From Candidatus Magasanikiibacteriota bacterium (GTDB taxonomy: Bacteria > Patescibacteriota > Patescibacteriia > Magasanikbacterales > GWA2-37-8), in NCBI GenBank assembly GCA_041665405.1, contig JBAYIZ010000006.1, forward strand, positions 407-64,406: a stretch of DNA of 64,000 nt. The letters are read 5' to 3'. Each line of letters begins with the position of its first letter. Position 1 is the stretch's first letter. This document shows, piece after piece, positions 1 through 64,000 of this stretch. Position numbers and translations under genes: made by a program. The notes beneath the pieces are model-generated. The model was given only the letters and a program-made list of their open reading frames with translations, was not told where the DNA came from and searched no databases.

Positions 1-630
1 TTTATAAACCAGCTCTCGTAATGGCACACCATCAGTAGCCTCCCCGTCTTCCCAAGAATATTTAAATAAACCAGAAAGCTCATCGCGACGAGCCACAAAC
101 ATTTCTCCGTGCTTTTTTACATCATGAGTACCATCCGCTACCACACCTTGACCTCCACTACTAATTTCTGCCAGAATTCTTCCTTTTGGGTCTACTATAA
201 TATTTCCACCATATTTTTGTGGGCGCATTTCAACGATTGAAACATCATAATCTCCTACGTTTAATTCGTGCTGATTTATTGTGCTCTTAACAAATTCCAA
301 TATTTCTTCACGTTTCAGAGGTGTCTTTCTATATCTCATACCATCTTTCTTTTTGGGTTCTAAAAGCACAAACCAATCACTATCTCCAACTTCCGGTAAA
401 ATCTCTTCTGGACTGTTTAATAAATGTTCCAAAGAGCAAATTCTAGGCACGTCATTTGGAAGGCCTAATTTTTGGATCCTGTCCCATCCTGAAAATCTCG
501 AAGCCCCCAATGCGTTTGATAATTCTCTGACATTATCAACTCTATTTTTATCTGGTGTATCCACAGACCCCAAAGCTTTACCCCAAGCGTACATATTAGT
601 TTCGAGTTTTTTGCCAGCGTTTTCATCCAT
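1..630 (-). CDS. hypothetical protein; the C-terminal part runs off the window start
   Basis: My own minus-strand translation starts at ATG 630-628 (MDENAGKKLETNMYAWGK...) and stays open for 210 codons to position 1. It is absent from the supplied track because it is truncated. I recognise no family. Confidence 0.55.
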   Translation of the reverse strand, partial: MDENAGKKLETNMYAWGKALGSVDTPDKNRVDNVRELSNALGASRFSGWDRIQKLGLPNDVPRICSLEHLLNSPEEILPEVGDSDWFVLLEPKKKDGMRYRKTPLKREEILEFVKSTINQHELNVGDYDVSIVEMRPQKYGGNIIVDPKGRILAEISSGGQGVVADGTHDVKKHGEMFVARRDELSGLFKYSWEDGEATDGVPLRELVYK

Positions 631-713
631 ATATATAATATTAAAACTAATTTTAGTATAAACTTTTTAAACACCCTGGTCAACAAGGTAATTCAAATCA
701 AACATTTAAATAA

Positions 714-740
714 GCAAAAAGTGAGCGTTTAAACTCACTT
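714..740 (-). terminator. intrinsic terminator downstream of tRNA-Ser
   Basis: Hairpin AGTGAG-N8-CTCACT (720-739) is followed on the minus strand by a T-run (A-run 716-720 on plus). Confidence 0.55.
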
Positions 741-752
741 CGTTGCGAACTG

Positions 753-838
753 CGGAAGGGGCGGGATTCGAACTCGCGGTGCCTTTCGACACGACAGTTT
801 TCAAGACTGTTGCCGTAAACCACTTGGCTACCCTTCCA
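753..838 (-). tRNA. tRNA-Ser (anticodon UGA)
   Basis: Reverse complement is GGAAGGGTAGCCAAGTGGT...CAGTCTTGAAAACTG...GTTCGAATCCCGCCCCTTCCG. It has a 7-bp acceptor stem GGAAGGG/CCCTTCC, an anticodon loop CU-UGA-AA, a long variable arm typical of Ser, and a TTCGAAT T-loop. Confidence 0.9.
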
Positions 839-878
839 CTGATTACAAGACATAAACTATCACATATATTAATCTAAA

Positions 879-3386
879 TCAACCCCTCTTTATAATTCCT
901 GTCGCCAAACTGGCTACTTTTTTAATTCCCGCCATTAACAACGCCCCACGTGCTTTGGCTACAAAGCCCAACAGTAACGCCGTCAAACCACCAGCTGTAG
1001 TTGTAAAATACATTTTGGATGTTTCGGTTTGTTTATTTTGATCATTCGCTATGCGACTGGCCAGCACTTCATCGCTATAACCAACTACTTTGATATCAGA
1101 CAACGCTCGTGGCAAAATCTGCCAACCGTCTTTACCTTGATTTAATATCCCAATTATTTCCACCTTGTCTCCTTCTTTCAACTCCTGTTTATTAATTTGC
1201 GCTCCTTTTTTGAAATAAACCGCGACCTCGGTCACACCGTCATCTACGTACATCAGCGTGCTTTTTATTTCCGTTATATCACCAGATATTTTTACCAATC
1301 CGCCTAACATTTCCTCTGAGATATCTTCAATTTTCAAATCAATCGGTTCAATAATTTTATTTGTTGATAAAACATTGATTGCATATTTATTTTTTATCCT
1401 GATTCTTTTTACGCCGCCAACGATAGCAGCCTCTCCCCCGACAGAAATGTAATCACCAATTTTTAATTCTGGAAAATCTTTTTTATATTGATAAATTTGA
1501 AAACCGTTTTGATCATCATCGCTAACATAAAAAAATTGTTGACCAAAAGTCTTTGGCTCTACGGTTACTGATCCGCGTACGGACAACCAATTTACTGTCG
1601 TCTTGGCAGAAGTTGTTTTTGTTTCTTTGGTTGCACTTTTTTCTGTTTTTAATACAACTTTATATACTTCTTTATCATTGGGTGATATTAAAATTATTTC
1701 ATCACCATCTTTATCAAAACTAAGATGGTGAACTGCTCTAAAAAATTTTAAAGTTCCTGAAGCCACTATAGTGGTGTTTACTGGTATCTCATATTCCTTG
1801 CCACTTTTATTTTTTATTTTCCAACCAGATATATTTTGTGACTTATCCAAATAATTGGTGAGTTCAATATACTCTTCCATATCTTCTGTACTGGTAGTAT
1901 ACCAACCACTAATTTTCATATTGGCATTAGCCACAGAAAAGTTTGGCCCAACATAAACTTTAAATTCTTTTTTACCAGTTGTACCAGCGCTACTAGAAGC
2001 CGTCACTGAAACCAAATATATTCCTGAAGTGGCAAATGAATGCCCAGATAAATATCCTGTACTACTAAAGTTATCACCAAAATTCCAAAAATAATTTACT
2101 TCGCCACCGCGTGGATCGGCACTACCTTTGACACTAAAGATTCCTATCTCACCCACATCCAAACCATATGGGAAATCATATTTCCAACTAATGTTGACTG
2201 GGTCTTTTGTTTCAACAATATTAGTTTTTGTAGTGGTCGATGTTTTTGTTGTTTTTGTTGTTTTGGTTGATGTGGTTGAAGTAATTATATGTCCGTTGGT
2301 GTTATCATTCGCTGAGCTACCACCACTATTACCGCCAGTATTCAGATTGACGATAGGAACCACTAACTCGTTGGCAGTTCCTAGAGTTATCTTGTTGGTG
2401 ACCGCCCAATCACTATCCGTGCCAGTATCAAAACCGTCTATTTTTCTAATTAACGACTGTCCTTTATCAGTAATAAGTGAGTTGCTTTCACTATAATCAA
2501 TTCTATCCACGACAGCACCATTGTCATCCTTTAATATCACCGAATCACCACCATTATTAAGATAGCCTCCAGTCAACAAATCAACTATTAGCCAGTCATA
2601 ACCACCGATTCTGCCATTTGCTGGTTTACAATTACTATCCGAAGAATCACAAATCAAACCACTAGATAAATCTACTGTACTTGAACTATTATTATATAGC
2701 TCAATCTGTTCGTTTCCCTCAACTGGATCTGATACAATTTCATTTAATTTTATAAAACTCCAATCAAAAATACTGTCAGAAGAGGTAGACATGTCCATAG
2801 TAGAAGACGACTCTGCTGTAGTAGTAGCGGTGGTAGTAGTGAAATTAATATCAACTATTGAATAATTGCTATTTTGTGCACCCACAGTATTGCCAACAGA
2901 ATTTTCCTGCCAATTATCCAAACTATAATTATCTAAAAATGGATTTCTTCTTTCTAATGAAAAATTTGTGGTAGATACATAACTAAACTTTTCTACAAAA
3001 TTATCCATTTCATCCTTTAAACCAATCTCTTCGCTGTTTTCACTCAAACTTGTCCAAGAAGAATCAAATACTGAACCGATAAAATTGGGATGATCTAACA
3101 TAAATATATCGGCGTCCTGACAAATCACCCCATATTCACCAGACAATATCATACTATCAGTTGAAGTCGTCGCCTTGAGATTGTGTTTGGTACTATTTTC
3201 CCAAAATTTCCAATCTTTAATATCAATCGAGTCTGCTCCCCGATTCCAAATCTCAATCCATTCATGAGTGCTCGTTGGATAGGCACCAATCTCATTTATG
3301 ATAATATCCGTATTGGCCGCCAATAATTTTTGCCCAATAAAAAAACTGCCAAATATAAAGACAGCAACCAAAATAAAATATTTCAT
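879..3386 (-). CDS. large secreted surface protein: 3 lamin-tail-like domains, a PKD domain, 2 OB-fold-like domains and a C-terminal membrane anchor
   Basis: N-terminal signal/TM segment is present. LTD-like motifs: IINEI...EWIEIWN...IKDWKF, LNEIVSDP...EQIELYN, EEYIELTN...ISGWKI. PKD-like motif: NYFWNFGDN...GIYLVSVTASS. Thr/Ser-rich linkers are present, and the C-terminus is hydrophobic (GGLTALLLGFVA). Confidence 0.7.
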   Translation of the reverse strand: MKYFILVAVFIFGSFFIGQKLLAANTDIIINEIGAYPTSTHEWIEIWNRGADSIDIKDWKFWENSTKHNLKATTSTDSMILSGEYGVICQDADIFMLDHPNFIGSVFDSSWTSLSENSEEIGLKDEMDNFVEKFSYVSTTNFSLERRNPFLDNYSLDNWQENSVGNTVGAQNSNYSIVDINFTTTTATTTAESSSTMDMSTSSDSIFDWSFIKLNEIVSDPVEGNEQIELYNNSSSTVDLSSGLICDSSDSNCKPANGRIGGYDWLIVDLLTGGYLNNGGDSVILKDDNGAVVDRIDYSESNSLITDKGQSLIRKIDGFDTGTDSDWAVTNKITLGTANELVVPIVNLNTGGNSGGSSANDNTNGHIITSTTSTKTTKTTKTSTTTKTNIVETKDPVNISWKYDFPYGLDVGEIGIFSVKGSADPRGGEVNYFWNFGDNFSSTGYLSGHSFATSGIYLVSVTASSSAGTTGKKEFKVYVGPNFSVANANMKISGWYTTSTEDMEEYIELTNYLDKSQNISGWKIKNKSGKEYEIPVNTTIVASGTLKFFRAVHHLSFDKDGDEIILISPNDKEVYKVVLKTEKSATKETKTTSAKTTVNWLSVRGSVTVEPKTFGQQFFYVSDDDQNGFQIYQYKKDFPELKIGDYISVGGEAAIVGGVKRIRIKNKYAINVLSTNKIIEPIDLKIEDISEEMLGGLVKISGDITEIKSTLMYVDDGVTEVAVYFKKGAQINKQELKEGDKVEIIGILNQGKDGWQILPRALSDIKVVGYSDEVLASRIANDQNKQTETSKMYFTTTAGGLTALLLGFVAKARGALLMAGIKKVASLATGIIKRG

Positions 3387-3435
3387 ACCCCCAATAAAAA
3401 ATATATTAATGGTTTTAATTATATCAAATTTTAAT

Positions 3436-3469
3436 AAAAAAGAAAGCCTCTTATTTAAGAGGCTTTTTC
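3436..3469. terminator. bidirectional hairpin terminator
   Basis: GCCTCTT-attt-AAGAGGC is flanked by an A-run and a T-run. It overlaps the stop codon of the 3451..3900 ORF. Confidence 0.6.
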
Positions 3470-3900
3470 TTTAATTTTTTTAATATGTCCATCGGTTTTT
3501 CTTTGTGCAAATTTCCCAAATAAACACACTTTATTTTTTTAACAAGCACAGCTGGTAATGTTTTTTTAATATCCAACATGATTTCGGTTGGAGCAAACAA
3601 ATACACCGCACTAAATTTTTGTTCACCAGATATTTGTTTCACAAAGTCTTTAACCAAAACTAGAAAATCGCTATGTTTTGATCTCTTCATTTTTTCTATC
3701 TTTGAGCCAGATTCAAACACCAATGATCCACGTCTGCCAAAGTTTTCACGATCAGAATAATGGCTTTTTAATAAAGTGACCTGCCCCGCTTGCGCAATCT
3801 CTCCTTCGCTGGCGATATAAAAATTTGCCGCTTGAGTACCTGATACTACCAATAAGGCACTTTCATTTATAAACTGATGTAATTGTGCTGAAATTTTCAT
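3451..3900 (-). CDS. host-attachment-protein-like (eRF1-fold/Host_attach-like) small protein
   Basis: The 149-aa length and the C-terminal pattern VYLFAPTEIMLDIKKTLPAVLVKKIK...LHKEKPMDILKKL resemble my recollection of the Host_attach family (LVVVAPPRTLGELRK...DLTKHPVDEI). This is from memory only. Confidence 0.4.
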   Translation of the reverse strand: MKISAQLHQFINESALLVVSGTQAANFYIASEGEIAQAGQVTLLKSHYSDRENFGRRGSLVFESGSKIEKMKRSKHSDFLVLVKDFVKQISGEQKFSAVYLFAPTEIMLDIKKTLPAVLVKKIKCVYLGNLHKEKPMDILKKLKKKPLK

Positions 3901-3921
3901 ATAATCAATTCGAGATATGAA

Positions 3922-4905
3922 TTAATTTAATGGTTCAACTAATGGCATATCAGTATTGGCTGGTTTTGGTTTGTATAATTCCGGATCAATTTTGCGGTTA
4001 AAACAAGTACGTTCTGCTTGATGGCTCCAATTCTGGTTGAAGGAATCAAATGGCTTAGGATAGGCCGGAAGAGTGTTGAAATTATTATCACTCACTGTTA
4101 CAAAGTTAGCACACAACTCAAAATTATATTGATTAATAATGCGATATTCATAATCTAGTTTAGTTTGAGGATCGGTCGGTACCACAAAACCAGAGATGCT
4201 GTCGTTTAGCTGTATTACCTCTCCAGGCAATTCAGACTTTTGAGTCCAATAATTTAAAATCTGATTTTGTATTGTCTGCAAATCCTGTATGCGTTGTTCA
4301 TCAAAGCGGCGATTGCGTTGTTCAAATGGAGTGCCTACAACAAAAAATCCGGCCACTACACTTCCCAGCGCCAAAACCAATAAAATCCCTGCCAAAAGTT
4401 TTGGAACACGAGAAATTAATTCTTTGCGTTTCAAATCCCACATATAATATCCAAAGACTGCTCCCGCTACCAACAACACTATCAAAATCTTTAAAAAGAA
4501 ACGGGTAGTAATCTCACCGCTTAAGAAATTATAAACCAGAATAATCAAATCAACAATTATAGTAACTGCGGAAACAAAAAGTGTAAAATACACTAACCAT
4601 TTTCTTAATTTGAATTCGCGCTTTTCTGGATTAGCATATAAATCTTTGGCCAACAACCAGGCTGTTATCAAATATGCCGGCACCGCAATCAATAAAATAG
4701 ATGACGCCACCCGTACCGACTCGGCAATACCAGTATAATAATAATTCAATGCATCAGGAAATAGCGCATTGATATACTGAAGATACAATGTAATAAAACC
4801 AATAACACTCAAATAAAAAGTCAAAATGTTAAATAGGTGCAAAAACACATCTTTTGGTGTACTGCTCGCTTTTACGACACTCGGTTGCATGTTTGAGTTT
4901 TCCAT
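3922..4905 (-). CDS. polytopic membrane protein (DUF5671-like) with a C-terminal extracytoplasmic domain
   Basis: About 6 hydrophobic helices in the first 200 aa are followed by a soluble tail. This architecture is common in CPR genomes. Confidence 0.5.
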   Translation of the reverse strand: MENSNMQPSVVKASSTPKDVFLHLFNILTFYLSVIGFITLYLQYINALFPDALNYYYTGIAESVRVASSILLIAVPAYLITAWLLAKDLYANPEKREFKLRKWLVYFTLFVSAVTIIVDLIILVYNFLSGEITTRFFLKILIVLLVAGAVFGYYMWDLKRKELISRVPKLLAGILLVLALGSVVAGFFVVGTPFEQRNRRFDEQRIQDLQTIQNQILNYWTQKSELPGEVIQLNDSISGFVVPTDPQTKLDYEYRIINQYNFELCANFVTVSDNNFNTLPAYPKPFDSFNQNWSHQAERTCFNRKIDPELYKPKPANTDMPLVEPLN

Positions 4906-5046
4906 AAATTTATTTAATTATATTATAAGTTTATTATACCACAAATATAACTAGCCCACATCATGCTTGTGTGGGATAAATGGCTAACCATTGACAAAAG
5001 ACCGTTTTTATGCTATTATGGCAAGTTAATTTTAATCGTTATAACT

Positions 5047-6873
5047 ATGCGTTTTTCCTCTGTTTTAGTGACAATTTTGCTCTGTTTGGCCATAACATCT
5101 CCAGTAGAAGCAAAAATTGCTCTACCTGTTACACCAACTGGTTTTACCTATCAAGCTGTACCTACAGGCACTCTTTTGAAGTGGAGCAACCAAAAGTCCT
5201 CGATTGGATATTCTTGTCTTGTTTACAGATCAACATCGCCAAAAACCAAAGGAACCATGATAAAAAAACTTTCCTGTAAGAATGGCAACATGCTTGATAT
5301 TAGCGCGAAAAAGAACAAAGTATATTATTATTCAATTCAGGTACAAAATCTAAAATCATTTTCAAAGCTAACCAAAGCGACGAAGTTTGTTCCTAAAAAA
5401 ATATCCACAACAATTTTAAAAAAGGAATTACCAACGCCTAGTGATGTAAAAATATCAGCAACTCCAATTCCAACTACTACTGTTTTAATAAAGACGGCTG
5501 ACATAATCACTCCTCAACCGACAATCAGTGGTGGTGGCGGAGGCGGTGGTGGCGGATCATCTCAACCGGTTGCTACTCCAGAACCAGTTGTGGTTTCGGC
5601 CCCAGTCTCAAAACAGATTCCGCAAACTAATACCACCGTTATATTGGAGGTACCTAGCTCTACAATTGAAACTATAATTCCTTCCTCCACAACATCTACC
5701 ATTGTTGAGACAACATCGACACCTCCAGCACCAATCGTAGATACATCCGAAAAAACAATTTGCTCTTCTGCAAGCCAGAGAGTCGTTTTAATTGTTGATC
5801 CAAATTTAAGCACACAAATTCAATCAAATCTAACACAATTCGAAACTGATTTGTGTAAAGAATATAGTGTAATAGAAAAAACAAAAAAATTTAATAGCCC
5901 TCAGGAGCTGCGTTCCTATTTGAAGGACATTTATGACAAATCTTCTCTTGTTGGAACTATCTTAATTGGTGATTTTCCTCGCGTCTATCAAAATGTTTCA
6001 TTAAGTTTAGATTCACCAGAAGAAGCGCTAAGTCTTCAATATTACGAAGATTTGGATGGAAATTTTAGTACTTCCACAAACTATCAATCTCCAGGAAACC
6101 GTACATATTCTTATGATATTCATGACGGTGATGTTGATTGGGAAATATGGGTTGGTGTTTTGCCGTATTATAATGGTGACATCGATGCGACAGCTGACGC
6201 AATTAATCGCTTCCTTGTAAAAAACCATAATTATCGAACAAACGGGTCTCTCATACCAAGAGCATATGCTGAAATCGACGAACTTTCAGGGGCGAACCCG
6301 AAGGATTTGGCAGAATATGAACAAGCAAGAACATATCTACGTTCTGGCCAATACTCTTGGTCTCCATTCAGTCTCGCTACCACATCCAAAATATATTTTA
6401 ACGGAGATGGTGTCCCTGAGGAATTTTCAATCAGTAACGCCTACAAAGATTTGTCACTAGGTGTGGCTGATTTCACCGAGGTAGGTGCTCATGGTTATTG
6501 GGGTGGGAGCGGAAAAACTGATATCAGCTGGATAAACAATAATCCTATCAAAACAATATTTTATTGGAATGATGCGTGCTCTGTTGGAAATTTAGATTAT
6601 CAAGAAAACTTTTTGTCTTCCGTATTATATAATCAAAACAGCGAGGTTTTGGTAGCCAGAGGTTCGACTAATAGTTCCGGTGGTATGGGTAGTAATACTA
6701 ATGGTTATTTTGGCCACAACATTGCTACATCATTAACAAACGGAGAAAGCATCGGTCAGGCTATAGTCAACCATGTGAATGTTCCTTTGGTATCTCCATA
6801 TAATAAATCAAGAGAATTCCACTTTGCCCTATCTATCATTCTAGGCGACCCAACACTAAAACTAAGACAATAA
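5047..6873 (+). CDS. secreted FN3-like plus gingipain/C25-like cysteine peptidase domain protein
   Basis: An internal ATG at 5047 gives the signal peptide MRFSSVLVTILLCLAITSPVEA. A Gly10 and Thr/Ser/Pro linker follows. A His-Cys dyad context is present (EVGAHGYWGG ... about 30 aa ... NDACSVGNL), as in C25/clostripain-fold proteases. Confidence 0.55.
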   Translation: MRFSSVLVTILLCLAITSPVEAKIALPVTPTGFTYQAVPTGTLLKWSNQKSSIGYSCLVYRSTSPKTKGTMIKKLSCKNGNMLDISAKKNKVYYYSIQVQNLKSFSKLTKATKFVPKKISTTILKKELPTPSDVKISATPIPTTTVLIKTADIITPQPTISGGGGGGGGGSSQPVATPEPVVVSAPVSKQIPQTNTTVILEVPSSTIETIIPSSTTSTIVETTSTPPAPIVDTSEKTICSSASQRVVLIVDPNLSTQIQSNLTQFETDLCKEYSVIEKTKKFNSPQELRSYLKDIYDKSSLVGTILIGDFPRVYQNVSLSLDSPEEALSLQYYEDLDGNFSTSTNYQSPGNRTYSYDIHDGDVDWEIWVGVLPYYNGDIDATADAINRFLVKNHNYRTNGSLIPRAYAEIDELSGANPKDLAEYEQARTYLRSGQYSWSPFSLATTSKIYFNGDGVPEEFSISNAYKDLSLGVADFTEVGAHGYWGGSGKTDISWINNNPIKTIFYWNDACSVGNLDYQENFLSSVLYNQNSEVLVARGSTNSSGGMGSNTNGYFGHNIATSLTNGESIGQAIVNHVNVPLVSPYNKSREFHFALSIILGDPTLKLRQ

Positions 6874-6891
6874 ATTCATAAACTGCAGACT

Positions 6892-6917
6892 TAAAAAGCA
6901 CCTTGATGGTGCTTTTT
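6892..6917. terminator. bidirectional intrinsic terminator between convergent genes
   Basis: AAAAAGCACC-ttgat-GGTGCTTTTTT. Confidence 0.75.
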
Positions 6918-6984
6918 TGTCCGCTCATGATCTTGATCCACTTTTACAACATGGTGTTGTACCGCTCATCTCCCCAGGAAATAA

Positions 6985-7965
6985 TCACCGAATACCAACC
7001 ATTTTTCGCACTGCTTTCATGTTGGTCATAGCTACCTTTTGAGCTTTTTTAGAACCACCAACTAAAATTTTATCCAATTTTTTAGTATCCTTTAATAGTT
7101 TGGCACGTTTTGTCCTAAACGATTCAAAATGGTCAGCAATCGCTTCACCAAGTACTTTTTTCAGGTCACCATAGCGAATGTTTCCTTGTTTTTCGGCTTG
7201 CAAAAATTGGTCATAAATTTTTTTATCACCAAATTCTTTTAGTAATCCAAGCAGATTGGCAACACCTGGAGTAATAGCTCCACCAACCGTGGCTGTAACT
7301 GCCTTTTTTAACTTGTTTTCTATTTCTTCTGGTGTTTCACAGAGTTGAATTACATGCCCAAACCCCAAACTCTTGCTCATCTTCTTTTCTGGTTCCAACA
7401 AACTCATTACTTTTGGAACATTGGTCAACAAGTGTTTAGTCTCAGGGAAAAATTCACCGTATTTATTATTAAACCAACGAGCAATGTCGCGAGTCAACTC
7501 AACATGTTGAACCTGATCCTGTCCAACCGGCACCATGTCGCCTTTATATATCAAAATGTCGGCGGCTTGCAAAATCGGATAAGTAAACAATCCGGCGGTA
7601 GCCGAAATGTGTTGGGCGGTCTTATCTTTGTACTGCGTCATGCGATCCAATTCACCCATTGGTGTCACACAATTAAATACCCAAGCCAATTCAGCATGTT
7701 CTTGCACATGAGATTGTACAAAAAAGGTGGTTTTCTTTGGGTCTATGCCAGCGGCCAATAGTTCGGCAACTGTAATTCGAGTTTGTTCCCTCAATTGATC
7801 GGCTGTTTGTTTGCCAGTCAAAGAATGTAGGTCCGCAACAAAAATATAAAGTTGATATCTACCATAATTTTGCAATTCCACCCAATTTTTTACCGCTCCT
7901 AGATAATTACCAATATGGAGATTGCCGGTCGGCTGAATACCAGAAACGATTACAGGTTTAGACAT
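6985..7965 (-). CDS. trpS: tryptophan--tRNA ligase
   Basis: Class I aaRS motifs are present: a HIGH-like motif (TGNLHIGNYLGA) and KMSKS. The 326-aa length is typical of TrpRS. Confidence 0.93.
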   Translation of the reverse strand: MSKPVIVSGIQPTGNLHIGNYLGAVKNWVELQNYGRYQLYIFVADLHSLTGKQTADQLREQTRITVAELLAAGIDPKKTTFFVQSHVQEHAELAWVFNCVTPMGELDRMTQYKDKTAQHISATAGLFTYPILQAADILIYKGDMVPVGQDQVQHVELTRDIARWFNNKYGEFFPETKHLLTNVPKVMSLLEPEKKMSKSLGFGHVIQLCETPEEIENKLKKAVTATVGGAITPGVANLLGLLKEFGDKKIYDQFLQAEKQGNIRYGDLKKVLGEAIADHFESFRTKRAKLLKDTKKLDKILVGGSKKAQKVAMTNMKAVRKMVGIR

Positions 7966-8033
7966 AAAAAAACAAATATTATTACCTTAGTATTTTAAAC
8001 TACTTTACCTAGACTGTAAATGGCGACAAAAAA

Positions 8034-8513
8034 TTAATAATGATACTGTCGTCCACCAGATATCATAAAGGCTCGGTAAATCTGTTCCCACAAAAACACT
8101 CTCATCATTTGGTGGGTAAAAGTAAAAGCAGAAAAAGATAATTTTAAATTGGCCAATTGCAAAATCGATTGATCTAATCCACGCGGTCCGCCAATAATAA
8201 AAATAATTTCGCTAATCCCTTCATTGGATAGGCCAGATAATTTTTTAGAAAAGTCCACAGACGAAAATTGCTTACCATGCTCGTCCAACACGATAACATA
8301 CGCGCCCTTAGTTTTTTCTAGGGCGTTTTTTATTTTCTCTGCCTCTTTTGTTTTTATAATATCAGACGAGGTTTTTTCATCAAAACTTTCTTCTTTCAAT
8401 TCCAAAATTTCTACTTTTGCAAAAGCCTGTAAGCGTTTTAAATATTCTTCCTCTGCTTCACGCCAAAAACTTTCTTTCAATTTTCCCAAACAAATTAATT
8501 TCAAATGCAACAT
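8034..8513 (-). CDS. rlmH: 23S rRNA (pseudouridine1915-N3)-methyltransferase RlmH (SPOUT)
   Basis: 159 aa. The N-terminus (KLICLGKLKE...) and C-terminus (FTHQMMRVFLWEQIYRA) are typical of RlmH. Confidence 0.85.
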   Translation of the reverse strand: MLHLKLICLGKLKESFWREAEEEYLKRLQAFAKVEILELKEESFDEKTSSDIIKTKEAEKIKNALEKTKGAYVIVLDEHGKQFSSVDFSKKLSGLSNEGISEIIFIIGGPRGLDQSILQLANLKLSFSAFTFTHQMMRVFLWEQIYRAFMISGGRQYHY

Positions 8514-8514
8514 A

Positions 8515-9525
8515 CTATTTCTTAACCAAGTTATTTATAAAACTCTTGCCAGATTCTTCCCAAGAAAATTGTAATGCTTTTTCGCGGCATTTTTCACGTG
8601 ATAAATTCAAACAAGCCATAGCTGCTGTCTTCAAATCATCGTCAATAAATCCGTCTACACCAGGAGTAATAATGTCGCGCGGCCCCATCACATTGTGAGC
8701 TGCCACTGGCACACCACAGGCCAAAGCTTCCAGTATCACCAAACCAAATGTTTCCGTTAAAGAAGGAAAAACAAAAACATCGCAAATGGATAATAAATTT
8801 ACCAAATCCTCACCTTTTTTATATCCAACAAATTTTACTCTGTCTCCATATTCTTTCTCCAGTTCGTGGCGTTGTGGGCCATCGCCTATAACAAGTTTGG
8901 TGCCTGGTAAATCACATTCCAAAAATTCTTTGATGTTTTTTTCAATCGCTACGCGTCCACAAAAAACAAATACCGGAGATGGATAAGAAGCCGTGTCTGT
9001 AACTAAATTGTCTCTGCGTTTAAAAAATTCTGCATCTACTCCCAAAGGGCATATCGTAATATTTTTGAAGCCACGTAACTCCAATTCGCTTTTTAAGCTT
9101 TGAGTACTCACCATTAATGATTCTGACACACTATGAAACCAACGCAAATAGGCGTAGGTGGTATCAAAAAGAAAGCCCGTTCTAATTTTTAAATATAATG
9201 GTACATTGGTGTGATAAGAAGTTGAAAATTTATATTTTTTATGTAGACAAACCAATCTGGCGGCCAGACCTAGTGTCCCCTCAGAAGTAATATGGATAAA
9301 ATCTGGTTTTTCTTCTTCAAGGATCTTCTCAATCTTTTTTTGCGCAAAAACCGCCAGCTTTACCTCTGGATAAAAAAATACTGGAATGCTATGAAACATG
9401 CCTGGATGTATCAGAACTACCTCAAAACCATTTTTTTTGAGAAGTTCGATAGTTCTTTCTAAGGAAACAATCACCCCACTAACCCATGGATGCCAACCAT
9501 CCGTAAAAATAACTATTTTTTTCAT
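8515..9525 (-). CDS. glycosyltransferase family 4 (GT-B, retaining)
   Basis: A C-terminal EX7E-type region is present (FVFPSLTETFGLVILEALACGVPV). Confidence 0.8.
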   Translation of the reverse strand: MKKIVIFTDGWHPWVSGVIVSLERTIELLKKNGFEVVLIHPGMFHSIPVFFYPEVKLAVFAQKKIEKILEEEKPDFIHITSEGTLGLAARLVCLHKKYKFSTSYHTNVPLYLKIRTGFLFDTTYAYLRWFHSVSESLMVSTQSLKSELELRGFKNITICPLGVDAEFFKRRDNLVTDTASYPSPVFVFCGRVAIEKNIKEFLECDLPGTKLVIGDGPQRHELEKEYGDRVKFVGYKKGEDLVNLLSICDVFVFPSLTETFGLVILEALACGVPVAAHNVMGPRDIITPGVDGFIDDDLKTAAMACLNLSREKCREKALQFSWEESGKSFINNLVKK

Positions 9526-9554
9526 ACCAGGTAATTATATATTACTTTGGGGTT

Positions 9555-10769
9555 TTAAAAATTTATAAATTCTTTAAACCTATCTTCAAAAATAGCTTGC
9601 CGTGCCTGACGCATAAGCTCCAACATAAAATGCACATTATGGATGGTAGCCAAACGCAAACCAGTAATTTCTTGTGCTACAAATAAATGGTGTAAATAAG
9701 CGCGAGAATAATTTTTGCAAGTTGAACAAGCGCAGTCTTTACTAATTGGAGAAAAATCTTTGATAAACGCGGAGTTTTTTATATTCAAACGACGTTTCGG
9801 GTCCTCGGCAGTCGTAACAAACAACATACCGTGTCGAGCCAAACGAGTTGGTGCTACACAATCAAACATATCCGCACCACCAGCTACCACTTTGAGCAAA
9901 TCCTCTGGATCCAAACCGACACCCATAGTGTATCGTGGCTTATCTTTTGGTAATAATGGAGTAATCCAATCCAAAATATTTTTGGTAGCTTCCATGTTGT
10001 AGCCAATGCTTTCACCGCCAATTGCGATACCATCAAAATCTAAACTGGCAATATATTTAGCCGATTCTTTGCGCAGATCTTCATGATTGGCACCCTGAAT
10101 AATACCAAATAAAAATTGTTTGTATTCTTTCGGCACTGTCATCCCCGACTTGATCGGGGATCTATCATCACTAGATTCCCGCTTCTGCGGGAATGACAAA
10201 CGCTTATGTTCGTCCACACATCTTTTTGCCCAGCGATGAGTGCGATCCATAGCTTCCTTTGTATATTTATAATCTGCATCATCAGGGGTACATTCATCAA
10301 AAGCCATAATAATATCCGCACCAATCTTGTGTTGGCACAAAGTAGCGGACTCTGGTGTAAAACGATGAGTAGAGCCGTCAATATGAGATTGAAATGTCAC
10401 GCCGTCTTCATCTATTTTTACCAATTTACCTTGATCTTTGGTGTCGCTTTTTTCTTTTTGCAATCCTAATGAAAAAACCTGAAAACCACCAGAATCAGTC
10501 AAAATCGCCCGGTCCCAATTCATAAATTTGTGCAAACCACCAGATTGAGCAACCAAATCTTCACCCGGTCTCAAATGCAAATGATAGTTATTGGCCAAGA
10601 TAATTTTTGGGTCCAAAATAGCTAGGTCGTTTTGATCTAGGGTTTTAACTGTGGCCTGTGTGCCAACTGGCATAAAGACCGGAGTTTCAATATCTCCATG
10701 GTCGGTATGCAAAATACCGGCTCTGGCACCAGTTTTTTTATCTTCGTGGATTAGTTCAAAAAATGACAT
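9555..10769 (-). CDS. tgt: tRNA-guanine transglycosylase (queuine tRNA-ribosyltransferase) carrying a 20-aa in-frame repeat-derived insert
   Basis: Tgt hallmarks are present: TPVFMPVGT, LTDSGGFQV, and the zinc site CxCxxC...H (CACSTCKNYSRAYLHH). Confidence 0.93.
   Translation of the reverse strand: MSFFELIHEDKKTGARAGILHTDHGDIETPVFMPVGTQATVKTLDQNDLAILDPKIILANNYHLHLRPGEDLVAQSGGLHKFMNWDRAILTDSGGFQVFSLGLQKEKSDTKDQGKLVKIDEDGVTFQSHIDGSTHRFTPESATLCQHKIGADIIMAFDECTPDDADYKYTKEAMDRTHRWAKRCVDEHKRLSFPQKRESSDDRSPIKSGMTVPKEYKQFLFGIIQGANHEDLRKESAKYIASLDFDGIAIGGESIGYNMEATKNILDWITPLLPKDKPRYTMGVGLDPEDLLKVVAGGADMFDCVAPTRLARHGMLFVTTAEDPKRRLNIKNSAFIKDFSPISKDCACSTCKNYSRAYLHHLFVAQEITGLRLATIHNVHFMLELMRQARQAIFEDRFKEFINF
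10138..10197. repeat. double-hairpin palindromic mini-element (ATTCCCG family) inside tgt
   Basis: Sequence GTCATCCCCGActtgATCGGGGAT...ATTCCCGCttctGCGGGAATGAC is exactly 60 nt. On the minus strand it is translated as SFPQKRESSDDRSPIKSGMT. Confidence 0.8.
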
Positions 10770-11006
10770 ACTAATTATATTTAAGCCAATACTACGCTAT
10801 TTTGCACAAAAAATCAAGACAAACAAAAAACTTCCTATAAGAAGAAGTTTTTTCTATTCTCATGTCGTTAACAACAACAGGAAAATGGATGCCTGCTTTT
10901 TTGTACCGTGAGCGCAGGCGAATCTCACATATTTTCCTTGCGGCGACTAGCCACGCATTAATCACATGCGCAACTTATCAAGCCGAATTGTGTTGGTACG
11001 GCGCGA

Positions 11007-11420
11007 TCAGCGCGCCTTGGGGGCGGCTGCTTCTCGCAGTTCGGCCAGCTTCCTGTCTACCTTTGGGGTGCCGAGGTGTTGCTTGGCCGCGAACACGAGC
11101 TTTGCGCGGGCAGATTGCACCGCCCTGTTCGAAGGACGACGGCCGGGTGGAGTCAAAGCCACCACCGCCTGCAACATTGCCTCCGTCGTCTGCTCGTCAC
11201 CCTGCTTGTACTCCCTGAGCGTGAACAGGACCTTCTCCACCTTCTCGTGGAGATCCCAGGACTCGCGCCAATACGGCCTGTCTTCGCCGGAATGGAACTT
11301 GTCGAGCATGGAGTGAGCCCTCCTCGACCTGAAGTAGCAAAGGACCAACACAAGCATCGACACGATGTTCACCGCAACACTGATACTGTGCCACATAGAA
11401 ATCCCCACTTCCTTCACCAT
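11007..11420 (-). CDS. small single-pass membrane protein encoded in G+C-rich islet 1
   Basis: The frame has G/C-rich third positions. It has an N-terminal TM segment (ISMWHSISVAVNIVSMLVLVLCYF) and a helical charged tail. The start could be ATG 11420, or ATG 11396 (preceded by AAGGAAGTGG). The track start at 11486 is probably an over-extension. Confidence 0.5.
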   Translation of the reverse strand: MVKEVGISMWHSISVAVNIVSMLVLVLCYFRSRRAHSMLDKFHSGEDRPYWRESWDLHEKVEKVLFTLREYKQGDEQTTEAMLQAVVALTPPGRRPSNRAVQSARAKLVFAAKQHLGTPKVDRKLAELREAAAPKAR

Positions 11421-11571
11421 TGCTGACGAAGATGTTAGCTCTCTAGTTGGCGCGGGATGACACATCCACGCCCTTGCGACAAGCAAGCGGCAGCCCAGCT
11501 ACCTCTACTTTTTCCTTACCAAAAGAAAAACTAGCCGTAGCTTGGCCAAAATATATTTCAAAGAACGTGTA

Positions 11572-11600
11572 AATATAGCACAAAACAACAATTTTGTCAA
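11572..11600 (-). promoter_or_regulatory. sigma70-type promoter reading into G+C-rich islet 1
   Basis: Minus strand reads TTGACA-17 nt-TATATT (TTGACAaaattgttgttttgtgcTATATT). Confidence 0.6.
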
Positions 11601-11678
11601 CAATACTGAAATAATGCACCGCAAACATCCAGCGGCTTTTGATTTTCTCTTACAGGCATGTTAAAATGAAAACTCAAT

Positions 11679-13715
11679 ATGATAAATTTTGAACAAGAAC
11701 TCAACCCGCAACAGCTGGACGTCGTGAAAAATGGCGACGGGCCTTGTTTGGTTTTAGCTGGGGCGGGATCGGGGAAAACTCGCACTATTACTTATCGGGT
11801 TGCCTATTTGTTGGAACAAGGTGTTGGCCCAGAAAATATTTTGTTGGTAACTTTTACCAATCGAGCGGCGAATGAAATGATTGAACGGGTAAGAAATTTG
11901 ATGAGTGGGGATTCCCGTTTGCACGGGAATGACATGCCGTGGTCAGGAACATTTCACCACATTGCCAATAAAATTTTACGACACTACGCACCACATTTAG
12001 GATACAAAAATAATTTTACTGTTTTGGATTCCGACGACAGCCAGGCGTTGATAAAATTGTGTATCAAAGAATTTAAAACCACCGAAAAATTTCCTTCGGC
12101 GAAAGTTGTGGGCGCAATTATTAGTTTTGCTCGTAATTCTCAAAAAAGTATTGAAGAAGTAATTGAAGATAAATTTAATAGCTGGTGGCACCTGTCTAGA
12201 ACTATTGGCGATGTCAGCTCACGATACGAACAAAAGAAAAAAGAATCCAACGCAATGGATTTTGATGATCTACTAATTAATTTTGCATTGTTATTAAACA
12301 CCCCAGCAATTCAAGAAAAGTTTTCCAATCAATTCAAATATATTTTGGTAGATGAGTATCAAGACACCAACAAACTACAAGCGAATATTATTGATAAATT
12401 AGCCAAAATACACCGTAATTTGTTGGTAGTTGGTGATGACGCCCAAAGTATTTATTCTTTCCGTGCGGCTGATATAAAAAATATTTTAAATTTTGAAGAA
12501 AAATATTCTGATGCGAAAATTTTTCGTTTGGAAATAAATTATCGTTCTCACCAAGAAATTTTGTCTTTGGCCAATAATGTTATCGCCAACAATCGTCATC
12601 AATATCCAAAAAAATTAAAAGCAGTAAAAGAAAATGGCATAAAACCAAATTTATATCCAAAAAATGATCAATCCGACGAAGCGAGTTTTATTGTAAAAAA
12701 AATAAATGAACTGATTGAACAAGGAACTCCAGAACACAAAATCGCTGTGCTGTTTCGTGCCGCTCATCATTCTCAAATGCTCGAAATGGAATTAGCCAAA
12801 GCAGGAATCGCTTATGATTATCGTGGCGGTTTGCGATTTTTTGAACGCGCTCACATCAAAGATGTTTTGAGTTATCTCAGAATATTAAATAATTTATCTG
12901 ACACCTCTGCGTGGTTGCGTATTCTCCAACACGAAGAAGGAATCGGACCGTCGGCTGCCAATAAAATTATTTCTGCCGTGCAAAAACTAGAAAAAATTGA
13001 TGACATAAAAAATCTTGGGGAAGTTTTAGGTGGAAAAACCCAAACCGGTTTTAATAATTTCTTAAAAATTTTTAATGCTCTCTTGGAATCGTATATTCCA
13101 GAAAGCAGCCCTGGTGATTTAATCCAATCCATTATCAGTTCGAATTATAGCGACTATTTGGAAGCAGAATTCATAGATAGTGATGACCGAAAAAAGGATT
13201 TGGAACAAATGGCCACCTTTGCCACCAAACACAAAAATTTATCTGATTTTTTGGCCGAATCTAGTTTGCAAGAGTCGTTTGCCCACCCGACATCCAACCA
13301 AACACAGACAAACAACCAAAAAAGGTTGGTGCTTTCCACTATTCATCAGGCCAAAGGACTGGAGTGGGAAGCGGTTTTTATAATCAATGTAGCCAACGAC
13401 GCCTTTCCCAACAGTCGTGCTTTGGCCGAAAGTGAAGGTCTGGAAGAAGAACGCCGTTTGTTTTATGTCGCTATTACTCGTGCCAAAAAACACTTAATTT
13501 TGACTTATCCAATGTCAAATGAGGGTTGGGGCTCCTCGCTGGGCGGTCCAAGCTTGTTTTTGTCTGAAATTAGCCAAGATTTGATTGATGACCACTCATT
13601 ATTATCCTATAAAAGCACTGTTTTTGATAAAAATGAAGAAATTCAATATATTAACGAAGATGAACCAATAAATATCCAACCTGGTAGTTTTTTGCGCAGT
13701 ATTGATGACTTATAA
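11679..13715 (+). CDS. UvrD/PcrA/Rep-family ATP-dependent DNA helicase
   Basis: Walker A motif (AGAGSGKTRT), motif Ia (TFTNRAANEM), DEYQDT, motif VI (VAITRAKK). Confidence 0.92.
   Translation: MINFEQELNPQQLDVVKNGDGPCLVLAGAGSGKTRTITYRVAYLLEQGVGPENILLVTFTNRAANEMIERVRNLMSGDSRLHGNDMPWSGTFHHIANKILRHYAPHLGYKNNFTVLDSDDSQALIKLCIKEFKTTEKFPSAKVVGAIISFARNSQKSIEEVIEDKFNSWWHLSRTIGDVSSRYEQKKKESNAMDFDDLLINFALLLNTPAIQEKFSNQFKYILVDEYQDTNKLQANIIDKLAKIHRNLLVVGDDAQSIYSFRAADIKNILNFEEKYSDAKIFRLEINYRSHQEILSLANNVIANNRHQYPKKLKAVKENGIKPNLYPKNDQSDEASFIVKKINELIEQGTPEHKIAVLFRAAHHSQMLEMELAKAGIAYDYRGGLRFFERAHIKDVLSYLRILNNLSDTSAWLRILQHEEGIGPSAANKIISAVQKLEKIDDIKNLGEVLGGKTQTGFNNFLKIFNALLESYIPESSPGDLIQSIISSNYSDYLEAEFIDSDDRKKDLEQMATFATKHKNLSDFLAESSLQESFAHPTSNQTQTNNQKRLVLSTIHQAKGLEWEAVFIINVANDAFPNSRALAESEGLEEERRLFYVAITRAKKHLILTYPMSNEGWGSSLGGPSLFLSEISQDLIDDHSLLSYKSTVFDKNEEIQYINEDEPINIQPGSFLRSIDDL
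11911..11933. repeat. ATTCCCG palindromic mini-element inside the helicase gene
   Basis: ATTCCCGTttgcACGGGAATGAC, translated as (G)DSRLHGND between helicase motifs Ia and Ib. Confidence 0.7.
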
Positions 13716-13823
13716 AAAAACATAAATACCAACAATAAAACAAAAGGACTTCACTGAGGTCTTTTTTTATTCTAGTTTTCACATTTTTGTGGTATAATAT
13801 ATTCGTAATTAATTTATAATCAT

Positions 13824-14198
13824 GTGGCTGAAATTAAAAAACACATTTTGATTGTGGAGGATGAAAAACCGATGGCCAGAGCGCTCGAATTAAAGCTAAA
13901 TAAGTCCGGATATAATGCTATTGCTGTCTTTGATGGAGAGCAGGCATTGAATGCGCTCAAAAAAGAAAAGTTTGATTTGGTTTTGCTTGATTTAATTATT
14001 CCAAAAATTGACGGGTTCGGTGTTTTAGAAAAATTAAAAGACAATAATAACAAAACACCGGTAATTGTTTCTTCAAATCTTGGTCAGGAGGACGATATTA
14101 CTCGTGCCAAAGGACTTGGCGCCAAAGGATATTATGTAAAATCAAACACTTCTATCGCCGAAGTCATAGTACAAATCAAAAAAATATTAAACGCGTAA
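13824..14198 (+). CDS. single-domain response regulator (CheY/PilH-like receiver)
   Basis: GTG start. Motifs ILIVEDE...DLVLLDLIIP...K are typical of REC domains. It lies directly upstream of pilB. Confidence 0.85.
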   Translation: MAEIKKHILIVEDEKPMARALELKLNKSGYNAIAVFDGEQALNALKKEKFDLVLLDLIIPKIDGFGVLEKLKDNNNKTPVIVSSNLGQEDDITRAKGLGAKGYYVKSNTSIAEVIVQIKKILNA

Positions 14199-14210
14199 AC
14201 AACAAAAAAT

Positions 14211-15863
14211 ATGCAACTCGACGACAACAAAATTGAGAAAATTTTGCTTGACGGCAGTTATATTTCGGCGGATGACCTGAAAAAAGCACAACAATACGCC
14301 AAAGAGCATCATGCTACTTCATTGGTTTATTTACAAAACGAAGGGCTTATTAATCGCAATCTTTTGGGACAAGCAATTGCTGAATCACTTAATGTTGATT
14401 ACGCATCACTACCCGCACAACAACCAACCAAAGAACAAGTTTTGAAAATTCCCGAAGATATTGCCAACAAATATCATATTGTTTTATTTAAAGAAACACC
14501 AAAAGAAGTAGTTGTTGCTACCGACGATCCTGCGGCCACAGATTTATCCAAAGCATTAAAACAAATTTTCAAAACTCAAAAAATTTCTCTGGCTTATTCA
14601 TTGCCCGAAGATATTGATACTGCTTTTATTGCTTACCGCAAAACTTTGGAAACTCGTTTTGGTGATATTATAAAAAAACAAGAACACATTGCTCCGGAAA
14701 TTATTGATGAAATTATTGAAGATGCGATTGCCTACCACGCCTCGGATATTCACTTTGAACCACAAAGTAAAGAAGTGGTAATTCGTTTTCGTGTAGACGG
14801 CGTACTCAACGAAGCCGGCCGTATTCCCAAGGAATATTTTGGCAATGTTTTGAATCGTATCAAGGTACAATCACATTTACCGATCGATGAACATTATTCT
14901 GCTCAAGATGGGGCGATGCGTTTTGTCAAAGAAAACATGACGGCTGATTTGCGCGTGTCTATTTTGCCAACCTTGGACGGAGAAAAAGTGGTAATGCGTT
15001 TGTTGTCTCAATATGTGCGTGGTTTCAATTTACCGGATTTAGGATTATCGCCAGAAAATGAAATACTGTTAGAAAAAGCATACAAAAAACCGTTTGGGAT
15101 GATACTCATTACTGGCCCAACTGGCTCTGGAAAGACCACTTCTCTGTATGCACTACTTCGCATTTTGAATACTCCCAATGTAAACATCACCACCATTGAA
15201 GACCCGGTAGAATATCGAGTAGAAGGTATAAACCAAATTCAGGTTAACCCCAAAACCAATCTCACTTTTGCTGGCGGACTGCGTTCGATTGTACGCCAAG
15301 ATCCAGATATTATTTTGGTTGGTGAAATCCGCGACAATGAAACCGCTGAAATTGCCATCAATGCTTCACTCACAGGTCATTTATTATTATCCACTTTCCA
15401 TGCCAATGATTCTGCTACCGCTGTCCCGCGTTTACTCGACATGAAAATTGAACCATTCTTGTTGGCTTCAACTTTAGAATTACTTATCGCCCAGCGTTTG
15501 GTAAGAAAAATTTGTGAACAATGCAAAGTAAGTTCGGTGATAAAACAAATTGATATCAAAAAAACCGTGCCGGAATTAGCGAGAAAATATTTTACCGGCA
15601 AATCATATACTTTTTATAAAGGTAAAGGTTGTAGCGCGTGTGGCAATACTGGTTACAAAGGACGCCAAGCAATTTTTGAATTTATTCCCATCTCTCCGGA
15701 AATGAAAGAATTAATCTTAAAAAATCCTTCCACTCAAGAAATTTGGAAGGTTGCTCGCAAACAAGGATCAAAAACTTTGTTTGAAGATGGTTTAGAAAAA
15801 GTAAAAAACGGCATCACCACATTACAAGAATTATTACGCGTTGCAGAACCACCAAAATTTTAA
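14211..15863 (+). CDS. pilB: type IV pilus assembly ATPase (GspE/PilB family)
   Basis: Walker A (GPTGSGKTT), Asp box, His box, and a tetracysteine motif (CEQC...CSAC). Confidence 0.92.
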   Translation: MQLDDNKIEKILLDGSYISADDLKKAQQYAKEHHATSLVYLQNEGLINRNLLGQAIAESLNVDYASLPAQQPTKEQVLKIPEDIANKYHIVLFKETPKEVVVATDDPAATDLSKALKQIFKTQKISLAYSLPEDIDTAFIAYRKTLETRFGDIIKKQEHIAPEIIDEIIEDAIAYHASDIHFEPQSKEVVIRFRVDGVLNEAGRIPKEYFGNVLNRIKVQSHLPIDEHYSAQDGAMRFVKENMTADLRVSILPTLDGEKVVMRLLSQYVRGFNLPDLGLSPENEILLEKAYKKPFGMILITGPTGSGKTTSLYALLRILNTPNVNITTIEDPVEYRVEGINQIQVNPKTNLTFAGGLRSIVRQDPDIILVGEIRDNETAEIAINASLTGHLLLSTFHANDSATAVPRLLDMKIEPFLLASTLELLIAQRLVRKICEQCKVSSVIKQIDIKKTVPELARKYFTGKSYTFYKGKGCSACGNTGYKGRQAIFEFIPISPEMKELILKNPSTQEIWKVARKQGSKTLFEDGLEKVKNGITTLQELLRVAEPPKF

Positions 15864-15872
15864 AATACGACC

Positions 15873-17336
15873 ATGGCCAAAATAAAGGAGCCAAAAATTA
15901 TCAAGAAAAAAGATAGTCGGGTATCACGATTTGATACTTTTGGTTTGGGTGAAGAAAAAGAATATTTGGTAGAAAATCTTGGTGTGCTTTTGGCCTCGGG
16001 CATGGATATTATCGACGCTTTGGAATCAATAAAAATTGAAATCCGTTCTAAAATCCTAAAAAAAATAATTACCAACATCCAGGATGATATCAATGGTGGG
16101 TCTAGCTTGTGGGAAGCGTTGGAGAAATCATATCTTCTACCAAAGCATATTATTTCGCTGATAAAAATCGGCGAGTCCAGCGGACAACTCCAAGAAAGTT
16201 TGGCCGTCATTGTCGTTCAACAACAAAAAAACCGTTCGTTCCGTTCCAAAATTCGTTCGGCCATGATGTATCCCGTGTTTGTGATGGCGCTAGCACTGAT
16301 TGTCGGAATTGGAATTTCCTGGTTTATTTTACCGCGTCTAGCGACAGTGTTTTCACAATTAAATTTAGAGCTTCCATTGGTCACGCGAATTCTTATCGGC
16401 TTTGGGTCATTTTTATCTGCTGAGGGTGTTTGGGCCGTTCCCTCTTCTATCGCTACATTGCTAGTAATAATATATTTTATTTTTATTTTCAAACCGACAA
16501 AATTTTTAGGCCAAAAAATATTATTTCATTTACCAGGAATTAAAAAATTGATTTTAGAAATTGAGTTGTCGCGCATGGGGTATATTGTTGGGACATTATT
16601 ACAAGCCGGATTGCCAATAGTGGACACCATCGAATCCCTAAGCGACGCTTCGCCGTTGCATAATTATAAAAAACTATACTCGCAATTAGCTTTGTTTTTG
16701 AAAGATGGAAAATCATTTCAAGAATTTTTTGCCGCTAACAAAAAAATTAAAAAGATGATTCCAATTCCAGTACAAGGATTAATTGTGGTGGGTGAACGCT
16801 CTGGCAGATTGTCAGAAATTTTTCTAAATGTTGGAAAAACCTACGAGGAACGAACCGATTTAACTACGAAAAATTTGAGTGTGATTTTGGAACCAATTTT
16901 ATTGATAGTAGTTTGGCTCGGAGTAGTGGCTGTCGCTCTAGCGGTTATCCTTCCTATATATAGCTTGGTTGGAGGGCTAAACAAAAAACCGGCTGCCCGC
17001 CCACCAAGACCGGTGTCTACTATAATAACAGAAACAAACACCTCTACGATTGCCGTTGTGGATTTTTCTACCTCGACCACCAGCACAATCAAATTACCAA
17101 CCACCCCACCAGAAATAATGGCGGTGCCTGGTACACAAATGGTAACAATTTTGGATACTGGCATCGGCTATCTCAATGTCCGTAGCGAACCATCCACCCA
17201 AGCCAAAATTTTACAAAAGGTAAATGTTGGAACATCTTATCCATATTTAGATAAACAAAATGGTTGGTATAACATCATATTACCAGACGGCCAAATCGGT
17301 TGGGTCAGCGAACGCTACACCAAGCTCGTGCCGTAA
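15873..17336 (+). CDS. pilC: type IV pilus platform protein PilC/GspF fused to a C-terminal bacterial SH3 domain
   Basis: Two T2SSF-like repeats with TM helices, then a Thr/Pro linker and the SH3b-like sequence GYLNVRSEPS...GWYNIILPDGQIGWVSERY. Confidence 0.85.
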   Translation: MAKIKEPKIIKKKDSRVSRFDTFGLGEEKEYLVENLGVLLASGMDIIDALESIKIEIRSKILKKIITNIQDDINGGSSLWEALEKSYLLPKHIISLIKIGESSGQLQESLAVIVVQQQKNRSFRSKIRSAMMYPVFVMALALIVGIGISWFILPRLATVFSQLNLELPLVTRILIGFGSFLSAEGVWAVPSSIATLLVIIYFIFIFKPTKFLGQKILFHLPGIKKLILEIELSRMGYIVGTLLQAGLPIVDTIESLSDASPLHNYKKLYSQLALFLKDGKSFQEFFAANKKIKKMIPIPVQGLIVVGERSGRLSEIFLNVGKTYEERTDLTTKNLSVILEPILLIVVWLGVVAVALAVILPIYSLVGGLNKKPAARPPRPVSTIITETNTSTIAVVDFSTSTTSTIKLPTTPPEIMAVPGTQMVTILDTGIGYLNVRSEPSTQAKILQKVNVGTSYPYLDKQNGWYNIILPDGQIGWVSERYTKLVP

Positions 17337-17760
17337 AGGTTTCACTCTGCTTGAAGTGATGCTGGTGCTCGCTTTTTTTGCCTTGCTCACTAGTATGTCG
17401 GTCCCGATTATAAATTCTTTTCAGGCGGAAAATAGTGTGAATTTAACGACAGCAACGATCACCCAGTCTATTCACCGTGCTATTTTACTATCACAAGGAT
17501 TAATGTTCGATTCAGCTTGGGGGGTGAATTTAACCACTGGAAAAATTACTATTTTCAAAGGCACTTCTTTTGCGGCACGCGATATTTCGTTTGATGAATA
17601 TTATGAAACGCCTGCCAATATTACTATCGCCGGATTAACTGAGATTACTTTTGCTCCGCTCACTGGGCAGCCACAAAACATTGGTACCATCACCATTACT
17701 GCTCCAGACAACGATCCAAGAGAAATAAATATCAACGCCCGGGGAATGGTCGACTACTAA
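17260..17760 (+). CDS. pseudopilin with a prepilin-type N-terminal methylation motif (start uncertain)
   Basis: Motif KG|FTLLEVMLVLAFFALL is present. The only in-frame start upstream is ATG 17260. That gives a 26-aa leader and a 77-nt overlap with pilC. Confidence 0.65.
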   Translation: MVGITSYYQTAKSVGSANATPSSCRKGFTLLEVMLVLAFFALLTSMSVPIINSFQAENSVNLTTATITQSIHRAILLSQGLMFDSAWGVNLTTGKITIFKGTSFAARDISFDEYYETPANITIAGLTEITFAPLTGQPQNIGTITITAPDNDPREININARGMVDY

Positions 17761-17763
17761 TTT

Positions 17764-18234
17764 ATGCAAATATTAAAACAACAAAATAACCGTGGATTTT
17801 CTTTAATCGAAGTTATTCTAGCTAGCTCGGTTTTTGTTTTGTTGGGATTTATGTTGGTGGGTGGAATTGTATATGGCCAAGAAAGCTCGCTCAAAGGAGC
17901 TTTGCGATCCCGAGCGGCCATGTTGGCTGAGGAAGGGCTCGAGGCAGTGCGCAGTATTCGCAACCAAAATTTTTCTGATTTGAACGTTGGTACATTTGGT
18001 CTTTCTACTTCTACTGGACAATGGTCTCTGGTTGTAGCGGCGGAATATTCAGATAATTTTTTACGTGAAATCACTATCACAGACATAGATGTTCACCAAA
18101 AAAAAATTATTTCCAAAGTAATTTGGCTATCAGAAAATAATCTAGAAAATTCTGTTTCATTAACAACTTTTTTGACCGATTGGTCGTTTGTCACTCCTGA
18201 AAATTTGGATTCTGGTGTTTGTTCTACTTCATAA
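17764..18234 (+). CDS. pseudopilin (prepilin-type N-terminal cleavage/methylation domain)
   Basis: MQILKQQNNRG|FSLIEVILASSVFVLL. Confidence 0.8.
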   Translation: MQILKQQNNRGFSLIEVILASSVFVLLGFMLVGGIVYGQESSLKGALRSRAAMLAEEGLEAVRSIRNQNFSDLNVGTFGLSTSTGQWSLVVAAEYSDNFLREITITDIDVHQKKIISKVIWLSENNLENSVSLTTFLTDWSFVTPENLDSGVCSTS

Positions 18235-18236
18235 AT

Positions 18237-18731
18237 ATGAAAAATATTTACAATAAAAAATCTGGTTTTACACTTATCGAAGTTCTGCTATATGTGGGCA
18301 TTACTTCGTTTATGTTGTTAACTATAAACATTTTTATTGCCACTGTTTTACAATCACGGATAAAAAACCAAACTGTTTTGGTAGTTGAAAACAGCGGTGT
18401 TGCTATAATGCAAACTATCATACAGACATTGAGAAATGCGACACAAATAAATATTTCAAATCCACAAACAATTTCCGCCACTATGCCAGACGGCCAACAA
18501 ATAGTTTTTGGCCTAGAAAATCAAGTAATAAATTCAACTCAAAGTGGCACCATTTATCCACTAATACCAAGCGATGTTTCCGCCACCTCGCTACAGTTTA
18601 CTAATCTTGCACCCGCCGAAAAACCCGCTTCAATACAAATAATTTTTAATCTTGAGAACCTTAGTCCCGAAGGCAGAAACGAAACTACTTACTCACAAAC
18701 TTTTTATGATACTGCCACATTACGAAAATAA
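18237..18731 (+). CDS. pseudopilin (prepilin-type N-terminal cleavage/methylation domain)
   Basis: An internal ATG at 18237 gives MKNIYNKKSG|FTLIEVLLYVGITSFML. Confidence 0.8.
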   Translation: MKNIYNKKSGFTLIEVLLYVGITSFMLLTINIFIATVLQSRIKNQTVLVVENSGVAIMQTIIQTLRNATQINISNPQTISATMPDGQQIVFGLENQVINSTQSGTIYPLIPSDVSATSLQFTNLAPAEKPASIQIIFNLENLSPEGRNETTYSQTFYDTATLRK

Positions 18732-19125
18732 TCCAACCGAAAAAAACGGCTTTGTAATATTACTGAGCGTGCTTATCATGGGCTCGGTTGGTTTGGCTGT
18801 GGCATTGTATTTATTATCTGCCGGCCTTACTTCCTCTCAAAACGGCTCAGTTTTAGAATTATCTAATCAGGCGAAAGCTCTCTCGAATGCATGTGCAGAA
18901 ATTGGTTTAGCAAAAATCGCCAACTGTACATCTACTGTTGGAACTTTTGAGACAATCATCGATGAAAGTAAATGTTCATATTCTATAATCCAAACCGGTG
19001 ACAATGGCCGAACTTTGACCAGCCAAGCGACTCAAAATGATTTAACTAGAAAAATTAAGATTGAAGTTGGACAAGTCAGCCCGATAATAACTATTAATTC
19101 ATGGCAAGAAGTCGCTGGTTTTTAA
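18706..19125 (+). CDS. PilX/GspK-like minor pilin candidate (hydrophobic N-terminus, no G|FxxxE site)
   Basis: N-terminus NGFVILLSVLIMGSVGLAVALYLL. It sits within the pilin gene run. The start is uncertain (18652 or 18706). Confidence 0.5.
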   Translation: MILPHYENNPTEKNGFVILLSVLIMGSVGLAVALYLLSAGLTSSQNGSVLELSNQAKALSNACAEIGLAKIANCTSTVGTFETIIDESKCSYSIIQTGDNGRTLTSQATQNDLTRKIKIEVGQVSPIITINSWQEVAGF

Positions 19126-19175
19126 AATAAATACAAACTCTCCAAATTATGATATAATTTGTATGAGAAAATTTT

Positions 19176-20888
19176 ATGAAAAATAAGTTTGGTTTTACAT
19201 TGTTAGAAATTTTATTGGTTGTAGCTACTATGAGTGTGCTGGCAGGTATTGTGATTGTCGCTGTTAATCCCAGCAGACAGCTTGGAGCCGCCCGCAACGC
19301 TACACGCCAAGCGGATATGGGTTCAATTTTGGGTGCGCTTTATCAATATTCACTTGATCATGATAATTTCTTCCCTACCTCTACTGACAACACTTTGAGA
19401 ATGTTGGGCACGAACACGGCTGGATGCGCGATAGATTGTAGTGGGGCGTCCGACCAGGGAGTAGGAGAAACTCCTGCTGTTACCATCACTGACCAGACTC
19501 AAGCAGATTTTCTTCTTGGACCAAAGGCCTCTACATACTATGATTCAACTGGGGGTTATCTAAAACTATCTGCCAATGCTATTTCTGGCACATACACATC
19601 CAATATAAAAAATTCAAATGAATCTTTGGCGATTTGGAATACTCTAGGATGGACAACCAATCGCCCTATTCAAAAAGAACTACCAAATAATGGCCAAACT
19701 GAAACTGGATATCCATCTGGCAACGCCAACATGTCTGACAATGTTTTATTACTACATTTCAACGAACCAAGCGGTGCGGCTAGCTTCACTGATAGCTCAG
19801 GTAATGGTAACGATGCAAGTTGTGGTGGAGTTTGCCCAAACACTATTAACAATGGACTATTTAATAATTCCATAAATTTTTCTGACACCGCAGATGATTA
19901 TTTAGTTGTTGCCGATAGTGATAGTTTAGATCTTACTAATAAGGCGACAATTGAATTTTGGATAAAACCTAGTAAATTAACAATACCTGTTGTTAATGGT
20001 AATCAGTATGCCATAATACTTTATAAAGGCGCTCTTTATGCAAACAGGTCTCTTAATTTTGATAAAATAGCTTTTTGGTTAACAAGTTTTGGACAACATT
20101 ATCTGCGTATATATGTTGGCAATCCTGCGGGAGGGACAAAAATTTTCGACATTAAATATATATCTCCAACCAAGTGGAATCATGTAGTATTTACTTTTGA
20201 TAATGGTACAGCAAAAGCTTATGTTAATGGCATAAAGGGACCTTCCAATTTGGTCGGCACACCAGTTCCTGAGGAAAATAATTTTGGTTTTCCAGCAATG
20301 CAAGCAAATAACCATAATTTATACATAGCTGGAATAATAAGTGATAGATTAGATGCGGCTCTCGATGATGTTGCGATGTATAAACGAGCATTAACTCAAA
20401 CAGAAATTACGGATCATTATATTCGTGGTGCCGCCAGATTAAAATTCCAAACACGATTCTGCCAAGACGAAATTTGTTCCTCCAACCCTGGTTTTATCGG
20501 CCCAGATGGTACATCCAATAGTTATTTTTCTAATTCGCTTAATCCCGCTACACTTAGCGGAATGAATGGACAATATTTTCAATATAAAGCAACCTTGGAA
20601 AGCGATAAAGCTGGAGTTTCCCCAGAATTAAAGACTGTTTCTGCGTCCTACAAAATAGGCAGTGCTGAACCACAAGTAATAGGCACTTTTAGCTCTTCCT
20701 CCACGGCCGAATCCTGTTTAGATCTTTCGCCAGAATTGGTCAGCGACTATTTAAGCGCCATTCCGTTTGATCCAAAATTTGGTAGTCCAGCCAAAACTTA
20801 TTATGCAGTCCAAAAAGGCGCTGGCGGGAGAATGATGATGCAGGCTTGTGGATCGGAAAACGGAGAGAGTATAATAGTGTCACGCTAA
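19176..20888 (+). CDS. large pilin with a LamG/concanavalin-A-like lectin domain (candidate tip adhesin)
   Basis: N-terminus MKNKFG|FTLLEILLVVATMSVLAGIVIVAVNP. The central region is LamG-like (LDLTNKATIEFWIKP...WNHVVFTFDNGTAKAYVNG...LDDVAMYKRALTQTEI). Confidence 0.75.
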   Translation: MKNKFGFTLLEILLVVATMSVLAGIVIVAVNPSRQLGAARNATRQADMGSILGALYQYSLDHDNFFPTSTDNTLRMLGTNTAGCAIDCSGASDQGVGETPAVTITDQTQADFLLGPKASTYYDSTGGYLKLSANAISGTYTSNIKNSNESLAIWNTLGWTTNRPIQKELPNNGQTETGYPSGNANMSDNVLLLHFNEPSGAASFTDSSGNGNDASCGGVCPNTINNGLFNNSINFSDTADDYLVVADSDSLDLTNKATIEFWIKPSKLTIPVVNGNQYAIILYKGALYANRSLNFDKIAFWLTSFGQHYLRIYVGNPAGGTKIFDIKYISPTKWNHVVFTFDNGTAKAYVNGIKGPSNLVGTPVPEENNFGFPAMQANNHNLYIAGIISDRLDAALDDVAMYKRALTQTEITDHYIRGAARLKFQTRFCQDEICSSNPGFIGPDGTSNSYFSNSLNPATLSGMNGQYFQYKATLESDKAGVSPELKTVSASYKIGSAEPQVIGTFSSSSTAESCLDLSPELVSDYLSAIPFDPKFGSPAKTYYAVQKGAGGRMMMQACGSENGESIIVSR

Positions 20889-20920
20889 TAATTCAATTTA
20901 TAAATTAATAATTTTTATAT

Positions 20921-21367
20921 ATGCAAAATCAAAGAGGTTTTACGCTGTTGGAAATTTTGTTGGTGGTAGCGGCGATTGCCATCTTGGCAGGTATCGTCAT
21001 TGTGGCCATCAATCCAGCAAAACAATTGGCAGACACACGCAATGCGCAACGACGAGTGGATGTTAATACTATATTAAACGCCATTTACCAATATGCAATA
21101 GACAATAGAGGAAATATGCCTCCTGACATCACCACTACAAAAACTGAAATTTGTAAAAGTCAAAATGGTAGTGCGTGTGCAGACGCCGCCTTGGTTGATT
21201 TGTCTCCTGTAACTGTCAACGAGGTTTATATTACAGCCATCCCAAGCGATCCTAGCATTGCCACCACAAATGGCACCGGATATTTTATTTCTAAAACTGC
21301 CAATAATCGCATTACTGTTGAAGCAACCGGCGAACCAGCCAGTCAAATTATCTCCGTAACTAGATAA
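20921..21367 (+). CDS. pilA: type IV major pilin (PilA-like)
   Basis: MQNQRG|FTLLEILLVVAAIAILAGIVIVAINP, 148 aa, with a C-terminal Cys pair. Confidence 0.85.
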   Translation: MQNQRGFTLLEILLVVAAIAILAGIVIVAINPAKQLADTRNAQRRVDVNTILNAIYQYAIDNRGNMPPDITTTKTEICKSQNGSACADAALVDLSPVTVNEVYITAIPSDPSIATTNGTGYFISKTANNRITVEATGEPASQIISVTR

Positions 21368-21369
21368 TT

Positions 21370-22734
21370 ATGCCCTCTCCGGCACAAAAAAGAATTGACG
21401 GCGACATCCACATCACCCTATTAATATTAGGGTGGGTGTTTTTGTTAATCAATTTGATGCTGGCCTATTCATTCAAAAATATTTTAGACAGACAATTATC
21501 AATGTTGGTCGGTGGCGCCTTTTTGATGCAGGGACTTTTTCTTTTATTAACTGCCACATACTTTTCTCACACCATAAAAGCGGCCAAAAAAGTTACTGAA
21601 GAATTGGAATTGGCAAAAATAAAAATAGAAACCGAAAAAGCCAAAGATGAGGCACTATTAAACAGCATTGGCGATGGTGTGGTAGCGACTGATAATACTG
21701 GGGCAATTATTTTTATTAACAAAGTCGCCGAAGAAATGTTGTCTTGGACGGGTGCAGTAATAGGAGAAAAATTGGGTGAGATTTCCTTGTTGACTAACGC
21801 CAATGGAGAACATATTTCAATAGAAAAACACCCACTACACCTGAGTTTAGAAACAAAAAAACAAGTAGTTACCAAGGACTATCGATTTGTGCGTGAAGGC
21901 AAAGTGGATCTGGCAGTATACATCAGTGCCACACCAGTAATTCTCAAAGACGAGGTTGTCGGGGCTATCGAAGTTTTCCGTGATATTACCAAAGAAAAAG
22001 AAATAGACCAAGCCAAAAGTGAATTCGTCTCGTTGGCCTCACACCAATTACGCACTCCCCTATCTACTGTAAATTGGTATACAGAAATGTTGTTGGCCGG
22101 TGATGCAGGAAAAATGAATGCTGAACAAAAAAAATATTTGCGCGAAATCTATGATAGTAACAATCGCATGATTGATTTGGTAAACACGTTGCTAAATGTA
22201 TCGCGTATTGAAATGGGGACCTTCAAAGTAAAACCAGAACCAATAAAAATCAGCGAAGTAATAGAATCGCTTTTAAGTGAATTGTCCGTACAAACTTCCC
22301 AACATAAATTAAAAGTGGAAAAAAAGTTTGGCAAGGATGTTCCAACTATCAATGCCGACCCTAGCTTGATTAGAATTATTATACAAAATCTTTTATCCAA
22401 TGCGGTGAAATATACACCCGATGGTGGAAAAATATCCGCCGAAGTGATGCGTCGTCCACACGATGTCATGATTGAAATAAAAGATAGCGGTTATGGTATT
22501 CCAAAAAACCAGCAAGATAAAATTTTTAATAAAATGTTTCGCGCCGAAAATGTGAAGGATAAAATTACGGATGGCAACGGGCTAGGGCTTTATTCCACTA
22601 AAGCAATAGTGGAACAATCCGGTGGAAAAATTTGGTTTGAATCAGAAGAAAACAAAGGCACTTCGTTTTTTGTTACTATTCCGCTAACAGATCCAAAGAA
22701 AAAAATCGGCAAGAAAAATTTATCGGCCTTTTAA
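21370..22734 (+). CDS. membrane sensor histidine kinase with a PAS domain
   Basis: Two TM segments, a PAS-like region, H-box SEFVSLASHQLRTPL, and N/G boxes (NLLSNAVKYT, DSGYGI, GLGLY). Confidence 0.9.
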   Translation: MPSPAQKRIDGDIHITLLILGWVFLLINLMLAYSFKNILDRQLSMLVGGAFLMQGLFLLLTATYFSHTIKAAKKVTEELELAKIKIETEKAKDEALLNSIGDGVVATDNTGAIIFINKVAEEMLSWTGAVIGEKLGEISLLTNANGEHISIEKHPLHLSLETKKQVVTKDYRFVREGKVDLAVYISATPVILKDEVVGAIEVFRDITKEKEIDQAKSEFVSLASHQLRTPLSTVNWYTEMLLAGDAGKMNAEQKKYLREIYDSNNRMIDLVNTLLNVSRIEMGTFKVKPEPIKISEVIESLLSELSVQTSQHKLKVEKKFGKDVPTINADPSLIRIIIQNLLSNAVKYTPDGGKISAEVMRRPHDVMIEIKDSGYGIPKNQQDKIFNKMFRAENVKDKITDGNGLGLYSTKAIVEQSGGKIWFESEENKGTSFFVTIPLTDPKKKIGKKNLSAF

Positions 22735-22772
22735 TTTATTAAAAACTCCTACGGAGCTCGACCCTAGAAATT

Positions 22773-23159
22773 ATGAAAAATACCAAAAAAATTTTAATAG
22801 TGGAAGACGAAAAACCAATCGTCGAAGCTCTCACTATTAAACTTACTAAAGAAGGCTACGAGCCACATTTTGCCACAACTGGAGAAGCTGGGTTGGCTTT
22901 GACAAAAGATCTTCACCCAGACTTAATTTTGTTAGATTTCATTCTGCCAGATATGGACGGCTTGTCATTCCTCAAAACCCTGCGGCTGGATAAATGGGGC
23001 AAATCTGCTCAAGTGCTAATATTGACCAACCTCAGTGATGGCAAAATAGCCGACGAAGTGGCTGAATATGGGGTTTTTGACTATCTGATCAAAGCCGACT
23101 GGCGCCTAGACGATGTGGTGAAGAAGGTGAAAGAAAAAGTAGGCAGAGGAAACAAATAA
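22773..23159 (+). CDS. single-domain response regulator
   Basis: REC motifs ILIVEDE, DLILLDFILPDMDG, and K near the C-terminus. There is no output domain. Confidence 0.88.
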   Translation: MKNTKKILIVEDEKPIVEALTIKLTKEGYEPHFATTGEAGLALTKDLHPDLILLDFILPDMDGLSFLKTLRLDKWGKSAQVLILTNLSDGKIADEVAEYGVFDYLIKADWRLDDVVKKVKEKVGRGNK

Positions 23160-23348
23160 CTCCACAAACAAAAACATCCCGACTAAATCGAGATGTTTTA
23201 TTTTTAAAGCGTTTATATCACTCGCACAATCTGAAAACAAATTTTATTTTCAAATTGCGCGGCGAGTGACATCTACCGCGTCTGCCCCACCGCCCGCTTG
23301 TAGCGAGTGGGGCTACGATGGCTAGTCTCTACAAATTAGCCCTTCCAT

Positions 23349-23822
23349 CTAGAAGGTGCCCGCCCCCAAGGCGAGTTGGACCTCCCATCCGAAGGAGTTC
23401 TTCTCCACGACGTCCTGTTGCCAGCCGACAGGGGCTTTCAGGAAAACGCGGGCACGCCACAGCTTCATACTGACCATCGGACCAGCCCCGTACAACAGCC
23501 CGTCGTTGCCCTTCTGTCCAGAAAGGACCCCGCCGAAGTTGAACGTGAGCCCATCAACGATCACGTCATAGGTGACGCCGTAGGCCATGCCGTAGCCCGA
23601 TACTTGGGTCGGAACCCAGAACTGGGCGAAGTGGGTCGTGTGACCATCCGGCTGGACCAAGTAGAGGCCCATGCCGATGTCGGTGCCGTCCTCAAACCCG
23701 GCGTGTTGCACGAACAGGCCGGCCCCACCAGTCTCCGGACCAGGACCCTCAGCCAGGGCGACTGAAGGAACTGCGAAAAGGACGACGCTCACGATGACGA
23801 AAAACCACGCGATGTGCTTCAT
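23349..23822 (-). CDS. secreted small beta-barrel-like (OMP-like) protein encoded in G+C-rich islet 2
   Basis: ATG 23822 is preceded by GGAG at 7 nt. Signal peptide is MKHIAWFFVIVSVVLFAVPSVALA|EG. It has Gly/aromatic-rich alternating strands and a C-terminal ...LALGAGTF. Third codon positions are G/C-rich. The track start at 23957 lies in the AT-rich leader and is probably spurious. Confidence 0.6.
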   Translation of the reverse strand: MKHIAWFFVIVSVVLFAVPSVALAEGPGPETGGAGLFVQHAGFEDGTDIGMGLYLVQPDGHTTHFAQFWVPTQVSGYGMAYGVTYDVIVDGLTFNFGGVLSGQKGNDGLLYGAGPMVSMKLWRARVFLKAPVGWQQDVVEKNSFGWEVQLALGAGTF

Positions 23823-23994
23823 GGATTTACTCCGAAAACTAGAGTTCATCGGTACCCAGCCGACACACCACGCGACAATCATTGTCGAGAGGTAAGGGTG
23901 ATTATTTATTCCTATATACATTAGAAATACATAATTTCCTTTACCTCTTTGAGACATTATTTATCCATTATAATTTAAAAAGAACTAACTGAAC

Positions 23995-24023
23995 AGTATC
24001 ACACAAAACAATCAAATTGTCAA
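23995..24023 (-). promoter_or_regulatory. sigma70-type promoter reading into G+C-rich islet 2
   Basis: Minus strand reads TTGACAatttgattgttttgtgtGATACT (17-nt spacer). It sits back-to-back with the rpsL promoter. Confidence 0.55.
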
Positions 24024-24031
24024 CATCTCTA

Positions 24032-24060
24032 TTGACAAACCCGCCTAAATATTATATTAT
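24032..24060 (+). promoter_or_regulatory. sigma70-type promoter of the rpsL-rpsG-fusA operon
   Basis: TTGACA-17 nt-TATTAT, about 150 nt upstream of rpsL. Confidence 0.65.
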
Positions 24061-24207
24061 CTACACAGAACTAGTCCTAAACCATCGTATGTATCTGATA
24101 CTTTGGCTAGGGGCGGACCAAAAGAATCGTGGCTGATTATATATGGTCAGTTTTTTTGTTATATTAAATCCGGCAAATCATCTAAGATTAGCCAAATTAA
24201 TTAAATT

Positions 24208-24636
24208 ATGCCTACAGTAAACCAATTGGTTAAAAAGGGTCGCATTAGCAAAGCCCGCAAGACCAAAGTACCGGCATTGCAATTTACCATTGATAACTTG
24301 CACCGCCGAAAAACCGTATTCGCCAAAGGCTGCGCCTTCAAAAGAGGTGTTTGCACTAAGGTATATACAACAACTCCTAAAAAACCTAACTCTGCTTTGC
24401 GTAAAGTCGCCAAAGTTCGTATGAGCAATGGATCAGAAGTTATCGCATATATCCCAGGTGAAGGTCACAATCTACAGGAACACTCTATCGTGCTTTTGCG
24501 CGGTGGTCGTGTAAAAGATCTTCCAGGTGTACGTTACCATATTGTTCGTGGTGTTTATGATGCTCAAGGTATCGAAAAACGCCGCCGCAGTCGCAGTATT
24601 TATGGTACAAAACGTCCAAAAGCAGCAAAGAAATAA
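24208..24636 (+). CDS. rpsL: 30S ribosomal protein S12
   Basis: [12 protein letters not shown]...[18 protein letters not shown]... is canonical S12. Confidence 0.97.
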
Positions 24637-24669
24637 TTTAGTCACCTAAAAATTTGAATTTATTAAAAT

Positions 24670-25146
24670 ATGAGAGGAAAGCAATCAAAACAACGAGTTA
24701 TTGCTCCGGATCCAAAATATGGAAGCGTATTGGTGGCTAAATTCACCAACTTCTTGATGGAACGAGGCAAGAAATCAGTGGCTCAAGATATTTTTTATTC
24801 TGCTATGGATAAAATCGCTACTGATACAAAGAAAGATCCAATCAAAATTTTTGAAGAGGCAATCAATGTCATCCGCCCACAGGTAGAGGTTCGTTCTCGC
24901 CGTGTTGGTGGTGCCAACTACCAAGTACCACTTCCAGTTCGTGGTGAACGTCAAAATGCTTTGGCTTTCCGCTGGATTATCGGTGCTGCTCGCAACAAAA
25001 AAGGCCAACCAATGTTCCAAAAGCTTGCAACTGTATTAATGGATGCTCAACAAAATACTGGTGATGCCGTAAAGAAACGCGATGACGTACATCGCATGGC
25101 CGAAGCCAACAAGGCTTTTGCGCATTTCGCACGCTTTGCTAAATAA
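24670..25146 (+). CDS. rpsG: 30S ribosomal protein S7
   Basis: ...PDPKYGS...VEVRSRRVGGANYQVP... is canonical S7. Confidence 0.97.
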   Translation: MRGKQSKQRVIAPDPKYGSVLVAKFTNFLMERGKKSVAQDIFYSAMDKIATDTKKDPIKIFEEAINVIRPQVEVRSRRVGGANYQVPLPVRGERQNALAFRWIIGAARNKKGQPMFQKLATVLMDAQQNTGDAVKKRDDVHRMAEANKAFAHFARFAK

Positions 25147-25154
25147 AAATTCCG

Positions 25155-25240
25155 CAAAGGGTAACTTTTTCGCTTTTTTTGCCCGCGAGGGCAAAAGGAT
25201 GAGCCTCGGCTCATAACCCGCTCAAAAGTAACCCTTTGCT
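25155..25240 (+). ncRNA. candidate structured RNA / terminator-embedded repeat, copy 1
   Basis: Outer stem is GCAAAGGGT.../...ACCCTTTGC. It encloses the conserved core TTTTTCGCTTTTTTTGCCCGCGAGGGCAAAAGGATGAGCCTCGGCTCATAACCCGCTCAAAAG. Related copies are at 38645 and 48340. Confidence 0.5.
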
Positions 25241-25266
25241 CCATTTTAAATTAACATAACAAACTT

Positions 25267-27342
25267 ATGCCTCGTGAATATTCACTAGACAAAACACGTA
25301 ACATTGGTATTGCAGCTCACATCGACGCTGGTAAAACAACCACCACAGAACGTGTGCTTTTTTATACCGGTAAAAAACACAAAATTGGTGAGGTGCACGA
25401 AGGTGCCGCTGAAATGGACTGGATGGAACAAGAAAAAGAACGTGGTATTACTATTACTTCTGCCGCCACTACTTGTTTCTGGAAAGATCACCGCATCAAC
25501 ATCATCGACACTCCTGGACACGTAGACTTTACCGTAGAAGTAGAGCGCTCTTTGCGCGTGCTTGACGGTGCTGTCGCTGTGTTTGATGGATCTCAAGGTG
25601 TAGAACCACAGTCTGAAACTGTGTGGCACCAAGCTGACAAATATAATGTACCTCGCGTTCCTTTTATTAATAAAATGGATAAGTTGGGTGCAGATTTTTA
25701 TATGTGCATGGACTCAATCCATGAGCGTTTATCAAAAAACGCCTACGCCATTCAGTTACCACTTGGCGCTGATAGTACTTTTGAAGGTTTGATTGATGTG
25801 ATCGAAAGCAAAGCTTACCATTTCGAAGGAAAAAATGGTGAAATTGTTGTTGAGATTCCAATTCCAGCCGACATGGTAGAAAAAGTAAAAGAATATCGCA
25901 CAAAGTTGGTAGAAAAAGTTTCAGAGGCTAGTGACGAATTGATGGAAAAGTATTTGAATGGTCAAGAACTATCTGTCGACGAAATCAAAAAAGCTATCCG
26001 CACTTTAACTTTGAAAAATTTATTGTACCCAGTTATCTGTGGTTCTGCTTTGGCAAACATCGGCGTCCAATTTATGTTGGATGCAGTTGTAAGTTATTTG
26101 CCAGCCCCAACAGATTTGCCTCCAACCAAAGGTATTAATCCTGACACTGATGCTGAAGAAGTTCGCAATCCATCTGATGACGAGCCTTTCTCCGCTTTGG
26201 CTTTCAAGATCATGACCGATCCTTTTGTTGGTAAGTTGGTTTTCTTCCGCGTATACTCAGGACATGTTTCTGCTGGCAGTTATTTGCACAACGCTACAAC
26301 TGGCGAACGCAGTCGTTTGGGTCGCATTGTTCGTATGCATGCCAATCACCGTGAAGATGTGACTGACGTTTACTCTGGTGAAATTGCAGCTGCCATCGGT
26401 CTCAAGGATGTCACTACTGGCGATACTCTTTGTGACGAAGAACATCCAATCGTCTTAGAAAAAATTATCTTCCCAGAACCAGTTATTTCTGTGGCTATCG
26501 AACCAAAAACAAAACAGGACCAAGAGCGTATTGGTATGGCTATGCAGAAATTGGCTGAAGAAGACCCAACCTTCCGCATCAAGACTGATGAAGAAACTTT
26601 GCAAACCATTATTTCCGGCATGGGCGAGTTGCATTTGGACATTATCGTGGATCGCATGAAACGCGAGTTCAAGGTAGAAGCCAATGTTGGTGCCCCTCAG
26701 GTTGCCTACAAAGAAACTATCCGCACTACTGCCGAAGCTGAAGGAAAATACATCAAACAGTCTGGTGGTAAGGGTCAATTTGGCCATTGTTATCTCACTG
26801 TTGAGCCCCAAGAAGCTGGCAAAGGATTCGAGTTTGTCGATGAAATCAAAGGCGGAACAATTCCTCGTGAATTTATCCCTGCCATTGAAAAAGGTGTTAA
26901 AGAATCCCTAACTCGCGGTATTCAAGCTGGTTACCCGGTAGTAGACATCAAAGTAACTGTTACTGATGGCTCATACCATGAGGTGGATTCCTCTGAAATG
27001 GCTTTCAAAATGGCCGGATCGATGGCTTTCCAGACAGCTTGTAAAAAGGCCAACCCGGTGATTATGGAGCCTATTATGAAAGTCGAGGTAGTTACCCCAG
27101 AACAATATATGGGTGACTGCATCGGCGACTTAAACAGTAAACGTGGCCAAATACAAGAAATGTTTGACCGTGGCCAGATGAAGGTTGTGAAGGCAATGGT
27201 GCCTCTTGCGTCCATGTTTGGCTATGTCACCTCTTTGCGCTCTATGTCACAAGGTCGCGCTAGTTCCTCTATGGAATTCGATCACTATGCAGATGTTCCA
27301 GGTAATGTGGCTCAAAACATTGTCGCTGGAAAACAGAAATAA
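25267..27342 (+). CDS. fusA: elongation factor G
   Basis: G-domain motifs [18 protein letters not shown]. 691 aa. Confidence 0.97.
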
Positions 27343-27364
27343 TACACAAATTCAACTAAACAAT

Positions 27365-27394
27365 ACCCACTTTCTAGACGAGGTGGGTTTTTGT
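27365..27394 (+). terminator. intrinsic terminator after fusA
   Basis: ACCCAC-N12-GTGGGT followed by TTTTTG. Confidence 0.7.
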
Positions 27395-27419
27395 TTATCA
27401 AACAATGATAATTACTAAA

Positions 27420-27567
27420 TTTGTATACACTAGTCTATACAAAAGTGGATAAGTGTGTGCACAACTCCACTCTTGTGTGTATAACTTTTAACTGTTCGCC
27501 TTCTTAGCCACCCTTTTCTTGGCTAACCACAAAAGAAACTCTGTTTGTATAGACTAGTGTATACAAA
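27420..27567. repeat. 148-bp unit bounded by perfect 24-nt inverted repeats (MITE-like element or paired operators)
   Basis: TTTGTATACACTAGTCTATACAAA (27420-27443) has its exact reverse complement TTTGTATAGACTAGTGTATACAAA at 27544-27567. Each copy is itself quasi-palindromic around ACTAGT. Confidence 0.6.
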
Positions 27568-27570
27568 TGG

Positions 27571-27599
27571 TTGACAAAACTCCGTTTGTGTGCTATACT
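27571..27599 (+). promoter_or_regulatory. strong sigma70-type promoter of the unassigned transcript
   Basis: TTGACA-17 nt-TATACT, starting 3 nt after the right inverted repeat. Confidence 0.65.
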
Positions 27600-27605
27600 T
27601 AAATT

Positions 27606-27937
27606 GTAGTTCTTTACTACAATTTATATGTCCACTTATCAGTGGACCAAACCCATCGAACTGCTAAATAGAGAAGGGGATTCACAACTGCTGTACAAAT
27701 ATATTGAAGCGGTAGTGGCGAATCCAAACTTCTTGTCCGGTAACCTCAATCTTTGCGTCAATCTGACCTTTTGTGTCAGAATTACGCCTGAGGTATTACC
27801 TTCAAGCGGTCGGGGGTATCACTGTCTTGGTCTATGACAGCTCATCTATATGGTGACTGCTCTGATCATGTACAGCGCCTATAAGGGCAAGAGCCTTAAA
27901 ACTATGTTTATCGGGTTACTATGCCCTTATTTTTTTA
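27606..27937 (+). ncRNA. candidate about 330-nt noncoding RNA (class not recognised)
   Basis: It is bounded by a consensus promoter and a hairpin (AAGGGCA...TGCCCTT) plus T-run. Local hairpins: AAATTGTAG/CTACAATTT, GTCCAC/GTGGAC, CTGAC/GTCAG. Long-range pairing is possible between GCTGTACA (27690-97) and TGTACAGC (27869-76). The only ORF (69 aa) has no SD. Confidence 0.4.
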
Positions 27938-28004
27938 TAAATATTTTTACTTGACTACATCCGCTAATCTGTTATAATTATCCCATTGAAAATAATTAAT
28001 ATAT

Positions 28005-28391
28005 ATGGCCAAAACGACTTTTAGCAAAGAATTTGTTACAAAAATAAAAACCTTACTACTAAAGGAAAAAGAGACCTTGGAAAAAGAACTAGGTAAATTT
28101 TCTCAAAAAAATAGTCGTGTAGCTGGAGATTATAATAGTAATTTCCCAGAATACGGTGACAAAGACGATGAGAATGCCGCTGAAGTTGCAGAATATGCCA
28201 CTGAACTTCCTTTAGAAGAAAGCTTTGAAAAAACTTTGCGCGATAACATCCAAGCCTTAACGCGCTTGGAAAATGATACTTACGGAATTTGCAAGTATTG
28301 CAAAAAACCAATCGATGAAAAACGATTGCTGGCTCGTCCAACTTCCAACGCTTGTATTACTTGTAAAAAAGCCATCACTCAAGAAATCTAA
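28005..28391 (+). CDS. DksA/TraR-family C4 zinc-finger protein
   Basis: C-terminal CKYCKKPI...CITCK. It has its own TTGACT-16-TATAAT promoter at about 27950-27977. Confidence 0.8.
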   Translation: MAKTTFSKEFVTKIKTLLLKEKETLEKELGKFSQKNSRVAGDYNSNFPEYGDKDDENAAEVAEYATELPLEESFEKTLRDNIQALTRLENDTYGICKYCKKPIDEKRLLARPTSNACITCKKAITQEI

Positions 28392-28392
28392 T

Positions 28393-28839
28393 ATGCAAAC
28401 AAAAGCCCGTCAGTTAATTATTTTTATTGGCGGCTTTTTTTTATTTTGTTTTGACCAAATATTAAAGTATTTTTCTTTACATACTCTCTCTGATGGTCAT
28501 GTGTTCTTCAACTTTTTTGGTTGGGGACCTTTTCAAAACCACGGGGTGGCTTTTAGTTTGCCGCTACCAAATACCCTTACTATAATATTCACTGCACCTA
28601 TAATTATAATTTTGTTGTGGTTTTTGATTAAATATTATTTTATTCCATCAAAACTAAATTTTTTTACAGGTCTGACATTAATTTTTTGGGGGGCTTTATC
28701 AAACCTAATCGACCGTGTTGTTTATCATGCGACCATTGATTATTTTGTGTTTGGAAGAGGGGTTATTAATTTGGCTGACATTCTAATCATTTTGGGTTTC
28801 CTTTTTTATTTATTACCATATAAATTTTTTAAACAATAA
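28393..28839 (+). CDS. lspA: lipoprotein signal peptidase (signal peptidase II)
   Basis: An internal ATG at 28393 gives a 148-aa, 4-TM protein with motifs NHGVAFS and NLIDRVVYHATIDYF. The track start at 28273 overlaps the upstream gene. Confidence 0.85.
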   Translation: MQTKARQLIIFIGGFFLFCFDQILKYFSLHTLSDGHVFFNFFGWGPFQNHGVAFSLPLPNTLTIIFTAPIIIILLWFLIKYYFIPSKLNFFTGLTLIFWGALSNLIDRVVYHATIDYFVFGRGVINLADILIILGFLFYLLPYKFFKQ

Positions 28840-28841
28840 CT

Positions 28842-30350
28842 ATGTTCGTCAAACTTCGGTCGGCGGCTCCAGTGGGGTTGAGCTGTTTGCCGGTGGAGGT
28901 GGAGGTTGACATCAACAAGGGACAAACAAATTTTGGAATAATCGGACTCACAGACACTTCAATCCAAGAGGCAAAAGATAGAATTCATTCGGCTATAAAA
29001 AACTCTGGGTATAAATTCCCTTTTAATTTTCGAATTTTAATTAATCTTGCTCCAGCAAATTTGAACAAAGAGGGGTCGGCTTATGATTTGCCGATGGCCG
29101 TAGGAATTGTGATGGCCAGTATTGGGTCTGAAAAAAATATTTCTGACACACTGATGATTGGTGAACTGGCGCTGGATGGTTCTTTGCGTCCTGTAAATGG
29201 GATTTTACCTATTGCTTTATTTGCCAAAGAAAAAAATATTAAAAACTTAATTGTTCCTTTGGAAAATGCGGATGAGGCTGTGTTGATAGAGGGAGTTTGT
29301 GTTTTGCCAGCAAAAAATTTGAAAGAGGTGGCGCAACATATTTTAGACGAATCTTTGATCGCTCCATATACAAAAACACCGGAAACAGCCAACGAAGAAA
29401 TTTTTAGTCTAGACATGTCACAAGTAAAAGGACAGGAATTCACCAAACGAGCGCTGGAAATAGCGGCCAGTGGGGGACATAATATTTTACTTTCTGGTCC
29501 ACCTGGTTCGGGAAAAACATTGTTAGCTCGCACTCTTCCAACAATTTTGCCCCCTCTTATTGAAAAAGAAATACTAGAAATTACTAAAATATATTCTATC
29601 GCCGGACTGCTTCGTGGTGGATTAATTAAAAAGCGCCCCTTTCGTTCGCCCCATCATTCTATTTCAAACGTGGCTCTGGTGGGTGGCGGAAAATATCCGC
29701 GTCCTGGAGAAATTTCTTTAGCCCATCGTGGGGTTTTGTTTTTGGATGAATTTCCAGAATTTAGCAGAAGTGTTTTGGAGGCCTTGAGACAACCGCTCGA
29801 AGATGGAACTATTTCGATTTCACGTGCACGTGGTAGCCTGCAATTTCCCGCTCAATTTATTTTGGTCGCCAGCCAAAATCCTTGTCCGTGTGGATATGCC
29901 AGCGACCCCGATCAGTTTTGCAATTGTTCTGCATCTACACTTTTAAAATATCAAAAGAAAATTAGCGGACCAATATTGGATCGCATTGATTTACATGTAG
30001 AAGTTCCAAGATTAAAATTTGAAAAACTTTCTTCTAATGAAAGTGGGGAGTTGTCTAGCGACATTCGAAAACGAGTAGAGTCGGCTAGGAAAATTCAGGC
30101 GACTCGTTTTTCAAATTTAAATATTATCACCAACGCAGAAATGGGAAATAATGAAATAAAAAAATTCTGTCAGCTAAATTCTGAATCTATAAATTTATTA
30201 GGTGAAGCGGTAGAAAAAATGCATTTGTCTGCTCGCGCTTATAATAGAATTTTGAAAATCTCGCGAACCATCGCAGACCTAGCAGGTGAACAAAATATTT
30301 CTTTAAACCATCTGGCTGAAGCTCTACAGTTTCGGGTGAAAACTCAATAA
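28842..30350 (+). CDS. comM: YifB/ComM-family Mg-chelatase-like AAA+ ATPase
   Basis: Lon-like N-terminal domain, Walker A GPPGSGKT, FLDEFPEF, and the C-terminal ChlI-C region. Confidence 0.9.
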   Translation: MFVKLRSAAPVGLSCLPVEVEVDINKGQTNFGIIGLTDTSIQEAKDRIHSAIKNSGYKFPFNFRILINLAPANLNKEGSAYDLPMAVGIVMASIGSEKNISDTLMIGELALDGSLRPVNGILPIALFAKEKNIKNLIVPLENADEAVLIEGVCVLPAKNLKEVAQHILDESLIAPYTKTPETANEEIFSLDMSQVKGQEFTKRALEIAASGGHNILLSGPPGSGKTLLARTLPTILPPLIEKEILEITKIYSIAGLLRGGLIKKRPFRSPHHSISNVALVGGGKYPRPGEISLAHRGVLFLDEFPEFSRSVLEALRQPLEDGTISISRARGSLQFPAQFILVASQNPCPCGYASDPDQFCNCSASTLLKYQKKISGPILDRIDLHVEVPRLKFEKLSSNESGELSSDIRKRVESARKIQATRFSNLNIITNAEMGNNEIKKFCQLNSESINLLGEAVEKMHLSARAYNRILKISRTIADLAGEQNISLNHLAEALQFRVKTQ

Positions 30351-30427
30351 CTATTATATTGTTTATTTATAAATACAGAGCGGCCTAAACAAAAAGACAC
30401 TCTCACAAAGGTGTCTTTTTAAATTTA

Positions 30428-30949
30428 TTATATACGATCAATCTTGGCCACCTTTATAGACTTTTCCACAAAATATATTTCTACTGGGGCACGTTTTACT
30501 CCAAACTTTTTTACCTGCGCTATCGGGGCATCCATCCAAATATCCATGCGGCCATAACCATAGCGAGGATTCATACGGTCATCTACCGTGAATACTTTAT
30601 CTCCATAAAGAGCCGGGATTTTAATTTTTGTTCCCAACGGCAACCAGTTGGCCGCCACCATACCGTCATAAACATGTTTCCCAGAAGCGGCTATAAACGG
30701 ATCGCTGTCTGTTTGGTCGGGGGTGCTAGAATAAGCAGTTAAAACGGTCATTACAGTTTTACTTGGAAGTTTGACAATTTGGGCTGGTTGAAATAGTTTA
30801 CCTCCTGAGCTTTCTGTGAACAAAAGCTCTGCCCCGCTATTTTTAGCCAAACTATCAGTTTCTGCAGCAATTACTATTACGGGAAAGACGTTTTGTAAAA
30901 GCAAAGAGGCCAAAACAAGTGTAATTTTGATTGTCTGAATTCTTTTCAT
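30428..30949 (-). CDS. secreted 3D-domain (MltA/RlpA-like double-psi barrel) cell-wall protein
   Basis: Signal peptide, then TPDQTDSDPFIAASGKHV...GTKIKIP...FTVDDRMNPRY...MDIWMD (3D domain aspartates). Confidence 0.75.
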   Translation of the reverse strand: MKRIQTIKITLVLASLLLQNVFPVIVIAAETDSLAKNSGAELLFTESSGGKLFQPAQIVKLPSKTVMTVLTAYSSTPDQTDSDPFIAASGKHVYDGMVAANWLPLGTKIKIPALYGDKVFTVDDRMNPRYGYGRMDIWMDAPIAQVKKFGVKRAPVEIYFVEKSIKVAKIDRI

Positions 30950-31105
30950 CTTGCTTTTTGGCTAACCAAAGCCAGTTTTATGAATAAAAAAAGATACCTT
31001 CGTTGGGTACCCCTCCCTTAATACCGCATTATTGTAGGCCAAAAAGGCAAGTTTGTCAACAACGAAGGGGCGTAGTATAATGTAAGATATAATAATCAAA
31101 AATTC

Positions 31106-33946
31106 ATGCCTATCCAATTCTTAAAAATTAAACACCCATTCAATCGCCGTTTAGACGAAGGCAGAGAACCGGAGAACGGTCGTAAACAAAAACTGGGTGG
31201 CAAAAAACTGTTCTCCTTAATTGGAATAATTGTTCTGGCTAGTTTTATATTAGGGACGATAGCGGTCGTCTGGATTAGCAAAGACCTACCAGACCCAAAC
31301 CGCCTCAGCGACCGCCAGGTTGCTCAAAGCACCAAAATATACGATCGCACTGGCGAACATTTGTTATACGAAGTTTATCAAAACCAAAAAAGAACCTTGG
31401 TTGAACTCGACCAAATGTCTTCGTTTTTGCCAAAGGCGGTGGTATCGGTGGAAGATAAAAAATTTTATGAACACAGTGGTATCCGTGTAGTCAGTATTAT
31501 ACGTGCTGGTTTTAACAATTTGATTGGACGAAAGTCTGGGTCTGGGGGGGCATCCACTCTCACTCAACAGTTGATAAAAATAACTATGGTGGGTGATGAA
31601 CGTTCTATTTTTAGAAAAATCAAAGAAGCGGTTTTGGCTTTGCGTTTAGAAAAAAAATATACCAAAGACGAAATCATCAAAATGTATTTAAACGAAATAC
31701 CTTTTGGGTCAACTAATTATGGTGTTGAATCGGCCAGCCAGAGTTATTTTCATAAAAAAGCAAAAGATATCAGTTTGTCCGAATCGGCCACACTGGCGGC
31801 TCTGATTCAAGCCCCCAGTAGATATTTAAACGACATCAACACTTTGCGCAACCGCCGTGACACTATTTTACGTTTAATGAATGAACAAGGATATATTACA
31901 CTAGAAGAAAAAACCCAAGCCCAAAATGAAGCGTTAAGAATATACCGAAGTGGAGGAATTATGGATGCTCCTCATTTTGTATTATATGTAAAACAACTTT
32001 TGGCCGATCAGTTTGGAGAAAAAATAGTTGATGACGGCGGTTTAAAAGTTATTACCACAATTGATTATGAAAAACAAAAGGCGGCTGAAAAAATAGTAAA
32101 AGAAAATGGAGACAAGTTTGCCAAACAATATAATGCCAACAATGCTGCATTGGTAGCTCTCGATCCTAAAACAGGACAAATTTTGGCCATGGTCGGTTCT
32201 CGTGATTTTGAAAACGAAGAAATCGATGGGCAGTTTAATGTGGCCATACTAGGAAAACGCCAGCCGGGCTCATCCTTTAAACCATTTGTTTATGCCGCCG
32301 CTTTTGAAAAAGGATTTACTCCAGACACAGTTGTCTATGACACGGTGACTAATTTTGATCTTGGTGTCGGTGGTAATTACACACCAAAAAACTATGACGG
32401 CAAAGAACACGGGCTAGTTACTTTCCGAAAATCTCTACAAGGTTCTCTAAACATTCCTGCCGTAAAAGCATTATATTTGGTTGGAACAAATGAAACAATA
32501 GAATTTGCCAAACGGTTTGGTTACACAACCTTTACCGGCAACCCAGGACTAACTTTGGTTTTGGGTGGTGCTGAGGTGAATTTGCTTGAACACACCAATG
32601 CTTATGCCACTTTGGCTGACAATGGAGTCTACCACACTCCTGTAAGTATCCTGAAAGTTACCGATCCAAAAGAAAATGTCCTAGTAGAATGGAAAGAAAA
32701 TTCTGGTTCGGAAGCGATAAAACCAGAGCTCGCTGCCACTGTTTCAAACATACTTTCAGATGATCTGGCTCGTGCCTATATGTTTGGTAGAAATGGTTCG
32801 CTCACTTTGCCTGGCAGACCAGTCGCGGCCAAAACTGGTACTACCAATGATTATAAAGATGCCTGGACACTGGGGTATACTCCTTCGCTTGCCGCGGGTG
32901 TTTGGGTGGGAAATACTACTCCCTCAACAATGAAGGGCGGTGGAAATACTTTGGCTGGCCTTATTTGGAATCAATTTATGCGTGAGTCCACAAAAAATAC
33001 TCCTGTAGAAACTTTTCCAATTCCACCAGCAAACGATGCCACCAAACCAGTTCTACGCGGCGCCGATGGTGGAATTAAATTAAAAATAAATACTGTCAGC
33101 GGACGCATTGCTACCCCTTCTACTCCTTCTGCTTTGATTGTCGAAAAAACATATTTGCCACCGCATGACATTTTATATTATGTAAATAAAGACGATCCTC
33201 GTGGACCCGCGCTTATAAATCCTTTCTCAGACCCTCAATATCAAAACTGGGAAAATTCCTTAGCCGACTGGGTACAAAGAGAAAATAATGCTGGGCGCGA
33301 AGTGTCTTTTGAAGAACCTCCGACTGAATACGACGATGTAAATTATAGCCCTGAACTAATACCCCAAGTACAAATTATTTCACCCACTTCTAATGAAATC
33401 ATAAATGGCCGACAAATTGATATTGAAATAAAAGCCACTGCCCCCCGGGGAATAAAGCAGGTGTTTTACACCATAGACAAAGAACAGATTGGATCTAGTG
33501 AACAATTTCCTTTTAGCTTTTCCTATACACTTACAAAACTTTATTCTGAGCAACATGTTTTAAAGGTGTCCGCCATAGACGACCAGGGTAATGCCGGTCA
33601 AGCACAGGTGGTTTTTTTGACTAACACCCCTTATGACCCAGCTACTTTTAGTTGGACAGAAGAAGCTGGTATCAAGTTGGTAAAAGAAGATTTTCCACGA
33701 ACAATCCAAATCAAGCCGGTTCGTTGGGATGATATTAAAAATATCAAAATTCAACTTATCAACTCCAAAGGGGTGACAAAAAATATTTTTGATTTTAACC
33801 ACAAAGAAGATTCTTTGACCGACACTGGATTGCTCGAGTTTGTCTGGAAAACCTATCCTGGTGTCGGACAATACACACTCAAAGCAACCTTGTTAAACAA
33901 TGGGGGACAGACTGAAGAAAAAAGCATTATGGTTGAAATAAAATAA
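31106..33946 (+). CDS. bifunctional class A penicillin-binding protein (glycosyltransferase/transpeptidase) with C-terminal Ig-like domains
   Basis: GT51 motifs EDKKFYEHSG and GASTLTQQL. Transpeptidase motifs SSFKP, SLN, KTGT. Confidence 0.93.
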   Translation: MPIQFLKIKHPFNRRLDEGREPENGRKQKLGGKKLFSLIGIIVLASFILGTIAVVWISKDLPDPNRLSDRQVAQSTKIYDRTGEHLLYEVYQNQKRTLVELDQMSSFLPKAVVSVEDKKFYEHSGIRVVSIIRAGFNNLIGRKSGSGGASTLTQQLIKITMVGDERSIFRKIKEAVLALRLEKKYTKDEIIKMYLNEIPFGSTNYGVESASQSYFHKKAKDISLSESATLAALIQAPSRYLNDINTLRNRRDTILRLMNEQGYITLEEKTQAQNEALRIYRSGGIMDAPHFVLYVKQLLADQFGEKIVDDGGLKVITTIDYEKQKAAEKIVKENGDKFAKQYNANNAALVALDPKTGQILAMVGSRDFENEEIDGQFNVAILGKRQPGSSFKPFVYAAAFEKGFTPDTVVYDTVTNFDLGVGGNYTPKNYDGKEHGLVTFRKSLQGSLNIPAVKALYLVGTNETIEFAKRFGYTTFTGNPGLTLVLGGAEVNLLEHTNAYATLADNGVYHTPVSILKVTDPKENVLVEWKENSGSEAIKPELAATVSNILSDDLARAYMFGRNGSLTLPGRPVAAKTGTTNDYKDAWTLGYTPSLAAGVWVGNTTPSTMKGGGNTLAGLIWNQFMRESTKNTPVETFPIPPANDATKPVLRGADGGIKLKINTVSGRIATPSTPSALIVEKTYLPPHDILYYVNKDDPRGPALINPFSDPQYQNWENSLADWVQRENNAGREVSFEEPPTEYDDVNYSPELIPQVQIISPTSNEIINGRQIDIEIKATAPRGIKQVFYTIDKEQIGSSEQFPFSFSYTLTKLYSEQHVLKVSAIDDQGNAGQAQVVFLTNTPYDPATFSWTEEAGIKLVKEDFPRTIQIKPVRWDDIKNIKIQLINSKGVTKNIFDFNHKEDSLTDTGLLEFVWKTYPGVGQYTLKATLLNNGGQTEEKSIMVEIK

Positions 33947-33950
33947 AAAT

Positions 33951-33987
33951 AAAAAAAACGCCGCATTTATTCTTGCGGCGTTTTTTT
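33951..33987. terminator. bidirectional intrinsic terminator
   Basis: AAAAAAAACGCCGCA-N8-TGCGGCGTTTTTTT lies between convergent genes. Confidence 0.8.
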
Positions 33988-33990
33988 ATA

Positions 33991-34440
33991 TTATTTTTTT
34001 ATATTATCCAGCACAGTAATCATGGCCAGTGCGGTGTTGGCCGCTTCAACACCACGATTGTCTTTCACTTGAGTAGATCTGTCTATGGCGTCCTGGATAT
34101 CATATACCGCTAATACTTCAAAAATTACAGGAACCTCAAATTCCAAAGACAAATTCATACACGCTCGCGCGCACTCGTTGGCAACTAACTCGAAATGATA
34201 GGTTTTGCCTTTGTGTATAGCCCCAAAGGTGATTATCACATCATAGATGTTTTTCTCGGCCAGCTTTTTTACGGCCAATGGTATTTCAAATGAGCCTGGA
34301 ACTCGAAATATTTCTATTTGGGAAGCTTCCACCCCTTTACGCAACAGGGTTTCAACACAGTGTTTTTCCAAGTTTCCGACAATTTCTTCCCAGAAAGCCC
34401 CACTCACTATTACAATTTTTAGTTCTTTTTCTGCCTTCAT
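33991..34440 (-). CDS. ribH: 6,7-dimethyl-8-ribityllumazine synthase
   Basis: 149 aa. VPGSFEIPLAVKKL and G...HFE...V patterns are typical of RibH. Confidence 0.85.
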   Translation of the reverse strand: MKAEKELKIVIVSGAFWEEIVGNLEKHCVETLLRKGVEASQIEIFRVPGSFEIPLAVKKLAEKNIYDVIITFGAIHKGKTYHFELVANECARACMNLSLEFEVPVIFEVLAVYDIQDAIDRSTQVKDNRGVEAANTALAMITVLDNIKK

Positions 34441-34452
34441 AAAAGATAAAAA

Positions 34453-35034
34453 TTATTTTTCTAAAAACTTTTTTAAATATTTACCCAAAATGTCTGTTTC
34501 AATGTTTATTGAATCGCCAATTTTAATATCATGTAACATTGTCTTTTCCCATGTGAAGGGAATAATTCCAACCGTAAAAAACTTTGTATCTACGGAAATT
34601 ACTGTAAAAGAAATCCCGTTGATTGCGACTGATCCTTTTTTTACCACAAACTCTAAAACGTCACCAGGTGCTTTTATTTTTAACAAATGACTGTTGCCAT
34701 CACTTTCGATGGTTTGAACTGTCCCAACCCCATCCACGTGTCCTTGAACCACATGCCCAGACAAAAACGTGTTTACAGTTGCTGGTAGTTCGAAATTTAC
34801 CGTGTCTTTTATTTTTAATTTACCCAACATGGTTTTTTTCTGAGTTTCTGGCATTATTTCAACCAAAAAACTTTTTTTGCTTGGTTTTTTTACTATCGTC
34901 AAACAAACACCATTGATTGAAACGCTAGTTCCTTTTTTTAGTTTGTTACAAAAACTTTGGTCAGCAGAAAAAACAAACGACACGCCGTTCGTTTTTTCCA
35001 ACTTTCCCAAATTTTCTATAATTCCTGTAAACAT
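34453..35034 (-). CDS. ribE: riboflavin synthase alpha chain
   Basis: MFTGIIE N-terminus, with duplicated lumazine-binding repeats (SINGVCLT / AINGISFT). Confidence 0.9.
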   Translation of the reverse strand: MFTGIIENLGKLEKTNGVSFVFSADQSFCNKLKKGTSVSINGVCLTIVKKPSKKSFLVEIMPETQKKTMLGKLKIKDTVNFELPATVNTFLSGHVVQGHVDGVGTVQTIESDGNSHLLKIKAPGDVLEFVVKKGSVAINGISFTVISVDTKFFTVGIIPFTWEKTMLHDIKIGDSINIETDILGKYLKKFLEK

Positions 35035-35047
35035 AAAGAAAAAAACA

Positions 35048-36172
35048 TTATTGTCTTATCGGCATCACTATATAAACAAAACTGTCGTCGTTGGTTGGTA
35101 CAAAGAGACACGGGCTGTCTGCGTTTATCATTTTCAGCATACTGGTTTCTGATTTAATATTATTTAAACCATCCAAAACATATCGGTGGTTCAACATAAT
35201 AGCATTGTCGTCGCCGTTTGTTTCCGCACTTATTTCAGAACTATATTCACCCGTCTGGGAAGAAGTGGAGGAAAGTTTTACGACGCCTTCTTTACTACTA
35301 ATTATACAAGATATAGCGTTTACACCTATTGTGGTAAACAAACTGGCCATTTTAATTTCTTTACTCATCTTTCCAGTATCAAACATCGCAGATGTTTTGA
35401 ATTCTTTTGGTATAATTTGTGCATAGTCTGGATAATTTCCTTCTACTAAGCGAGAAACTAGTTGAATATTACCGTAGTGCATAGCAATTTGATTCTCTCC
35501 AACTAATATTCTAACGTTTTTTTCTTTTTCTTCATTATCCGCTAACGACAGTATGTGGATTATTTCTTGAGCAGTTCTACCCGGAACAATAATTTTAAAA
35601 TCTCCTTCTCCTTGTTGAATTTTAATTTTCTTTTCAGCCAATCTATAACTATCTGTAGCCGCCAATATTAAACCGGCATAATATGAAGTATTAAATCCAA
35701 AATACATTCCTGATAATTCCGGTCTTATTTCTGATTTAGCCAAAGAGGAAACAGTTTGTCCTAGTCCGCTCTTTAGTTGTTCTGCATCAAACAAAAATCC
35801 ATTTCCATCACTTACAGAAGGAATAACTGGAAATTCGTCAGCTGGTATTCCTTTTATTTTCGTTGATGATTTTCCACAGGTTATAACTAGCTCATTTTCT
35901 TTTAATTCCATTTCAATCTTTTCGTCAGAAAGTAAACTAACAAATTCACTAAGTGTTTTGGAAGGAACTGTAAACGAACCAGATTCATCCACTTTTGATC
36001 TCACGTGAGCAACTATTGCCAATTCTAGATTGGTTGCAATTATTTCTGTTTTTTGATCATCTGCTTTAATCAATATATTTCCCAGTATTGGAAGATTCAC
36101 ATTTTTATTTGCTATCCCTCCTACTATAGAAAGTGCTTTCGATAAATTATCTTTTGTACAAGTTATTTTCAT
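35048..36172 (-). CDS. dnaN: DNA polymerase III beta sliding clamp
   Basis: 374 aa, three-domain clamp pattern, located downstream of dnaA. Confidence 0.92.
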   Translation of the reverse strand: MKITCTKDNLSKALSIVGGIANKNVNLPILGNILIKADDQKTEIIATNLELAIVAHVRSKVDESGSFTVPSKTLSEFVSLLSDEKIEMELKENELVITCGKSSTKIKGIPADEFPVIPSVSDGNGFLFDAEQLKSGLGQTVSSLAKSEIRPELSGMYFGFNTSYYAGLILAATDSYRLAEKKIKIQQGEGDFKIIVPGRTAQEIIHILSLADNEEKEKNVRILVGENQIAMHYGNIQLVSRLVEGNYPDYAQIIPKEFKTSAMFDTGKMSKEIKMASLFTTIGVNAISCIISSKEGVVKLSSTSSQTGEYSSEISAETNGDDNAIMLNHRYVLDGLNNIKSETSMLKMINADSPCLFVPTNDDSFVYIVMPIRQ

Positions 36173-36447
36173 AAAGGATGGTGCGGGTTACATTATTTAA
36201 TTAAGTATATATATAAAATAATAATAGTAATAAGGCTGTGGAAAGGGTTAATAAGTCGTTTTTTGTTTTCAAATTAGCCAAGTTTAAGGTGAATAATTTT
36301 TTAACAGTTTGGTATAAAAGTGTGTGTGAAAAACGATTTATTTAAGTTTATTTATTTTCTGTTGATAAGTGGTTGACTTGTTCTTTTTATATTAACAACT
36401 TATTAACATTCTTTGCACACCATTTAGCGAAGAAAAAAAACCATGTT
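36173..36447. other. oriC candidate, part 1 (dnaA-dnaN spacer): AT-rich unwinding region plus degenerate DnaA boxes
   Basis: 275-nt noncoding spacer. AT-only tract at 36205-36232. TGTTGATAA (36360-68, 8/9 match to TGTGGATAA) and TGTGGAAAG (36237-45). Confidence 0.55.
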
Positions 36448-37842
36448 TTAGATATTATTGATATATAAACGCTGTCTTATTAATTCTAGTTCTTGTTTTA
36501 GTTTTAAATCATTATCTATTTCTTTGGTAATTTTTTCGTTGGCATGCATCGCTGTGGTGTGATCGCGTCCGCCCAGCTCATCGCCAATGGAAGGGAAAGA
36601 CATTTTAAGATCATTACGCAAAATATACATAATAATCTGGCGAGGATAAGAGAGCTTCTTTTCTCGGCTTTTACCACAAACATTTTCGGTGGAAACATTG
36701 AAAAAGGTGCAAACAGTCTCTATGGTCTGTTGTGATGTGACTGAACGTCTAGCCGAAGCAGAATCAAAACTAGAAAGAATTGATTTTACTGATTCGGCTG
36801 TCGGGGCCATATTTTTTAATTGATGATAAGCAATAATTTTATTTAGGGCGCCTTCAAGCTCACGAATGTTGCTCTGAACAATAGTAGCAACTGTATTTAG
36901 GGTTTTGTCGTCCAAAACAAAATTCTTTTCTTGGCACTTTTTGCCCAAAATAGCGACACGTGTTTCAAAATCAGGGGCAGAAACATCCACAATCATTCCC
37001 CACTCGAAGCGAGATTTGAGGCGATCCTCAAGGGCAGGGATGGCTTTTGGTGGGCGGTCAGAAGTTAAAATTACCTGCTTGTTTGCCTGGTGGAGCTCGT
37101 TAAAAGTATGAAAAAACGATTCTTGGCTGGCATCTTTGCCAGCGATGAACTGAATATCATCAATTAACAAAGCGTCGATAGTACGATAGCGGTTTTGGAA
37201 GTCTCTCGCTCCACCACTACGCAAAGAAGTAATAAAATCGTTGGTAAATTTCTCAGCACTAACATACAAGATATTGGTTTGAGGGTTTTTTTTCAACAAT
37301 TCATTGCCAACCGCCTGTAAAAGATGGGTTTTCCCCAAACCTACACCACCGTAGATAAACAGTGGATTGTAGGCCTCACCAGGACGGTCTGCCACTGCCT
37401 TGGCGGCGGTGAAAGCCAATTCGGAGCCTTTGCCAACCACAAAACTATCAAAATTGTATTTTGGGTTAATGGTAAATCCATGAGAAGCGACAGATTGGTG
37501 ACTAGTTTGTTGAGAGTATGAAGGTGTTTTTTCGTTTTCATGAGATACCGACGGGGAAGGAGGGGTGTTTATTGGTTGTTCCACAACATTTTTGATATTT
37601 TCGATCTTGTATTCCATCCTTCTAATAGGAAGGGCGGTGACCCTCTCTAAAGATTGGATGATTTGGTGGTGGTGTTTTTTTTCAATCCACGCCTGATTAA
37701 AGGTGTTTGGGACGCAGACAATAACATGGCCTTCTTGAAAACTAACAATACCAGTATTTTTGAACCAGGTGTTAAAATTCGCTTTGGAAATGGTTAATTC
37801 TAATTCAGATAAAACAGCCTGCCAAATTTCATTATTAGTCAT
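36448..37842 (-). CDS. dnaA: chromosomal replication initiator DnaA
   Basis: AAA+ Walker A GGVGLGKTHL, a sensor region, and the C-terminal DnaA signature (GGRDHTTAMHA). Confidence 0.96.
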   Translation of the reverse strand: MTNNEIWQAVLSELELTISKANFNTWFKNTGIVSFQEGHVIVCVPNTFNQAWIEKKHHHQIIQSLERVTALPIRRMEYKIENIKNVVEQPINTPPSPSVSHENEKTPSYSQQTSHQSVASHGFTINPKYNFDSFVVGKGSELAFTAAKAVADRPGEAYNPLFIYGGVGLGKTHLLQAVGNELLKKNPQTNILYVSAEKFTNDFITSLRSGGARDFQNRYRTIDALLIDDIQFIAGKDASQESFFHTFNELHQANKQVILTSDRPPKAIPALEDRLKSRFEWGMIVDVSAPDFETRVAILGKKCQEKNFVLDDKTLNTVATIVQSNIRELEGALNKIIAYHQLKNMAPTAESVKSILSSFDSASARRSVTSQQTIETVCTFFNVSTENVCGKSREKKLSYPRQIIMYILRNDLKMSFPSIGDELGGRDHTTAMHANEKITKEIDNDLKLKQELELIRQRLYINNI

Positions 37843-38017
37843 AGATTGATAGTTTTATAAAACTTTTATGTTATTTTAGCACAGAAACACATCTATTAAA
37901 ACGTCGGAAATTAGCTAAAAGTGCAAAATATGTGGATAAACTGGGGATACTGTGGATTGTTGACTAAAAGCCGTTTATATGGTAATATATTCAACATAAT
38001 ACATTAAATAAAAAGGT
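37843..38017. other. oriC candidate, part 2 / dnaA promoter region with DnaA boxes
   Basis: Perfect TGTGGATAA at 37931-37939 and TGTGGATTG at 37951-37959. Confidence 0.6.
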
Positions 38018-38197
38018 ATGGCAACTAAACGAACTTATCAACCAAGTAAAAAACATCGTGCAAAAGCACACGGATTCATGGAAAGAATGTCCACAAAGAA
38101 TGGACGGACAGTACTTTCTAGACGTCGTGCCAAGGGGCGCAAGAAGCTAACAGTGTCAGATGAAAAATCTGGAAAATTGTTAAGAAAAGCCAAATAA
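38018..38197 (+). CDS. rpmH: 50S ribosomal protein L34 with a C-terminal extension
   Basis: My own translation: [59 protein letters not shown] (59 aa). It is below the track cutoff. A hairpin terminator follows at 38202-38227. Confidence 0.9.
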
Positions 38198-38245
38198 TCT
38201 TAAACCCCCGATTGAATCGGGGTTTTTATTTGGTATAATATTGTT

Positions 38246-38641
38246 ATGTATAGAAAAGAAAACCATTTGACCAAGGTGCGAGATTTCAATCTCGTTTTAA
38301 AACAAGGATATTGGATAAATGATCTGTTTTTTAGTTTAAAAGTATTAGACTTAGCCAAAAAAGAGGCTTATTTTCCACCCAAAGAAGATAAGGATAAGTT
38401 CAAAAAACAGCTTAAGTTAGCGGTGAATGTTGGGTTAAAGGTGTCTAAAAGTGCTGTTGTGCGCAATCGGGCAAAAAGGCAGGTTGTGGAGGTGTTGAGG
38501 GCGATGATGGCCAAAGATGAAATATTGGAAGGGTATTATTTGTTTTTTGTGGCGAAGCCGAATATCAAGGAGAAAAGTTTTGCTGAGATAAGCGATGAAG
38601 TGAAACTATTATTGCAAAAGGCAAACGTGCTAAAGAGGTAA
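38246..38641 (+). CDS. rnpA: ribonuclease P protein component
   Basis: Position after rpmH. The RNR motif context is present (VVRNRAKRQVVEVLR). Confidence 0.85.
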   Translation: MYRKENHLTKVRDFNLVLKQGYWINDLFFSLKVLDLAKKEAYFPPKEDKDKFKKQLKLAVNVGLKVSKSAVVRNRAKRQVVEVLRAMMAKDEILEGYYLFFVAKPNIKEKSFAEISDEVKLLLQKANVLKR

Positions 38642-38644
38642 TTT

Positions 38645-38739
38645 AAAAAACTTTTATTTTATTTCGCTTTTTTTGCCCGCGAGGGCAAAAGGATGAAGCC
38701 GCGGCTTCATAACCCGCTCAATTAAAATAAAAGTTTTTT
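38645..38739 (+). ncRNA. candidate structured RNA / terminator-embedded repeat, copy 2
   Basis: A 17-bp outer stem (AAAAAACTTTTATTTTA/TAAAATAAAAGTTTTTT) encloses the core TTTCGCTTTTTTTGCCCGCGAGGGCAAAAGGATGAAGCCGCGGCTTCATAACCCGCTCAA. Confidence 0.5.
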
Positions 38740-38744
38740 AAATT

Positions 38745-39020
38745 ATGCCTAAAAACCTTCTTTATTACATTAAACAAGCAACTATATTTTTGGGAATGCC
38801 GATTGTTTTTTTGATTTGGGTTTATCAAAAAACATTTTCGCCGGATCATGGGCCGTTGAAAAGATTTTTTCCTTATGGGTATTGTCGGTTTTATCCTAGT
38901 TGTAGTGAATATGGAAAACAATCTATAAAAAAACACGGCCTGTTTGTTGGAACAATCAAGGCCGGGTGGAGATTGCTAAGATGTAATCCATGGAATAAAG
39001 GGGGGATGGATTTGCCGTGA
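38745..39020 (+). CDS. yidD: membrane protein insertion efficiency factor YidD
   Basis: YQKTFSP...CRFYPSCSEYGKQSIKKHG...G...RLLRCNPW is the canonical YidD pattern. Confidence 0.9.
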   Translation: MPKNLLYYIKQATIFLGMPIVFLIWVYQKTFSPDHGPLKRFFPYGYCRFYPSCSEYGKQSIKKHGLFVGTIKAGWRLLRCNPWNKGGMDLP

Positions 39021-39022
39021 TT

Positions 39023-39069
39023 GTCATTCCCGTGAAAGCTTGTCCCCACGAAAGTGGGGACGGGAATCC
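39023..39069. repeat. nested-hairpin palindromic mini-element (ATTCCCG family), intergenic
   Basis: GTCATTCCCGtgaaagcttGTCCCCACgaaaGTGGGGACGGGAATCC lies between the convergent stops of yidD and the DUF167 gene. Confidence 0.75.
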
Positions 39070-39073
39070 GTTC

Positions 39074-39301
39074 CTAATTTTCAATCTCAATCATTTTATT
39101 TTTGCTCGTGTTGCCGGACACGATTTTTATTTTGCTTTTTGAAATATTAAAATAATCGGCGAGTAATTTTATTAAGGCGTCGTTCGCTTTTCCATCGACG
39201 GGTGGAGCGGTGAGTTTTATTTTTAAAGTGCCATCGGACATTTTTCCGATGACTTCATTTTTTGAAGAGCGGGGGAGGACGCGGATTTTTAATTTTGGCA
39301 T
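39074..39301 (-). CDS. DUF167/YggU-family protein
   Basis: 75 aa. ...LKIKLTAPPVDGKANDALIKLLADYF...I..G..S..K is typical of UPF0235. Confidence 0.8.
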   Translation of the reverse strand: MPKLKIRVLPRSSKNEVIGKMSDGTLKIKLTAPPVDGKANDALIKLLADYFNISKSKIKIVSGNTSKNKMIEIEN

Positions 39302-39431
39302 ATGTTTTACGCTTTTGTAATATGAATTTTCTTGCGCTCAGACTTGCACCGAATTTATATTACTACAGACAGCCTAGTTTGGTTCTCGGTGCTTCAGACA
39401 ATTCGCGCGGCGAAAATTAATATTAAAAAAG

Positions 39432-40280
39432 CTATTTGTTATTCCTGATGTCTTTTAAAATTTGCAAATCTTCGCGGACTTTGTCGTGTTCGGTTTCTAA
39501 GTAGTAATTTATTTTTTGAAGTCGTTTGTTTGTCAACAGAGCCTCAAAACCCGTCTTGCCAATTAGGCCTTCGCCTAAATGTTCATGACGATCTTTGTGT
39601 CCGCCTAGCTCTATTTTGCTGTCGTTGCAGTGAGACATTTTTAGCTTGTCTATACCGATTAGTTGATCAAATTTTTTGAATGTTTCTTCAACTGCTTTTG
39701 GGGTGCGAATGTCATATCCTGAGGCAAAACCATGTTGGGTATCATAGCAGACACCGATATCATATTTTTTTAATTTTTTATGATTTATAATTTCGGCAAT
39801 TTCTTCAAAAGTGTCACCAATAATTGCGCCGGCACCAGCAGAAATTTCTATTAAAAATTGGGCGCTGCCTTTGTAGCCATTTAGCATTTTTTCTAAACCG
39901 TCTACGAGCTGTGTCAGTCCTTCTTTTTCGCCAAGGTCTTTGTAACTACCTAGATGAGCCATAACATACGCCGCGCCAAGTAGAGAAGCGCGTTCGAGCT
40001 CTTCACGAACAACAGTGATTGACCCATGTTTGATTCGTGGGTTGGCACTGGCGAAGTTTATAAAATATGGGGCGTGAACCACCCATTCTTTTTGGTTATA
40101 TTCCTTGCACAAACCTCTGAATTCGTCGGCAAGTTTCTTGTTTAACGGTGCGACAAAACCACCCTGTGGAGAACGGGTAAATATTTGAAAAACTTCACAG
40201 CCAAGAGCGGCCGAGTTTTTTGGGGCGTTGGTTAGTCCGCCAGCGATAGAGACGTGGGCGCCAAAATACATAGACAACAA
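39432..40280 (-). CDS. nfo: deoxyribonuclease IV (AP endonuclease family 2)
   Basis: TIM-barrel Nfo motifs: HAPYFINFAS, HLGSY, and H..D/E metal ligands through the C-terminus. Confidence 0.88.
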   Translation of the reverse strand: MLSMYFGAHVSIAGGLTNAPKNSAALGCEVFQIFTRSPQGGFVAPLNKKLADEFRGLCKEYNQKEWVVHAPYFINFASANPRIKHGSITVVREELERASLLGAAYVMAHLGSYKDLGEKEGLTQLVDGLEKMLNGYKGSAQFLIEISAGAGAIIGDTFEEIAEIINHKKLKKYDIGVCYDTQHGFASGYDIRTPKAVEETFKKFDQLIGIDKLKMSHCNDSKIELGGHKDRHEHLGEGLIGKTGFEALLTNKRLQKINYYLETEHDKVREDLQILKDIRNNK

Positions 40281-40394
40281 GTTAAAACAGTGTTAAAATT
40301 AATCTACTTGTTTGTGAAACATGAAGTCAAACAGATATTGATATAATAACACAATATTCGAAATAATAAAAAATTAATTATTAATAATGAACAT

Positions 40395-40841
40395 ATGGAA
40401 GACACCTGCAAAGTGTGTGGTGGAAGGCATAAAACCGGCGAGTGTACCGAAAAATCGTCCAAAAAAGAAGGAAACAAAAAACGCGAACTATTTAAAGACG
40501 CCATCTGCAAAAAAATAGAAGAAAAGCTTGCCAAAATAAACTTTGGAAGTTATGATGCCGCCGAAAATTATGGTGGTGGTGATAGCGTAGACCTGTACGA
40601 TGAAGCCGACAACATAGAAGAGGTGTTAGACGAAGCAGAAGAGACTATTGATTTAGCATACAAAGAAGACTGGTCAACAGACAAGCTAATAGCAGAATTA
40701 AACAAAATAATAGTAAAGATAGACACCGAGCCCCAGGAAAAACACCTTAGCTTTGTTTCATATGGTATGGAAGAAAAACCGCTTTCGTATTATGTAGACA
40801 TAAGTGAAGAAGTGGAAAGTCACTACGGGAAACGCGGCTAG
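40395..40841 (+). CDS. hypothetical acidic protein with an N-terminal CxxC...H....C knuckle-like motif
   Basis: The motif is CKVCGGRHKTGEC. No family recognised. Confidence 0.4.
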   Translation: MEDTCKVCGGRHKTGECTEKSSKKEGNKKRELFKDAICKKIEEKLAKINFGSYDAAENYGGGDSVDLYDEADNIEEVLDEAEETIDLAYKEDWSTDKLIAELNKIIVKIDTEPQEKHLSFVSYGMEEKPLSYYVDISEEVESHYGKRG

Positions 40842-40845
40842 TTTT

Positions 40846-42840
40846 ATGAATCTTTTTTCAGGAATTAAAATTTTAGATCTCACGCGCGTTTTTAGCGGGC
40901 CTTTTGCGACCAGGCATTTTTCTGATTTTGGGGCAGAGGTGATCAAGATAGAGCCATCACAAGGAGATGACAGCCGAAAATTTCCGCCACACATTGGCAA
41001 TTGGAGCGGATATTTTGAGATTTTAAATAGGAACAAAAAATCTATTATATTGGATTTAAAAAACGACAAAGACTTGGAGAAGTTTTATAAGCTTTGCAAA
41101 AACTGCGATGTAGTGGTTGAAAATTTTTCGCCCGATGTTGCCAAAAGATTGAAAATCGATTATCAAACAATCGCAAAAATAAACTCGAACGTTATTTACG
41201 CCTCTATTTCTGGTGTCAGCGAAAATATTGTAAAAAAATATTATGATGTTATCGCGCAGGCTGAGTCTGGGTTGATATCGCTCAACGGAGAATGTGAGGA
41301 CATGAAAAATGCAACATCAGTCGTAGATGCATTTTCTGGCATGAAGTTGGCCTTTGCCATTTCATCGGCCTTGTATGGTAGAGAAAAAACAAAAAGAGGC
41401 TGTAAAATTAATGTTTCTATGAAAGGGACGGCTTTTGATCTGCTCGAACAAAACCTCATCAACACTTCAGTAACAAATATAAATCCAAAAAAAGTAGGAA
41501 ATATGGATAGTGCCATTGCACCATTTGGCGTGTTCAAAACAAAGAACGGGGCGGTAGTGGTTGCGATCGGGAACAATGATCAATGGGAAAGATTTGAAGC
41601 ATTTTTGTTAAAGCACGGACCCAAAAGAATTTTTAAACACTTTGCAACAAATATTCTTAGACTTAAAAATATTCAAAATTTAAAAACAGAAATAGAGCAG
41701 GTATTTTCTCTATATTTATCAAAAAATATAATAAAAATACTTGAAGAAAAAAATATACCATGCGGACAAGTAAAAACCATGCGCGACGTAATTAATGATG
41801 AGGAAAACTACGAGGAAAATTTGTTGGAAAAAATAAAGCACCCTATAGTGGGAGATATTGTGGTTCCAACTGGAGGTATATTTTTCTCAAAATTTAAAAA
41901 AGAAAAATATCGAATAGCCCCAGCTCTAAACATGGAATATAAGGAATATAAACAGGAACACACGAGCCAAGTGGTTGAATTACTTAACAAGTGTTTTCCT
42001 AATAAAAAAGTTACTGAAAAATCTTTCTTGTGGAAACACTTTGATAAATTTTTTAATAATAAATCAGTCGGCATAGTCGCACTCGAAGAGGGTGTGGTAT
42101 GTGCGTTTGTGTGTTTTACTCCAATTGCTATTGTAAATGGAGAAAATATTTATAATCATTTTTATTCTTGCGCGATTCAAGCCACTCACCCAGATTTCAG
42201 GCGCCAGGGGATTGTTTCCAAACTTACATTGATGGTTGAAGACAAACTTGGCCCCGCCGTTGAATATATAGGATTTTCCAATAGCGAAGGGGTTAAAATC
42301 GATAAATTTTCAAAAAAAATTAACTACGAAATTTTAGGACAAATGGCCACTAAATATGTTGTTTCGTTGCCATATTTTTCAAATTTTCATATAAAACAAA
42401 TAGACGAAATTAATTTCCAACCGAAATCTCAACACAACACAAGTGGGTTTCTTATATTGAAGAATAATGAATACTTAAAATGGAGATACAAAAATAACCC
42501 CAAAAATATATACGAATATTTTGAAATATCTAAAGAAGACGTTGTCGCCGGTTATATTATTTGTAAAAACAGCAAGTTGAAATACGAAGTTAACGAAGTG
42601 GCATTGTTTGAAAACAAAGAAAAGACATACAAAGAGGCTATTAAAGCATTTTCAAAATTTTCAATTAACAGGGGAAAGTTTTTTGTTTCTTATTCATATT
42701 TACAAAATAAATTTTGGAAGCAATGTTTTCCATTACTATCGTTTACAAAAAAAATCAACATTTATTTCACTATAAAGACCGCGGACACCAACCTAGAAGA
42801 TGTTGATAAGTGGAGAATTCAAGGCGGAGATGTCCAATAA
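40846..42840 (+). CDS. family III CoA-transferase (CaiB/BaiF-like) fused to a GNAT/FemAB-like acyltransferase domain
   Basis: An internal ATG at 40846 gives MNLFSGIKILDLTRVFSGPFATRHFSDFGAEVIKIEP, the CoA_transf_3 N-terminus. The C-terminal half has a GNAT-like FRRQGIVSKL motif. Confidence 0.65.
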   Translation: MNLFSGIKILDLTRVFSGPFATRHFSDFGAEVIKIEPSQGDDSRKFPPHIGNWSGYFEILNRNKKSIILDLKNDKDLEKFYKLCKNCDVVVENFSPDVAKRLKIDYQTIAKINSNVIYASISGVSENIVKKYYDVIAQAESGLISLNGECEDMKNATSVVDAFSGMKLAFAISSALYGREKTKRGCKINVSMKGTAFDLLEQNLINTSVTNINPKKVGNMDSAIAPFGVFKTKNGAVVVAIGNNDQWERFEAFLLKHGPKRIFKHFATNILRLKNIQNLKTEIEQVFSLYLSKNIIKILEEKNIPCGQVKTMRDVINDEENYEENLLEKIKHPIVGDIVVPTGGIFFSKFKKEKYRIAPALNMEYKEYKQEHTSQVVELLNKCFPNKKVTEKSFLWKHFDKFFNNKSVGIVALEEGVVCAFVCFTPIAIVNGENIYNHFYSCAIQATHPDFRRQGIVSKLTLMVEDKLGPAVEYIGFSNSEGVKIDKFSKKINYEILGQMATKYVVSLPYFSNFHIKQIDEINFQPKSQHNTSGFLILKNNEYLKWRYKNNPKNIYEYFEISKEDVVAGYIICKNSKLKYEVNEVALFENKEKTYKEAIKAFSKFSINRGKFFVSYSYLQNKFWKQCFPLLSFTKKINIYFTIKTADTNLEDVDKWRIQGGDVQ

Positions 42841-42876
42841 AAAAACCACCGACTAAGCGGTGGTTTTTTGATATTA

Positions 42877-44157
42877 TTATTTCAATATTTTTTCTTTCAG
42901 CCAGGCGACCACTTTTTTGTTTTGAATAGTGGCGGCTAGAGTGTCTAGGACTTCTTGGCGCTTGAGAGCCTCTTCTACTTTTGGATCGTTCTTGTATGTT
43001 ACTTTGATAAGTTCGATTTCTTTGTTGAGTTCTTCTTTTTCTACTTTGATATTGTTTTCTTTGGCGATCTGACGAGAAATAATGGCGGCCTTCACGCGAG
43101 TGAGAGCACGCTCGGCAAAATCATTGGCAATTTCTTCCTCAGTCTTTTTTACATCCTTCAAATATTTTTCAAATTCTATTCCTTGTTCCTGCAAACTGTT
43201 TTTTAATTCATAAAACATTTTTTGTTTTTCTGAAGTTATCAAAACATCTGGCACCTCACTAAACTCACTGGCCAAAATTACTTTTTCCAAAAGTTCCGCT
43301 TCGATGCGTTGGTCTTCTTTGCTCTCCGCTTCTTGTTTTAGGTTGGTCATCAAAATGTCTTTCAAAGCCTCAACGCTTTTTTGTCCAAGCTTGGCGGCAA
43401 GCTCGTCGTTGATTTCTGGGTATTCGATTGAATATACTTCGTTTACCTTGATATTGAAATCAACATTTTTTCCAGCCAAATGTTTTTGGTAATGTTCGTC
43501 TGGAAATTTTAGAGAAAATTCTTTAACTTCATCTTTTTTCAAACCAACCAATTGTTCAGCAAATCCTGGAATATAGTGTGGTTCGTTCAAATATACTTGA
43601 TGTTTTGGAGCTTGACCACCCTCAACACCCACTTTGTCGATAGACATGTTCATCGCTACTTCTACCTTATCTTCTTTGGTAGCGGAGCCTTCCTTGATCA
43701 CTTCTATCGCTTGCATTTTGCGCAAGTTGTCCAACACGTCATTAATTTCTTTGTCTCCAACCACCACTTCTTTTTTCTTGGCATTAATTTTTGTTAAGTC
43801 AGCCAATTTTACAGAAGGCAAAAGTGCGGCCACAGCTTTGAAAACAAAATCATTGTTTGGAGCCATTTTTTCAATAGTAATTTCTGGCATACCAACAGTT
43901 TCTAACTTTTCTGCCTTTACTGCTTCAAAAAAATTCTTTTCAACAATGGACTGTAACGCTTCTTCCAAAATTTTAATCTCACCAAGAGATTGTTTCACAA
44001 TATCATAAGGAGCTTTGCCTGGACGGAAACCGTGAATGGCGGCGCGCTGGGAAAGACGACCGGCGGCATCCTCCATGTTTTTTTGGTAATCGGTAGGAGT
44101 GACAGTGATCACCAGTTCTACTTGTGATTTTGGTAGTTGTTTTAAAACGTGAGCCAT
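42877..44157 (-). CDS. tig: trigger factor
   Basis: The internal start MAHVLKQLPKSQVELVITV... and GFRPGKAP (ribosome-binding signature) are present. The track start at 44202 is probably an extension. Confidence 0.9.
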   Translation of the reverse strand: MAHVLKQLPKSQVELVITVTPTDYQKNMEDAAGRLSQRAAIHGFRPGKAPYDIVKQSLGEIKILEEALQSIVEKNFFEAVKAEKLETVGMPEITIEKMAPNNDFVFKAVAALLPSVKLADLTKINAKKKEVVVGDKEINDVLDNLRKMQAIEVIKEGSATKEDKVEVAMNMSIDKVGVEGGQAPKHQVYLNEPHYIPGFAEQLVGLKKDEVKEFSLKFPDEHYQKHLAGKNVDFNIKVNEVYSIEYPEINDELAAKLGQKSVEALKDILMTNLKQEAESKEDQRIEAELLEKVILASEFSEVPDVLITSEKQKMFYELKNSLQEQGIEFEKYLKDVKKTEEEIANDFAERALTRVKAAIISRQIAKENNIKVEKEELNKEIELIKVTYKNDPKVEEALKRQEVLDTLAATIQNKKVVAWLKEKILK

Positions 44158-44271
44158 ATATGTATGATTAAAAATACTTCGCAATATTATCTTAAAACAC
44201 AAAAAAAGTCAATTTTATGGCTGTGGTATTGCTTTTTTGAGGATGTTGGTGTATATTTTTTAAATCCACCC

Positions 44272-44529
44272 GTGGCCAGGTCGTGTTATATAGACACAGC
44301 CTCGGCGACTATAGCGAAAGAGGGGAAACCATGGCGCGAGCCAAACCGGCAACGGACACGTGTTGAGGTACATGTTCGATTCCAGTTCAACCTCAGGCCG
44401 CAACAACGGGCTGAGGAGGCCACGCAGAAGGCCAAGAAGTGGCAGAGGGACAACCCGGGCTGGGGCTGTGATCCCAACCCCACGACGATCGGCAACGGCT
44501 ACGCTACCTTCAGGGCTCGTCGCACCTGA
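44272..44529 (+). pseudogene. G+C-rich islet 3 ORF with unresolved start (possibly frameshifted or a gene fragment)
   Basis: G/C-rich third positions mark this frame from about 44380 to TGA 44527-29 (...QQRAEEATQKAKKWQRDNPGWGCDPNPTTIGNGYATFRARRT). The only SD+ATG (GAGGGG-N6-ATG 44331) is in another frame and stops after 11 codons. The in-frame candidates are GTG 44272, or the AT-rich extension at 44149. Confidence 0.3.
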
Positions 44530-44660
44530 CGACGATCAACCTCTTCGACGCACACCCCCAGTCGAGCACAAGTTGCTCCTGGGGGCGGGGCTTAGATGAA
44601 ATTATCCTTCCTGTCCTAAGTAGAAAAAATATTTTCTTTTTAGGACAAGGATAATTTCTT

Positions 44661-44698
44661 AAAATAAAAAATCTCGACGTTATGGTCGAGATTTTTTT
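44661..44698. terminator. bidirectional intrinsic terminator
   Basis: AAAAAATCTCGAC-gttatg-GTCGAGATTTTTTT. Confidence 0.75.
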
Positions 44699-44707
44699 GT
44701 GTTTGAG

Positions 44708-44731
44708 GATTCCCGCTTTCGCGGGAATGAC
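44708..44731. repeat. ATTCCCG palindromic mini-element, intergenic
   Basis: GATTCCCGCtttcGCGGGAATGAC, about 20 nt from the hppA stop. Confidence 0.75.
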
Positions 44732-44752
44732 AACACACGAAGAATGGTGTTT

Positions 44753-46747
44753 TTATTTTAGTAATAACCCTACAATTAACAGTGCTACGATATTAGCCAC
44801 CTTTATCATCGGATTGATAGATGGACCAGCAGTGTCTTTATATGGATCACCAACAGTGTCACCAGTGACAGCGGCTTGATGTGCAAAAGAACCCTTGCCA
44901 CCATAATTTCCAAGTTCAATATATTTTTTTGCATTATCCCAAGCGGCACCACCAGTAGTCATAGAAATAGCTACGAAAATACCAGTGACAATTGTTCCTA
45001 CCAACAAACCACCCAACGCTTCGATACCCAAGAAGTAACCAACCAAAATTGGCACGACCACAGGAATCAAAGATGGCACAATCATTTGTCCGATAGCTCC
45101 TTTGGTAACAATATCTACAGCTTTGCCGTAGTCTGGTTTTCCAGTGCCCTCCATAATTCCAGCGATTTCACGGAACTGACGACGAACTTCTTCAACTACT
45201 TGTCCGGCAACTTTACCAACAGATTCCATCAACATAGCACCAAACAAATATGGCAACAAACCACCAATAAATAATCCAACTAAAACTTTTGGATCATTAA
45301 TTAAAAATTGATATGAATCAGGAAGCTTGTGAGTGAAGTCAGCAAACAAAACTAGTGAAGCCAAACCAGCAGAGGCAATCGCATATCCTTTGGTCACAGC
45401 TTTGGTAGTATTACCAACTGCGTCTAGAGGATCAGTAACATTGCGTACGTCTTGAGACAGCTCAGCCATCTCTGCGATACCACCAGCATTATCAGTGATA
45501 GGTCCAAAAGCATCAATAGTAACGATAATACCAGCCAAAGACAACATACTAACTGCGGCCACAGCCACGCCGTACAAACCAGCTAAATAGTGAGAACCCA
45601 TCATGGCGGCCATAATCAAAAGTACTGGCAAAGCAGTGGACTTCATGGAAACAGCCAAACCAGCAATCACATTGGTACCATGACCAGTAGTACTAGCTTT
45701 GGCAATATGTTGAACTGGAGAATATTTTGTTGAAGTATAATAATCTGTCAAAGCTACCATCAAAGCAGTGAGTACCAAACCGATAATAGCACAATAAAAA
45801 ATGTTCATTACACTATATCCAACCAAACCACTCATCAACCATTTTGTAGCTGGATAAAAACCAATCAAAGCAATTACGCCAGCGGCAATTAATCCCTTGT
45901 ACAATGCTTTCATTACATTTTTGTCTTCACCTAATCGGATGAAGAATGTTCCTAATATAGAAGCGACGATAGAAATACCACCAAGCACAATTGGATAAAC
46001 TGCAACTTTATCATTGCTTGGGAAAAGTAATCCGCCCAAAATCATTGCGGCGATAGTAGTGATAGCATAAGTTTCAAAAAGATCGGCGGCCATACCAGCA
46101 CAGTCACCAACATTGTCCCCGACGTTGTCGGCAATCACAGCTGGATTGCGTGGATCATCTTCTGGAATTCCTTTTTCTACTTTGCCAACCAAGTCTGCAC
46201 CCACATCAGCGGCTTTGGTAAAGATACCACCACCGATACGAGCAAAAATTGAAATTAAACTTCCGCCAAAACCTAAACCAATCAAAGCGGACAAATCATG
46301 TGTTAAATAATAAAAACCAGAAACACCGAGTAGCCCCAAACCAGAAACTAACAAGCCAGTAACCGAACCACCTTTTACAGCCACATCAAGCGCTGGTTTG
46401 AAACCTTTTTTTGCGGCCTCAGCAGTACGCACGTTGGCTTTGACCGAAACCAACATACCAATAGTACCTGCCAAGCCAGAAAATACTGCACCCACTACGA
46501 AACCAAAAGCAGTAATCCAATCGATAGATAGTCCTAATAAAATAAAAACGATTACAGCGACATAAGCGATTGTCTTGTATTGTCGAGAAAGATAAGCTTT
46601 GGCACCATCTTGGATGGCACGAGCGATTGCCTGCATGCGATCATCGCCAGCTGGCTGTTTGAGAACCCAACGAATAAGCACACCGCCGTAAATGATGGCG
46701 ATAAGTGCTGGTAAAATTCCGCCTAACACTATAATCATAAGTGTCAA
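44753..46747 (-). CDS. hppA: membrane-bound proton/sodium-translocating pyrophosphatase
   Basis: 664 aa and polytopic. Signature motifs GGG(I/L)(F/Y)[24 protein letters not shown] and AAWDNAKK are present. Confidence 0.95.
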
Positions 46748-46843
46748 AGTTAAGATTTAAAAATTAAATTAAGAAGCAACGATGATTGGCTACAAGGTTG
46801 CCTCAGCCGATATCTTATGATAAAATAGCCCAATCGTCAAGGT

Positions 46844-48190
46844 ATGAAATATAACCTTTTATTAAAAATTTTGCGCTTTTTAGTGCATATTAAGCGATTC
46901 TCCTGGTGGATAGGTTCCGGCCTGTTTTTTGTGTCATCCGAGTTTATTGGGAAAACTTACCGGTTTTTTGCTTATTTTGGATTTAAAATCAATTTCTATT
47001 TAAAAAAAATAGGAATCGGTGGTGAGGCGGGATTGATAGCTCGCGACATTATTCAGCCCATAATTTTTATTTTATTGTTTATAGTAGCTATCCCACAAAC
47101 CAAACTTTTTACCCAAAAGAACGTTTTTTTGCCAGGCCAAAAAACACTAGCATTTAATTTGTTTGGTGGAACAGAAGAATATGAATTCGAGGAAGTGTCT
47201 GCCGAAGCCCCCCAGAGCAACATTACCCCTACTTACAATTGGAGAGCAGGTATAATTAGTGCAGATAATATTTCGAACCAATCCGAGCCAATAATTTTTG
47301 ATCAGGATTTGGCGGGGACATATGCTGGCGGTATGGCAATAAACAAACCACATATCATGACCGGAAGTATCACAACTGGTGGTTCTGGTAGAAAACAGAC
47401 GGTGGATTATGTGGTAGTGGCCGGCGATTCTCTCAGTGGTATTGCTAGTCGGTTTGGAGTGAACGTTGCCACTATTTTATGGGAAAATGGTCTGACATCA
47501 AAGGCTACATTAAAATTGGGACAAAAAATTAGTATTCCTCCTGCTAGTGGCGTGATGCATGTGGTGAAAAAGGGAGATACGCTTTTGAGAATTGCGAAAG
47601 TATACGGTGCCAAAGTTGAAGACATTGTTCAATTTAATAATTTGGATGAAGGCGGAAAAGATTTGCGTATTGGAGAAAAAATAATGGTGCCAGGTGGTGT
47701 GAAGGCAGAAGCAAAAGTGGCAGTGACGACGGTGAAGAATGGGAAAACTTATGTGACCGAACAAACAAGTTATAGTGCGGTGATTCGTCCGCCGGCTTCT
47801 TCACGTTCGGCTAGTGCGTCTGGTTTTGTGTGGCCGTCTGGAGTGAAAACTATTACTCAGTATTTTGGTTGGAAACACAATGGCCTAGATATTGCCGGTC
47901 CTTTTGAAACACCAAACTATGCCGCCAAAGCGGGCACGGTAGAATTTGCACAGTGTGGATGGAATCGCGGCTATGGTTGTTATGTGCAGATTAATCATGG
48001 CAATGGCGTGAAGACTTTGTATGGACACCACTCTCGTTTGTTAGTGTCGGCAGGTGAATATGTTGAGGCTGGACAGGTGATTGGTTTGATGGGCAATACT
48101 GGAAATGTACGCGGACGCACGGGTATTCATTTGCATTTTGAGGTGCAGGTGAATGGTGTGAGAGTGAATCCACTGGGGTATGTGAGATAG
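46844..48190 (+). CDS. LysM-domain M23 peptidoglycan metalloendopeptidase
   Basis: Two LysM repeats (YVVVAGDSLSGIA, HVVKKGDTLLRIA). M23 motifs HNGLDIA and GNTGNVRGRTGIHLHFEV. Confidence 0.9.
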   Translation: MKYNLLLKILRFLVHIKRFSWWIGSGLFFVSSEFIGKTYRFFAYFGFKINFYLKKIGIGGEAGLIARDIIQPIIFILLFIVAIPQTKLFTQKNVFLPGQKTLAFNLFGGTEEYEFEEVSAEAPQSNITPTYNWRAGIISADNISNQSEPIIFDQDLAGTYAGGMAINKPHIMTGSITTGGSGRKQTVDYVVVAGDSLSGIASRFGVNVATILWENGLTSKATLKLGQKISIPPASGVMHVVKKGDTLLRIAKVYGAKVEDIVQFNNLDEGGKDLRIGEKIMVPGGVKAEAKVAVTTVKNGKTYVTEQTSYSAVIRPPASSRSASASGFVWPSGVKTITQYFGWKHNGLDIAGPFETPNYAAKAGTVEFAQCGWNRGYGCYVQINHGNGVKTLYGHHSRLLVSAGEYVEAGQVIGLMGNTGNVRGRTGIHLHFEVQVNGVRVNPLGYVR

Positions 48191-48241
48191 TAAAAACTTT
48201 GACTTTTTATTTAAAAGTGGTATTATTTGAATACAAAATTT

Positions 48242-48312
48242 GGTACCGTTGCCAAGCAGTAAGGCAGAGCTCTGCAAAAGCTCTATGCGTGGGTGCAATT
48301 CCCACCGGTACC
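48242..48312 (+). tRNA. tRNA-Cys (anticodon GCA)
   Basis: Acceptor stem GGTACCG/CGGTACC, anticodon stem GAGCT/AGCTC with loop CU-GCA-AA, T-arm GTGGG-TGCAATT-CCCAC. A TTGACT-16-TATTAT promoter lies upstream. Confidence 0.85.
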
Positions 48313-48339
48313 TCGAAATAGCAGTAGTGCTGTAGAACA

Positions 48340-48437
48340 AACATCCCAGACAATGACTTTTTCGCTTTTTTCGACCGCGAGGTCGAAAGGATGAGCCTCG
48401 GCTCATAACCCGCTCAAAAGTAATTGTCTGGGATGTT
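48340..48437 (+). ncRNA. candidate structured RNA / terminator-embedded repeat, copy 3
   Basis: A 15-bp perfect outer stem (AACATCCCAGACAAT/ATTGTCTGGGATGTT) is followed by a T7 run. It encloses the core TTTTTCGCTTTTTTCGACCGCGAGGTCGAAAGGATGAGCCTCGGCTCATAACCCGCTCAAAAG. Confidence 0.55.
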
Positions 48438-48453
48438 TTTTTGTACCATAAAA

Positions 48454-48482
48454 TTGACTTTGTGTTTTTTATCAAGTAAAAT
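48454..48482 (+). promoter_or_regulatory. sigma70-type promoter reading into G+C-rich islet 4
   Basis: TTGACT-17 nt-TAAAAT. The composition switches to G+C-rich about 6 nt downstream. Confidence 0.6.
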
Positions 48483-48576
48483 ATTTTTGTGTCCCAAACG
48501 ACCGACGGTTCGCCGTTCGGTCACAACGACCACTTGCACCGCTCATCGGTGGTGGTCTCGAAAAGGAGAGAGAGCC

Positions 48577-48798
48577 ATGCGTGTGCTTCCCTCGATCCTG
48601 AACCAGAGCCGGAGACGGAGCGACAATTCCGCCGATTGCGGGCAGGTCGCGAGCTCCGAGGCCGACTTCATCCACAGGCAACTGCTCGAGCATGGCTTCT
48701 GCTCGGACATGAAGGAGGGCGCCGTCGGCACCGCCAACATGGTCGGCATCGTCTGTTCGACCGCGGCCGGCCGCGGAGCAGTAGTCCTCCTGGTGTAG
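48577..48798 (+). CDS. 73-aa protein of unknown function encoded in G+C-rich islet 4
   Basis: AAGGAG sits 8 nt before the ATG. By my codon-by-codon read, G/C at codon position 3 is very high in this frame only. Sequence: MRVLPSILNQSRRRSDNSADCGQVASSEADFIHRQLLEHGFCSDMKEGAVGTANMVGIVCSTAAGRGAVVLLV. Confidence 0.55.
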   Translation: MRVLPSILNQSRRRSDNSADCGQVASSEADFIHRQLLEHGFCSDMKEGAVGTANMVGIVCSTAAGRGAVVLLV

Positions 48799-48827
48799 GG
48801 CTCAGCTTCGTACGAGACAACCAGTGC

Positions 48828-48881
48828 GGCCGGACCGGGAGCTCCTTCGGGGGTTTCTGGTCCGGCCGTCGTTTCCTTTTT
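48828..48881 (+). terminator. GC-rich hairpin terminator after the islet 4 ORF
   Basis: GGCCGGACC...GGTCCGGCC (9 bp), followed by gtcgTTTCCTTTTTATT. Confidence 0.55.
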
Positions 48882-48962
48882 ATTATATTTAATACTCAAA
48901 GCGGGTATTTTTTTATTGCTCAAAAAAGGGTTTGCGTGTAAAATAAGAACGAATAATATTTT

Positions 48963-51638
48963 ATGTCAAAATTTGTAATTATTGATGGGAACGCTATTGT
49001 GCATCGTGCTTATCACGCTTTGCCTCCGATGAACACCAAAGACGGGGTGATGGTGAATGCGGTGTATGGATTTACTTCCATGTTGCTCAAGGTTTGGAAA
49101 GATTTGAGGCCCACGCATTTGTGTGTGAGTTTTGATGTGGCCGGTGGGACTTTTCGTCATGAGAAATTTGAGCAATACAAAGGTACGCGCGTGAAGGCGG
49201 ATCAGGAATTGTATGATCAGATGCCTTTGGTGCATGAAGTGGTGGAGGCGTTTAGTATTCCGATTTATGAAATGAAAGGGTATGAGGCGGATGATGTGAT
49301 TGGAACTGTGGTGCGTAGGATTGAAAACGAAGTGGACGAGGTGTATATTGTGACGGGTGATATGGACACCCTGCAATTGGTGGATGAAAAAATAAAAGTT
49401 TATACTTTGCGCAAAGGCATGAGCGATATTGTGATATATAATCCAGAAGAAGTAAAAAAGCGTTTTGGTTTTGGACCGGAATTGGTAATAGATTACAAAG
49501 CTTTGCGCGGAGATCCTTCGGATAATATTCCGGGGGTGCCTGGAATTGGTGAAAAAACAGCGACGGATTTGATTTTGAAATTTGGTGATTTGAAAGAAAT
49601 ATATAAAGTGGTAAACGCAGAAAAAGATAAAAAGAAAAGTGATTTATTTAGTTCGTCGGTTTTGAATAAATTATCGCAGGGTGAAAAAAGTGCACAGATG
49701 AGTTATGAATTGGCGACGATAGATTGTGCCGTACCGGGTTTGAATTTTAGTTTGGAAAATTGTGCGATGAGTGAATTTGATCATGATAAAATTTTGAAAT
49801 TATTTCAGAAATTTGAGTTTGTGTCTTTGATGAAACGGATTCCTGGGTTTGATAAGTATGATGTGGTGGAACCAGAAAAAACTACGACAGTAAAAAGCAA
49901 GAAAATGGCTGAATTAAATTTTAAAGAACTAGGGAATAAAAGCGAGGCAAAAGAATTGGTGGAGAAAATAAAAAAGAACGGGCAGTTTGCCTGTCGGGCG
50001 GCGATGAGTGGGAAAGATGTTTTGACCAGTGACTTTTTTGGGTTGGTGGTGATTGTGGAAAGTGAAGGGTATTTTGTTAAAAATAATTTGGTGGAAGAAT
50101 TTTTGCCGATTTTTGACGATGAAAAAATTGAATTGGTGGGGCATGATTTGAAACAATTGGTGAAGGTTTTATTATTGCAAAAACAGGAAATAAAAAACTC
50201 TTTGTTTGATGTAATGGTGGGGTCGTATCTGCTCAACCCAGGCAGTCGTGCTCATGATAGTGCCAGTGTGGTGTTGAAAATATTGGATAAAGAATTAAAG
50301 GTGGGTAGTGGGCAAGAAAGTTTATTCGGGGTAGATGCAAAAGCGTTGGCGGCGGAGTTATATTTAATATTACAAACTGTTGAAAAAATTAAAACTGAAT
50401 TGAACAAGACAGATAATTTGGGTTTGTTACAAAAAATAGAAATGCCGTTACTTTTGGTGTTGGCACAGATGGAATTAAATGGGATTGCGGTGGATTTGGA
50501 GATGCTCCAAAAATTATCGGTAGAAGTAAATGATAGTATTAAAAAAGTTTCCAAAAAGATTTTTGATTTAGCCGGAATGGAATTTAATATTTCTTCACCG
50601 TTGCAATTGAGGGAAGTATTATTTGAAAAACTGGATATTCCTGTCGAGGGAATAAAAAAAGGCAAGACCGGTTTATCTACTTCGGCTGAACAATTGGAAA
50701 AAATGCACGGGCTACATCCGATTATTAAAGAAATTGAAATTTATCGTGAGTTGGCTAAATTGCAAAATACTTATGTGGACGTATTACCGACTTTGATTAA
50801 TAAAAAAACAGGACGAATTCACACCACCTTTAATCAGGCGGTGACGGCCACCGGCAGGCTGTCTAGTTCTGAACCGAATTTACAGAACATTCCAATTCGT
50901 ACCGAGATCGGTCGTGAAGTGCGCAAGGCGTTTGTGTCTGAAAAGGGTAACGTGTTGATTAGTGCAGATTACTCACAGATTGAATTGCGAATTGTGGCTT
51001 CGATGGCGCAAGACAAACGGATGATGGAAATTTTTGAAAAAGATTTAGATATTCATAGAGCCACAGCGGCGGCGATCAATGGAGTTCCGCTAGAAGAAGT
51101 CACCAAAGAAATGCGTCGCGCGGCCAAAGAAATTAATTTTGGTGTGTTGTATGGTATGGGAACATACGGTCTAAGTTGGCGCGCGGAAATTTCTCATGCT
51201 CAGGCGAAAGAATTTATCCAAAAATATTTTGAACAATTTAGCGGGGTAAAGCAGTATATAGATCAGACATTGGAATTCACTAAGACAGAAGGATATTGTG
51301 AAACGCTATTTGGGCGCCGAAGATATTTGCCAGAATTGAGATCACAAAATTTTCAGATGCGCAGTGCGGCCGAACGCATGGCGATTAACCACCCTATCCA
51401 AGGCACAGCTGCCGATCTGATCAAGATGGCGATGATTGAAGTGGGAAAAAAATTGAAAGAATATCCAGAGGTAAGAATGCTTTTGCAAGTACACGACGAA
51501 TTGGTGTTAGAAGTGAAAAAAGGTGAAGAAGAAAAGATCGGCAAGATTCTCAAAGAGACGATGGAAAATGTGGTGAAGCTGAGGGTGCCGGTAAAGGTAG
51601 AGGTGAACATCGGACATAGTTGGGGGGAGATGAAATAA
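48963..51638 (+). CDS. polA: DNA polymerase I
   Basis: 5'-nuclease domain, central domain, and family A polymerase motifs (DYSQIELR, RRAAKEINFGVLYG, QVHDELV). Confidence 0.95.
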   Translation: MSKFVIIDGNAIVHRAYHALPPMNTKDGVMVNAVYGFTSMLLKVWKDLRPTHLCVSFDVAGGTFRHEKFEQYKGTRVKADQELYDQMPLVHEVVEAFSIPIYEMKGYEADDVIGTVVRRIENEVDEVYIVTGDMDTLQLVDEKIKVYTLRKGMSDIVIYNPEEVKKRFGFGPELVIDYKALRGDPSDNIPGVPGIGEKTATDLILKFGDLKEIYKVVNAEKDKKKSDLFSSSVLNKLSQGEKSAQMSYELATIDCAVPGLNFSLENCAMSEFDHDKILKLFQKFEFVSLMKRIPGFDKYDVVEPEKTTTVKSKKMAELNFKELGNKSEAKELVEKIKKNGQFACRAAMSGKDVLTSDFFGLVVIVESEGYFVKNNLVEEFLPIFDDEKIELVGHDLKQLVKVLLLQKQEIKNSLFDVMVGSYLLNPGSRAHDSASVVLKILDKELKVGSGQESLFGVDAKALAAELYLILQTVEKIKTELNKTDNLGLLQKIEMPLLLVLAQMELNGIAVDLEMLQKLSVEVNDSIKKVSKKIFDLAGMEFNISSPLQLREVLFEKLDIPVEGIKKGKTGLSTSAEQLEKMHGLHPIIKEIEIYRELAKLQNTYVDVLPTLINKKTGRIHTTFNQAVTATGRLSSSEPNLQNIPIRTEIGREVRKAFVSEKGNVLISADYSQIELRIVASMAQDKRMMEIFEKDLDIHRATAAAINGVPLEEVTKEMRRAAKEINFGVLYGMGTYGLSWRAEISHAQAKEFIQKYFEQFSGVKQYIDQTLEFTKTEGYCETLFGRRRYLPELRSQNFQMRSAAERMAINHPIQGTAADLIKMAMIEVGKKLKEYPEVRMLLQVHDELVLEVKKGEEEKIGKILKETMENVVKLRVPVKVEVNIGHSWGEMK

Positions 51639-51683
51639 AATTAAAAAAATCGACCACACAAAGTAGTCGGTTTTTTTGTTTGT

Positions 51684-53282
51684 TTATTTTTTTATACTTC
51701 TCAACATTATTCTTTTAAAATCTTGCGCAATTTCATAACGCAAGCCTTTTCTATTTAAGTTAACCTTGTTTCTAAGAGTTTCTAAGTATGTTTTATGTTC
51801 TGAACTTGTTAAGTATTCTCGCATGATTTCATCCCTTAATTTTGCCCAATCCTCAGAGTTTTTAAGCCATTGTTTTTCTAGAGGGACACCTAATGTTTTG
51901 TACATTTTTGCTGGATCCATTACGCTATGCATAGTATCATGTTTTCTAAAAAGTTTTGGATTCTCTCGGGCGTTTTTTTCTTTTTCAAACATGTTACTAT
52001 ACATACCAAAATCGATAGTTCCAACGATAGGTGTCCAAATATTTATACGGTAGTTGGTTTGAGGATTTTTTTTCATAAATGTAAGCATGGTCTTCTTTAT
52101 TTCATCTTTTGTATATCGAAAATGTTCGGGTAACCCTAAGATTAGCAAGGTTCTCACCATGAGAAATTTTTTTGCAGAATTAATAAACTCTGTAGCCACT
52201 TCAAGACTATCGCCTTTTGCTAAATCTTTTCTATTGCCGATAACATCTTCTACACCAACGGCAATTTCAATACAGCCAGCTTCAGCCATTTCTTTAAATT
52301 TTCTTAAACCCTCAAACTGCTTGACGCTCATAAAAGCAACCCACCCCATCTTATTTTTATGTTGCTGATTGAAGTGTTTCATAAAATTTATAAAATCTTC
52401 AAAGTGTTTCGGGTTGGCATTTAGTAAGGCATCACGTACAAAAACAAAATCCTTACCTTGTTTATAAAGTTTTTTTATTTCATTTTTGGCTGTGTCAAGA
52501 CAAGACACATATCCACCATAAAAAGAATCACTAGTGCAGAAAGTGCATTTATGAATACATCCGGCGCTAGTAGCTGTCGAACCGGCATTTTTGAAGTGTT
52601 TGTCTAATTCTAAAAAAGGCATTTTATTTATTTGAGAGCCATCGGTAGAAGCCGCTACAGGTATCAATATCTCAAGAGCATTGTTTTCTGTTAGCCGAGG
52701 AAAATTTTTACCAGTTTTTTTAGTGTTTTCAACAATACATAAATTTGTGTTTGTATCCTTTGTTGTATACGCAATTGAGCCTATTTTTTTCAAAGGAACC
52801 CCTAACGATAGAGCCAACATTGGCAATTCTCCTTGTCCGGTACAACAAATATCTATCCCAGTAATTTCTGGGTGTTGTAAAATCCATTTATAATCAAGCG
52901 CAAAATGTTCAGCCCCTCCGATTACTGTTTTTTGAGGATACTTGTTTTTTATTTTACGACACAACTCAAAGGATTCATTTATACTAGTAGACTGACTACT
53001 AATGCCAATAATTTCGGATTGTTGAATAAGATTTTCCATTGCGGACGTTTTTTGGTCTTGAAGATATGCTATGTCCACCGATATGCCAAATTTTTTTAAG
53101 TATCCAGCTATTCTTTTGATGCCGAGATTTTCTAATCTTAAATGATATTCGTCGGCTTCATATTTGGATTCGGTTATGTTGCCGTCAATAAGTAGAACCC
53201 TTTTTCTGGGTAGTTTTTTGTTGAAAGCCATTTTTTGCAGAGCATTCAATGAAATAATTTGTGTTGTTGTCGAAGTTTCCAT
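51684..53282 (-). CDS. B12-binding-domain radical SAM enzyme (class B rSAM)
   Basis: N-terminal Rossmann-like B12-binding region, then CIHKCTFC (CX3CX2C). 532 aa. Confidence 0.75.
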   Translation of the reverse strand: METSTTTQIISLNALQKMAFNKKLPRKRVLLIDGNITESKYEADEYHLRLENLGIKRIAGYLKKFGISVDIAYLQDQKTSAMENLIQQSEIIGISSQSTSINESFELCRKIKNKYPQKTVIGGAEHFALDYKWILQHPEITGIDICCTGQGELPMLALSLGVPLKKIGSIAYTTKDTNTNLCIVENTKKTGKNFPRLTENNALEILIPVAASTDGSQINKMPFLELDKHFKNAGSTATSAGCIHKCTFCTSDSFYGGYVSCLDTAKNEIKKLYKQGKDFVFVRDALLNANPKHFEDFINFMKHFNQQHKNKMGWVAFMSVKQFEGLRKFKEMAEAGCIEIAVGVEDVIGNRKDLAKGDSLEVATEFINSAKKFLMVRTLLILGLPEHFRYTKDEIKKTMLTFMKKNPQTNYRINIWTPIVGTIDFGMYSNMFEKEKNARENPKLFRKHDTMHSVMDPAKMYKTLGVPLEKQWLKNSEDWAKLRDEIMREYLTSSEHKTYLETLRNKVNLNRKGLRYEIAQDFKRIMLRSIKK

Positions 53283-53288
53283 AGTATT

Positions 53289-53978
53289 TTATTTTTTACA
53301 CACAATCAAAGCGGTGTTGGTGCGCAAGAATTTGAGTTCGACTTTGAATCCGACATTCTTTAACCATTTAATCTGATCTTCAATTGGAGCAAGATCGTTT
53401 AAGAACATGTGGTGGTATGCCCACTCGGTCAAAGTTTTTTTGTCTGTCGCATTTTCCACCAAGTGATGAAAGTGCAAAGCGTTATTAAGCGCGGCGGTAT
53501 GTTTGTCTTGGTAAGTCACCAAATCTCCAAAAATAAATACGCCGCCTGATTTAAGCAAAGAATATATTTTTTTGAATAATTTCTTTTTACCGGCTGTGTT
53601 TTGGTGATGAATGCCGATTACTGAAACTATTAAATCATATTTAATATCAAATTTAATTTTGGAGTAATCACCATAAACATATTTTACATTTTTGCCAAGT
53701 TTTTTCTTGGCACTGTTTATCATTTGTCTGGAGAAATCCACCACCGTTAGTTTGCTATTTGGTAGAACATCTTTTATTAATTTGCTAGTAAGACCAGTAC
53801 CAACTCCAAGATCCAACATTTTAATATTTTTGTTCACAAAAGCTTTTTTTGCGTAATTCAAAATATTATAATGAATTTCTAAGTGGTGCGGAATGGAATT
53901 TACAATATCTCGGTCATATTTGTTTAATGAATAATGGTCGTAATTCAACTGAGACGGTTTTACATTGGTTGTTTTCAT
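53289..53978 (-). CDS. class I SAM-dependent methyltransferase
   Basis: Motif I MLDLGVGTGLTS, followed by post-I/II acidic residues. Confidence 0.8.
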   Translation of the reverse strand: MKTTNVKPSQLNYDHYSLNKYDRDIVNSIPHHLEIHYNILNYAKKAFVNKNIKMLDLGVGTGLTSKLIKDVLPNSKLTVVDFSRQMINSAKKKLGKNVKYVYGDYSKIKFDIKYDLIVSVIGIHHQNTAGKKKLFKKIYSLLKSGGVFIFGDLVTYQDKHTAALNNALHFHHLVENATDKKTLTEWAYHHMFLNDLAPIEDQIKWLKNVGFKVELKFLRTNTALIVCKK

Positions 53979-53980
53979 AT

Positions 53981-55336
53981 TTATGAGGTTATTTTATTTA
54001 TAGCGACGATCAACCGTTCGATATCATTGTTTGTATTGCATAGAGCGATAGAGGCGCGAATTAGGGCTGGAATGGTTTTGACGTTGCCATGTTTAACTGA
54101 ATCGACAATGGCATTATCGTTCTTTATTCCTAAAAGTTTTCGTATTACGTGATAGGTACAGAAACTTCCCGCTCTTACACCGATTCCGTATTCGCTATTA
54201 AGTCTTTCGGCCACTTCGTTGGAATCCATATTTTTTATACGAAACGGTATAACGGTTCCTAATTTTTCTTTTTTAACAAACATTTCTACGTTGGGGTTTT
54301 TCTTTAGTGCATCAAACAGTTTGTTTGTTAAAGTTGATTCATACTGACAAATTTTATCTATGCCAATTTTTTTGAGTTGCTCAAGTGCAATAGCCATGGT
54401 AACCGCACCGATAGCATTAGGCGTGCCTGGATCGTGTGCGAGTTGATTTCTGTATCGCAAGAACTCGCCAGTTTTTGTTATGTAAGGAAGATTACCGCCA
54501 CCAATTTGATAAGGTAAAAAAGAATCAAGAAAGTTTTTTGGTCCGATTAAGAAACCTCCGCCATATGGGGCGTAAAACTTATGACCAGAAGCGGCCAAAA
54601 AATCTATTCCCATTTCTTTCATATCCAATTTGTGATGTTGTAAAAATTGGCAGGCGTCAACCAGAAAATATGCGCCATATCGGTGAGCAAGCATTCCAAT
54701 TTTTTTAATATCAGGACAATATCCCGTAACATTTGAAGAAGCAGTAAGAACTAATACTTTGATATGATTTTTTTTGAGTAAATTTTCTATTATGTCTAAA
54801 TCAAATTCAAAATTTTCATTAACATCATATTGTAATACTTGGCGACGTCCTAAGTATTGAATTTGTTCGTTGACGCTATCCATTTCTCCAAAAGTATTTT
54901 GTTGTCCACCCAAAGCTTTGATACCTTCAGATTTTATCCAAGGCAACCAAGATGAACTATGCTCAATAGACGACACAGCGATTTTTCCTTTTAGGAAAGA
55001 AAAAAAGTGGGCGGCTGTATTGATTGCCCCAGTAGTATTATTGGTAAACAAAACATATGAATCAGACGGAGCATTAACAAAGGATTTGATTATCTCGCGA
55101 CTGTTTTCATATACATCGGTGGAGATTTTTGATTTTTTCCCCGCGCCACGATGTACCGATCCGTAGCTAGTTATGTATTTTGATAGTCCGCGTTCGACTG
55201 TTTTAAGGGGAGGAGTGGTGGCAGCATTGTCCAAGTTCACATAATCAACTTTTCCTAAAATTGAGGTTGTGACTGCGTATTTTAGGATTTTGGTTGAAAA
55301 CAGTTTGGTAGGGTCAATTTGGCTTGGTTTGTTCAT
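53981..55336 (-). CDS. class V aminotransferase / cysteine desulfurase-like PLP enzyme
   Basis: The PLP-lysine context ASGHKFYAPYGGGFLIG is present. The fold-type I pattern runs throughout. Confidence 0.8.
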   Translation of the reverse strand: MNKPSQIDPTKLFSTKILKYAVTTSILGKVDYVNLDNAATTPPLKTVERGLSKYITSYGSVHRGAGKKSKISTDVYENSREIIKSFVNAPSDSYVLFTNNTTGAINTAAHFFSFLKGKIAVSSIEHSSSWLPWIKSEGIKALGGQQNTFGEMDSVNEQIQYLGRRQVLQYDVNENFEFDLDIIENLLKKNHIKVLVLTASSNVTGYCPDIKKIGMLAHRYGAYFLVDACQFLQHHKLDMKEMGIDFLAASGHKFYAPYGGGFLIGPKNFLDSFLPYQIGGGNLPYITKTGEFLRYRNQLAHDPGTPNAIGAVTMAIALEQLKKIGIDKICQYESTLTNKLFDALKKNPNVEMFVKKEKLGTVIPFRIKNMDSNEVAERLNSEYGIGVRAGSFCTYHVIRKLLGIKNDNAIVDSVKHGNVKTIPALIRASIALCNTNNDIERLIVAINKITS

Positions 55337-55485
55337 ATATGCTATTTGTTATTAAATAACGCGTTATAATAGCATTTTTTACACATTCCGTCAATCATTT
55401 GGGACACACAAACTTGACAAAAGATAGTAAATAAGCTAAAATACAGAATATATTATTCCGTGTCGTAAATTATTGACAACTAAAT

Positions 55486-56220
55486 ATGGAAAATTTGAAT
55501 ATTCTAAAAGAACTCGGTTTAGACGACCAAGAAGCGAGTGTATATATGGCTTTATTAAAATTGGGTGGATCTCAAGCCAGTGTTGTAGCCAAAGATGTTG
55601 GCATTAAACGGACAACAGTTTACCCTGTTTTGCAGGCGTTGGCGGCCAAAGGGATGGTAAATGTTTATTTTCGAAAAAACCGCCATTTCTATTATGCTCA
55701 AAAACCAAATAGAGTGGTGGGTATTTTCAAAAAGAAAATAGAATCATTTGAAAGTATTATTCCAATGTTGGAACTAGTTGAAAAAAAACAAGTGATGGCC
55801 ACGGGTTTGCGCTTTATTGAAACAGTTGAAGAATTAAAACAATTTTATAACGGAATTTTAGATGAGTATAAAGGGAAGCAATATCTGGCAATTGGAAATA
55901 CGGCGGCATGGGAGGGATTGGAACCAGAATTTTTTGTAAACTTTCGTAGACAAAGAGCAGAAAATAAAATTAAAACGAAATTACTATTAACATTTAATTC
56001 TGTCGAAATAAATCCAATAGAAACCTCGCTATTAAGAGAGTGGAAATATCTTCCTGAAAAATATAAATTTCAAAGTACGATAGATATTTTTAATGATAAA
56101 ATTTTGATTGTGAGTCCGGAGCTAAGTTCGTTGGCGGTGGTGATCGCGGTGCCGGCGATGACGGATATTTTTAAATCTGTTTTTGAGATGTTGTGGCAGA
56201 TGTTGCCGGAGGTGAAATAA
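55486..56220 (+). CDS. TrmB-family winged-HTH transcriptional regulator (paralog 1, short form)
   Basis: N-terminus LKELGLDDQEASVYMALLKLGGSQASVVAKDVGIKRTTVYPVLQALAAKGMV. A TTGACA-17-TAAAAT promoter lies at about 55413-55441. Confidence 0.8.
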   Translation: MENLNILKELGLDDQEASVYMALLKLGGSQASVVAKDVGIKRTTVYPVLQALAAKGMVNVYFRKNRHFYYAQKPNRVVGIFKKKIESFESIIPMLELVEKKQVMATGLRFIETVEELKQFYNGILDEYKGKQYLAIGNTAAWEGLEPEFFVNFRRQRAENKIKTKLLLTFNSVEINPIETSLLREWKYLPEKYKFQSTIDIFNDKILIVSPELSSLAVVIAVPAMTDIFKSVFEMLWQMLPEVK

Positions 56221-56226
56221 TTAAAA

Positions 56227-56261
56227 CAAAAAACCGATTGCAATATGCAGTCGGTTTTTTT
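56227..56261 (+). terminator. conserved terminator shared by the TrmB-like modules (copy 1)
   Basis: AAAAAACCGATTGCaataTGCAGTCGGTTTTTTT. Near-identical copies are at 61129 and 63042. Confidence 0.8.
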
Positions 56262-56269
56262 AGTTTATT

Positions 56270-57910
56270 TTACTCAATAAAAAGATTTTCCGTAGAATAA
56301 TTATTTTTTATTAATTTATCATTTATTAAAACTTTTATAATTTCATCAACCACTGAATTAAAATCATCTGGAATTGTATCAAAGAATTCTATCTTTTTTA
56401 ATGATTCGGTTAATTCGCGCTCAGGTATCCCAACATGAGATGAGGCAATATTTATTACCTCTTTTTCTTGTTTTTTCCATATCGCGACGGATTGATTCCA
56501 CACCTTCTTAATTTTTTCAATCTCTTTGGTTTTTTGTTGTAGTAATTTATTGTTTACAATCAATACATCATATAGGATAGGATAATCGTTTGTGGTTTTT
56601 AAAATATTTATATTTGAAAGTTCAAGCGCTTTTTCAAGCCATGGCTCCCAAATAATTCCAGCTTCAATATTACCCGCGATAATTCCAGCTCCAATTTCAG
56701 AGCATTGCATATCTTTAATTTTTACATCTTTAGAGGTCATCCCTTCTTTTTGGAGAATATATGAGAGAAAAAATTCCGCCACCGATCCTTTTTCGAGTCC
56801 TATGGTTTTACCTTTTAATTCAATTACGGATTTTATATTTGACTGTGCAACTAACGCATCGCCACCGACGGAGCGATTCAATACCTTTACTATTCTAAGA
56901 TCTGTTATTTTTGAGTGTAATTCGATGGCTTTATCTAGGGTAACATTTATTGCGTCTAGCTTTCCTTGCTCCCACAGCTCAACTTTTTTCTTGTTATCTT
57001 CAAAATTGATTTGTTCCACATCAAGCGACTCGTCGATAAACAGACCGCTATCTTTTGCATAGTAAAGGGGGGTGTTTCCAGACCAAATATATAATCCCAT
57101 TTTGAAAACATCAGTATCAGTAACAATCCCTTCTTCCAAGCTCGCCTTGATTGATTCTGAACGAATAATGTAACTGATGAACTTTTTTAGTTTTATAAAA
57201 TCTTCATGGAATCTGATTTCAGGTTTTCGTGGTCGTTTGATATTTACTTTTACTACCTGTTTGACAGTTCCTGGATTTAGTCCTAAGACAATAATTCTAT
57301 CCGCTAAGTATATTGCTTCATCAATGTCATGGGTGACTAAAATCATTGTTTTTTGTTCTTCTTCCCATAGTCTTGCTAAAAATTCTTGCATTTGAGATCT
57401 CGTTTGTACATCAAGAGCGCCAAAAGGTTCGTCAAATGCAATTAGGTCAGTCTGTTGTGCTATTGCTCTGGCAATAGCGATTCTTTGTTGCATGCCTCCT
57501 GAAAGCTTGTTGGGGAAATAATCTTTGACCTTGTAAAGGCCAACTCGTTTAAGTAATTTGTTAGTTTCAGTACGTACTTCAGTCTCAGACATATTTTTAC
57601 CGTAAAATCCAATGGCAATATTTTCGAAAACATTCAACCAAGGAAAATTAGAGTATTGCTGAGAAACTAATGCAATTCTATTATTTTCTAAATATTTGGA
57701 GCTGTCTAAACCATTGATTTTTATATTTCCTTCGAATACAGTGTCCAAACCTGTTACGCATTTTAAAATAGTGCTTTTACCTGAGCCGCTTGGGCCAACT
57801 ATACACACTATCTCCCCCTTTTTTATATCAAAAGAGATATCATTTATTGCGATAAAAGATTTATTTTCGCGATCATAATAATGTTTAGTTAGTTTGTGGA
57901 CTTCAATCAT
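56270..57910 (-). CDS. ABC transporter ATPase (NitT/TauT-type) fused to a C-terminal periplasmic-binding-protein-like domain
   Basis: An internal ATG at 57910 gives MIEVHKLTKHY... Walker A GPSGSGKST, signature LSGGMQQR, Walker B LIAFDEP. About 300 further aa resemble an NMT1/SsuA-like fold. Confidence 0.8.
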   Translation of the reverse strand: MIEVHKLTKHYYDRENKSFIAINDISFDIKKGEIVCIVGPSGSGKSTILKCVTGLDTVFEGNIKINGLDSSKYLENNRIALVSQQYSNFPWLNVFENIAIGFYGKNMSETEVRTETNKLLKRVGLYKVKDYFPNKLSGGMQQRIAIARAIAQQTDLIAFDEPFGALDVQTRSQMQEFLARLWEEEQKTMILVTHDIDEAIYLADRIIVLGLNPGTVKQVVKVNIKRPRKPEIRFHEDFIKLKKFISYIIRSESIKASLEEGIVTDTDVFKMGLYIWSGNTPLYYAKDSGLFIDESLDVEQINFEDNKKKVELWEQGKLDAINVTLDKAIELHSKITDLRIVKVLNRSVGGDALVAQSNIKSVIELKGKTIGLEKGSVAEFFLSYILQKEGMTSKDVKIKDMQCSEIGAGIIAGNIEAGIIWEPWLEKALELSNINILKTTNDYPILYDVLIVNNKLLQQKTKEIEKIKKVWNQSVAIWKKQEKEVINIASSHVGIPERELTESLKKIEFFDTIPDDFNSVVDEIIKVLINDKLIKNNYSTENLFIE

Positions 57911-57914
57911 AATT

Positions 57915-58664
57915 TTAAATTTTGTATTTGAAGATGTGTGGGTATAGTTTTTTGAAAATATAATCTGAGAAAAAACCAATTATTCCAATGACAACGATTC
58001 CGACATATAAATCCGGTATATTAGAAAACCTTTGTGCTTCCTTGATCATGTGACCAATACCAGAATTTGCGGCAACCAACTCTGCAATTACGAGATAAGT
58101 CCAACACCACCCCAATGTTATTCGGGAATTATTAAATAATTGCGGAGCGATACTCGATAGTTTTATCTTTAGCACTTTATATTTACTAAAATTTAAGGTA
58201 TGAGATAAATCTAGATATTCTTTAGGAACATTATTTAAATCATCTATTACTAATAAGATAAGTTGAAAAAAAGTGCCAATGAATAAAAGTGATATTTTAG
58301 CACCTTCTCCTATACCAAAAAATAAAATTGTTAATGGGATTAAGGCTGGCACGGGTAAATATCTAATAAAGTCTATATATGGCGAAAGTAAATCGTGTAG
58401 TTTTTTCCACGAACTCATCAATAGCGCGAGCGAAAGAGCAATAACAAAAGCTAACAAGAACGCTACTAAAACTCGAAAAATAGAAATACCAATATCTAAC
58501 ACAAAGGATTTTTCTAAAAACAATTTTTGTGTCGCTGTTAAAAAATCCTGTATTGTCGGAAAGAATATGGGGTTTATAAGTTTAATCCATGAACCCAAAA
58601 TCCACAGTGATAATAAAATCACTATGGAAATTGGGAAGATATAATTTCCTCTAAACAGTTTCAT
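57915..58664 (-). CDS. ABC transporter permease (NitT/TauT family)
   Basis: 6-TM BPD_transp_1-type protein with an EAA-like loop. It lies between the SBP and ATPase genes. Confidence 0.85.
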   Translation of the reverse strand: MKLFRGNYIFPISIVILLSLWILGSWIKLINPIFFPTIQDFLTATQKLFLEKSFVLDIGISIFRVLVAFLLAFVIALSLALLMSSWKKLHDLLSPYIDFIRYLPVPALIPLTILFFGIGEGAKISLLFIGTFFQLILLVIDDLNNVPKEYLDLSHTLNFSKYKVLKIKLSSIAPQLFNNSRITLGWCWTYLVIAELVAANSGIGHMIKEAQRFSNIPDLYVGIVVIGIIGFFSDYIFKKLYPHIFKYKI

Positions 58665-58676
58665 GGAGATATTAAT

Positions 58677-59678
58677 TTACTTATAACTTGTAATTGTCTT
58701 GTCTGATAATTTATCGCTTGATTTTACCCTTACTCCTGCCGAGTTGTTGCTTTCTAAAATATTACCCACAAGATCAAAAGTTAAATAAGCATTGTTGACT
58801 TGTTTCTTGTCAAACAATTTTTGATTATCTTCTAGCGTCAGCCAACTAACTCCTGATTTGATATCATTCATTTCAGCCTTATCTACACCAAAGGCGTCAG
58901 CCATAATTTGCATTGATTCATCTGGATTCTTTTGCCAATAATCGACAGCTGAAAACCAACCATCCGAAATCTTTTTAAGAACTTCTTGGTCGTTTTTAAC
59001 TAAATTTTCTGAGGCAAATAATAAATCGACAATTAAACCTGGTGTATCTGCACTTGAAACCAATATCTTTGCTCCGGCTCTTTTATCTGCGCTAATAGAT
59101 AAATAAGGTTCATAAGTAGCAGCAACATCTACCTGGCTCGCAACAAATGCATTTCCTGCGTCTGCTGAAGGAAGGTCTTTGAAGCTTACATCTGCCAAGC
59201 TTAATCCTTCTTTATTTAACAAATATTGTAAGATGAAATAAGGAGGAAAACCAGGTTCAGCGGCGACTGTTTTACCTTTTAAGTCTTTCAGTTCTGAAAT
59301 GTTACTAGAAACAACCACGCCATCGCCACCATGTGATTCGTCTATAGCAAGGAATCCAACCCCTGGAGGTTCATTACCTTCTACAGCTTGAAAAATATCA
59401 TACGTTGCAGCGTACATGTCGATCTGTCCGCTGTTCATAGCGGCCCTAAGATCACCGATTGATTCAATTCGAACCAAATTTACATCTACATCATTAAAAA
59501 AATTTTTTTCTTTTGCTAAGTATAGCGGTGCATATCCAGGAAATGTAACCATCCCGATAGTAACTGATTTTTTAGATTGTAGATTTTTTGTGTCATTCTT
59601 GTTACTTTGTGTAAAAACAATTACTAACACAACCACGACGAATAGGGCAACGATTGTCCTGATGATTTTCTTATTCAT
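58677..59678 (-). CDS. ABC transporter substrate-binding protein (NMT1/THI5/SsuA-like)
   Basis: N-terminal anchor or signal sequence, type 2 PBP pattern, first gene of the operon. Confidence 0.8.
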   Translation of the reverse strand: MNKKIIRTIVALFVVVVLVIVFTQSNKNDTKNLQSKKSVTIGMVTFPGYAPLYLAKEKNFFNDVDVNLVRIESIGDLRAAMNSGQIDMYAATYDIFQAVEGNEPPGVGFLAIDESHGGDGVVVSSNISELKDLKGKTVAAEPGFPPYFILQYLLNKEGLSLADVSFKDLPSADAGNAFVASQVDVAATYEPYLSISADKRAGAKILVSSADTPGLIVDLLFASENLVKNDQEVLKKISDGWFSAVDYWQKNPDESMQIMADAFGVDKAEMNDIKSGVSWLTLEDNQKLFDKKQVNNAYLTFDLVGNILESNNSAGVRVKSSDKLSDKTITSYK

Positions 59679-59809
59679 ACTTTTTATGTTAATTAAGGAA
59701 TTATTTGATTATGTGTTTATTGTAGCATTTTTTTTGGCAGTTGAAAAACAGCGGTAGACGTTAACATTGTTAACAGAACATAATATCACAAAACTAAGGT
59801 TTTGTCAAT

Positions 59810-59909
59810 GGTGTCACTTGACTTATGGTGACACTTATGATATGATAGTATTGCCTCTGTAAAGAGCAAAAACAACACAGTGTGTCACTGGTATGGTGAC
59901 AAATGTGAC
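59810..59909. promoter_or_regulatory. GTGTCAC/GTGACA(C) operator cluster overlapping the promoter of TrmB-like paralog 2
   Basis: GGTGTCACttgacttatGGTGACAC (IR, 59810-59833) overlaps TTGACT-17-TATGAT. A second set is GTGTCACtggtatgGTGACAaatGTGACA (59882-59909). Confidence 0.55.
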
Positions 59910-59948
59910 AAAAACCATGTTATTCTATAATTTTTATCCACACCATTT

Positions 59949-61118
59949 ATGCTGATAAAAGACCTCCAATCTATCGGTTTTACCAAGAATCTATCTGAGG
60001 TTTATTTGTCTTTAGCCCAATTGGGAGGCCAGGCCAAAGCTGGGGAAATCATCAAAAAGACAGGTTTACACCGAAATATCGTTTATATTTGTTTAGACAA
60101 ACTAATAGAAAAGCAATTATTAACTAAAACCGAAGAACGCGGTGTTACTATTTATAAAACACTAGATCCAGCCCGACTAATGAATGAAATTCGAGAAAAA
60201 GAACAATTAACAACAAATATTATTGAAGAAATTGAAGCATTAAAAAAGCATCCAGACACTCAAGAAATAATTGTCCACGAAGGTTTGGAAGGTTTTAGAA
60301 ATTTCAATCTCTATACTTTGAAAAAAATCGAAGAAGGTGGCACATTGCAAGTGCTTGGTTCCATTGGAGATAAATGGTTTGAATACATGGGTGAAGAAAA
60401 GTACAAAGAATATATAAAAATACAAAACAAGAAAAAAATTAAGTGGGAGATGATTACTTATTTTGATTCAAAACGCGACAAACAATTTATTAATGACTAT
60501 CCAGAATTATGCGAGGTAAAATTATTACCGCAGACATATGATAATCCGGCCAGCATTTATATTTTTGGAGATACAATTTCAATAAATATTTTTACCGAAC
60601 CATTTTCGGTGATTGAAATAAAAAATCGCGCGGTGGCGGATGTATATAGAAATTATTTTAGTTTGTTGTGGAACCAAGAAGTGTTTACCTATCGCGGTTG
60701 GGATGCGATTGATAAAATTTTGTGTGCGAATTTGGAAGATGGATTTACTTATGATGTTTTTGGGGCAACATATGGTGTGGGTACAAAAGAGGAACAAGAT
60801 CGCGTGTTGGAATTTTTTATGGAGAACCACAGAAAGACCGCACACTTTAAACCAAATAGACGATTGATATTTTTTGAACAAGATCGTGAGCAGGCGGCTA
60901 AAGAAGTTTCTCCGTTGGATGCAGACACTCGTAAAAATGTTCGTTTGCGTTTTCTGTCAGACAAATATTTTTCGCCGATGGAGACACATTTGTTTAAAGA
61001 TAAAGTAATTTTAATTTTTTCTTTTGGCGAACCAATCGCGACAGTTTATACCAATCCAAAAATAATTGAAGTTTACAAAAAACAATTTGAGTTGTGGTGG
61101 GGGATGTCGGTGGAATAA
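59949..61118 (+). CDS. TrmB-like wHTH regulator with a large C-terminal domain (paralog 2)
   Basis: N-terminus LQSIGFTKNLSEVYLSLAQLGGQAKAGEIIKKTGLHRNIVYICLDKLIEKQLL. It shares GLHRN(I/L)VY and (L/F)WNQE with paralog 3. Confidence 0.75.
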   Translation: MLIKDLQSIGFTKNLSEVYLSLAQLGGQAKAGEIIKKTGLHRNIVYICLDKLIEKQLLTKTEERGVTIYKTLDPARLMNEIREKEQLTTNIIEEIEALKKHPDTQEIIVHEGLEGFRNFNLYTLKKIEEGGTLQVLGSIGDKWFEYMGEEKYKEYIKIQNKKKIKWEMITYFDSKRDKQFINDYPELCEVKLLPQTYDNPASIYIFGDTISINIFTEPFSVIEIKNRAVADVYRNYFSLLWNQEVFTYRGWDAIDKILCANLEDGFTYDVFGATYGVGTKEEQDRVLEFFMENHRKTAHFKPNRRLIFFEQDREQAAKEVSPLDADTRKNVRLRFLSDKYFSPMETHLFKDKVILIFSFGEPIATVYTNPKIIEVYKKQFELWWGMSVE

Positions 61119-61128
61119 AATTTAAAAA

Positions 61129-61162
61129 CAAAAAACCGATTGCAGATTGCAGTCGGTTTTTT
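61129..61162 (+). terminator. conserved TrmB-module terminator (copy 2)
   Basis: AAAAAACCGATTGCagatTGCAGTCGGTTTTTTG. Confidence 0.8.
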
Positions 61163-61308
61163 GATAACTTCTTGAGCTCAACAAGATGTTGGAGTGAATG
61201 AGCGGTCACTACCAGCCGCGTGACTTTTTGTTTTACCGGTAGTCACAAACCGGATGATCCCAGACCCCTCATCAGCGGACCATTGAATTGTCCTGAAACT
61301 TTGCACCT

Positions 61309-61707
61309 CTACGCCTGTTCGCGACAGGGCAGGCATTCGTAGCCCACCCAAAGGCCGTTGGCAAAGGTGAAGTCGAAGTCCCAGCGGTTGTCACCACCGT
61401 ACCAGCAGAGGCTGGCAGTGTATTTGAATCCATTGGGGGCGAGAAGAGTGGTGCCAGTGAGCACGATCTTCTTCTTACGCATTTTCATCGGAATCTGGTC
61501 TTGGTGGTCAAGCAGTTGCTGGCCGTCACGCACTCCAAGGACGCCATTCCGACGACGTGCGCGTTCGCGCAATTCGGAGCCCTTGATGCATTCCTCGCCA
61601 CGCTTGAGGCACGACTCGATCCGGAGCTTGTTGATGTGAAGATCTGCAATTGGATCACAGTCTTCCACAACCTTAAACTCCACCCTGTTCCAAACGAATG
61701 TATTCAC
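61309..61707 (-). CDS. 132-aa cytoplasmic protein of unknown function encoded in G+C-rich islet 5
   Basis: The GTG start is preceded by AAGGAGG at 6 nt. The frame is open across the whole G+C-rich segment. No signal peptide and no family recognised. Confidence 0.6.
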   Translation of the reverse strand: MNTFVWNRVEFKVVEDCDPIADLHINKLRIESCLKRGEECIKGSELRERARRRNGVLGVRDGQQLLDHQDQIPMKMRKKKIVLTGTTLLAPNGFKYTASLCWYGGDNRWDFDFTFANGLWVGYECLPCREQA

Positions 61708-61775
61708 CTTTCACCTCCTTGCGGTTCTGACAGGTTGGTTGCTCTGAAGAGAGCAATTGTTGTTAACAACTCAAT

Positions 61776-61804
61776 AAAATATCATATTTCACTTTATTGG
61801 TCAA
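61776..61804 (-). promoter_or_regulatory. sigma70-type promoter reading into G+C-rich islet 5
   Basis: Minus strand reads TTGACC-17 nt-TATTTT. It is homologous to the islet 6 promoter. Confidence 0.5.
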
Positions 61805-61865
61805 TCATTTTATCCCTAAAATTAGCAAAAAAATCAGATAAAAGCTGACAAAATTATGTTGGGGG

Positions 61866-61894
61866 TTGACTTTTTGGCTAAATTCATATAAAAT
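61866..61894 (+). promoter_or_regulatory. promoter of TrmB-like paralog 3
   Basis: TTGACT-17 nt-TAAAAT, followed by the shared TCATAAATAATATGAcAAT-ATG leader. Confidence 0.6.
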
Positions 61895-61918
61895 AATCAT
61901 CATAAATAATATGACAAT

Positions 61919-63031
61919 ATGTTAGAACAAAAACTAGAAAAACTTGGTTTTGGAAAAAACGAAGTGAAAGTATATCTAGCTCTTTTTGATTTGGGTAAAT
62001 GTAAAGCCAAACAAATCATTGATAACACAGGTCTTCATCGTAATCTTGTCTACACGGCACTTGATGATTTGATTGGAAAGAAATTAATTTCAAAAGTCGA
62101 GAGTAATGGAATTTTTTTATTTTGGGTTAATAGCCCTGAACTTTTGAACGAAATAATAGAAGAAAAAGCTATAACGGCAAAAGAAGTGATTGAACAATTA
62201 AAAAAGAAAAGCGCCAGTCAACCTCGTGAGATATTAATTTATGAAGGTGAAGAGGGTGTGAAGAAAAGTCGCACCAAAGTTTTAACATATGGAAAAGGAG
62301 ATACATTTTATATGTTAGGAACAAAAGCGAGTTTCTCGCCTTCGATGGAAAAATTTTCAAAGGAGTTTGATTCGCTAAGAATTAAAAAGGGAATTTATTC
62401 AAAAATTTTAGTCGAACATGATGTGAATAAAGATGAACTTAAACATCTTAATAAAATGCCACTTAGTGAAGCCAAGCACCTTCCTCTTGATTTGGAAATG
62501 CCTATTTGGTTTTCAGTTATTCAAGATTATTTGGAAATTGGCATCCCAGGCGTTGATCCACTGATTTTTTCGATAAAAAATAAAGCGGTGGCTGGGGCAA
62601 TAAAAAAATTTATAGATTTTTTCTGGAATCAAGAATCCGAAGTTGTTACAGGCGCAAAGGCTTTACAAGAGATTATGTTGGAATCCATTGATTATGGTGA
62701 GTTGAAAGGTATCGGCGCAAAAGGCAATTTTTTTGAAAATTATCCGGGATTTTTTAATGATATAAAAAAGCGAGCAGTAATGAAACAAGGACTGGTCTGG
62801 AGAAACATTGTTGATCCAAGTATGAAAGGGCATGAGATTACAAAATTTTTGTGGACTAAAACAAAATATAATTTATCCGATACAAAAAATCCCAATGTTG
62901 TTTGGTTGTATGGCCCGAAAGCTGTGATTATAAATTGGGCGGATAAAGAACCTGTGATGTTTGTTTCTACAAATAAGGCGCTAGTGCAAAGTTATAATGA
63001 TTATTTTGAGGAGATGTGGGGTAAAGATTAA
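61919..63031 (+). CDS. TrmB-like wHTH regulator with a large C-terminal domain (paralog 3)
   Basis: N-terminus MLEQKLEKLGFGKNEVKVYLALFDLGKCKAKQIIDNTGLHRNLVYTALDDLIGKKLI. Confidence 0.75.
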   Translation: MLEQKLEKLGFGKNEVKVYLALFDLGKCKAKQIIDNTGLHRNLVYTALDDLIGKKLISKVESNGIFLFWVNSPELLNEIIEEKAITAKEVIEQLKKKSASQPREILIYEGEEGVKKSRTKVLTYGKGDTFYMLGTKASFSPSMEKFSKEFDSLRIKKGIYSKILVEHDVNKDELKHLNKMPLSEAKHLPLDLEMPIWFSVIQDYLEIGIPGVDPLIFSIKNKAVAGAIKKFIDFFWNQESEVVTGAKALQEIMLESIDYGELKGIGAKGNFFENYPGFFNDIKKRAVMKQGLVWRNIVDPSMKGHEITKFLWTKTKYNLSDTKNPNVVWLYGPKAVIINWADKEPVMFVSTNKALVQSYNDYFEEMWGKD

Positions 63032-63041
63032 CACTAAGAAC

Positions 63042-63075
63042 AAAAAACCGATTGCGATATGCAGTCGGTTTTTTA
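63042..63075 (+). terminator. conserved TrmB-module terminator (copy 3)
   Basis: AAAAAACCGATTGCgataTGCAGTCGGTTTTTTA. Confidence 0.8.
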
Positions 63076-63168
63076 ATTACTTCTTGAACCAAAATGATTT
63101 AGTTCGAAAAGTAGCTGCGCGTCTTTTTGACCGGGACGCGCAACCGGGTGAGAGGGTGGAACCGGACG

Positions 63169-63660
63169 TCACAGGAATGCGATTCCCAGTGACGGCTGGA
63201 ACAGCAACGAGTAATCGCCGCCATCCAGGGTCTTCGCCAGTCCAAATGCCATGGACAGCGACAGACCGTTTCCGATTCCGTAGGCCAGGCCGGTGCCCAG
63301 ACCAACCAAGTCGGAAGACGGCTTGCCGCCGTAACCGACATTGCGCTGGTAGAGCACGCTGGCCTGGGTGGACCAACGATCAGTCAGTCCCAGCGACACA
63401 CCTGCAGAGAGGCGTGGGCTGGGCTTGCAACTGTCGTTGGGGGTGGCCAGCCCGATTCCGCCCGCGATGGACACCTTGTTGGAGACCTTCTCCGACAGCG
63501 AGATGTCGTAGCGGGTGGAGGCCGAGGCGGGGGTGAGCCCGTCCTTCAGGAGGACGACGTAGCCCTCCCGGATGTTGAAGACCGGGGTCAGGGCGCTGGC
63601 CGAAGCCGAGACACCGCTCAGAACCACGGCCACCAGGACGATCAGGGTGGAGATCTTCAT
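63169..63660 (-). CDS. secreted small beta-barrel-like (OMP-like) protein encoded in G+C-rich islet 6
   Basis: GAGGTG lies 4 nt before the ATG. Signal peptide is MKISTLIVLVAVVLSGVSASASA|L. The protein has Gly-rich alternating strands and a C-terminal ...QPSLGIAFL. Confidence 0.6.
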   Translation of the reverse strand: MKISTLIVLVAVVLSGVSASASALTPVFNIREGYVVLLKDGLTPASASTRYDISLSEKVSNKVSIAGGIGLATPNDSCKPSPRLSAGVSLGLTDRWSTQASVLYQRNVGYGGKPSSDLVGLGTGLAYGIGNGLSLSMAFGLAKTLDGGDYSLLFQPSLGIAFL

Positions 63661-63736
63661 GGGACACCTCTGCAGACCAGAAGGCCTGCCATCTGCATTA
63701 GTCAGTCAGGTTGCATTTGCGAACCCATACTGCTTT

Positions 63737-63786
63737 TGCCAGACGAAATAGTTCACAATAGATCTTATGGACTATTTCGTCTGGCA
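63737..63786 (-). promoter_or_regulatory. 16-bp perfect hairpin in the 5' leader of the islet 6 gene
   Basis: TGCCAGACGAAATAGT-N18-ACTATTTCGTCTGGCA lies between the promoter (63829-57) and the ATG (63660). No T-run follows it. Confidence 0.5.
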
Positions 63787-63828
63787 GTTGTAAAGAACAG
63801 TGTTACGGGTTATTGATCGTAACAAGCC

Positions 63829-63857
63829 AGTATATCATATATTTGTATACTTGTCAA
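63829..63857 (-). promoter_or_regulatory. sigma70-type promoter reading into G+C-rich islet 6
   Basis: Minus strand reads TTGACA-17 nt-TATACT. Confidence 0.6.
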
Positions 63858-63920
63858 GGGTTTTTTGGCTAAAACTAGCTAAAAACAAGCATAAATAAGG
63901 ATGACAAAAAAATCATAAAC

Positions 63921-63949
63921 TTGACAAATTTGGCTAATCATAGTATAAT
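63921..63949 (+). promoter_or_regulatory. promoter of TrmB-like paralog 4
   Basis: TTGACA-17 nt-TATAAT, followed by the shared TCATAAATAATATGAtAAT-ATG leader. Confidence 0.6.
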
Positions 63950-63975
63950 AATATTGTCATAAATAATATGATAAT

Positions 63976-64000
63976 ATGTTAGAAAACGAGCTTTTAAAAC
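63976..64000 (+). CDS. start of a fourth TrmB-like paralog (truncated by the window end)
   Basis: ATG TTA GAA AAC GAG CTT TTA AAA gives MLENELLK, compared with MLEQKLEK in paralog 3. The upstream region is homologous. Confidence 0.5.

Follow-up and report, generated by a model that had tools for sequence, protein, structure and literature searches.

A probably frameshifted small-gene cassette with a conserved 3' hairpin module between tig and hppA in Candidatus Magasanikbacteria

Positions 44158-44752 of the 64,000-nt stretch of DNA analysed here (the window) form the spacer between two minus-strand genes. One bound is tig, which encodes Trigger factor and whose ATG lies at 44157; the other bound is hppA, which encodes a membrane pyrophosphatase and whose stop codon is at 44753. 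The tig protein assigns the window to Candidatus Magasanikbacteria, and the hppA-tig synteny is conserved among its relatives there. The spacer itself is 110-145 nt long in "empty" relatives (L002, L004, L020, L041, L043, L049 and L052), which have only the terminator and the tig promoter there, versus 450-640 nt in those carrying a small plus-strand ORF. Both ends of the window spacer, one with the terminator and a palindrome and the other with the tig promoter, can be aligned to the short spacers of relatives; its middle, approximately 44215-44657, has no counterpart in them. Comparison with the empty sites revealed neither target-site duplication nor terminal repeats at the cassette boundaries, and a transposition signature was dropped for this reason.

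The spacer holds islet 3, one of six GC-rich islets in the window, and reaches 66% GC, versus 38% for the 64 kb as a whole. When the six islets were compared, no mutual nucleotide or tblastx similarity was detected except in terminators and promoters, which rules out a single repeat family for all of them. GC at third codon positions (GC3) is 0.73 in the window ORF versus 0.31-0.37 in tig, hppA and the LysM peptidase gene. ARAGORN reported no tmRNA; a search of the whole window against Rfam at the gathering score returned two tRNAs only, and the Rfam matches listed by E-value for 44100-44800 amounted to terminator- and miRNA-like noise far below threshold. The islet 3 gene was not recorded by any gene caller in the frames that were looked up, and the literature contained nothing relevant on GC-rich small-gene islets in CPR genomes.

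Two promoters lie back to back at the tig end of the spacer. The tig promoter (TTGACT-17-TAATAT, minus strand, 44184-44212) was found by consensus scan and is conserved in all relatives, including the empty ones. The putative small-gene promoter was recognized by alignment on the plus strand at 44229-44257, with a -35 box TTGCTT (44229-44234), a 17-nt spacer and a -10 box TATATT (44252-44257); the scan missed it because this -35 box has only 3/6 consensus bases. TTGCTT may still serve as a -35 box. The aligned promoters of relatives L044, L001, L048, L100 and L103 read TTGACT-17-TAT(A/G)xx or TACAAA. A transcript start is predicted at about 44264-44266, a few bases before GTG 44272, and the small gene is presumably transcribed from this promoter.

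A first-pass annotation of the window had reported that G/C-rich third positions mark one frame from about 44380 to the TGA at 44527. This was borne out by a permutation test: in frame 1, GC by codon position is 0.53/0.55/0.84 over 44380-44526 (p=0.0007). GC3 alone cannot assign the strand, since the same third positions also suit one minus-strand frame. The homologous frame of the small protein, identified by profile match, invariant residues, GC3 (0.73-0.84) and predicted fold, occupies 44338-44529 on the plus strand and reads EPNRQRTRVEVHVRFQFNLRPQQRAEEATQKAKKWQRDNPGWGCDPNPTTIGNGYATFRARRT followed by TGA. An open frame of 63 codons in DNA of 62% GC has a chance of about 16% without selection, as estimated from base composition. 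Two other ORFs were rejected, one of 69 aa on the minus strand and an Arg/Pro-rich one of 79 aa in frame 2; both have off-frame-like composition, no HMM match and no Shine-Dalgarno (SD) sequence, and the third position of frame 2 shows no GC excess.

The start signals point elsewhere. The sole SD and ATG (GAGGGG at 44320-44325 and ATG at 44331-44333, plus strand; 44320-44333 in all) had been placed in a different frame of 11 codons, and direct reading together with the ORF list confirmed this. These signals are homologous to the start signals of L044, the window sequence AAAGAGGGGAAACCATGGCG aligning with AAACGGGGGAATCCATGTCG in that relative. The short frame opened by the ATG, MARAKPATDTC (44331-44366, plus strand), stops at the TGA of 44364-44366. 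The in-frame alternatives proposed at first pass, GTG 44272 or an extension to 44149, where there is also a GTG, are indeed both in frame with the ORF that ends at the TGA of 44527-44529. From 44272 to that stop, frame 1 has no further ATG, GTG or TTG; GTG 44360, TTG 44363 and ATG 44372 all belong to frame 2.

Five relatives carry a small plus-strand ORF of 49-72 aa at the same spot, each with an SD-ATG in frame: L001 (49 aa; MKIREVTIFHQIGGSSSLVIKQWLCDNPDWILRGDAIGTNFVTRFVVVG), L044 (72 aa; MSVQSNQSSEPKGHRKWVTVNFRPNPRSYSATIKNAQRKLNQWFNKNQGWKRVDDIPAKMTTNQGQFMVVRL), and L048/P0001, L100/P0002 and L103/P0003 (61 aa each; MPKGYLKEVNIGIKATEFTQANEVGGAAIAAWLAENSAWTLRPNSVKLTLGQVRFLVELVG and two variants). 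A profile search started from these ORFs brought up P0001-P0003, and the P0002 gene sits on a 464-kb contig with Trigger factor on one side and H_PPase on the other. The ORFs of L048, L100 and L103 are each 186 nt long and indel-free. Codon position 3 is enriched in differences in two of the three pairs (25 vs 8 and 14; 25 vs 12 and 8), and the pairs show 10-22 synonymous codon changes each. Judged by its sequences, the small-ORF family at the tig-hppA site is protein-coding.

All family members share a motif W-x3-N-x2-W...F, in which W, N, W and F are invariant, the window included. An HMM built from the L001, L044 and L048 ORFs placed the window segment 44146-44526 at the top of 1,820 six-frame segments with a weak E-value of 0.054 (the next being 1.6), and its alignment in the window reads EVHVRF...KKWQRDNPGW. 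The window peptide is 35% identical to that of L044; identity between the flanks of the two loci is 78% in the promoter region and 80% across 149 nt containing the 3' hairpins and the terminator. A resemblance to the L001 ORF, first noticed by eye, did not reach significance in BLAST and was later backed by profile, position and flanks. AlphaFold2 predicted a beta-alpha-beta fold for P0002 (pLDDT 83.8, from a 4-sequence alignment) and a beta-alpha-beta-beta fold for the window peptide 44338-44526 (pLDDT 80.0), the elements being in the same order as in P0002. The window copy thus lies between tig and hppA on the strand opposite both, shares the motif and, weakly, the profile, and has the predicted fold of the family. 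Frame 1 of the window appears to be a family member, an assignment that is convincing only in combination with the shared position, the orientation and the conserved flanks.

Searched alone, the window peptide had no match among 5.8 billion proteins, among 1.84 billion representatives (HMMER, exhaustive), or in JGI metagenome contigs or IMG/VR. Pfam, searched with every reading frame, and PHROG gave best E-values of 0.04-0.2, none reaching curated cut-offs. Homology is detectable only via the orthologous spacers of relatives. The family appears to consist of lineage-specific, fast-evolving proteins of 49-72 aa, predicted to be cytoplasmic and alpha+beta, and its gene appears to be native to the tig-hppA spacer in a clade of Candidatus Magasanikbacteria. 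Different small membrane ORFs are found at the same site in L003/L042 and L007, and L051 has yet another GC-rich insert there.

Alignment with L044 locates a frame break in the four nucleotides GCGC (44334-44337, plus strand) between the ATG and the first homologous codon, GAG 44338. In L044, eight codons (24 nt) separate the ATG from GAG CCC AAA GGG CAC CGC; in the window, 4 nt separate it from GAG CCA AAC CGG CAA CGG. Over the ATG-to-GAG-CCx-AAx interval the two differ by a net 20 nt; as 20 is not divisible by three, the conserved start falls +1 out of step with the codons from 44338. The assembled sequence at this site reads ATGGCGCGAG. All five homologues have their SD-ATG in frame with the ORF and the window copy does not; since its ATG 44331 is +1 out of register with GAG 44338, it was filed as a disrupted family member. 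The -35 box, TTGCTT versus TTGACT in 5/5 homologues, is a second departure from the family consensus. No equivalent of the MARAKPATDTC frame exists in the five homologues; this frame results from the break and does not represent a conserved leader peptide. Because the rest of the frame is open, the invariant residues are kept and the fold is still predicted, the lesion is either recent or an assembly indel.

The first-pass interpretation of a decaying, frameshifted captured gene accordingly stands in one part: the SD-ATG is 1 nt off relative to the L044 codons, which agrees with a frameshift. "Captured" does not hold, since the family occupies the same tig-hppA position in several Magasanikbacteria species and GC3 has been kept despite saturated neutral sites. 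Four-fold degenerate sites of tig are only 48% identical between the window and L044, which equals saturation and is well below the 78-80% of the cassette flanks. GC3 is 0.74 in L044, 0.66-0.79 in the L048 group and 0.50 in L001. That four of the five homologues keep values of 0.66-0.79 although neutral sites are saturated between these genomes indicates that the high GC is maintained and does not come from recent import. Mutation bias cannot explain such a persistently high GC3 across these species.

Downstream of the stop codon, four hairpin elements had been listed at first pass, and all were found in that order and at those places. The GC hairpin (GCACA-CCCCCAG-TC-GAGCA-loop-TGCTC-CTGGGGG-CG; plus strand, 44550-44587) is supported by folding and by relatives. 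Its outer stem pairs CCCCCAG (44555-44561) with CTGGGGG (44579-44585), and its inner stem pairs GAGCA with TGCTC. A C-rich/G-rich stem-loop after the stop codon, often following GCAC(A)CC, occurs in L044, L001, L048, L100, L103, L003, L007, islet 2 and L005. CCCCCAG/CTGGGGG of the window is replaced by CCCCGGC/GCCGGGG in L044, a compensatory change. The bulged AT hairpin that follows (plus strand, 44598-44658, 61 nt) has a lower stem of 10-11 bp, a 3-nt 5' bulge (UCC), an upper stem of 9 bp and an AU-rich apex. The 139-nt 3' region folds at -53.8 kcal/mol versus -29.3 +/- 3.4 for shuffled sequences (z = -7.3). In all seven cassette-bearing relatives examined, a C-rich/G-rich stem-loop, an AT-rich hairpin of about 60 nt and a terminator follow one another in this order.

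The AT hairpin is supported by covariation and by a covariance model. Aligned in one register, the AT hairpins of seven loci have 99% of cells paired, and 13/19 pairs are changed on both sides. A covariance model built from this set gave the window hairpin 70.7 bits on the plus strand versus 42.7 bits on the minus strand, and found further copies on the ORF-sense strand. One of them, in islet 2 (window 23273-23214), lies 3' of an unrelated ORF and scored 41.5 bits (E=1.5e-8), its antisense scoring 21.6 bits; only two copies were seen in the 64-kb window. Others were found in L007, in L043 downstream of tig, and in L005, where the copy follows a further unrelated GC-rich ORF on its 3' side. In the enlarged set of 11 copies, pairing extends to 98.6% of cells and compensatory changes to 16/19 pairs, whereas slid controls reach a pairing of 30-45%. 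The copies follow one model (R1), a 10-bp lower stem, a 5' bulge of 3-4 nt and a 9-bp upper stem, and the window copy conforms to it. Six copies close with a G-U pair and four with G-C; read from the opposite strand, the G-U would become a C-A mismatch, a point in favour of an RNA (or single-strand) structure with the sense of the ORF. The 3' module of islet 2 matches that of L005 at 76% identity across 136 nt, from the GC hairpin through the bulged hairpin and the spacer into the first part of the terminator; the loci are different, and the ORFs have nothing in common. No Rfam family matches the AT hairpin. A phage origin of the hairpin was rejected: eight IMG/VR sequences matching the lower-stem pattern lack the bulge and the upper stem, and they score solely on the bases for which they had been selected. 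On comparative grounds, the hairpin stack is a conserved, portable 3' module followed by a shared terminator, not a product of chance.

That terminator, a bidirectional intrinsic one (A-run/stem/T-run) at 44661-44698 on both strands, was found by scan, its A-run, stem and T-run covering 44666-44697, and is conserved with and without the cassette; it is common to hppA on the minus strand and the small gene on the plus strand. The last of the four elements, the palindrome ATTCCCGC-N4-GCGGGAAT (44708-44731), lies just after the hppA stop (44753), its two arms and the N4 between them taking up 44709-44728. A repeat count found three copies in the window versus 0.01 expected. It follows hppA in cassette-free relatives such as L002 and occurs elsewhere in L001 and L005. 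It is a dispersed REP-like repeat and does not belong to the cassette.

Taken together, these observations make it probable that islet 3 is a self-contained plus-strand small-gene cassette that is disrupted here by a frameshift and carries an RNA-level 3' module. Such a cassette would be transcribed on the plus strand, in divergent orientation to tig and in convergent orientation to hppA, and would comprise its own promoter, a 5' UTR of about 65 nt, the SD and ATG, an ORF of some 64 codons, and a 3' end with a structured region in which the GC hairpin, the bulged AT hairpin and the bidirectional terminator common with hppA succeed one another. Ribosomes starting at the sole SD-ATG would make an 11-residue peptide and stop at 44364, and the family protein could not be made from its own start. 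The two hairpins would act as an RNA-level 3' module on the ORF-sense strand, perhaps in 3'-end protection or processing, or as a protein-binding site.

A less likely, though still serious, alternative is that the gene is intact in the organism and that an indel error in assembling or sequencing this metagenome-derived contig introduced the extra base in ATG-GCGC-GAG. The frame is otherwise clean over 63 codons, with its invariant residues and predicted fold preserved, and a single minor change within a GCGCG run accounts for the lesion. Other assemblies from this population are also fragmented near the spacer, L104 and L105 ending before it and L065 beginning inside tig. However, the consensus looks accurate, being 100% identical to contigs of another assembly across 2.9 kb elsewhere in the window, and identical contigs occur in JGI 3300037810; homopolymers are the usual site of indel errors, and GCGCG is not one; and the degraded -35 box fits real decay. 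No independent assembly of 44331-44340 was obtained by exact-protein look-ups (tig and hppA with two starts each, and both alternative islet ORFs), although two of these queries began with V or L where the database would have M and may have missed a match on that account; the contigs reached via neighbouring genes end short of the spacer. A real lesion is the likelier of the two. We consider it improbable that the islet is a structured non-coding RNA with an incidental ORF, the conserved unit being a scaffold of promoter, GC hairpin and bulged hairpin. The flanks and hairpins are better conserved than the ORF, the same 3' module stands behind unrelated ORFs, and the minus strand of 44255-44600 folds at z=-4.1; moreover, GC-rich islands in AT-rich genomes are a frequent sign of structured RNAs. 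Coding is indicated, in contrast, by the equal lengths and third-position differences (two of three pairs) of the L048, L100 and L103 ORFs, by the GC3 periodicity of the window, by the SD-ATG preceding every copy, and by AlphaFold2 predictions that are confident from an alignment of four sequences; the plus-strand fold of the body reaches only z=-2.2, and Rfam offers no match.

Two further readings dispense with a lesion. In one, translation would start at GTG 44272, or at 44149/44164, to give an uninterrupted protein of 85-126 aa. Frame 1 is open back to 44149 and includes GTG 44272, but that codon has no preceding SD, and the transcript start predicted from the aligned promoter leaves no room for a ribosome-binding site before it. 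The stretch 44272-44337 has no codon periodicity (p=0.74); the homologues begin at the SD-ATG, with upstream sequences that are not conserved as coding; and an extension to 44149 would cross the tig promoter and start region. The GTG start named as a possibility at first pass is therefore very improbable, as are the longer extensions. The other reading, which the first-pass annotation had offered in the form of a leader peptide with recoding, is a regulatory device: either a leader peptide of 11 codons or a programmed +1 frameshift by which ribosomes would pass from the ATG frame into frame 1. A strong SD-ATG does open a short ORF that ends at a UGA within a longer +1 frame, an arrangement resembling prfB-type +1 frameshifting and leader-peptide attenuators. 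In prfB-like cases a slippery P-site codon precedes the in-frame stop, and an SD-like stimulator lies about 3 nt upstream. The window, unlike these, reads ACG UGU UGA G, in which tRNA-Cys is unable to re-pair on GUU, and has neither a slippery codon nor a stimulatory SD before the stop. An attenuator would call for a conserved short ORF ahead of, and apart from, the gene it regulates, with alternative terminator and antiterminator hairpins in between; here the third codon of the short frame already lies in the homologous coding region, as do those after it, and the scan detected no terminator between 44366 and 44527. Frame-1 homology to L044 begins at 44338, 7 nt past the A of the ATG, so that the "leader" is the gene itself read out of frame; no frame-1 start codon is available near the UGA for re-initiation, and the five homologues show neither a short upstream frame nor a change of frame. 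A regulatory device can hardly be credited.

The probable cassette shares features with several known systems. Morons, first described in lambdoid phage genomes, are autonomous promoter-ORF-terminator units of deviant base composition. Like them, the cassette places one small ORF, provided with a promoter and terminator structures of its own, between two conserved genes; its composition is unlike that of the host (GC3 0.73 vs 0.31-0.37), and it is present, absent or swapped for another ORF at the same site in close relatives. Unlike morons, it is flanked by housekeeping genes of a bacterial (CPR) chromosome instead of belonging to a prophage, and bears a conserved structured 3' module; no viral relatives of it were found. 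The AT hairpin recalls the ERIC/IRU, Correia, BOX/RUP and REP/BIME elements in being an imperfect palindrome of about 60 nt that would be transcribed with the upstream ORF, in keeping its pairing by compensatory changes, and in occurring more than once per genome, each copy beside a terminator. It differs from them in having no sequence relation to them (no Rfam match), in showing only two copies in 64 kb, and in being always coupled to a C-rich/G-rich hairpin and a GC-rich small ORF.

Integron cassettes, with their attC sites (Vibrio cholerae repeats), likewise combine unrelated small ORFs with a conserved, strand-specific imperfect hairpin that has unpaired bases and follows each ORF. Integron cassettes form arrays next to intI and lack promoters, in contrast to those of the islets, which occur singly, in different spacers and under promoters of their own. 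At its base the hairpin reads GAAATTATCC...GGATAATTTC and contains no attC R''/R' core sites (RYYYAAC/GTTRRRY), and no integrase is present among the neighbours (tig, hppA, LysM peptidase and CoA-transferase); the islet cassette is thus not an integron cassette with an attC site. Type I toxin-antitoxin loci are similar in having small ORFs and strongly structured mRNAs in strain-variable spacers, and the L003 and L007 occupants of the site are small membrane peptides. The family protein differs in being hydrophilic with a predicted alpha+beta fold, and neither an antisense RNA nor an overlapping promoter was found.

If only the frameshifted ORF is considered, islet 3 is an ordinary decaying or mis-assembled accessory gene that illustrates how small genes get missed. 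Its added value lies in an uncharacterized small-protein family and in a covarying bulged-hairpin module behind unrelated GC-rich small genes. Several small genes that are self-contained and have GC3 of 0.7-0.8 are present in a reduced, AT-rich CPR genome, and two unrelated islets have in common a covarying hairpin module that is absent from databases. It is conceivable, though doubtful, that the GC hairpin and the bulged AT hairpin define, as its 3' module, a class of small-gene cassettes not described so far, which would occur in Magasanikbacteria and perhaps more widely among CPR bacteria. Unrelated, fast-evolving GC-rich ORFs would then be exchanged at intergenic hot spots, with the module serving as a recombination or mobility site (attC/VCR-like) or as an RNA regulatory handle. 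If true, such exchange would explain the six GC-rich islets in 64 kb, and islet 3 would be a cassette caught decaying. Should the module prove to be a mobility or regulatory handle, it would allow the many orphan small genes of CPR bacteria to be located and sorted into classes.

The spacer between hppA (membrane pyrophosphatase) and tig (trigger factor), which holds the GC-rich islet 3 in the window, has other occupants in relatives. At loci L009 and L051, it carries inserts of 74% and 66% GC, respectively; reading the L051 insert by eye suggested a possible 28-codon ORF. The spacers of L003/L042 and L007 contain ORFs for small membrane peptides, and in L003 and L007 these ORFs are accompanied by both the GC hairpin and the bulged AT hairpin that characterize islet 3.

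The bulged hairpin recurs in another islet. Islet 2 (23140-23960) contains a minus-strand ORF (23822..23349) of 157 aa, whose beta-rich product carries a signal peptide and terminates in ...GAGTF. Three elements come after the ORF: first a hairpin (CCCCAC...GTGGGG), next a bulged AT hairpin (23273-23214) that belongs to one family with the islet 3 copy at 44598-44658, and finally a bidirectional terminator at 23166-23204. Over 136 nt, this 3' module shares 76% identity with that of the related locus L005, where it lies behind an unrelated ORF neighbouring hppA.

Two other repeated elements were found. The palindrome ATTCCCGC-N4-GCGGGAAT occurs three times in the window (10175-10194, 11911-11930 and 44709-44728; 0.01 copies expected), and two of the three copies lie within long ORFs. 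In many relatives, variants of it are found 3' of the hppA stop. An element of approximately 68 nt, with the core AAAGGATGAGCCTCGGCTCATAACCCGCTCAAA, is present at 25164-25231 and 48356-48423 in copies that are 94% identical; a search of Rfam revealed no matching family. The second copy occupies the loop of a hairpin (48336-48441, 26-nt arms) that lies directly past tRNA-Cys and is followed by a T-run. A related copy (L006 3880-3894) fills the hppA-tig spacer of L006.

Islet 4 (48445-48880) is a self-contained cassette. It comprises a promoter (TTGACT-17-TAAAAT), a Shine-Dalgarno sequence (AAGGAGAG), a GC-rich ORF of 73 aa beginning at ATG (48577..48798) and, 3' of the ORF, a GC hairpin with a T-run (48827-48868). 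The ORF is annotated as a gene in the JGI contig L040. Because L040 belongs to a separate assembly and is 100% identical to the window over 46365-49224, an assembly chimera was ruled out as the origin of this islet. The GC-rich islets 1 (10900-11390) and 5 (61235-61675), which lie in spacers, each contain a minus-strand candidate ORF (11486..11007, GC3 0.72, and 61707..61309, GC3 0.67, respectively), neither of which gave a match in a Pfam search.

Near the end of the window, two adjacent same-strand genes of 389 aa (59949-61118) and 370 aa (61919-63031) are closed by near-identical terminators (61129-61163 and 63042-63074, respectively), and a different GC-rich islet lies downstream of each. 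The counterpart of the 389-aa gene in the related locus L106 encodes a TrmB domain (PF01978). Islet 6 (63169-63660) contains a 163-aa ORF, deposited in NCBI as hypothetical protein WCV83_02540, whose product bears a signal peptide and weakly matches PF13505 (outer-membrane beta-barrel proteins; E=1.3e-3). Such a match is not expected for a CPR bacterium. Among 5.8 billion proteins searched, this protein has a single further homologue (78% identity), which is found in L106 and occupies the site corresponding to islet 5 in the window. The islets therefore shift position from one genome to another.

Follow-up and report, generated by a model that had tools for sequence, protein, structure and literature searches.

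REPs are conserved palindromes of 20–40 nt that bear a GTAG/CGTC tag, are mobilised by the RAYT transposase and occur in hundreds of copies. The Correia elements of Neisseria are MITEs that act as terminators; like MITEs in general, they end in conserved inverted repeats and are flanked by a target-site duplication. The hairpins of chloroplast 3' UTRs undergo small hairpin-loop inversions (flip-flop). The genomes of CPR bacteria are tiny and tightly packed, and to our knowledge almost no non-coding elements have been described in them. According to published reports, REP, BIME and REPIN elements have been proposed to be terminators or 3'-UTR stabilisers (PMC3116915, PMC3733652, bioRxiv 10.64898/2026.03.23.713779), and repeats of a similar appearance are mitochondrial GC clusters, double-hairpin elements and repetitive hairpin-forming elements (PMC4478555, PMC2800124, PMC7218506).

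We analysed a window of 64 kb (the whole stretch of DNA under study) and describe here a hairpin element that it shares with other Magasanikbacteria. Like the REP, BIME and REPIN elements of proteobacteria, as those are described, the element is an extragenic multi-copy hairpin found at the 3' ends of genes and inside operons in either orientation, shows compensatory changes and persists at orthologous sites. Unlike a REP, it has as its conserved part a 62–68-nt three-way junction atop a long, sequence-variable stem, and it occurs in about 20 copies per genome. Neither the GTAG/CGTC tag nor a conserved palindrome of 20–40 nt was found in the alignment of the family, and no RAYT was identified among the clustered flanking proteins. 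With Correia elements and other MITEs it shares a small size, a non-coding intergenic position, long hairpins upon transcription and a putative ability to end or process transcripts; unlike in them, neither terminal inverted repeats nor a target-site duplication is evident (flanks 72–96% identical). Like mitochondrial GC clusters and double-hairpin elements, it is a GC-rich two-hairpin unit that lies in AT-rich intergenic regions of a compact genome and shows presence/absence polymorphism. This is a likeness by description, and homology is not expected; the mitochondrial units are organellar and, as described, have no long closing stem with A/T tracts. As in chloroplast flip-flop, a segment between inverted-repeat arms reorients among relatives (at five orthologous sites here); the analogy concerns the flips only, and conserved arms around a flipped core could not be shown at the flipped sites. 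Thus, what sets the family apart from REP/BIME/REPIN elements, MITEs and GC clusters is the conservation of a branched apex instead of palindrome arms or termini. In Rfam 15, no covariance model matched the element of the window at the gathering threshold, and the long form of the family was also without a match; at E ≤ 10 only weak miRNA-hairpin matches appeared, on the stem. Since the literature search also returned no description of it, we regard the family as undescribed.

The tRNA-Cys locus and the fold of the element

The original prediction placed a structured core within the apparent terminator of tRNA-Cys (Table 1). On rereading the sequence, we found the outer stem to be a perfect 15-bp helix with fully complementary arms that enclose 68 nt, exactly as had been claimed. 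The distances needed correction: the stem starts 25 nt, not 28 nt, past the tRNA end called by ARAGORN, and the -35 hexamer TTGACT of the next promoter-like site starts 16 nt, not 17 nt, past the stem. The T-tract consists of seven residues, as described, but does not directly follow the stem, since its first two T lie inside P1 and five lie beyond.

Pairing extends inside the 15 bp. A G.A mismatch (48355/48422) is followed by the pairing of ACUUUU with AAAAGU (48416–48421). Going up from P1, the order is the G.A mismatch, the inner stem, the UC/UC internal loop, two G-C pairs and the junction with P3 and P4. The core thus folds into a three-way junction whose two hairpins, P3 and P4, have GCGA and CUCG loops, respectively, and AACCC is the strand leading from the junction back to the stem. 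Possibly, the CC of this strand pairs with GG 48389–48390 and leaves AA as a bulge; in the orthologue L083, a GGG is matched by CCCC at the proposed pairing. The RNA fold of 48335–48450 has an energy of -52.8 kcal/mol against -23.1 ± 3.2 in shuffled sequences (z = -9.3), and none of 200 shuffles reached its stability. ARAGORN called only tRNA-Ser and tRNA-Cys in the window, which does not point to a tRNA-like or tmRNA identity of the element.

Table 1. Features of the tRNA-Cys locus and copies of the element in the window
Feature	Position	Strand	Remarks
Promoter-like site of tRNA-Cys: TTGACT, 16-nt spacer, TATTAT, TG before -10	48199–48226	+	kept in orthologues without upstream element
tRNA-Cys (GCA), no encoded CCA	48242–48314	+	ARAGORN; Rfam tRNA 57 bits
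P1 outer stem, 5' arm AACATCCCAGACAAT	48340–48354	+	paired in 72 of 72 family members
Conserved core (apex), 68 nt	48355–48422	+	inner stem, C/UC internal loop, two G-C pairs, P3, P4, AACCC junction
Inner stem, 5' strand ACUUUU	48356–48361	+	pairs with 48416–48421; alignment columns 14/76 and 15/75 covary (U-A, C-G, A-U)
Conserved UC/UC internal loop	48362–48363 / 48414–48415	+	directly below P2 top pairs
P2 top pairs G48364-C48413, C48365-G48412	48364–48365	+	single-sequence fold and alignment
P3 hairpin UUUCGACC-GCGA-GGUCGAAA	48369–48388	+	GNRA-type loop 48377–48380
P4 hairpin AUGAGC-CUCG-GCUCAU	48391–48406	+	fold and alignment
Junction AACCC	48407–48411	+	extra module of the long form enters between AA and CCC
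P1 outer stem, 3' arm ATTGTCTGGGATGTT	48423–48437	+	complement of the 5' arm, fold
T7 tract, U-tract of putative terminator	48436–48442	+	first two T paired in P1
Next promoter-like site: TTGACT, 17-nt spacer, TAAAAT	48454–48482	+	ahead of GC-rich islet
Copy 1, between rpsG (S7) and fusA (EF-G)	about 25154–25240	+	sense orientation; covariance model, 105 bits
Copy 2, between rnpA and yidD	about 38648–38737	+	about 6 nt after stop codon, about 7 nt before next start; 87 bits
Copy 3, after tRNA-Cys	about 48346–48432	+	104 bits

The locus is arranged as promoter-like site, tRNA-Cys, element and next promoter-like site. A promoter scan of the locus found no promoter-like site in the interval between tRNA-Cys and the element. 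Judging by its sequence, the promoter-like site further downstream is the putative promoter of a GC-rich islet and would mark the downstream limit of the tRNA-Cys unit. Like an intrinsic (Rho-independent) terminator, the element has a stable stem (15 perfect base pairs and six inner pairs) that closes a transcription unit and runs directly into a U-tract. Unlike the loop of such terminators, which measures about 3–8 nt, its loop is a structured three-way junction of 68 nt, and copies of the element also occur without a T-run and antisense. A terminator consensus scan of the locus does not call the stem and T-tract.

We compared eight orthologous loci, the window included, that share the order H+-PPase, M23 peptidase, tRNA-Cys and polA. 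After tRNA-Cys, the window, L077, L078 and L083 have an intact element and then a T-rich run, and L080 has a degenerate element and then a T-rich run; the run is therefore present 3' of the stem in all five element-bearing orthologues. A plain hairpin with a T-run is found at this place in L079 (ATCTCCAG-gct-CTGGAGAT-T5) and in L082 (AAAACCCCCAAC-tag-TTGGGGGTTTT). In L081, a GC-rich islet directly adjoins the tRNA. The plain stem of L079 resembles the stems of the window and of L078 in their outer part. This stem likeness and the plain terminators of the orthologues indicate that a terminator is needed at this spot and is supplied by the stem of the element when the element is present. Most likely, the stem and T-run of the element are the intrinsic terminator of tRNA-Cys. 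The idea of a core lodged in a terminator loop is only partly supported. In its favour are, at tRNA-Cys, the T-run in five of five orthologues and the plain terminators of L079 and L082, and T5+ follows 85 of 143 distinct copies. It is not supported as a general rule, because the whole hairpin comes and goes, the stems share a consensus, 52 of 143 copies have no runs, many copies lie within operons and some are antisense. Alternatively, the terminator-like stem may be P1 of a stable RNA that is co-transcribed with the tRNA: as the tRNA-Cys gene encodes no CCA, a trailer of about 125 nt with extensive structure would be set free by 3' processing.

Several other features of the window were noted. 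GC-rich islets (56–62% G+C in a genome of about 36% G+C) are found at 48486–48888, 10934–11503, 23250–23825, 44263–44617, 61250–61649 and 63099–63714, and blastn detected no nucleotide similarity among them. The islet at 48486–48888, which is preceded by the promoter-like site 48454–48482, has a 20-bp GC hairpin with a T-rich tail (48826–48869); its 73-aa ORF (48577–48798) is without a counterpart in Pfam. Among the orthologous loci, L081 has a homologous islet at this place, L077 and L082 have unrelated ones, and L078, L079, L080 and L083 have none. Thus, the islets also come and go. A second, small palindromic repeat, GATTCCCGC-NNNN-GCGGGAATGACA, occurs in the window at 10174–10199, 11910–11935 and 44708–44733, and in L077, from a related genome, at about 4095–4125 and 4545–4575, just upstream of the polA start. 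Compared with the MAG loci L065 and L021, the window has extra DNA of about 10 kb (13718–24032) and about 2.6 kb (40272–42877) at otherwise syntenic positions.

A dispersed family of structured repeats in Magasanikbacteria

A covariance model run with filters off recovered three copies of the core in the window, the tRNA-Cys one included, all on the + strand. It gave no further or decayed copies: the rest of the window scored at most 22 bits, except for the reverse strands of the same three copies. Orthologues of the rnpA–yidD copy are intact in L008, L009, L021 and L027 and diverged in L070. An exact-pattern scan with one genome per species gave 74 loci in about 11 MAGs, nearly all of them Candidatus Magasanikbacteria MAGs, and a second scan with only the 5' half of the core gave 107 metagenome stretches. 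Together, groundwater metagenomes and about 11 MAGs of Magasanikbacteria (CPR) yielded about 150 distinct copies. The best-sampled MAGs hold at least 18 (JBAYGI01) and at least 17 (CAYZHG01) copies. A density of about 1 copy per 50 kb was derived from the 3 copies in the 64-kb window, and we put the genomic complement at about 20. As far as sampled, the family is restricted to Candidatus Magasanikbacteria. The MAGs CAYZHG01, CAZXEV01 and CAZHYJ01 (L006–L071) carry the element and were deposited as 'uncultured Gammaproteobacteria'; this label is doubtful, since the CAYZHG and CAZXEV loci have 66–83% nucleotide identity to the window.

Operon-internal copies are common (rpsG–fusA, rnpA–yidD, prfB–tsaC–ksgA), and one copy follows tRNA-Leu in L006. 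The stem starts 0–30 nt past stop codons, and convergent gene pairs host the element more often than divergent ones (about 17 vs 4). Among the 143 distinct copies, A5+ precedes the element on the 5' side in 63; 57 have both A5+ and T5+, and the 52 copies with neither make up 36%. Where the run is one-sided, it lies on the + strand 3' side in 28 copies and on the other side in 6.

To evaluate the structure, pair counts were taken on 72 aligned copies, with 500 shuffles and with structures slid by 1–3 columns as controls. Standard pairs occupy 87.8% of the pair cells versus 71.2% in the shuffles, and the covariation score is 0.413 versus 0.126; no shuffle matched the observed pairing or the observed covariation, and the slid structures are 36–53% paired. 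Compensatory changes exceed both controls, as in structured RNAs generally, and covariation supports every helix. The outer stem P1 has low identity among copies and differs at nearly every position, yet it stays paired, with double changes at 15 of 18 pairs. P3 is paired in 99.7% of cells. Its three inner pairs swap widely (C-G/U-A/G-C; G-C/A-U; C-G/G-C/A-U/U-A), and its loop-closing pair shows a few double changes. Copies found without constraining P4 contain a compensatory switch of this helix from AUGAGCC/GGCUCAU to AUGCGCC/GGCGCAU, and copies picked up by the 5'-half pattern alone retain the 3' junction CAUAACCCGCUCA. In the variants UUGGC/GCCAA and UUUGC/GCAAA, the internal loop is closed by Watson-Crick pairs. 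While the helices covary, the unpaired residues of the core are near-invariant, and UUCGCUU and AACCC are the conserved unpaired stretches. The hairpin loops read on the + strand are GNRA (GCGA/GUGA) and UUCG/CUUG/CUCG, closed by C-G.

The copies form subfamilies A and B, a P3-less form and a long form with an extra P5–P6 module. Class B has the signature CUCUCCUC...CAGGGAUGA, and in it GGG co-occurs with CC. The P3-less variant comes from the MAG CALBKX (labelled Clostridia), with copies at L003 1640–1960 and L043 6739–6812. In L003, a gene that resembles lysS by eye is followed by two tandem P3-less copies at a distance of 235 nt from each other, and an extra GGAUG-hairpin-CAUAACCCG module lies between them. 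In the long form, a 78-nt two-hairpin module bordered by an (A)TAA direct repeat is inserted exactly between CAUAA and CCCGC and has compensatory changes of its own. It occurs in L084 (about 2930–3140, -), L128 (9350–9560, +), L067 (150–340), L175, L112, L094, L138, L124 and L183; the L084 copy is directly upstream of a gene whose translated start looks GroEL-like by eye. L128 (long) and L011/L056 (short) represent one locus with an identical stem, so the module is a recent indel. We rejected an independent nested mobile element as the nature of the module, as it was found inside cores only in 1.33 Mb of sampled loci. In L122, L148 and L149, the two P3 arms come from different subtypes (e.g. 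CGCCC with GGGCA), which results in single A.C mismatches; such mixed arms suggest an exchange between copies inside the loop, by recombination or template switching.

In filled/empty pairs of orthologous sites, it is the entire hairpin, with both stem arms, that distinguishes the two states, at places where the genes are packed very closely; the empty sites are without any hairpin. Thus, the empty state of prfB|tsaC is TAA-T-ATG: the stop codon, 1 nt and the next ATG. Further comparisons were L048 vs L018/L124, L060 vs L066/L035, L007 vs L010, L055 vs the window at lspA|next gene, and L143 and L079 vs the window and L078 in the M23|tRNA-Cys spacer. In L079, the copy after tRNA-Cys is lost and another one lies ahead of the tRNA, and L143 also has a copy on the other side. 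Six filled/empty comparisons revealed no clear target-site duplication, with flanks only 72–96% identical. Terminator-type stems of non-orthologous copies share a loose consensus, A5-YACCGG-NNN-ATAATTACC before the core and GGTAATTAT-NNN-CCGGTR-T5 after it, which the window stem matches loosely; other subfamilies have different stems. The gain and loss of whole hairpins and the common stem consensus therefore make the complete hairpin the repeat unit.

Copies also decay, and degenerate or truncated ones are found in L080, L031, L071 and L174. Others persist at orthologous sites: rnpA–yidD in 6 genomes, rpsG–fusA in 3 confirmed ones (the window, L065, L053) and tsaC–ksgA in 4. Outside the helices, the core is near-invariant across genomes whose flanks are only 70–87% identical and whose stems have almost fully diverged. 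On sequence grounds, such a pattern resembles the effect of purifying selection on the individual loci more than that of selfish spread. No partner transposase, conserved terminal repeat or target-site duplication is evident for the element, and no transposase or recombinase gene lies beside any of about 85 flanks (proteins clustered; larger clusters housekeeping by inspection or Pfam). In one orthologous set (L010 343, L062 1266, L064 2024, L071 1362, L098, L147, L130), the hairpin stands exactly between TTTTAC(G) and TATAAT motifs. These promoter-like hexamers are thus about 110 nt apart and would be close only if the hairpin were extruded or deleted.

Several identities of the element were rejected. 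No Rfam 15 model of a known ribozyme (hammerhead, twister, twister-sister, pistol, hatchet) or of a riboswitch matched; for the hammerhead, inspection by eye also shows that GGAUGAG differs from the CUGAUGA core and that the GAAA/stem III arrangement is absent. The tandem G.A pairs and loop sequences that define a K-turn, loop E or T-loop are missing on inspection. A mini-ORF in P4 (AUG-AGC-CUC-GGC-UCA-UAA) has its frame broken by one-nucleotide loop indels in many copies. AAGGAUG is an unlikely SD- or CsrA-like single strand, as its GG is apparently paired with the CC of AACCC or with the 5' U/C run. A phage or plasmid origin does not fit the viral contigs, which had no match to the element, or the flanks, which are housekeeping genes. 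A composite transposon does not fit either: tsaC and pnp are the genes enclosed by two copies, and these copies are not consistently oriented.

Acting strand and possible functions

After collapsing orthologues, co-directional sites comprise about 23 sense and about 12 antisense copies (n = about 35), so the consistent orientation to transcription that is usual for structured RNAs was not found. In the locus L040, whose genes all share the same strand, the order is prfB – E(+) – tsaC – E(-) – ksgA. The antisense tsaC–ksgA copy is kept in four genomes, and antisense copies have covariance-model scores equal to those of sense copies. Between orthologues, the orientation flips at five sites. At rpsG–fusA, the window copy is sense, and its orthologues in L065 and L053 are antisense; a simple inversion was rejected here, because the stem arms of the window and L065 are unrelated, and a flip looks the same as an independent gain. 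Antisense copies and flips argue against a role that requires + strand transcription from neighbouring genes. Since the apex is near-invariant despite diverged flanks and rewritten stems, the constraint or homogenising process acting on it must be independent of orientation.

The + strand is pointed to by the GNRA and UUCG/CUUG/CUCG loops, by the T-run bias and by a weak sense bias. The RNAalifold consensus is also better on the + strand (-32.3 vs -27.2 on the reverse strand), while in single-sequence folds the reverse strand is the more stable one in 55 of 72 copies. The stems are almost purely Watson-Crick, and on the + strand the exceptions are 139 A.C against 43 G.U (P1 123/37, P3 7/2, P4 9/4). 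Much of the A.C excess occupies fixed subfamily-consensus positions and tracks the orientation of the element in every gene context; therefore, it is partly inherited. We rejected it as proof of minus-strand folding, because it is largely an inherited subfamily consensus. A replication-strand rule was also rejected, as opposite orientations lie 0.7 kb apart in a co-directional cluster.

From the T-run, orthologue, gain/loss and stem-consensus data, we favour, at even chances, a dispersed REP/MITE-like structured repeat that spreads as a complete hairpin and also serves as the hairpin of transcript ends. The unit is the whole hairpin of about 110–130 nt, often with an A-tract 5' and a T-tract 3', in which a long stem is capped by the conserved 62–68-nt three-way junction (P2, GCGA-loop P3, P4, UUCGCUU, AACCC). 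Such units are gained and lost at gene ends and can flip. In a + strand transcript with a T-run, the apex would fold first and draw both stem arms together, and the stem with its U-tract would then be the intrinsic terminator and the 3'-end protecting hairpin of tRNA-Cys. The conserved apex is most likely a recognition module for the propagating enzyme or for an RNA- or DNA-binding factor, and the + strand RNA is presumably the relevant form. This reading is weakened by the failure to find a target-site duplication, a conserved terminal repeat or a partner transposase. A near-invariant non-helical core and antisense copies that are equally intact fit poorly with a purely + strand RNA role, as do the excess of A.C over G.U and the more stable reverse strand. 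Besides, a loop of 68 nt is outside what is usual for an intrinsic terminator, and the consensus scan did not call one here.

It is possible, though rather unlikely, that the element is a cis-acting RNA module selected at each locus. Its apex would bind a Magasanikbacteria protein or RNase, the stem would only close the apex, and the module would mark transcript ends and operon junctions, where it could serve to protect 3' ends, direct RNase III-type processing or couple translation. This would account for the C-G-closed loops and the better consensus fold of the + strand, for invariant unpaired residues between covarying helices, and for the position of the stems just past stop codons and their persistence at orthologous sites. 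The variation is also modular, as in real RNAs: CALBKX lacks P3, and P5–P6 is optional and covarying. It would not account for the roughly one third of co-directional sites that are antisense to the sole evident transcription and equally conserved, for the different orientations of orthologues or for the near absence of G.U pairs, and at orthologous sites the element is dispensable.

An element acting at the DNA level, whose folded single strand or cruciform is recognised by a transposase, recombinase or replication/repair protein and whose RNA effects are incidental, seems quite unlikely to us. Such an element would be comparable to IS200/IS605-RAYT hairpins and integron attC sites. Conservation independent of orientation, compensation by Watson-Crick pairs with very few G.U pairs, and the gain, loss and flipping of units would agree with it, and the chimeric P3 arms of L122, L148 and L149 suggest recombination between copies. 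However, no transposase or recombinase gene was seen among the clustered proteins of about 85 flanks, and neither the GTAG/CGTC tag nor a clear target duplication was found. The opposite orientations 0.7 kb apart speak against a strict replication-strand rule, and the bias of one-sided T-runs (28 vs 6) points to transcription.

Very improbable is a trans-acting small RNA made from multiple paralogous genes and freed from tRNA or mRNA 3' trailers, with P1 as closing stem and terminator: RNase Z-type cleavage of the CCA-less tRNA-Cys would free a very stable trailer, a copy follows tRNA-Leu in L006 and 85 of 143 copies end in a T-run, but most copies are promoterless between tightly packed genes, one third of the orientable ones are antisense, 36% have no A- or T-run on either side, and no conserved single-stranded seed of a length that would suggest targets was seen.

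Meaning for Magasanikbacteria

The element is abundant for so small a genome. Its sequence is kept more strictly than that of the genes around it, although copies are gained, lost and flipped. Together with its covariance model, it can be used for annotating terminators and operon junctions in Magasanikbacteria MAGs. If the dispersed repeat that we favour is a mobile element, its conserved part is the apex of the hairpin and not the ends, which would imply a new mechanism of propagation. If the apex is a module recognised by a protein or RNase, it would reveal how Magasanikbacteria punctuate and stabilise their transcripts. We consider a bolder proposal unlikely. In it, the apex would represent a modular structured RNA of a new class (a P2–P3–P4 three-way junction with optional P5–P6) recognised by a dedicated Magasanikbacteria factor, and the hairpin would be a self-propagating 'portable terminator' or operon punctuation mark, possibly copied via the self-folding 3' end of a transcript. 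If true, a self-propagating portable terminator would account for the strict sequence conservation and the gain/loss dynamics together.

Follow-up and report, generated by a model that had tools for sequence, protein, structure and literature searches.

How does a G+C-rich mini-gene come to lie between tRNA-Cys and polA on a chromosome of 38% GC, and which of its parts are being preserved? The locus belongs to a 64-kb stretch of a Candidatus Magasanikbacteria chromosome, which was analysed as a whole and is called the window here. The gene content of the window is that of a housekeeping region (dnaA/dnaN, rpsL-rpsG-fusA and pilus genes by Pfam). The Pfam scan covered 48 window ORFs, comprising 47 host ORFs of 90 aa or longer and one overlapping 126-aa ORF, while polA and an M23 peptidase gene were identified apart from it; no phage hallmark genes were found by Pfam among the 47 host ORFs. 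The window contains six islets of similar build, and the one between tRNA-Cys (48242-48314) and polA (starting at 48963), hereafter islet 4, had been described in a sequence-only reading as a complete and separate expression unit of foreign composition.

Anatomy of islet 4

Relative to the empty site of its relatives, islet 4 is an insert of 472 nt (48443..48914; + strand, as are the other features of this section). Its left junction is a T7 run at 48436..48442, which is the terminator end of a structured repeat element of ~107 nt (48336..48441) located between tRNA-Cys and islet 4, and its 3' end is a second T7 run at 48908-48914. The edges are sharp, because the GC content jumps from 22% in the 5' flank to 61% in the leader, 65% in the ORF and 69% in the 3'UTR, and falls back to 24% in the 3' flank. 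In 100-nt windows, GC is 0.60-0.68 across ~48500-48850, compared with ~0.38 for the whole window. All parts of the expression unit that the sequence-only reading had listed were found, and their composition is indeed alien to this genome.

A predicted sigma-70-type promoter, TTGACT-17-TAAAAT (48454..48482), lies within host-like A+T-rich DNA and scored 10/12 matches in the consensus scan. Three promoter-like sites were detected in the islet-4 region versus 0.9 +/- 1.0 in shuffled sequences, the second + strand site being the tRNA-Cys promoter. The polA promoter (TTGCTC-17-TAAAAT, 48916..48944) is outside the insert and is kept in 9/9 aligned relatives; that the cassette promoter is a duplicate of it was considered and rejected, as the spacers are unrelated. 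The G+C-rich 5' leader (48489..48576) is predicted to fold into two hairpins, the first at 48500-48522 (GACCGACGG/UUCG/CCGUUCGGUC) and the second at 48528-48557 (GACCAC..CACCG/CUCAU/CGGUG-GUGGUC), followed by the Shine-Dalgarno (SD) motif AAGGAG (48563-48568), 8 nt before the ATG at 48577. The ORF (48577..48798; NCBI locus tag WCV83_02480; MRVLPSIL...GAVVLLV*) has the expected 73 codons, and its GC content by codon position is 0.63/0.48/0.85. Its third positions, earlier described as nearly all G or C, are so in 62/73 codons.

Downstream, a terminator hairpin with a 20-bp stem and a UUCG loop (48826-48869) was identified by folding and by a terminator scan. It had been noticed before as a GC hairpin plus T-tract, with the stem underestimated at 9 bp. 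The hairpin has a folding energy of -42.7 kcal/mol and z = -4.6 on the + strand, with the U-tail CGTTTCCTTT; owing to the many G.U pairs in the stem, the - strand reaches a z of just -0.5. The T-rich terminator tail (TTTCCTTTTTATT, 48872..48884) is followed by a degenerate second hairpin with a T7 run (48891..48914), directly 5' of the polA promoter. Islet 4 has a 13-nt pair at its two ends (48496/48862); nothing comparable was seen elsewhere, and it was treated as chance. A MazF-type "ACA-less mRNA" idea was also rejected, since the transcript would contain several ACA.

The insertion site and a diverged ortholog

The tRNA-Cys to polA spacer was compared in relatives. Synteny could be followed in 16 genomes, of which seven have an occupied site and nine an empty one. 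In the empty relatives, the polA promoter comes straight after tRNA-Cys, or after the structured element where there is one, so that only a terminator and this promoter separate the two genes. One of them (L001) aligns with the window up to 48442 and resumes at 48907, with 8 nt of L001 matching both sides. In at least three relatives (L016, L003 and L065), the slot is filled by unrelated promoter-SD-small-ORF-terminator cassettes. A blastn search of 48443-48914 against all fetched loci matched only the window, L054 and L067, and islet 4 is single copy in the window and across these loci. Islet 4 is thus an insertion, and the slot between the tRNA-Cys-side terminator and the polA promoter is a variable hot spot. 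The T7 runs flanking the insert are ambiguous as a target-site duplication, both being terminator tails.

A diverged ortholog occupies the same site in L067, a relative from another metagenome, with homologous A+T-rich flanks on both sides. Its ORF (2664-2822, 52 codons) has a GC3 of 0.91, compared with 0.85 in islet 4. Because this ortholog occupies the equivalent position and its G+C is no lower, islet 4 is not a recent private acquisition; a relative with this ORF at similar G+C is what the sequence-only reading had named as refuting it. An ORF-less G+C-rich fragment adjoins the L067 copy. The -35 and -10 hexamers, the TGTGTC start region, the SD-ATG arrangement and the cores of both leader hairpins are all kept in L067, and both ORFs are open, with shared motifs in the same frame.

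The most conserved part is a 63-nt block (48809..48871), consisting of an unpaired 17-nt stretch, CGUACGAGACAACCAGU, and the 20-bp UUCG hairpin. It is identical to L067 at 61/63 positions, compared with 94.5% identity for tRNA-Cys, 88% for the 5' end of polA and about 72-76% for the M23 gene, and the unpaired 17 nt are 100% identical. L067 has no T-rich tail 3' of the same hairpin; there, an intact second hairpin (TACCCTAATTCAGGGTA) with a T7 run is the homologue of the degenerate one at 48891..48914. Judged by this comparison, the 3' RNA module (17 nt plus hairpin) is probably the part of islet 4 under the strongest constraint. When the window was searched for a site able to pair with the 17-nt stretch, only the stretch itself was recovered.

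The protein presents a different picture. Only 20/50 aligned residues (40%) are identical between the two products, and the substitutions are even over codon positions (23/22/24 of 50), which is no indication that selection acts on the protein; two members of the family are known, and the ORF middle may be partly non-homologous, which would weaken these counts. The N-termini differ in length and the C-terminus is frameshifted. The hydrophobic C-terminus (..GRGAVVLLV) highlighted earlier is present in islet 4, but it is not a conserved feature: it results from a 1-nt indel, by which the frame reads through the TAG used by L067. Three other frames at the ORF are likewise open, and the chance of a 73-codon ORF remaining open in DNA of 65% GC is ~1/6 by our estimate.

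No homologs of the 73-aa product were found in a word-indexed search of 5.8 billion proteins. A full HMMER search of 1.84 billion representatives returned only self-matches and three translated tandem repeats, which were rejected. Searches against Pfam (best sub-threshold hit C5HCH, E = 0.095), PDB sequences (sub-threshold only, prolyl 4-hydroxylase, E about 0.07-0.24), PHROGs and PADLOC gave no significant match; IMG/VR was negative both by peptide patterns and by a 28-nt 3' block, as was blastn of the islet-4 DNA against plasmids and phages. The AlphaFold model (pLDDT 52) was unfit for a fold search. These data suggest an orphan that evolves fast, with little if any purifying selection of the conventional type. 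Not much should be read into this protein; what is conserved and can be tested is the 3' RNA module.

Overall, we lean towards viewing islet 4 as a moron-like autonomous expression cassette, which would be drawn from a lineage-specific pool and combine a fast-evolving small protein with a constrained 3' RNA module. Its promoter would start a ~390-nt transcript near 48489, giving a G+C-rich RNA with the two-hairpin leader and then the SD-led ORF. The very stable UUCG hairpin would end and protect this RNA, so that the 3' module may act as an RNA stabiliser and terminator. It could also serve as a sequence-specific site, either as a 3'UTR-derived small RNA or as a protein-binding site.

Alternative explanations

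The explanation that survives best besides the autonomous cassette is a decaying remnant, i.e., a captured foreign small gene that drifts as a pseudogene and of which only the terminator is useful, insulating the polA promoter. The even change over codon positions, the low identity with indels and a frameshifted tail, and the lack of homologs in large protein searches all point this way, as does the fragment beside the L067 copy. Islet 3 of the window also looks frameshifted, as its SD-ATG frame stops after 11 codons and the GC3-rich frame is a different one. We still consider a remnant unlikely. Both ORFs have stayed open, and the promoter hexamers, start region, SD-ATG and leader hairpins have been kept while flanking synonymous sites differ by ~50%. 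Neutral drift at 38% GC should also have eroded the period-3 G+C pattern, which is intact in both orthologs, and a mere terminator has no need of 17 fully conserved unpaired nucleotides.

G+C-rich islands of A+T-rich genomes are classically structured RNAs, and in islet 4 conservation is concentrated in the leader hairpins and the 3' block, with the middle being most variable. This would be expected if the transcript itself were the product of a non-coding RNA gene, with structured 5' and 3' modules and an ORF incidental to the G+C-rich sequence. The whole predicted transcript folds better than its shuffles (z = -3.0); however, the single terminal hairpin supplies most of this score. Rfam 15 matched only tRNAs in the window, and even at E <= 10 nothing exceeded 20 bits in 48450-48890. 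Moreover, the strong period-3 signal (GC2 about 0.5, GC3 about 0.85-0.91) lies in the same frame in both orthologs together with a well-spaced SD-ATG, and purifying selection on the proteins of similarly built sister islets is clear. We therefore give a purely non-coding gene little credence.

The foreign composition and the tRNA gene that ends 129 nt upstream invite the idea, in line with the pointer of the sequence-only reading to tRNA 3' flanks as classic integration sites, of a recent integration at the tRNA-Cys 3' flank by a since-lost site-specific recombinase. The absence of an integrase and of an att-like duplicate, already noticed there, was confirmed: no integrase, transposase or reverse-transcriptase domain was found by Pfam in the 48 ORFs scanned across 64 kb, the insert encodes no recombinase (the 73-codon ORF is the sole one there), and no second copy of the 22-nt tRNA-Cys 3' end occurs in the window within three mismatches. 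The tRNA does not appear to be the target either, as the conserved structured element with its own terminator, which is present also at empty sites, intervenes. The junctions are T7 runs from terminators and contain no tRNA sequence, none of the five other islets is adjacent to a tRNA, tRNA-Ser at 752-837 has no islet beside it, and the L067 ortholog shows that the insert is old. Such an origin is highly improbable.

Equally hard to sustain is a type I toxin-antitoxin-like system, in which a small membrane-active peptide would come from a heavily structured mRNA under the control of an antisense RNA. Such a system would fit the small ORF, the length and structure of the leader and the stability of the 3' hairpin, and a weak minus-strand promoter-like site (48969->48940) is directed into the 3' end of the unit; but matches of this kind are common in A+T-rich DNA such as that around this site. 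The sole hydrophobic stretch is the lineage-specific frameshift product, which contains Arg and is absent from the L067 protein, and neither PADLOC nor Pfam gave a match. Finally, a chimera that joined G+C-rich reads of another organism into the contig, conceivable for a metagenome-assembled genome with an abrupt change in composition, is scarcely credible, given the JGI contig Ga0376277_0143043 with 100% identity over both junctions, the orthologous islet at the same site in another metagenome, the islet-6 family at equivalent sites in four other assemblies, and boundaries that, in all six islets of the window, fall at the promoter and the terminator.

Base composition, the cassette pool and known systems

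Atypical base composition is routinely taken as a mark of recent horizontal transfer, and the gain, loss and replacement of cassettes at the slot are as this reading expects. However, GC3 stays at 0.6-0.9 in the two orthologs and in an entire protein family, although the genes of the host genomes stand at 0.3, and it does so over a divergence that has half-saturated the host synonymous sites. In the L067 comparison, third positions differ at 48% in islet 4 and at 50% in the host M23 gene, and G<->C changes make up 14/24 of the third-position changes in islet 4 but 13/224 in the host. Third positions have turned over at the host synonymous rate and are still G or C; therefore, the composition is maintained rather than residual. 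For islet 6, 10 W>S and 6 S>W changes were counted in the lineage of the window. The high G+C of islet 4 thus appears to be kept up in situ and not to be the leftover of a recent transfer, and the persistence of cassette G+C appears to go beyond what ordinary gene transfer can explain.

The six islets are all intergenic, and the cassettes make up ~5% of the window. Five of the six have a well-formed SD-led ORF with a GC3 of 0.67-0.85 (0.24-0.44 in host ORFs of the window) and a consensus-type promoter with 9-11/12 matches, while islet 3 has, by eye, a weaker promoter, TTGCTT-17-TATATT. Cassettes of the same build occur in L009, L012, L016, L033 and L053. The islet-6 family is under purifying selection, with differences by codon position of 0.17/0.11/0.34, and retains a GC3 of 0.63-0.82 even at 28% amino-acid identity. 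These mini-gene cassettes form a G+C-rich pool that is specific to Magasanikbacteria, with six members here and many in relatives. Terminator/promoter junctions are where they are acquired, lost and swapped, with no recombinase gene of their own. In our searches of the literature, we met no account of islets like these in this phylum.

A bolder reading, which we put forward tentatively and hold to be doubtful as a whole, is that Magasanikbacteria, and perhaps other Patescibacteria, keep a cassette pool whose G+C is actively maintained and which moves without a dedicated recombinase, islet 4 being a case in which the RNA is constrained and the protein is free. The force proposed within this speculative reading is selection on RNA or DNA composition, or strongly biased gene conversion. 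If true, it would amount to a type of accessory-gene system not described before and to a counter-example to the amelioration rule for dating gene transfers. If confirmed, composition-based transfer dating fails in this lineage, and some local force, such as transcript selection or biased conversion at recombination hot spots, is required. For ultra-small bacteria that depend on a host, the cassettes also represent a concentrated supply of orphan genes. Some of them encode secreted 8-stranded barrels of the outer-membrane type; the phylum is generally regarded as lacking an outer membrane. Barrel-encoding cassettes would be candidate host-interaction factors.

Among known systems, islet 4 differs from IS elements and MITEs in being single copy, and the islets share no terminal inverted repeats. 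It resembles integron cassettes, which likewise form a large and diverse pool of single-gene units with small ORFs, orphans for the most part, and with an imperfect hairpin at the 3' end. In contrast to mostly promoterless integron cassettes, the islets have their own promoters and, with no intI, are dispersed singly at terminator/promoter junctions instead of in arrays; inspection of the 3' hairpin by eye showed no attC R'/R'' core (GTTRRRY). Like genomic islets and tRNA-linked islands, islet 4 is small, atypical in composition, absent from relatives and near a tRNA gene; unlike them, it has no integrase or att repeat, does not use the tRNA as a target, and is a single mini-gene of ~0.47 kb in a series recurring at six per 64 kb.

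Regarding the RNA, 3'UTR-derived small RNAs and terminator stem-loops that stabilise mRNA are an established concept in enterobacteria. The best-conserved part of islet 4 is similar, with an unpaired stretch leading into a strong terminator hairpin where the mRNA would end, but no target was found in the window and the L067 hairpin has no U-tract; we know of no Hfq or ProQ context in this phylum. No known RNA family in Rfam 15 is matched, and the 73-aa product matches no known protein family significantly (Pfam, NCBI/JGI clusters, PHROGs, PADLOC and PDB).

The phage moron of Hendrix and colleagues is an extra gene between neighbours that are adjacent in relatives, which has its own promoter and terminator, differs in composition and is borne by a phage or prophage (as quoted in PMC2920897). 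Islet 4 shares the single extra gene between genes adjacent in nine relatives, the predicted promoter and terminator of its own, the deviating composition (a body of 61-69% GC against flanks of 22-24%, and a GC3 of 0.85 against 0.24-0.44 in the host), one slot with different inserts in different genomes, as in an entry hot spot, and the patchy occurrence of the same insert across lineages. On the other hand, its carrier is a housekeeping chromosome (dnaA, the rpsL operon and polA) and not a phage or prophage. The islets are also far G+C-richer than their host, while many morons are A+T-richer than their carrier, and the composition of the islets persists over deep divergence instead of marking a recent arrival.

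A self-contained unit between tRNA-Cys and polA

The sequence-only reading had described a complete unit between tRNA-Cys (48242-48314) and polA (from 48963), and this observation of a self-contained unit was confirmed. Islet 4 comprises a promoter (TTGACT-17-TAAAAT, 48454-48482), a leader with two hairpins (48500-48522 and 48528-48557), an AAGGAG SD (48563-48568) 8 nt before the ATG at 48577, a 73-codon ORF (48577-48798; G+C by codon position 0.63/0.48/0.85), which is deposited as NCBI protein WCV83_02480 of a Candidatus Magasanikbacteria MAG, and a terminator hairpin (48826-48869) with a UUCG loop and a T-rich tail. The hairpin and T-tract noted earlier were thus present, with a stem of 20 bp instead of 9 bp. 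The G+C content is 22% in the 5' flank, 61% in the leader, 65% in the ORF, 69% in the 3'UTR and 24% in the 3' flank, and the sharp borders of the G+C-rich DNA fall where the transcript is predicted to start and end. Over 2860 nt, both junctions included, the window is matched at 100% identity by a JGI contig. A minus-strand promoter-like site (TTGACA-18-TATTTT, 48969 to 48940) overlaps the polA start codon and faces the islet-4 3' end; given the A+T-rich DNA, this match may be due to chance.

The window (38.4% G+C) is an ordinary chromosome region. A Pfam scan covering 47 host ORFs (90 aa or longer), with polA and the M23 peptidase gene identified separately, found dnaA, dnaN, rnpA, yidD, rpsL, rpsG, fusA, type IV pilus genes, UvrD, TGT, trigger factor and H+-PPase, but no integrase, transposase or reverse transcriptase. 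Since dnaN and dnaA are minus-strand genes and rnpA and yidD plus-strand genes (35048-39020), the window probably includes the region of the chromosomal replication origin.

Relatives were obtained via PolA from GTDB genomes and from metagenomes. tRNA-Cys stands directly upstream of polA in 16 genomes, window included, and this slot is empty in nine of them (L001, L002, L005, L006, L007, L012, L040, L055 and L060). The empty spacers measure 9-167 nt and consist of a terminator followed immediately by the conserved polA promoter TTGCTn-17-TAAAAT, the exceptions being the shortest, L006 and L055. Compared with L001, the window has 472 additional bases (48443-48914) with a T7 run at each end. Unrelated inserts occupy the slot in L016, L003 and L065, each with its own TTGAC-type promoter, SD, small ORF (45, 49 and about 100 codons, respectively) and terminator, the first two being G+C-rich; L017 and L020 also have longer spacers. 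This spacer comparison, which had been proposed earlier, shows islet 4 to be an insertion at a hot spot relative to the nine empty sites. The suggestion of integration at the tRNA 3' flank proved wrong: a structured element of ~107 nt, conserved in five relatives, parts tRNA-Cys from the insert, and a search of the window found no repeat of the tRNA-Cys 3' end. The earlier remark that no integrase or att-like tRNA duplicate is visible was upheld by the Pfam scan and this search, and a tRNA-targeted, integrase-borne island was rejected on these grounds.

Two kinds of repeats were also observed. A structured repeat of about 95-110 nt occurs at gene 3' ends, after tRNA-Cys (48336-48441) and in the rpsG/fusA (~25148-25245) and rnpA/yidD (~38648-38740) intervals, as well as after tRNA-Cys in L001, L016, L012, L040 and L007. 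Its conserved core is UUUCGCUUUUUU-[GCCC GCGA GGGC]-AAAGGAU-[GAGCC UC GGCUC]-AUAACCCGCUCAA, while the outer stem, about 20 bp long, is wholly different among copies, yet complementary, with compensatory changes at 23 of 38 pairs (RNAalifold). It has no Rfam match and is a candidate for a new RNA motif associated with terminators, or for an element of the MITE type. Three copies of the palindrome ATTCCCG-N6-CGGGAAT(GACA) are found in the window, with zero expected: two copies (10175-10194 and 11911-11930) lie within the TGT and UvrD reading frames, the genes flanking islet 1, and one (44709-44728) about 100 nt past islet 3. Two copies in L016 (5529-5556 and 5968-5995) bracket the cassette and the polA promoter. 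The palindrome is reminiscent of the palindromic elements of Rickettsia, which insert into genes.

A diverged ortholog and the coding status of islet 4

A diverged copy of islet 4 lies in the tRNA-Cys/polA slot of one metagenome contig, Ga0172379_10003814 (L067). Homology to the window extends to the A+T-rich flank at the promoter and to the terminator flank preceding the polA promoter, so the two copies occupy the same locus. The promoter hexamers and TGTGTC start region are kept around a diverged spacer, the leader is about 72% identical with two intact hairpin cores, the SD-ATG is kept, and the ORF is about 53-60% identical, with indels. The 63-nt 3' block (17 unpaired nt plus the 20-bp hairpin) is identical at 61 of 63 positions, compared with 94.5% for tRNA-Cys, 88% for the first 306 nt of polA and about 72-76% for the M23 peptidase gene. 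Folding of the terminal hairpin gave z = -4.6 on the plus strand versus -0.5 on the other; since it depends on G.U pairs, it would be stable only as plus-strand RNA.

The L067 ORF has 52 codons, and the two proteins share 20 of 50 aligned residues in matching frame, including the motifs ..E..FIHR.., ..GTA..V.. and ..ST.AA... Through a 1-nt indel, the window ORF leaves this frame just upstream of L067's TAG and ends in the tail GRGAVVLLV that the shift creates; three consecutive A-ending codons in that region suggest that the window's frame state is the derived one. The hydrophobic C-terminus stressed by the sequence-only reading is therefore a frameshift product, and the protein features it emphasized are not conserved between the two copies. 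Its view of a foreign unit held for a separately inserted unit of atypical G+C, whereas recency is contradicted by the L067 ortholog, with a GC3 of 0.91. Although L001, L002 and L016 are nearer to the window (79-81% flanking-gene nucleotide identity, against 76% for L067), they lack islet 4, and the distribution of the cassette is thus patchy. L067 does not have the structured element after tRNA-Cys; in its place, directly upstream of the ortholog, stands a further G+C-rich segment of about 170 nt (2330-2500; GC up to 0.70) with a terminator-like hairpin, in which no convincing ORF or promoter was found.

Coding is favoured by the well-placed SD-ATG conserved in both copies, by a strong period-3 composition in the identical frame, and by the sister islets, which are genuine genes. 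On the contrary, the changes between the copies spread evenly over codon positions (23/22/24), the protein is variable at its ends, about 17% of 73-codon frames would be open by chance at 65% G+C by our estimate, and three further frames of 73-150 codons are also open. The homology check on the 73-aa product detected no relative in protein collections, Pfam, IMG/VR, PHROGs, PADLOC or PDB, and its structure model was unreliable. Overall, islet 4 is probably translated, yielding a small protein that evolves fast, while its firmly constrained element is the 3' RNA block; taken alone, it is an orphan mini-gene.

The islet class and its composition

A 150-nt G+C scan of the window found six islets: 1 (~10907-11378, minus), 2 (~23256-23860, minus), 3 (~44281-44610, plus), 4 (~48492-48894, plus), 5 (~61220-61671, minus) and 6 (~63103-63729, minus). 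All six are intergenic, with strands independent of their neighbours, and those other than islet 4 have a GC of 0.56-0.62. Five of the six show the full build of promoter-like site (9-11/12 matches to consensus), leader (about 120-290 nt from -35 hexamer to start codon), SD and ORF (73-163 codons, GC3 0.67-0.85), and islets 1, 2, 5 and 6 among them hold small orphan ORFs (GC3 0.67-0.82). Host ORFs of the window have a GC3 of 0.24-0.44, with no intermediates. The same build is present in L009, L012, L016, L033 and L053. Pfam, PHROG and PADLOC gave no family for islets 1, 2, 3, 5 and 6 except a weak OMP_b-brl match for islet 6. Islet 2 (23349-23822) encodes an apparent secreted beta-rich protein with a terminal F. 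Islet 3 (44332-44529) has a weaker promoter (TTGCTT-17-TATATT, read by eye); its SD-led ATG at 44332 starts an 11-codon frame (MARAKPATDTC*), and the GC3-rich frame (0.8-0.93) ending at 44529 is another one, without its own start. Islet 3 is possibly a frameshifted, decaying cassette.

Some of the islets fall into families. The islet-6 ORF (63169-63660, minus) has homologs at differing genomic positions in L053 (643-1128), L016 (8801-9286), L001 (7712-8209) and L003 (9509-10006), and only six family members emerged when 5.8 billion proteins were searched with a profile. Differences by codon position (0.17/0.11/0.34) clearly point to a coding family under purifying selection, which is G+C-rich in every genome bearing a member. 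The product has a predicted signal peptide and an 8-stranded outer-membrane-type beta-barrel (AF2, pLDDT 76), with Ail, NspA, OmpA-TM, OprF-N and OmpX as top Foldseek matches, and the C-terminal residue is aromatic or hydrophobic (F or L) in four of five members. An outer membrane is generally held to be absent from this phylum. TrmB-family regulator paralogs precede islets 5 and 6 (59949-61118 and 61919-63031, respectively), islet 5 being divergent from the next TrmB-like gene, and a further gene lies beyond islet 6 at the window edge. Two copies of the bidirectional terminator AAAAAACCGAYTGC..GCAGTCGGTTTTTT are present (61130-61162 and 63042-63074), and the L053 homolog of islet 6 sits in the slot held by islet 5 in the window; this arrangement indicates cassette swapping or local duplication.

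Neutral drift at 38% G+C should have drawn the islet-4 third positions far toward A+T. Between the window and L067, third positions differ at 50% in the host M23 gene (43% within identical residues) and 48% in the islet-4 ORF; G-to-C or C-to-G exchanges make up 13 of 224 and 14 of 24 of these changes, respectively, and GC3 is 0.37/0.33 versus 0.85/0.91. In the islet-6 family, changes were polarised by parsimony with L016 as outgroup, and these small numbers gave ten A/T-to-G/C against six G/C-to-A/T third-position changes in the window lineage, where few sites are A/T, and 15 G/C-to-A/T against two in the L053 lineage. The family GC3 remains 0.63-0.82 down to 28% amino-acid identity. Unexpectedly, the islet composition thus appears to be maintained. 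A local force that keeps G+C high may be at work, for instance selection on the composition of transcripts or biased conversion at these loci, which are prone to exchange. The alternative is that diverged alleles are imported again and again from a G+C-rich reservoir as yet unseen, which is hard to square with both the homologous A+T-rich flanks of islet 4 and the lack of a donor homolog. It is the islet class and the persistence of its composition that merit follow-up.

Comparison with known systems

On membership criteria, islet 4 was rejected as an integron cassette, an IS/MITE and an Rfam RNA, and it is not readily recognisable as a toxin-antitoxin locus. Our literature search found no published description of such islets in Patescibacteria. 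The closest concept is the phage moron, defined in a passage of PMC2920897 as an extra gene that separates two genes otherwise adjacent, carries a promoter and terminator of its own, differs in G+C and enters at a hot spot. A moron resides in phage, whereas islet 4 does not, as judged from the window Pfam scan, phage DNA and PHROGs. Of the four defining features, islet 4 nevertheless shows three: it lies between genes adjacent in relatives, has its own predicted promoter and terminator, and differs in G+C from its surroundings.
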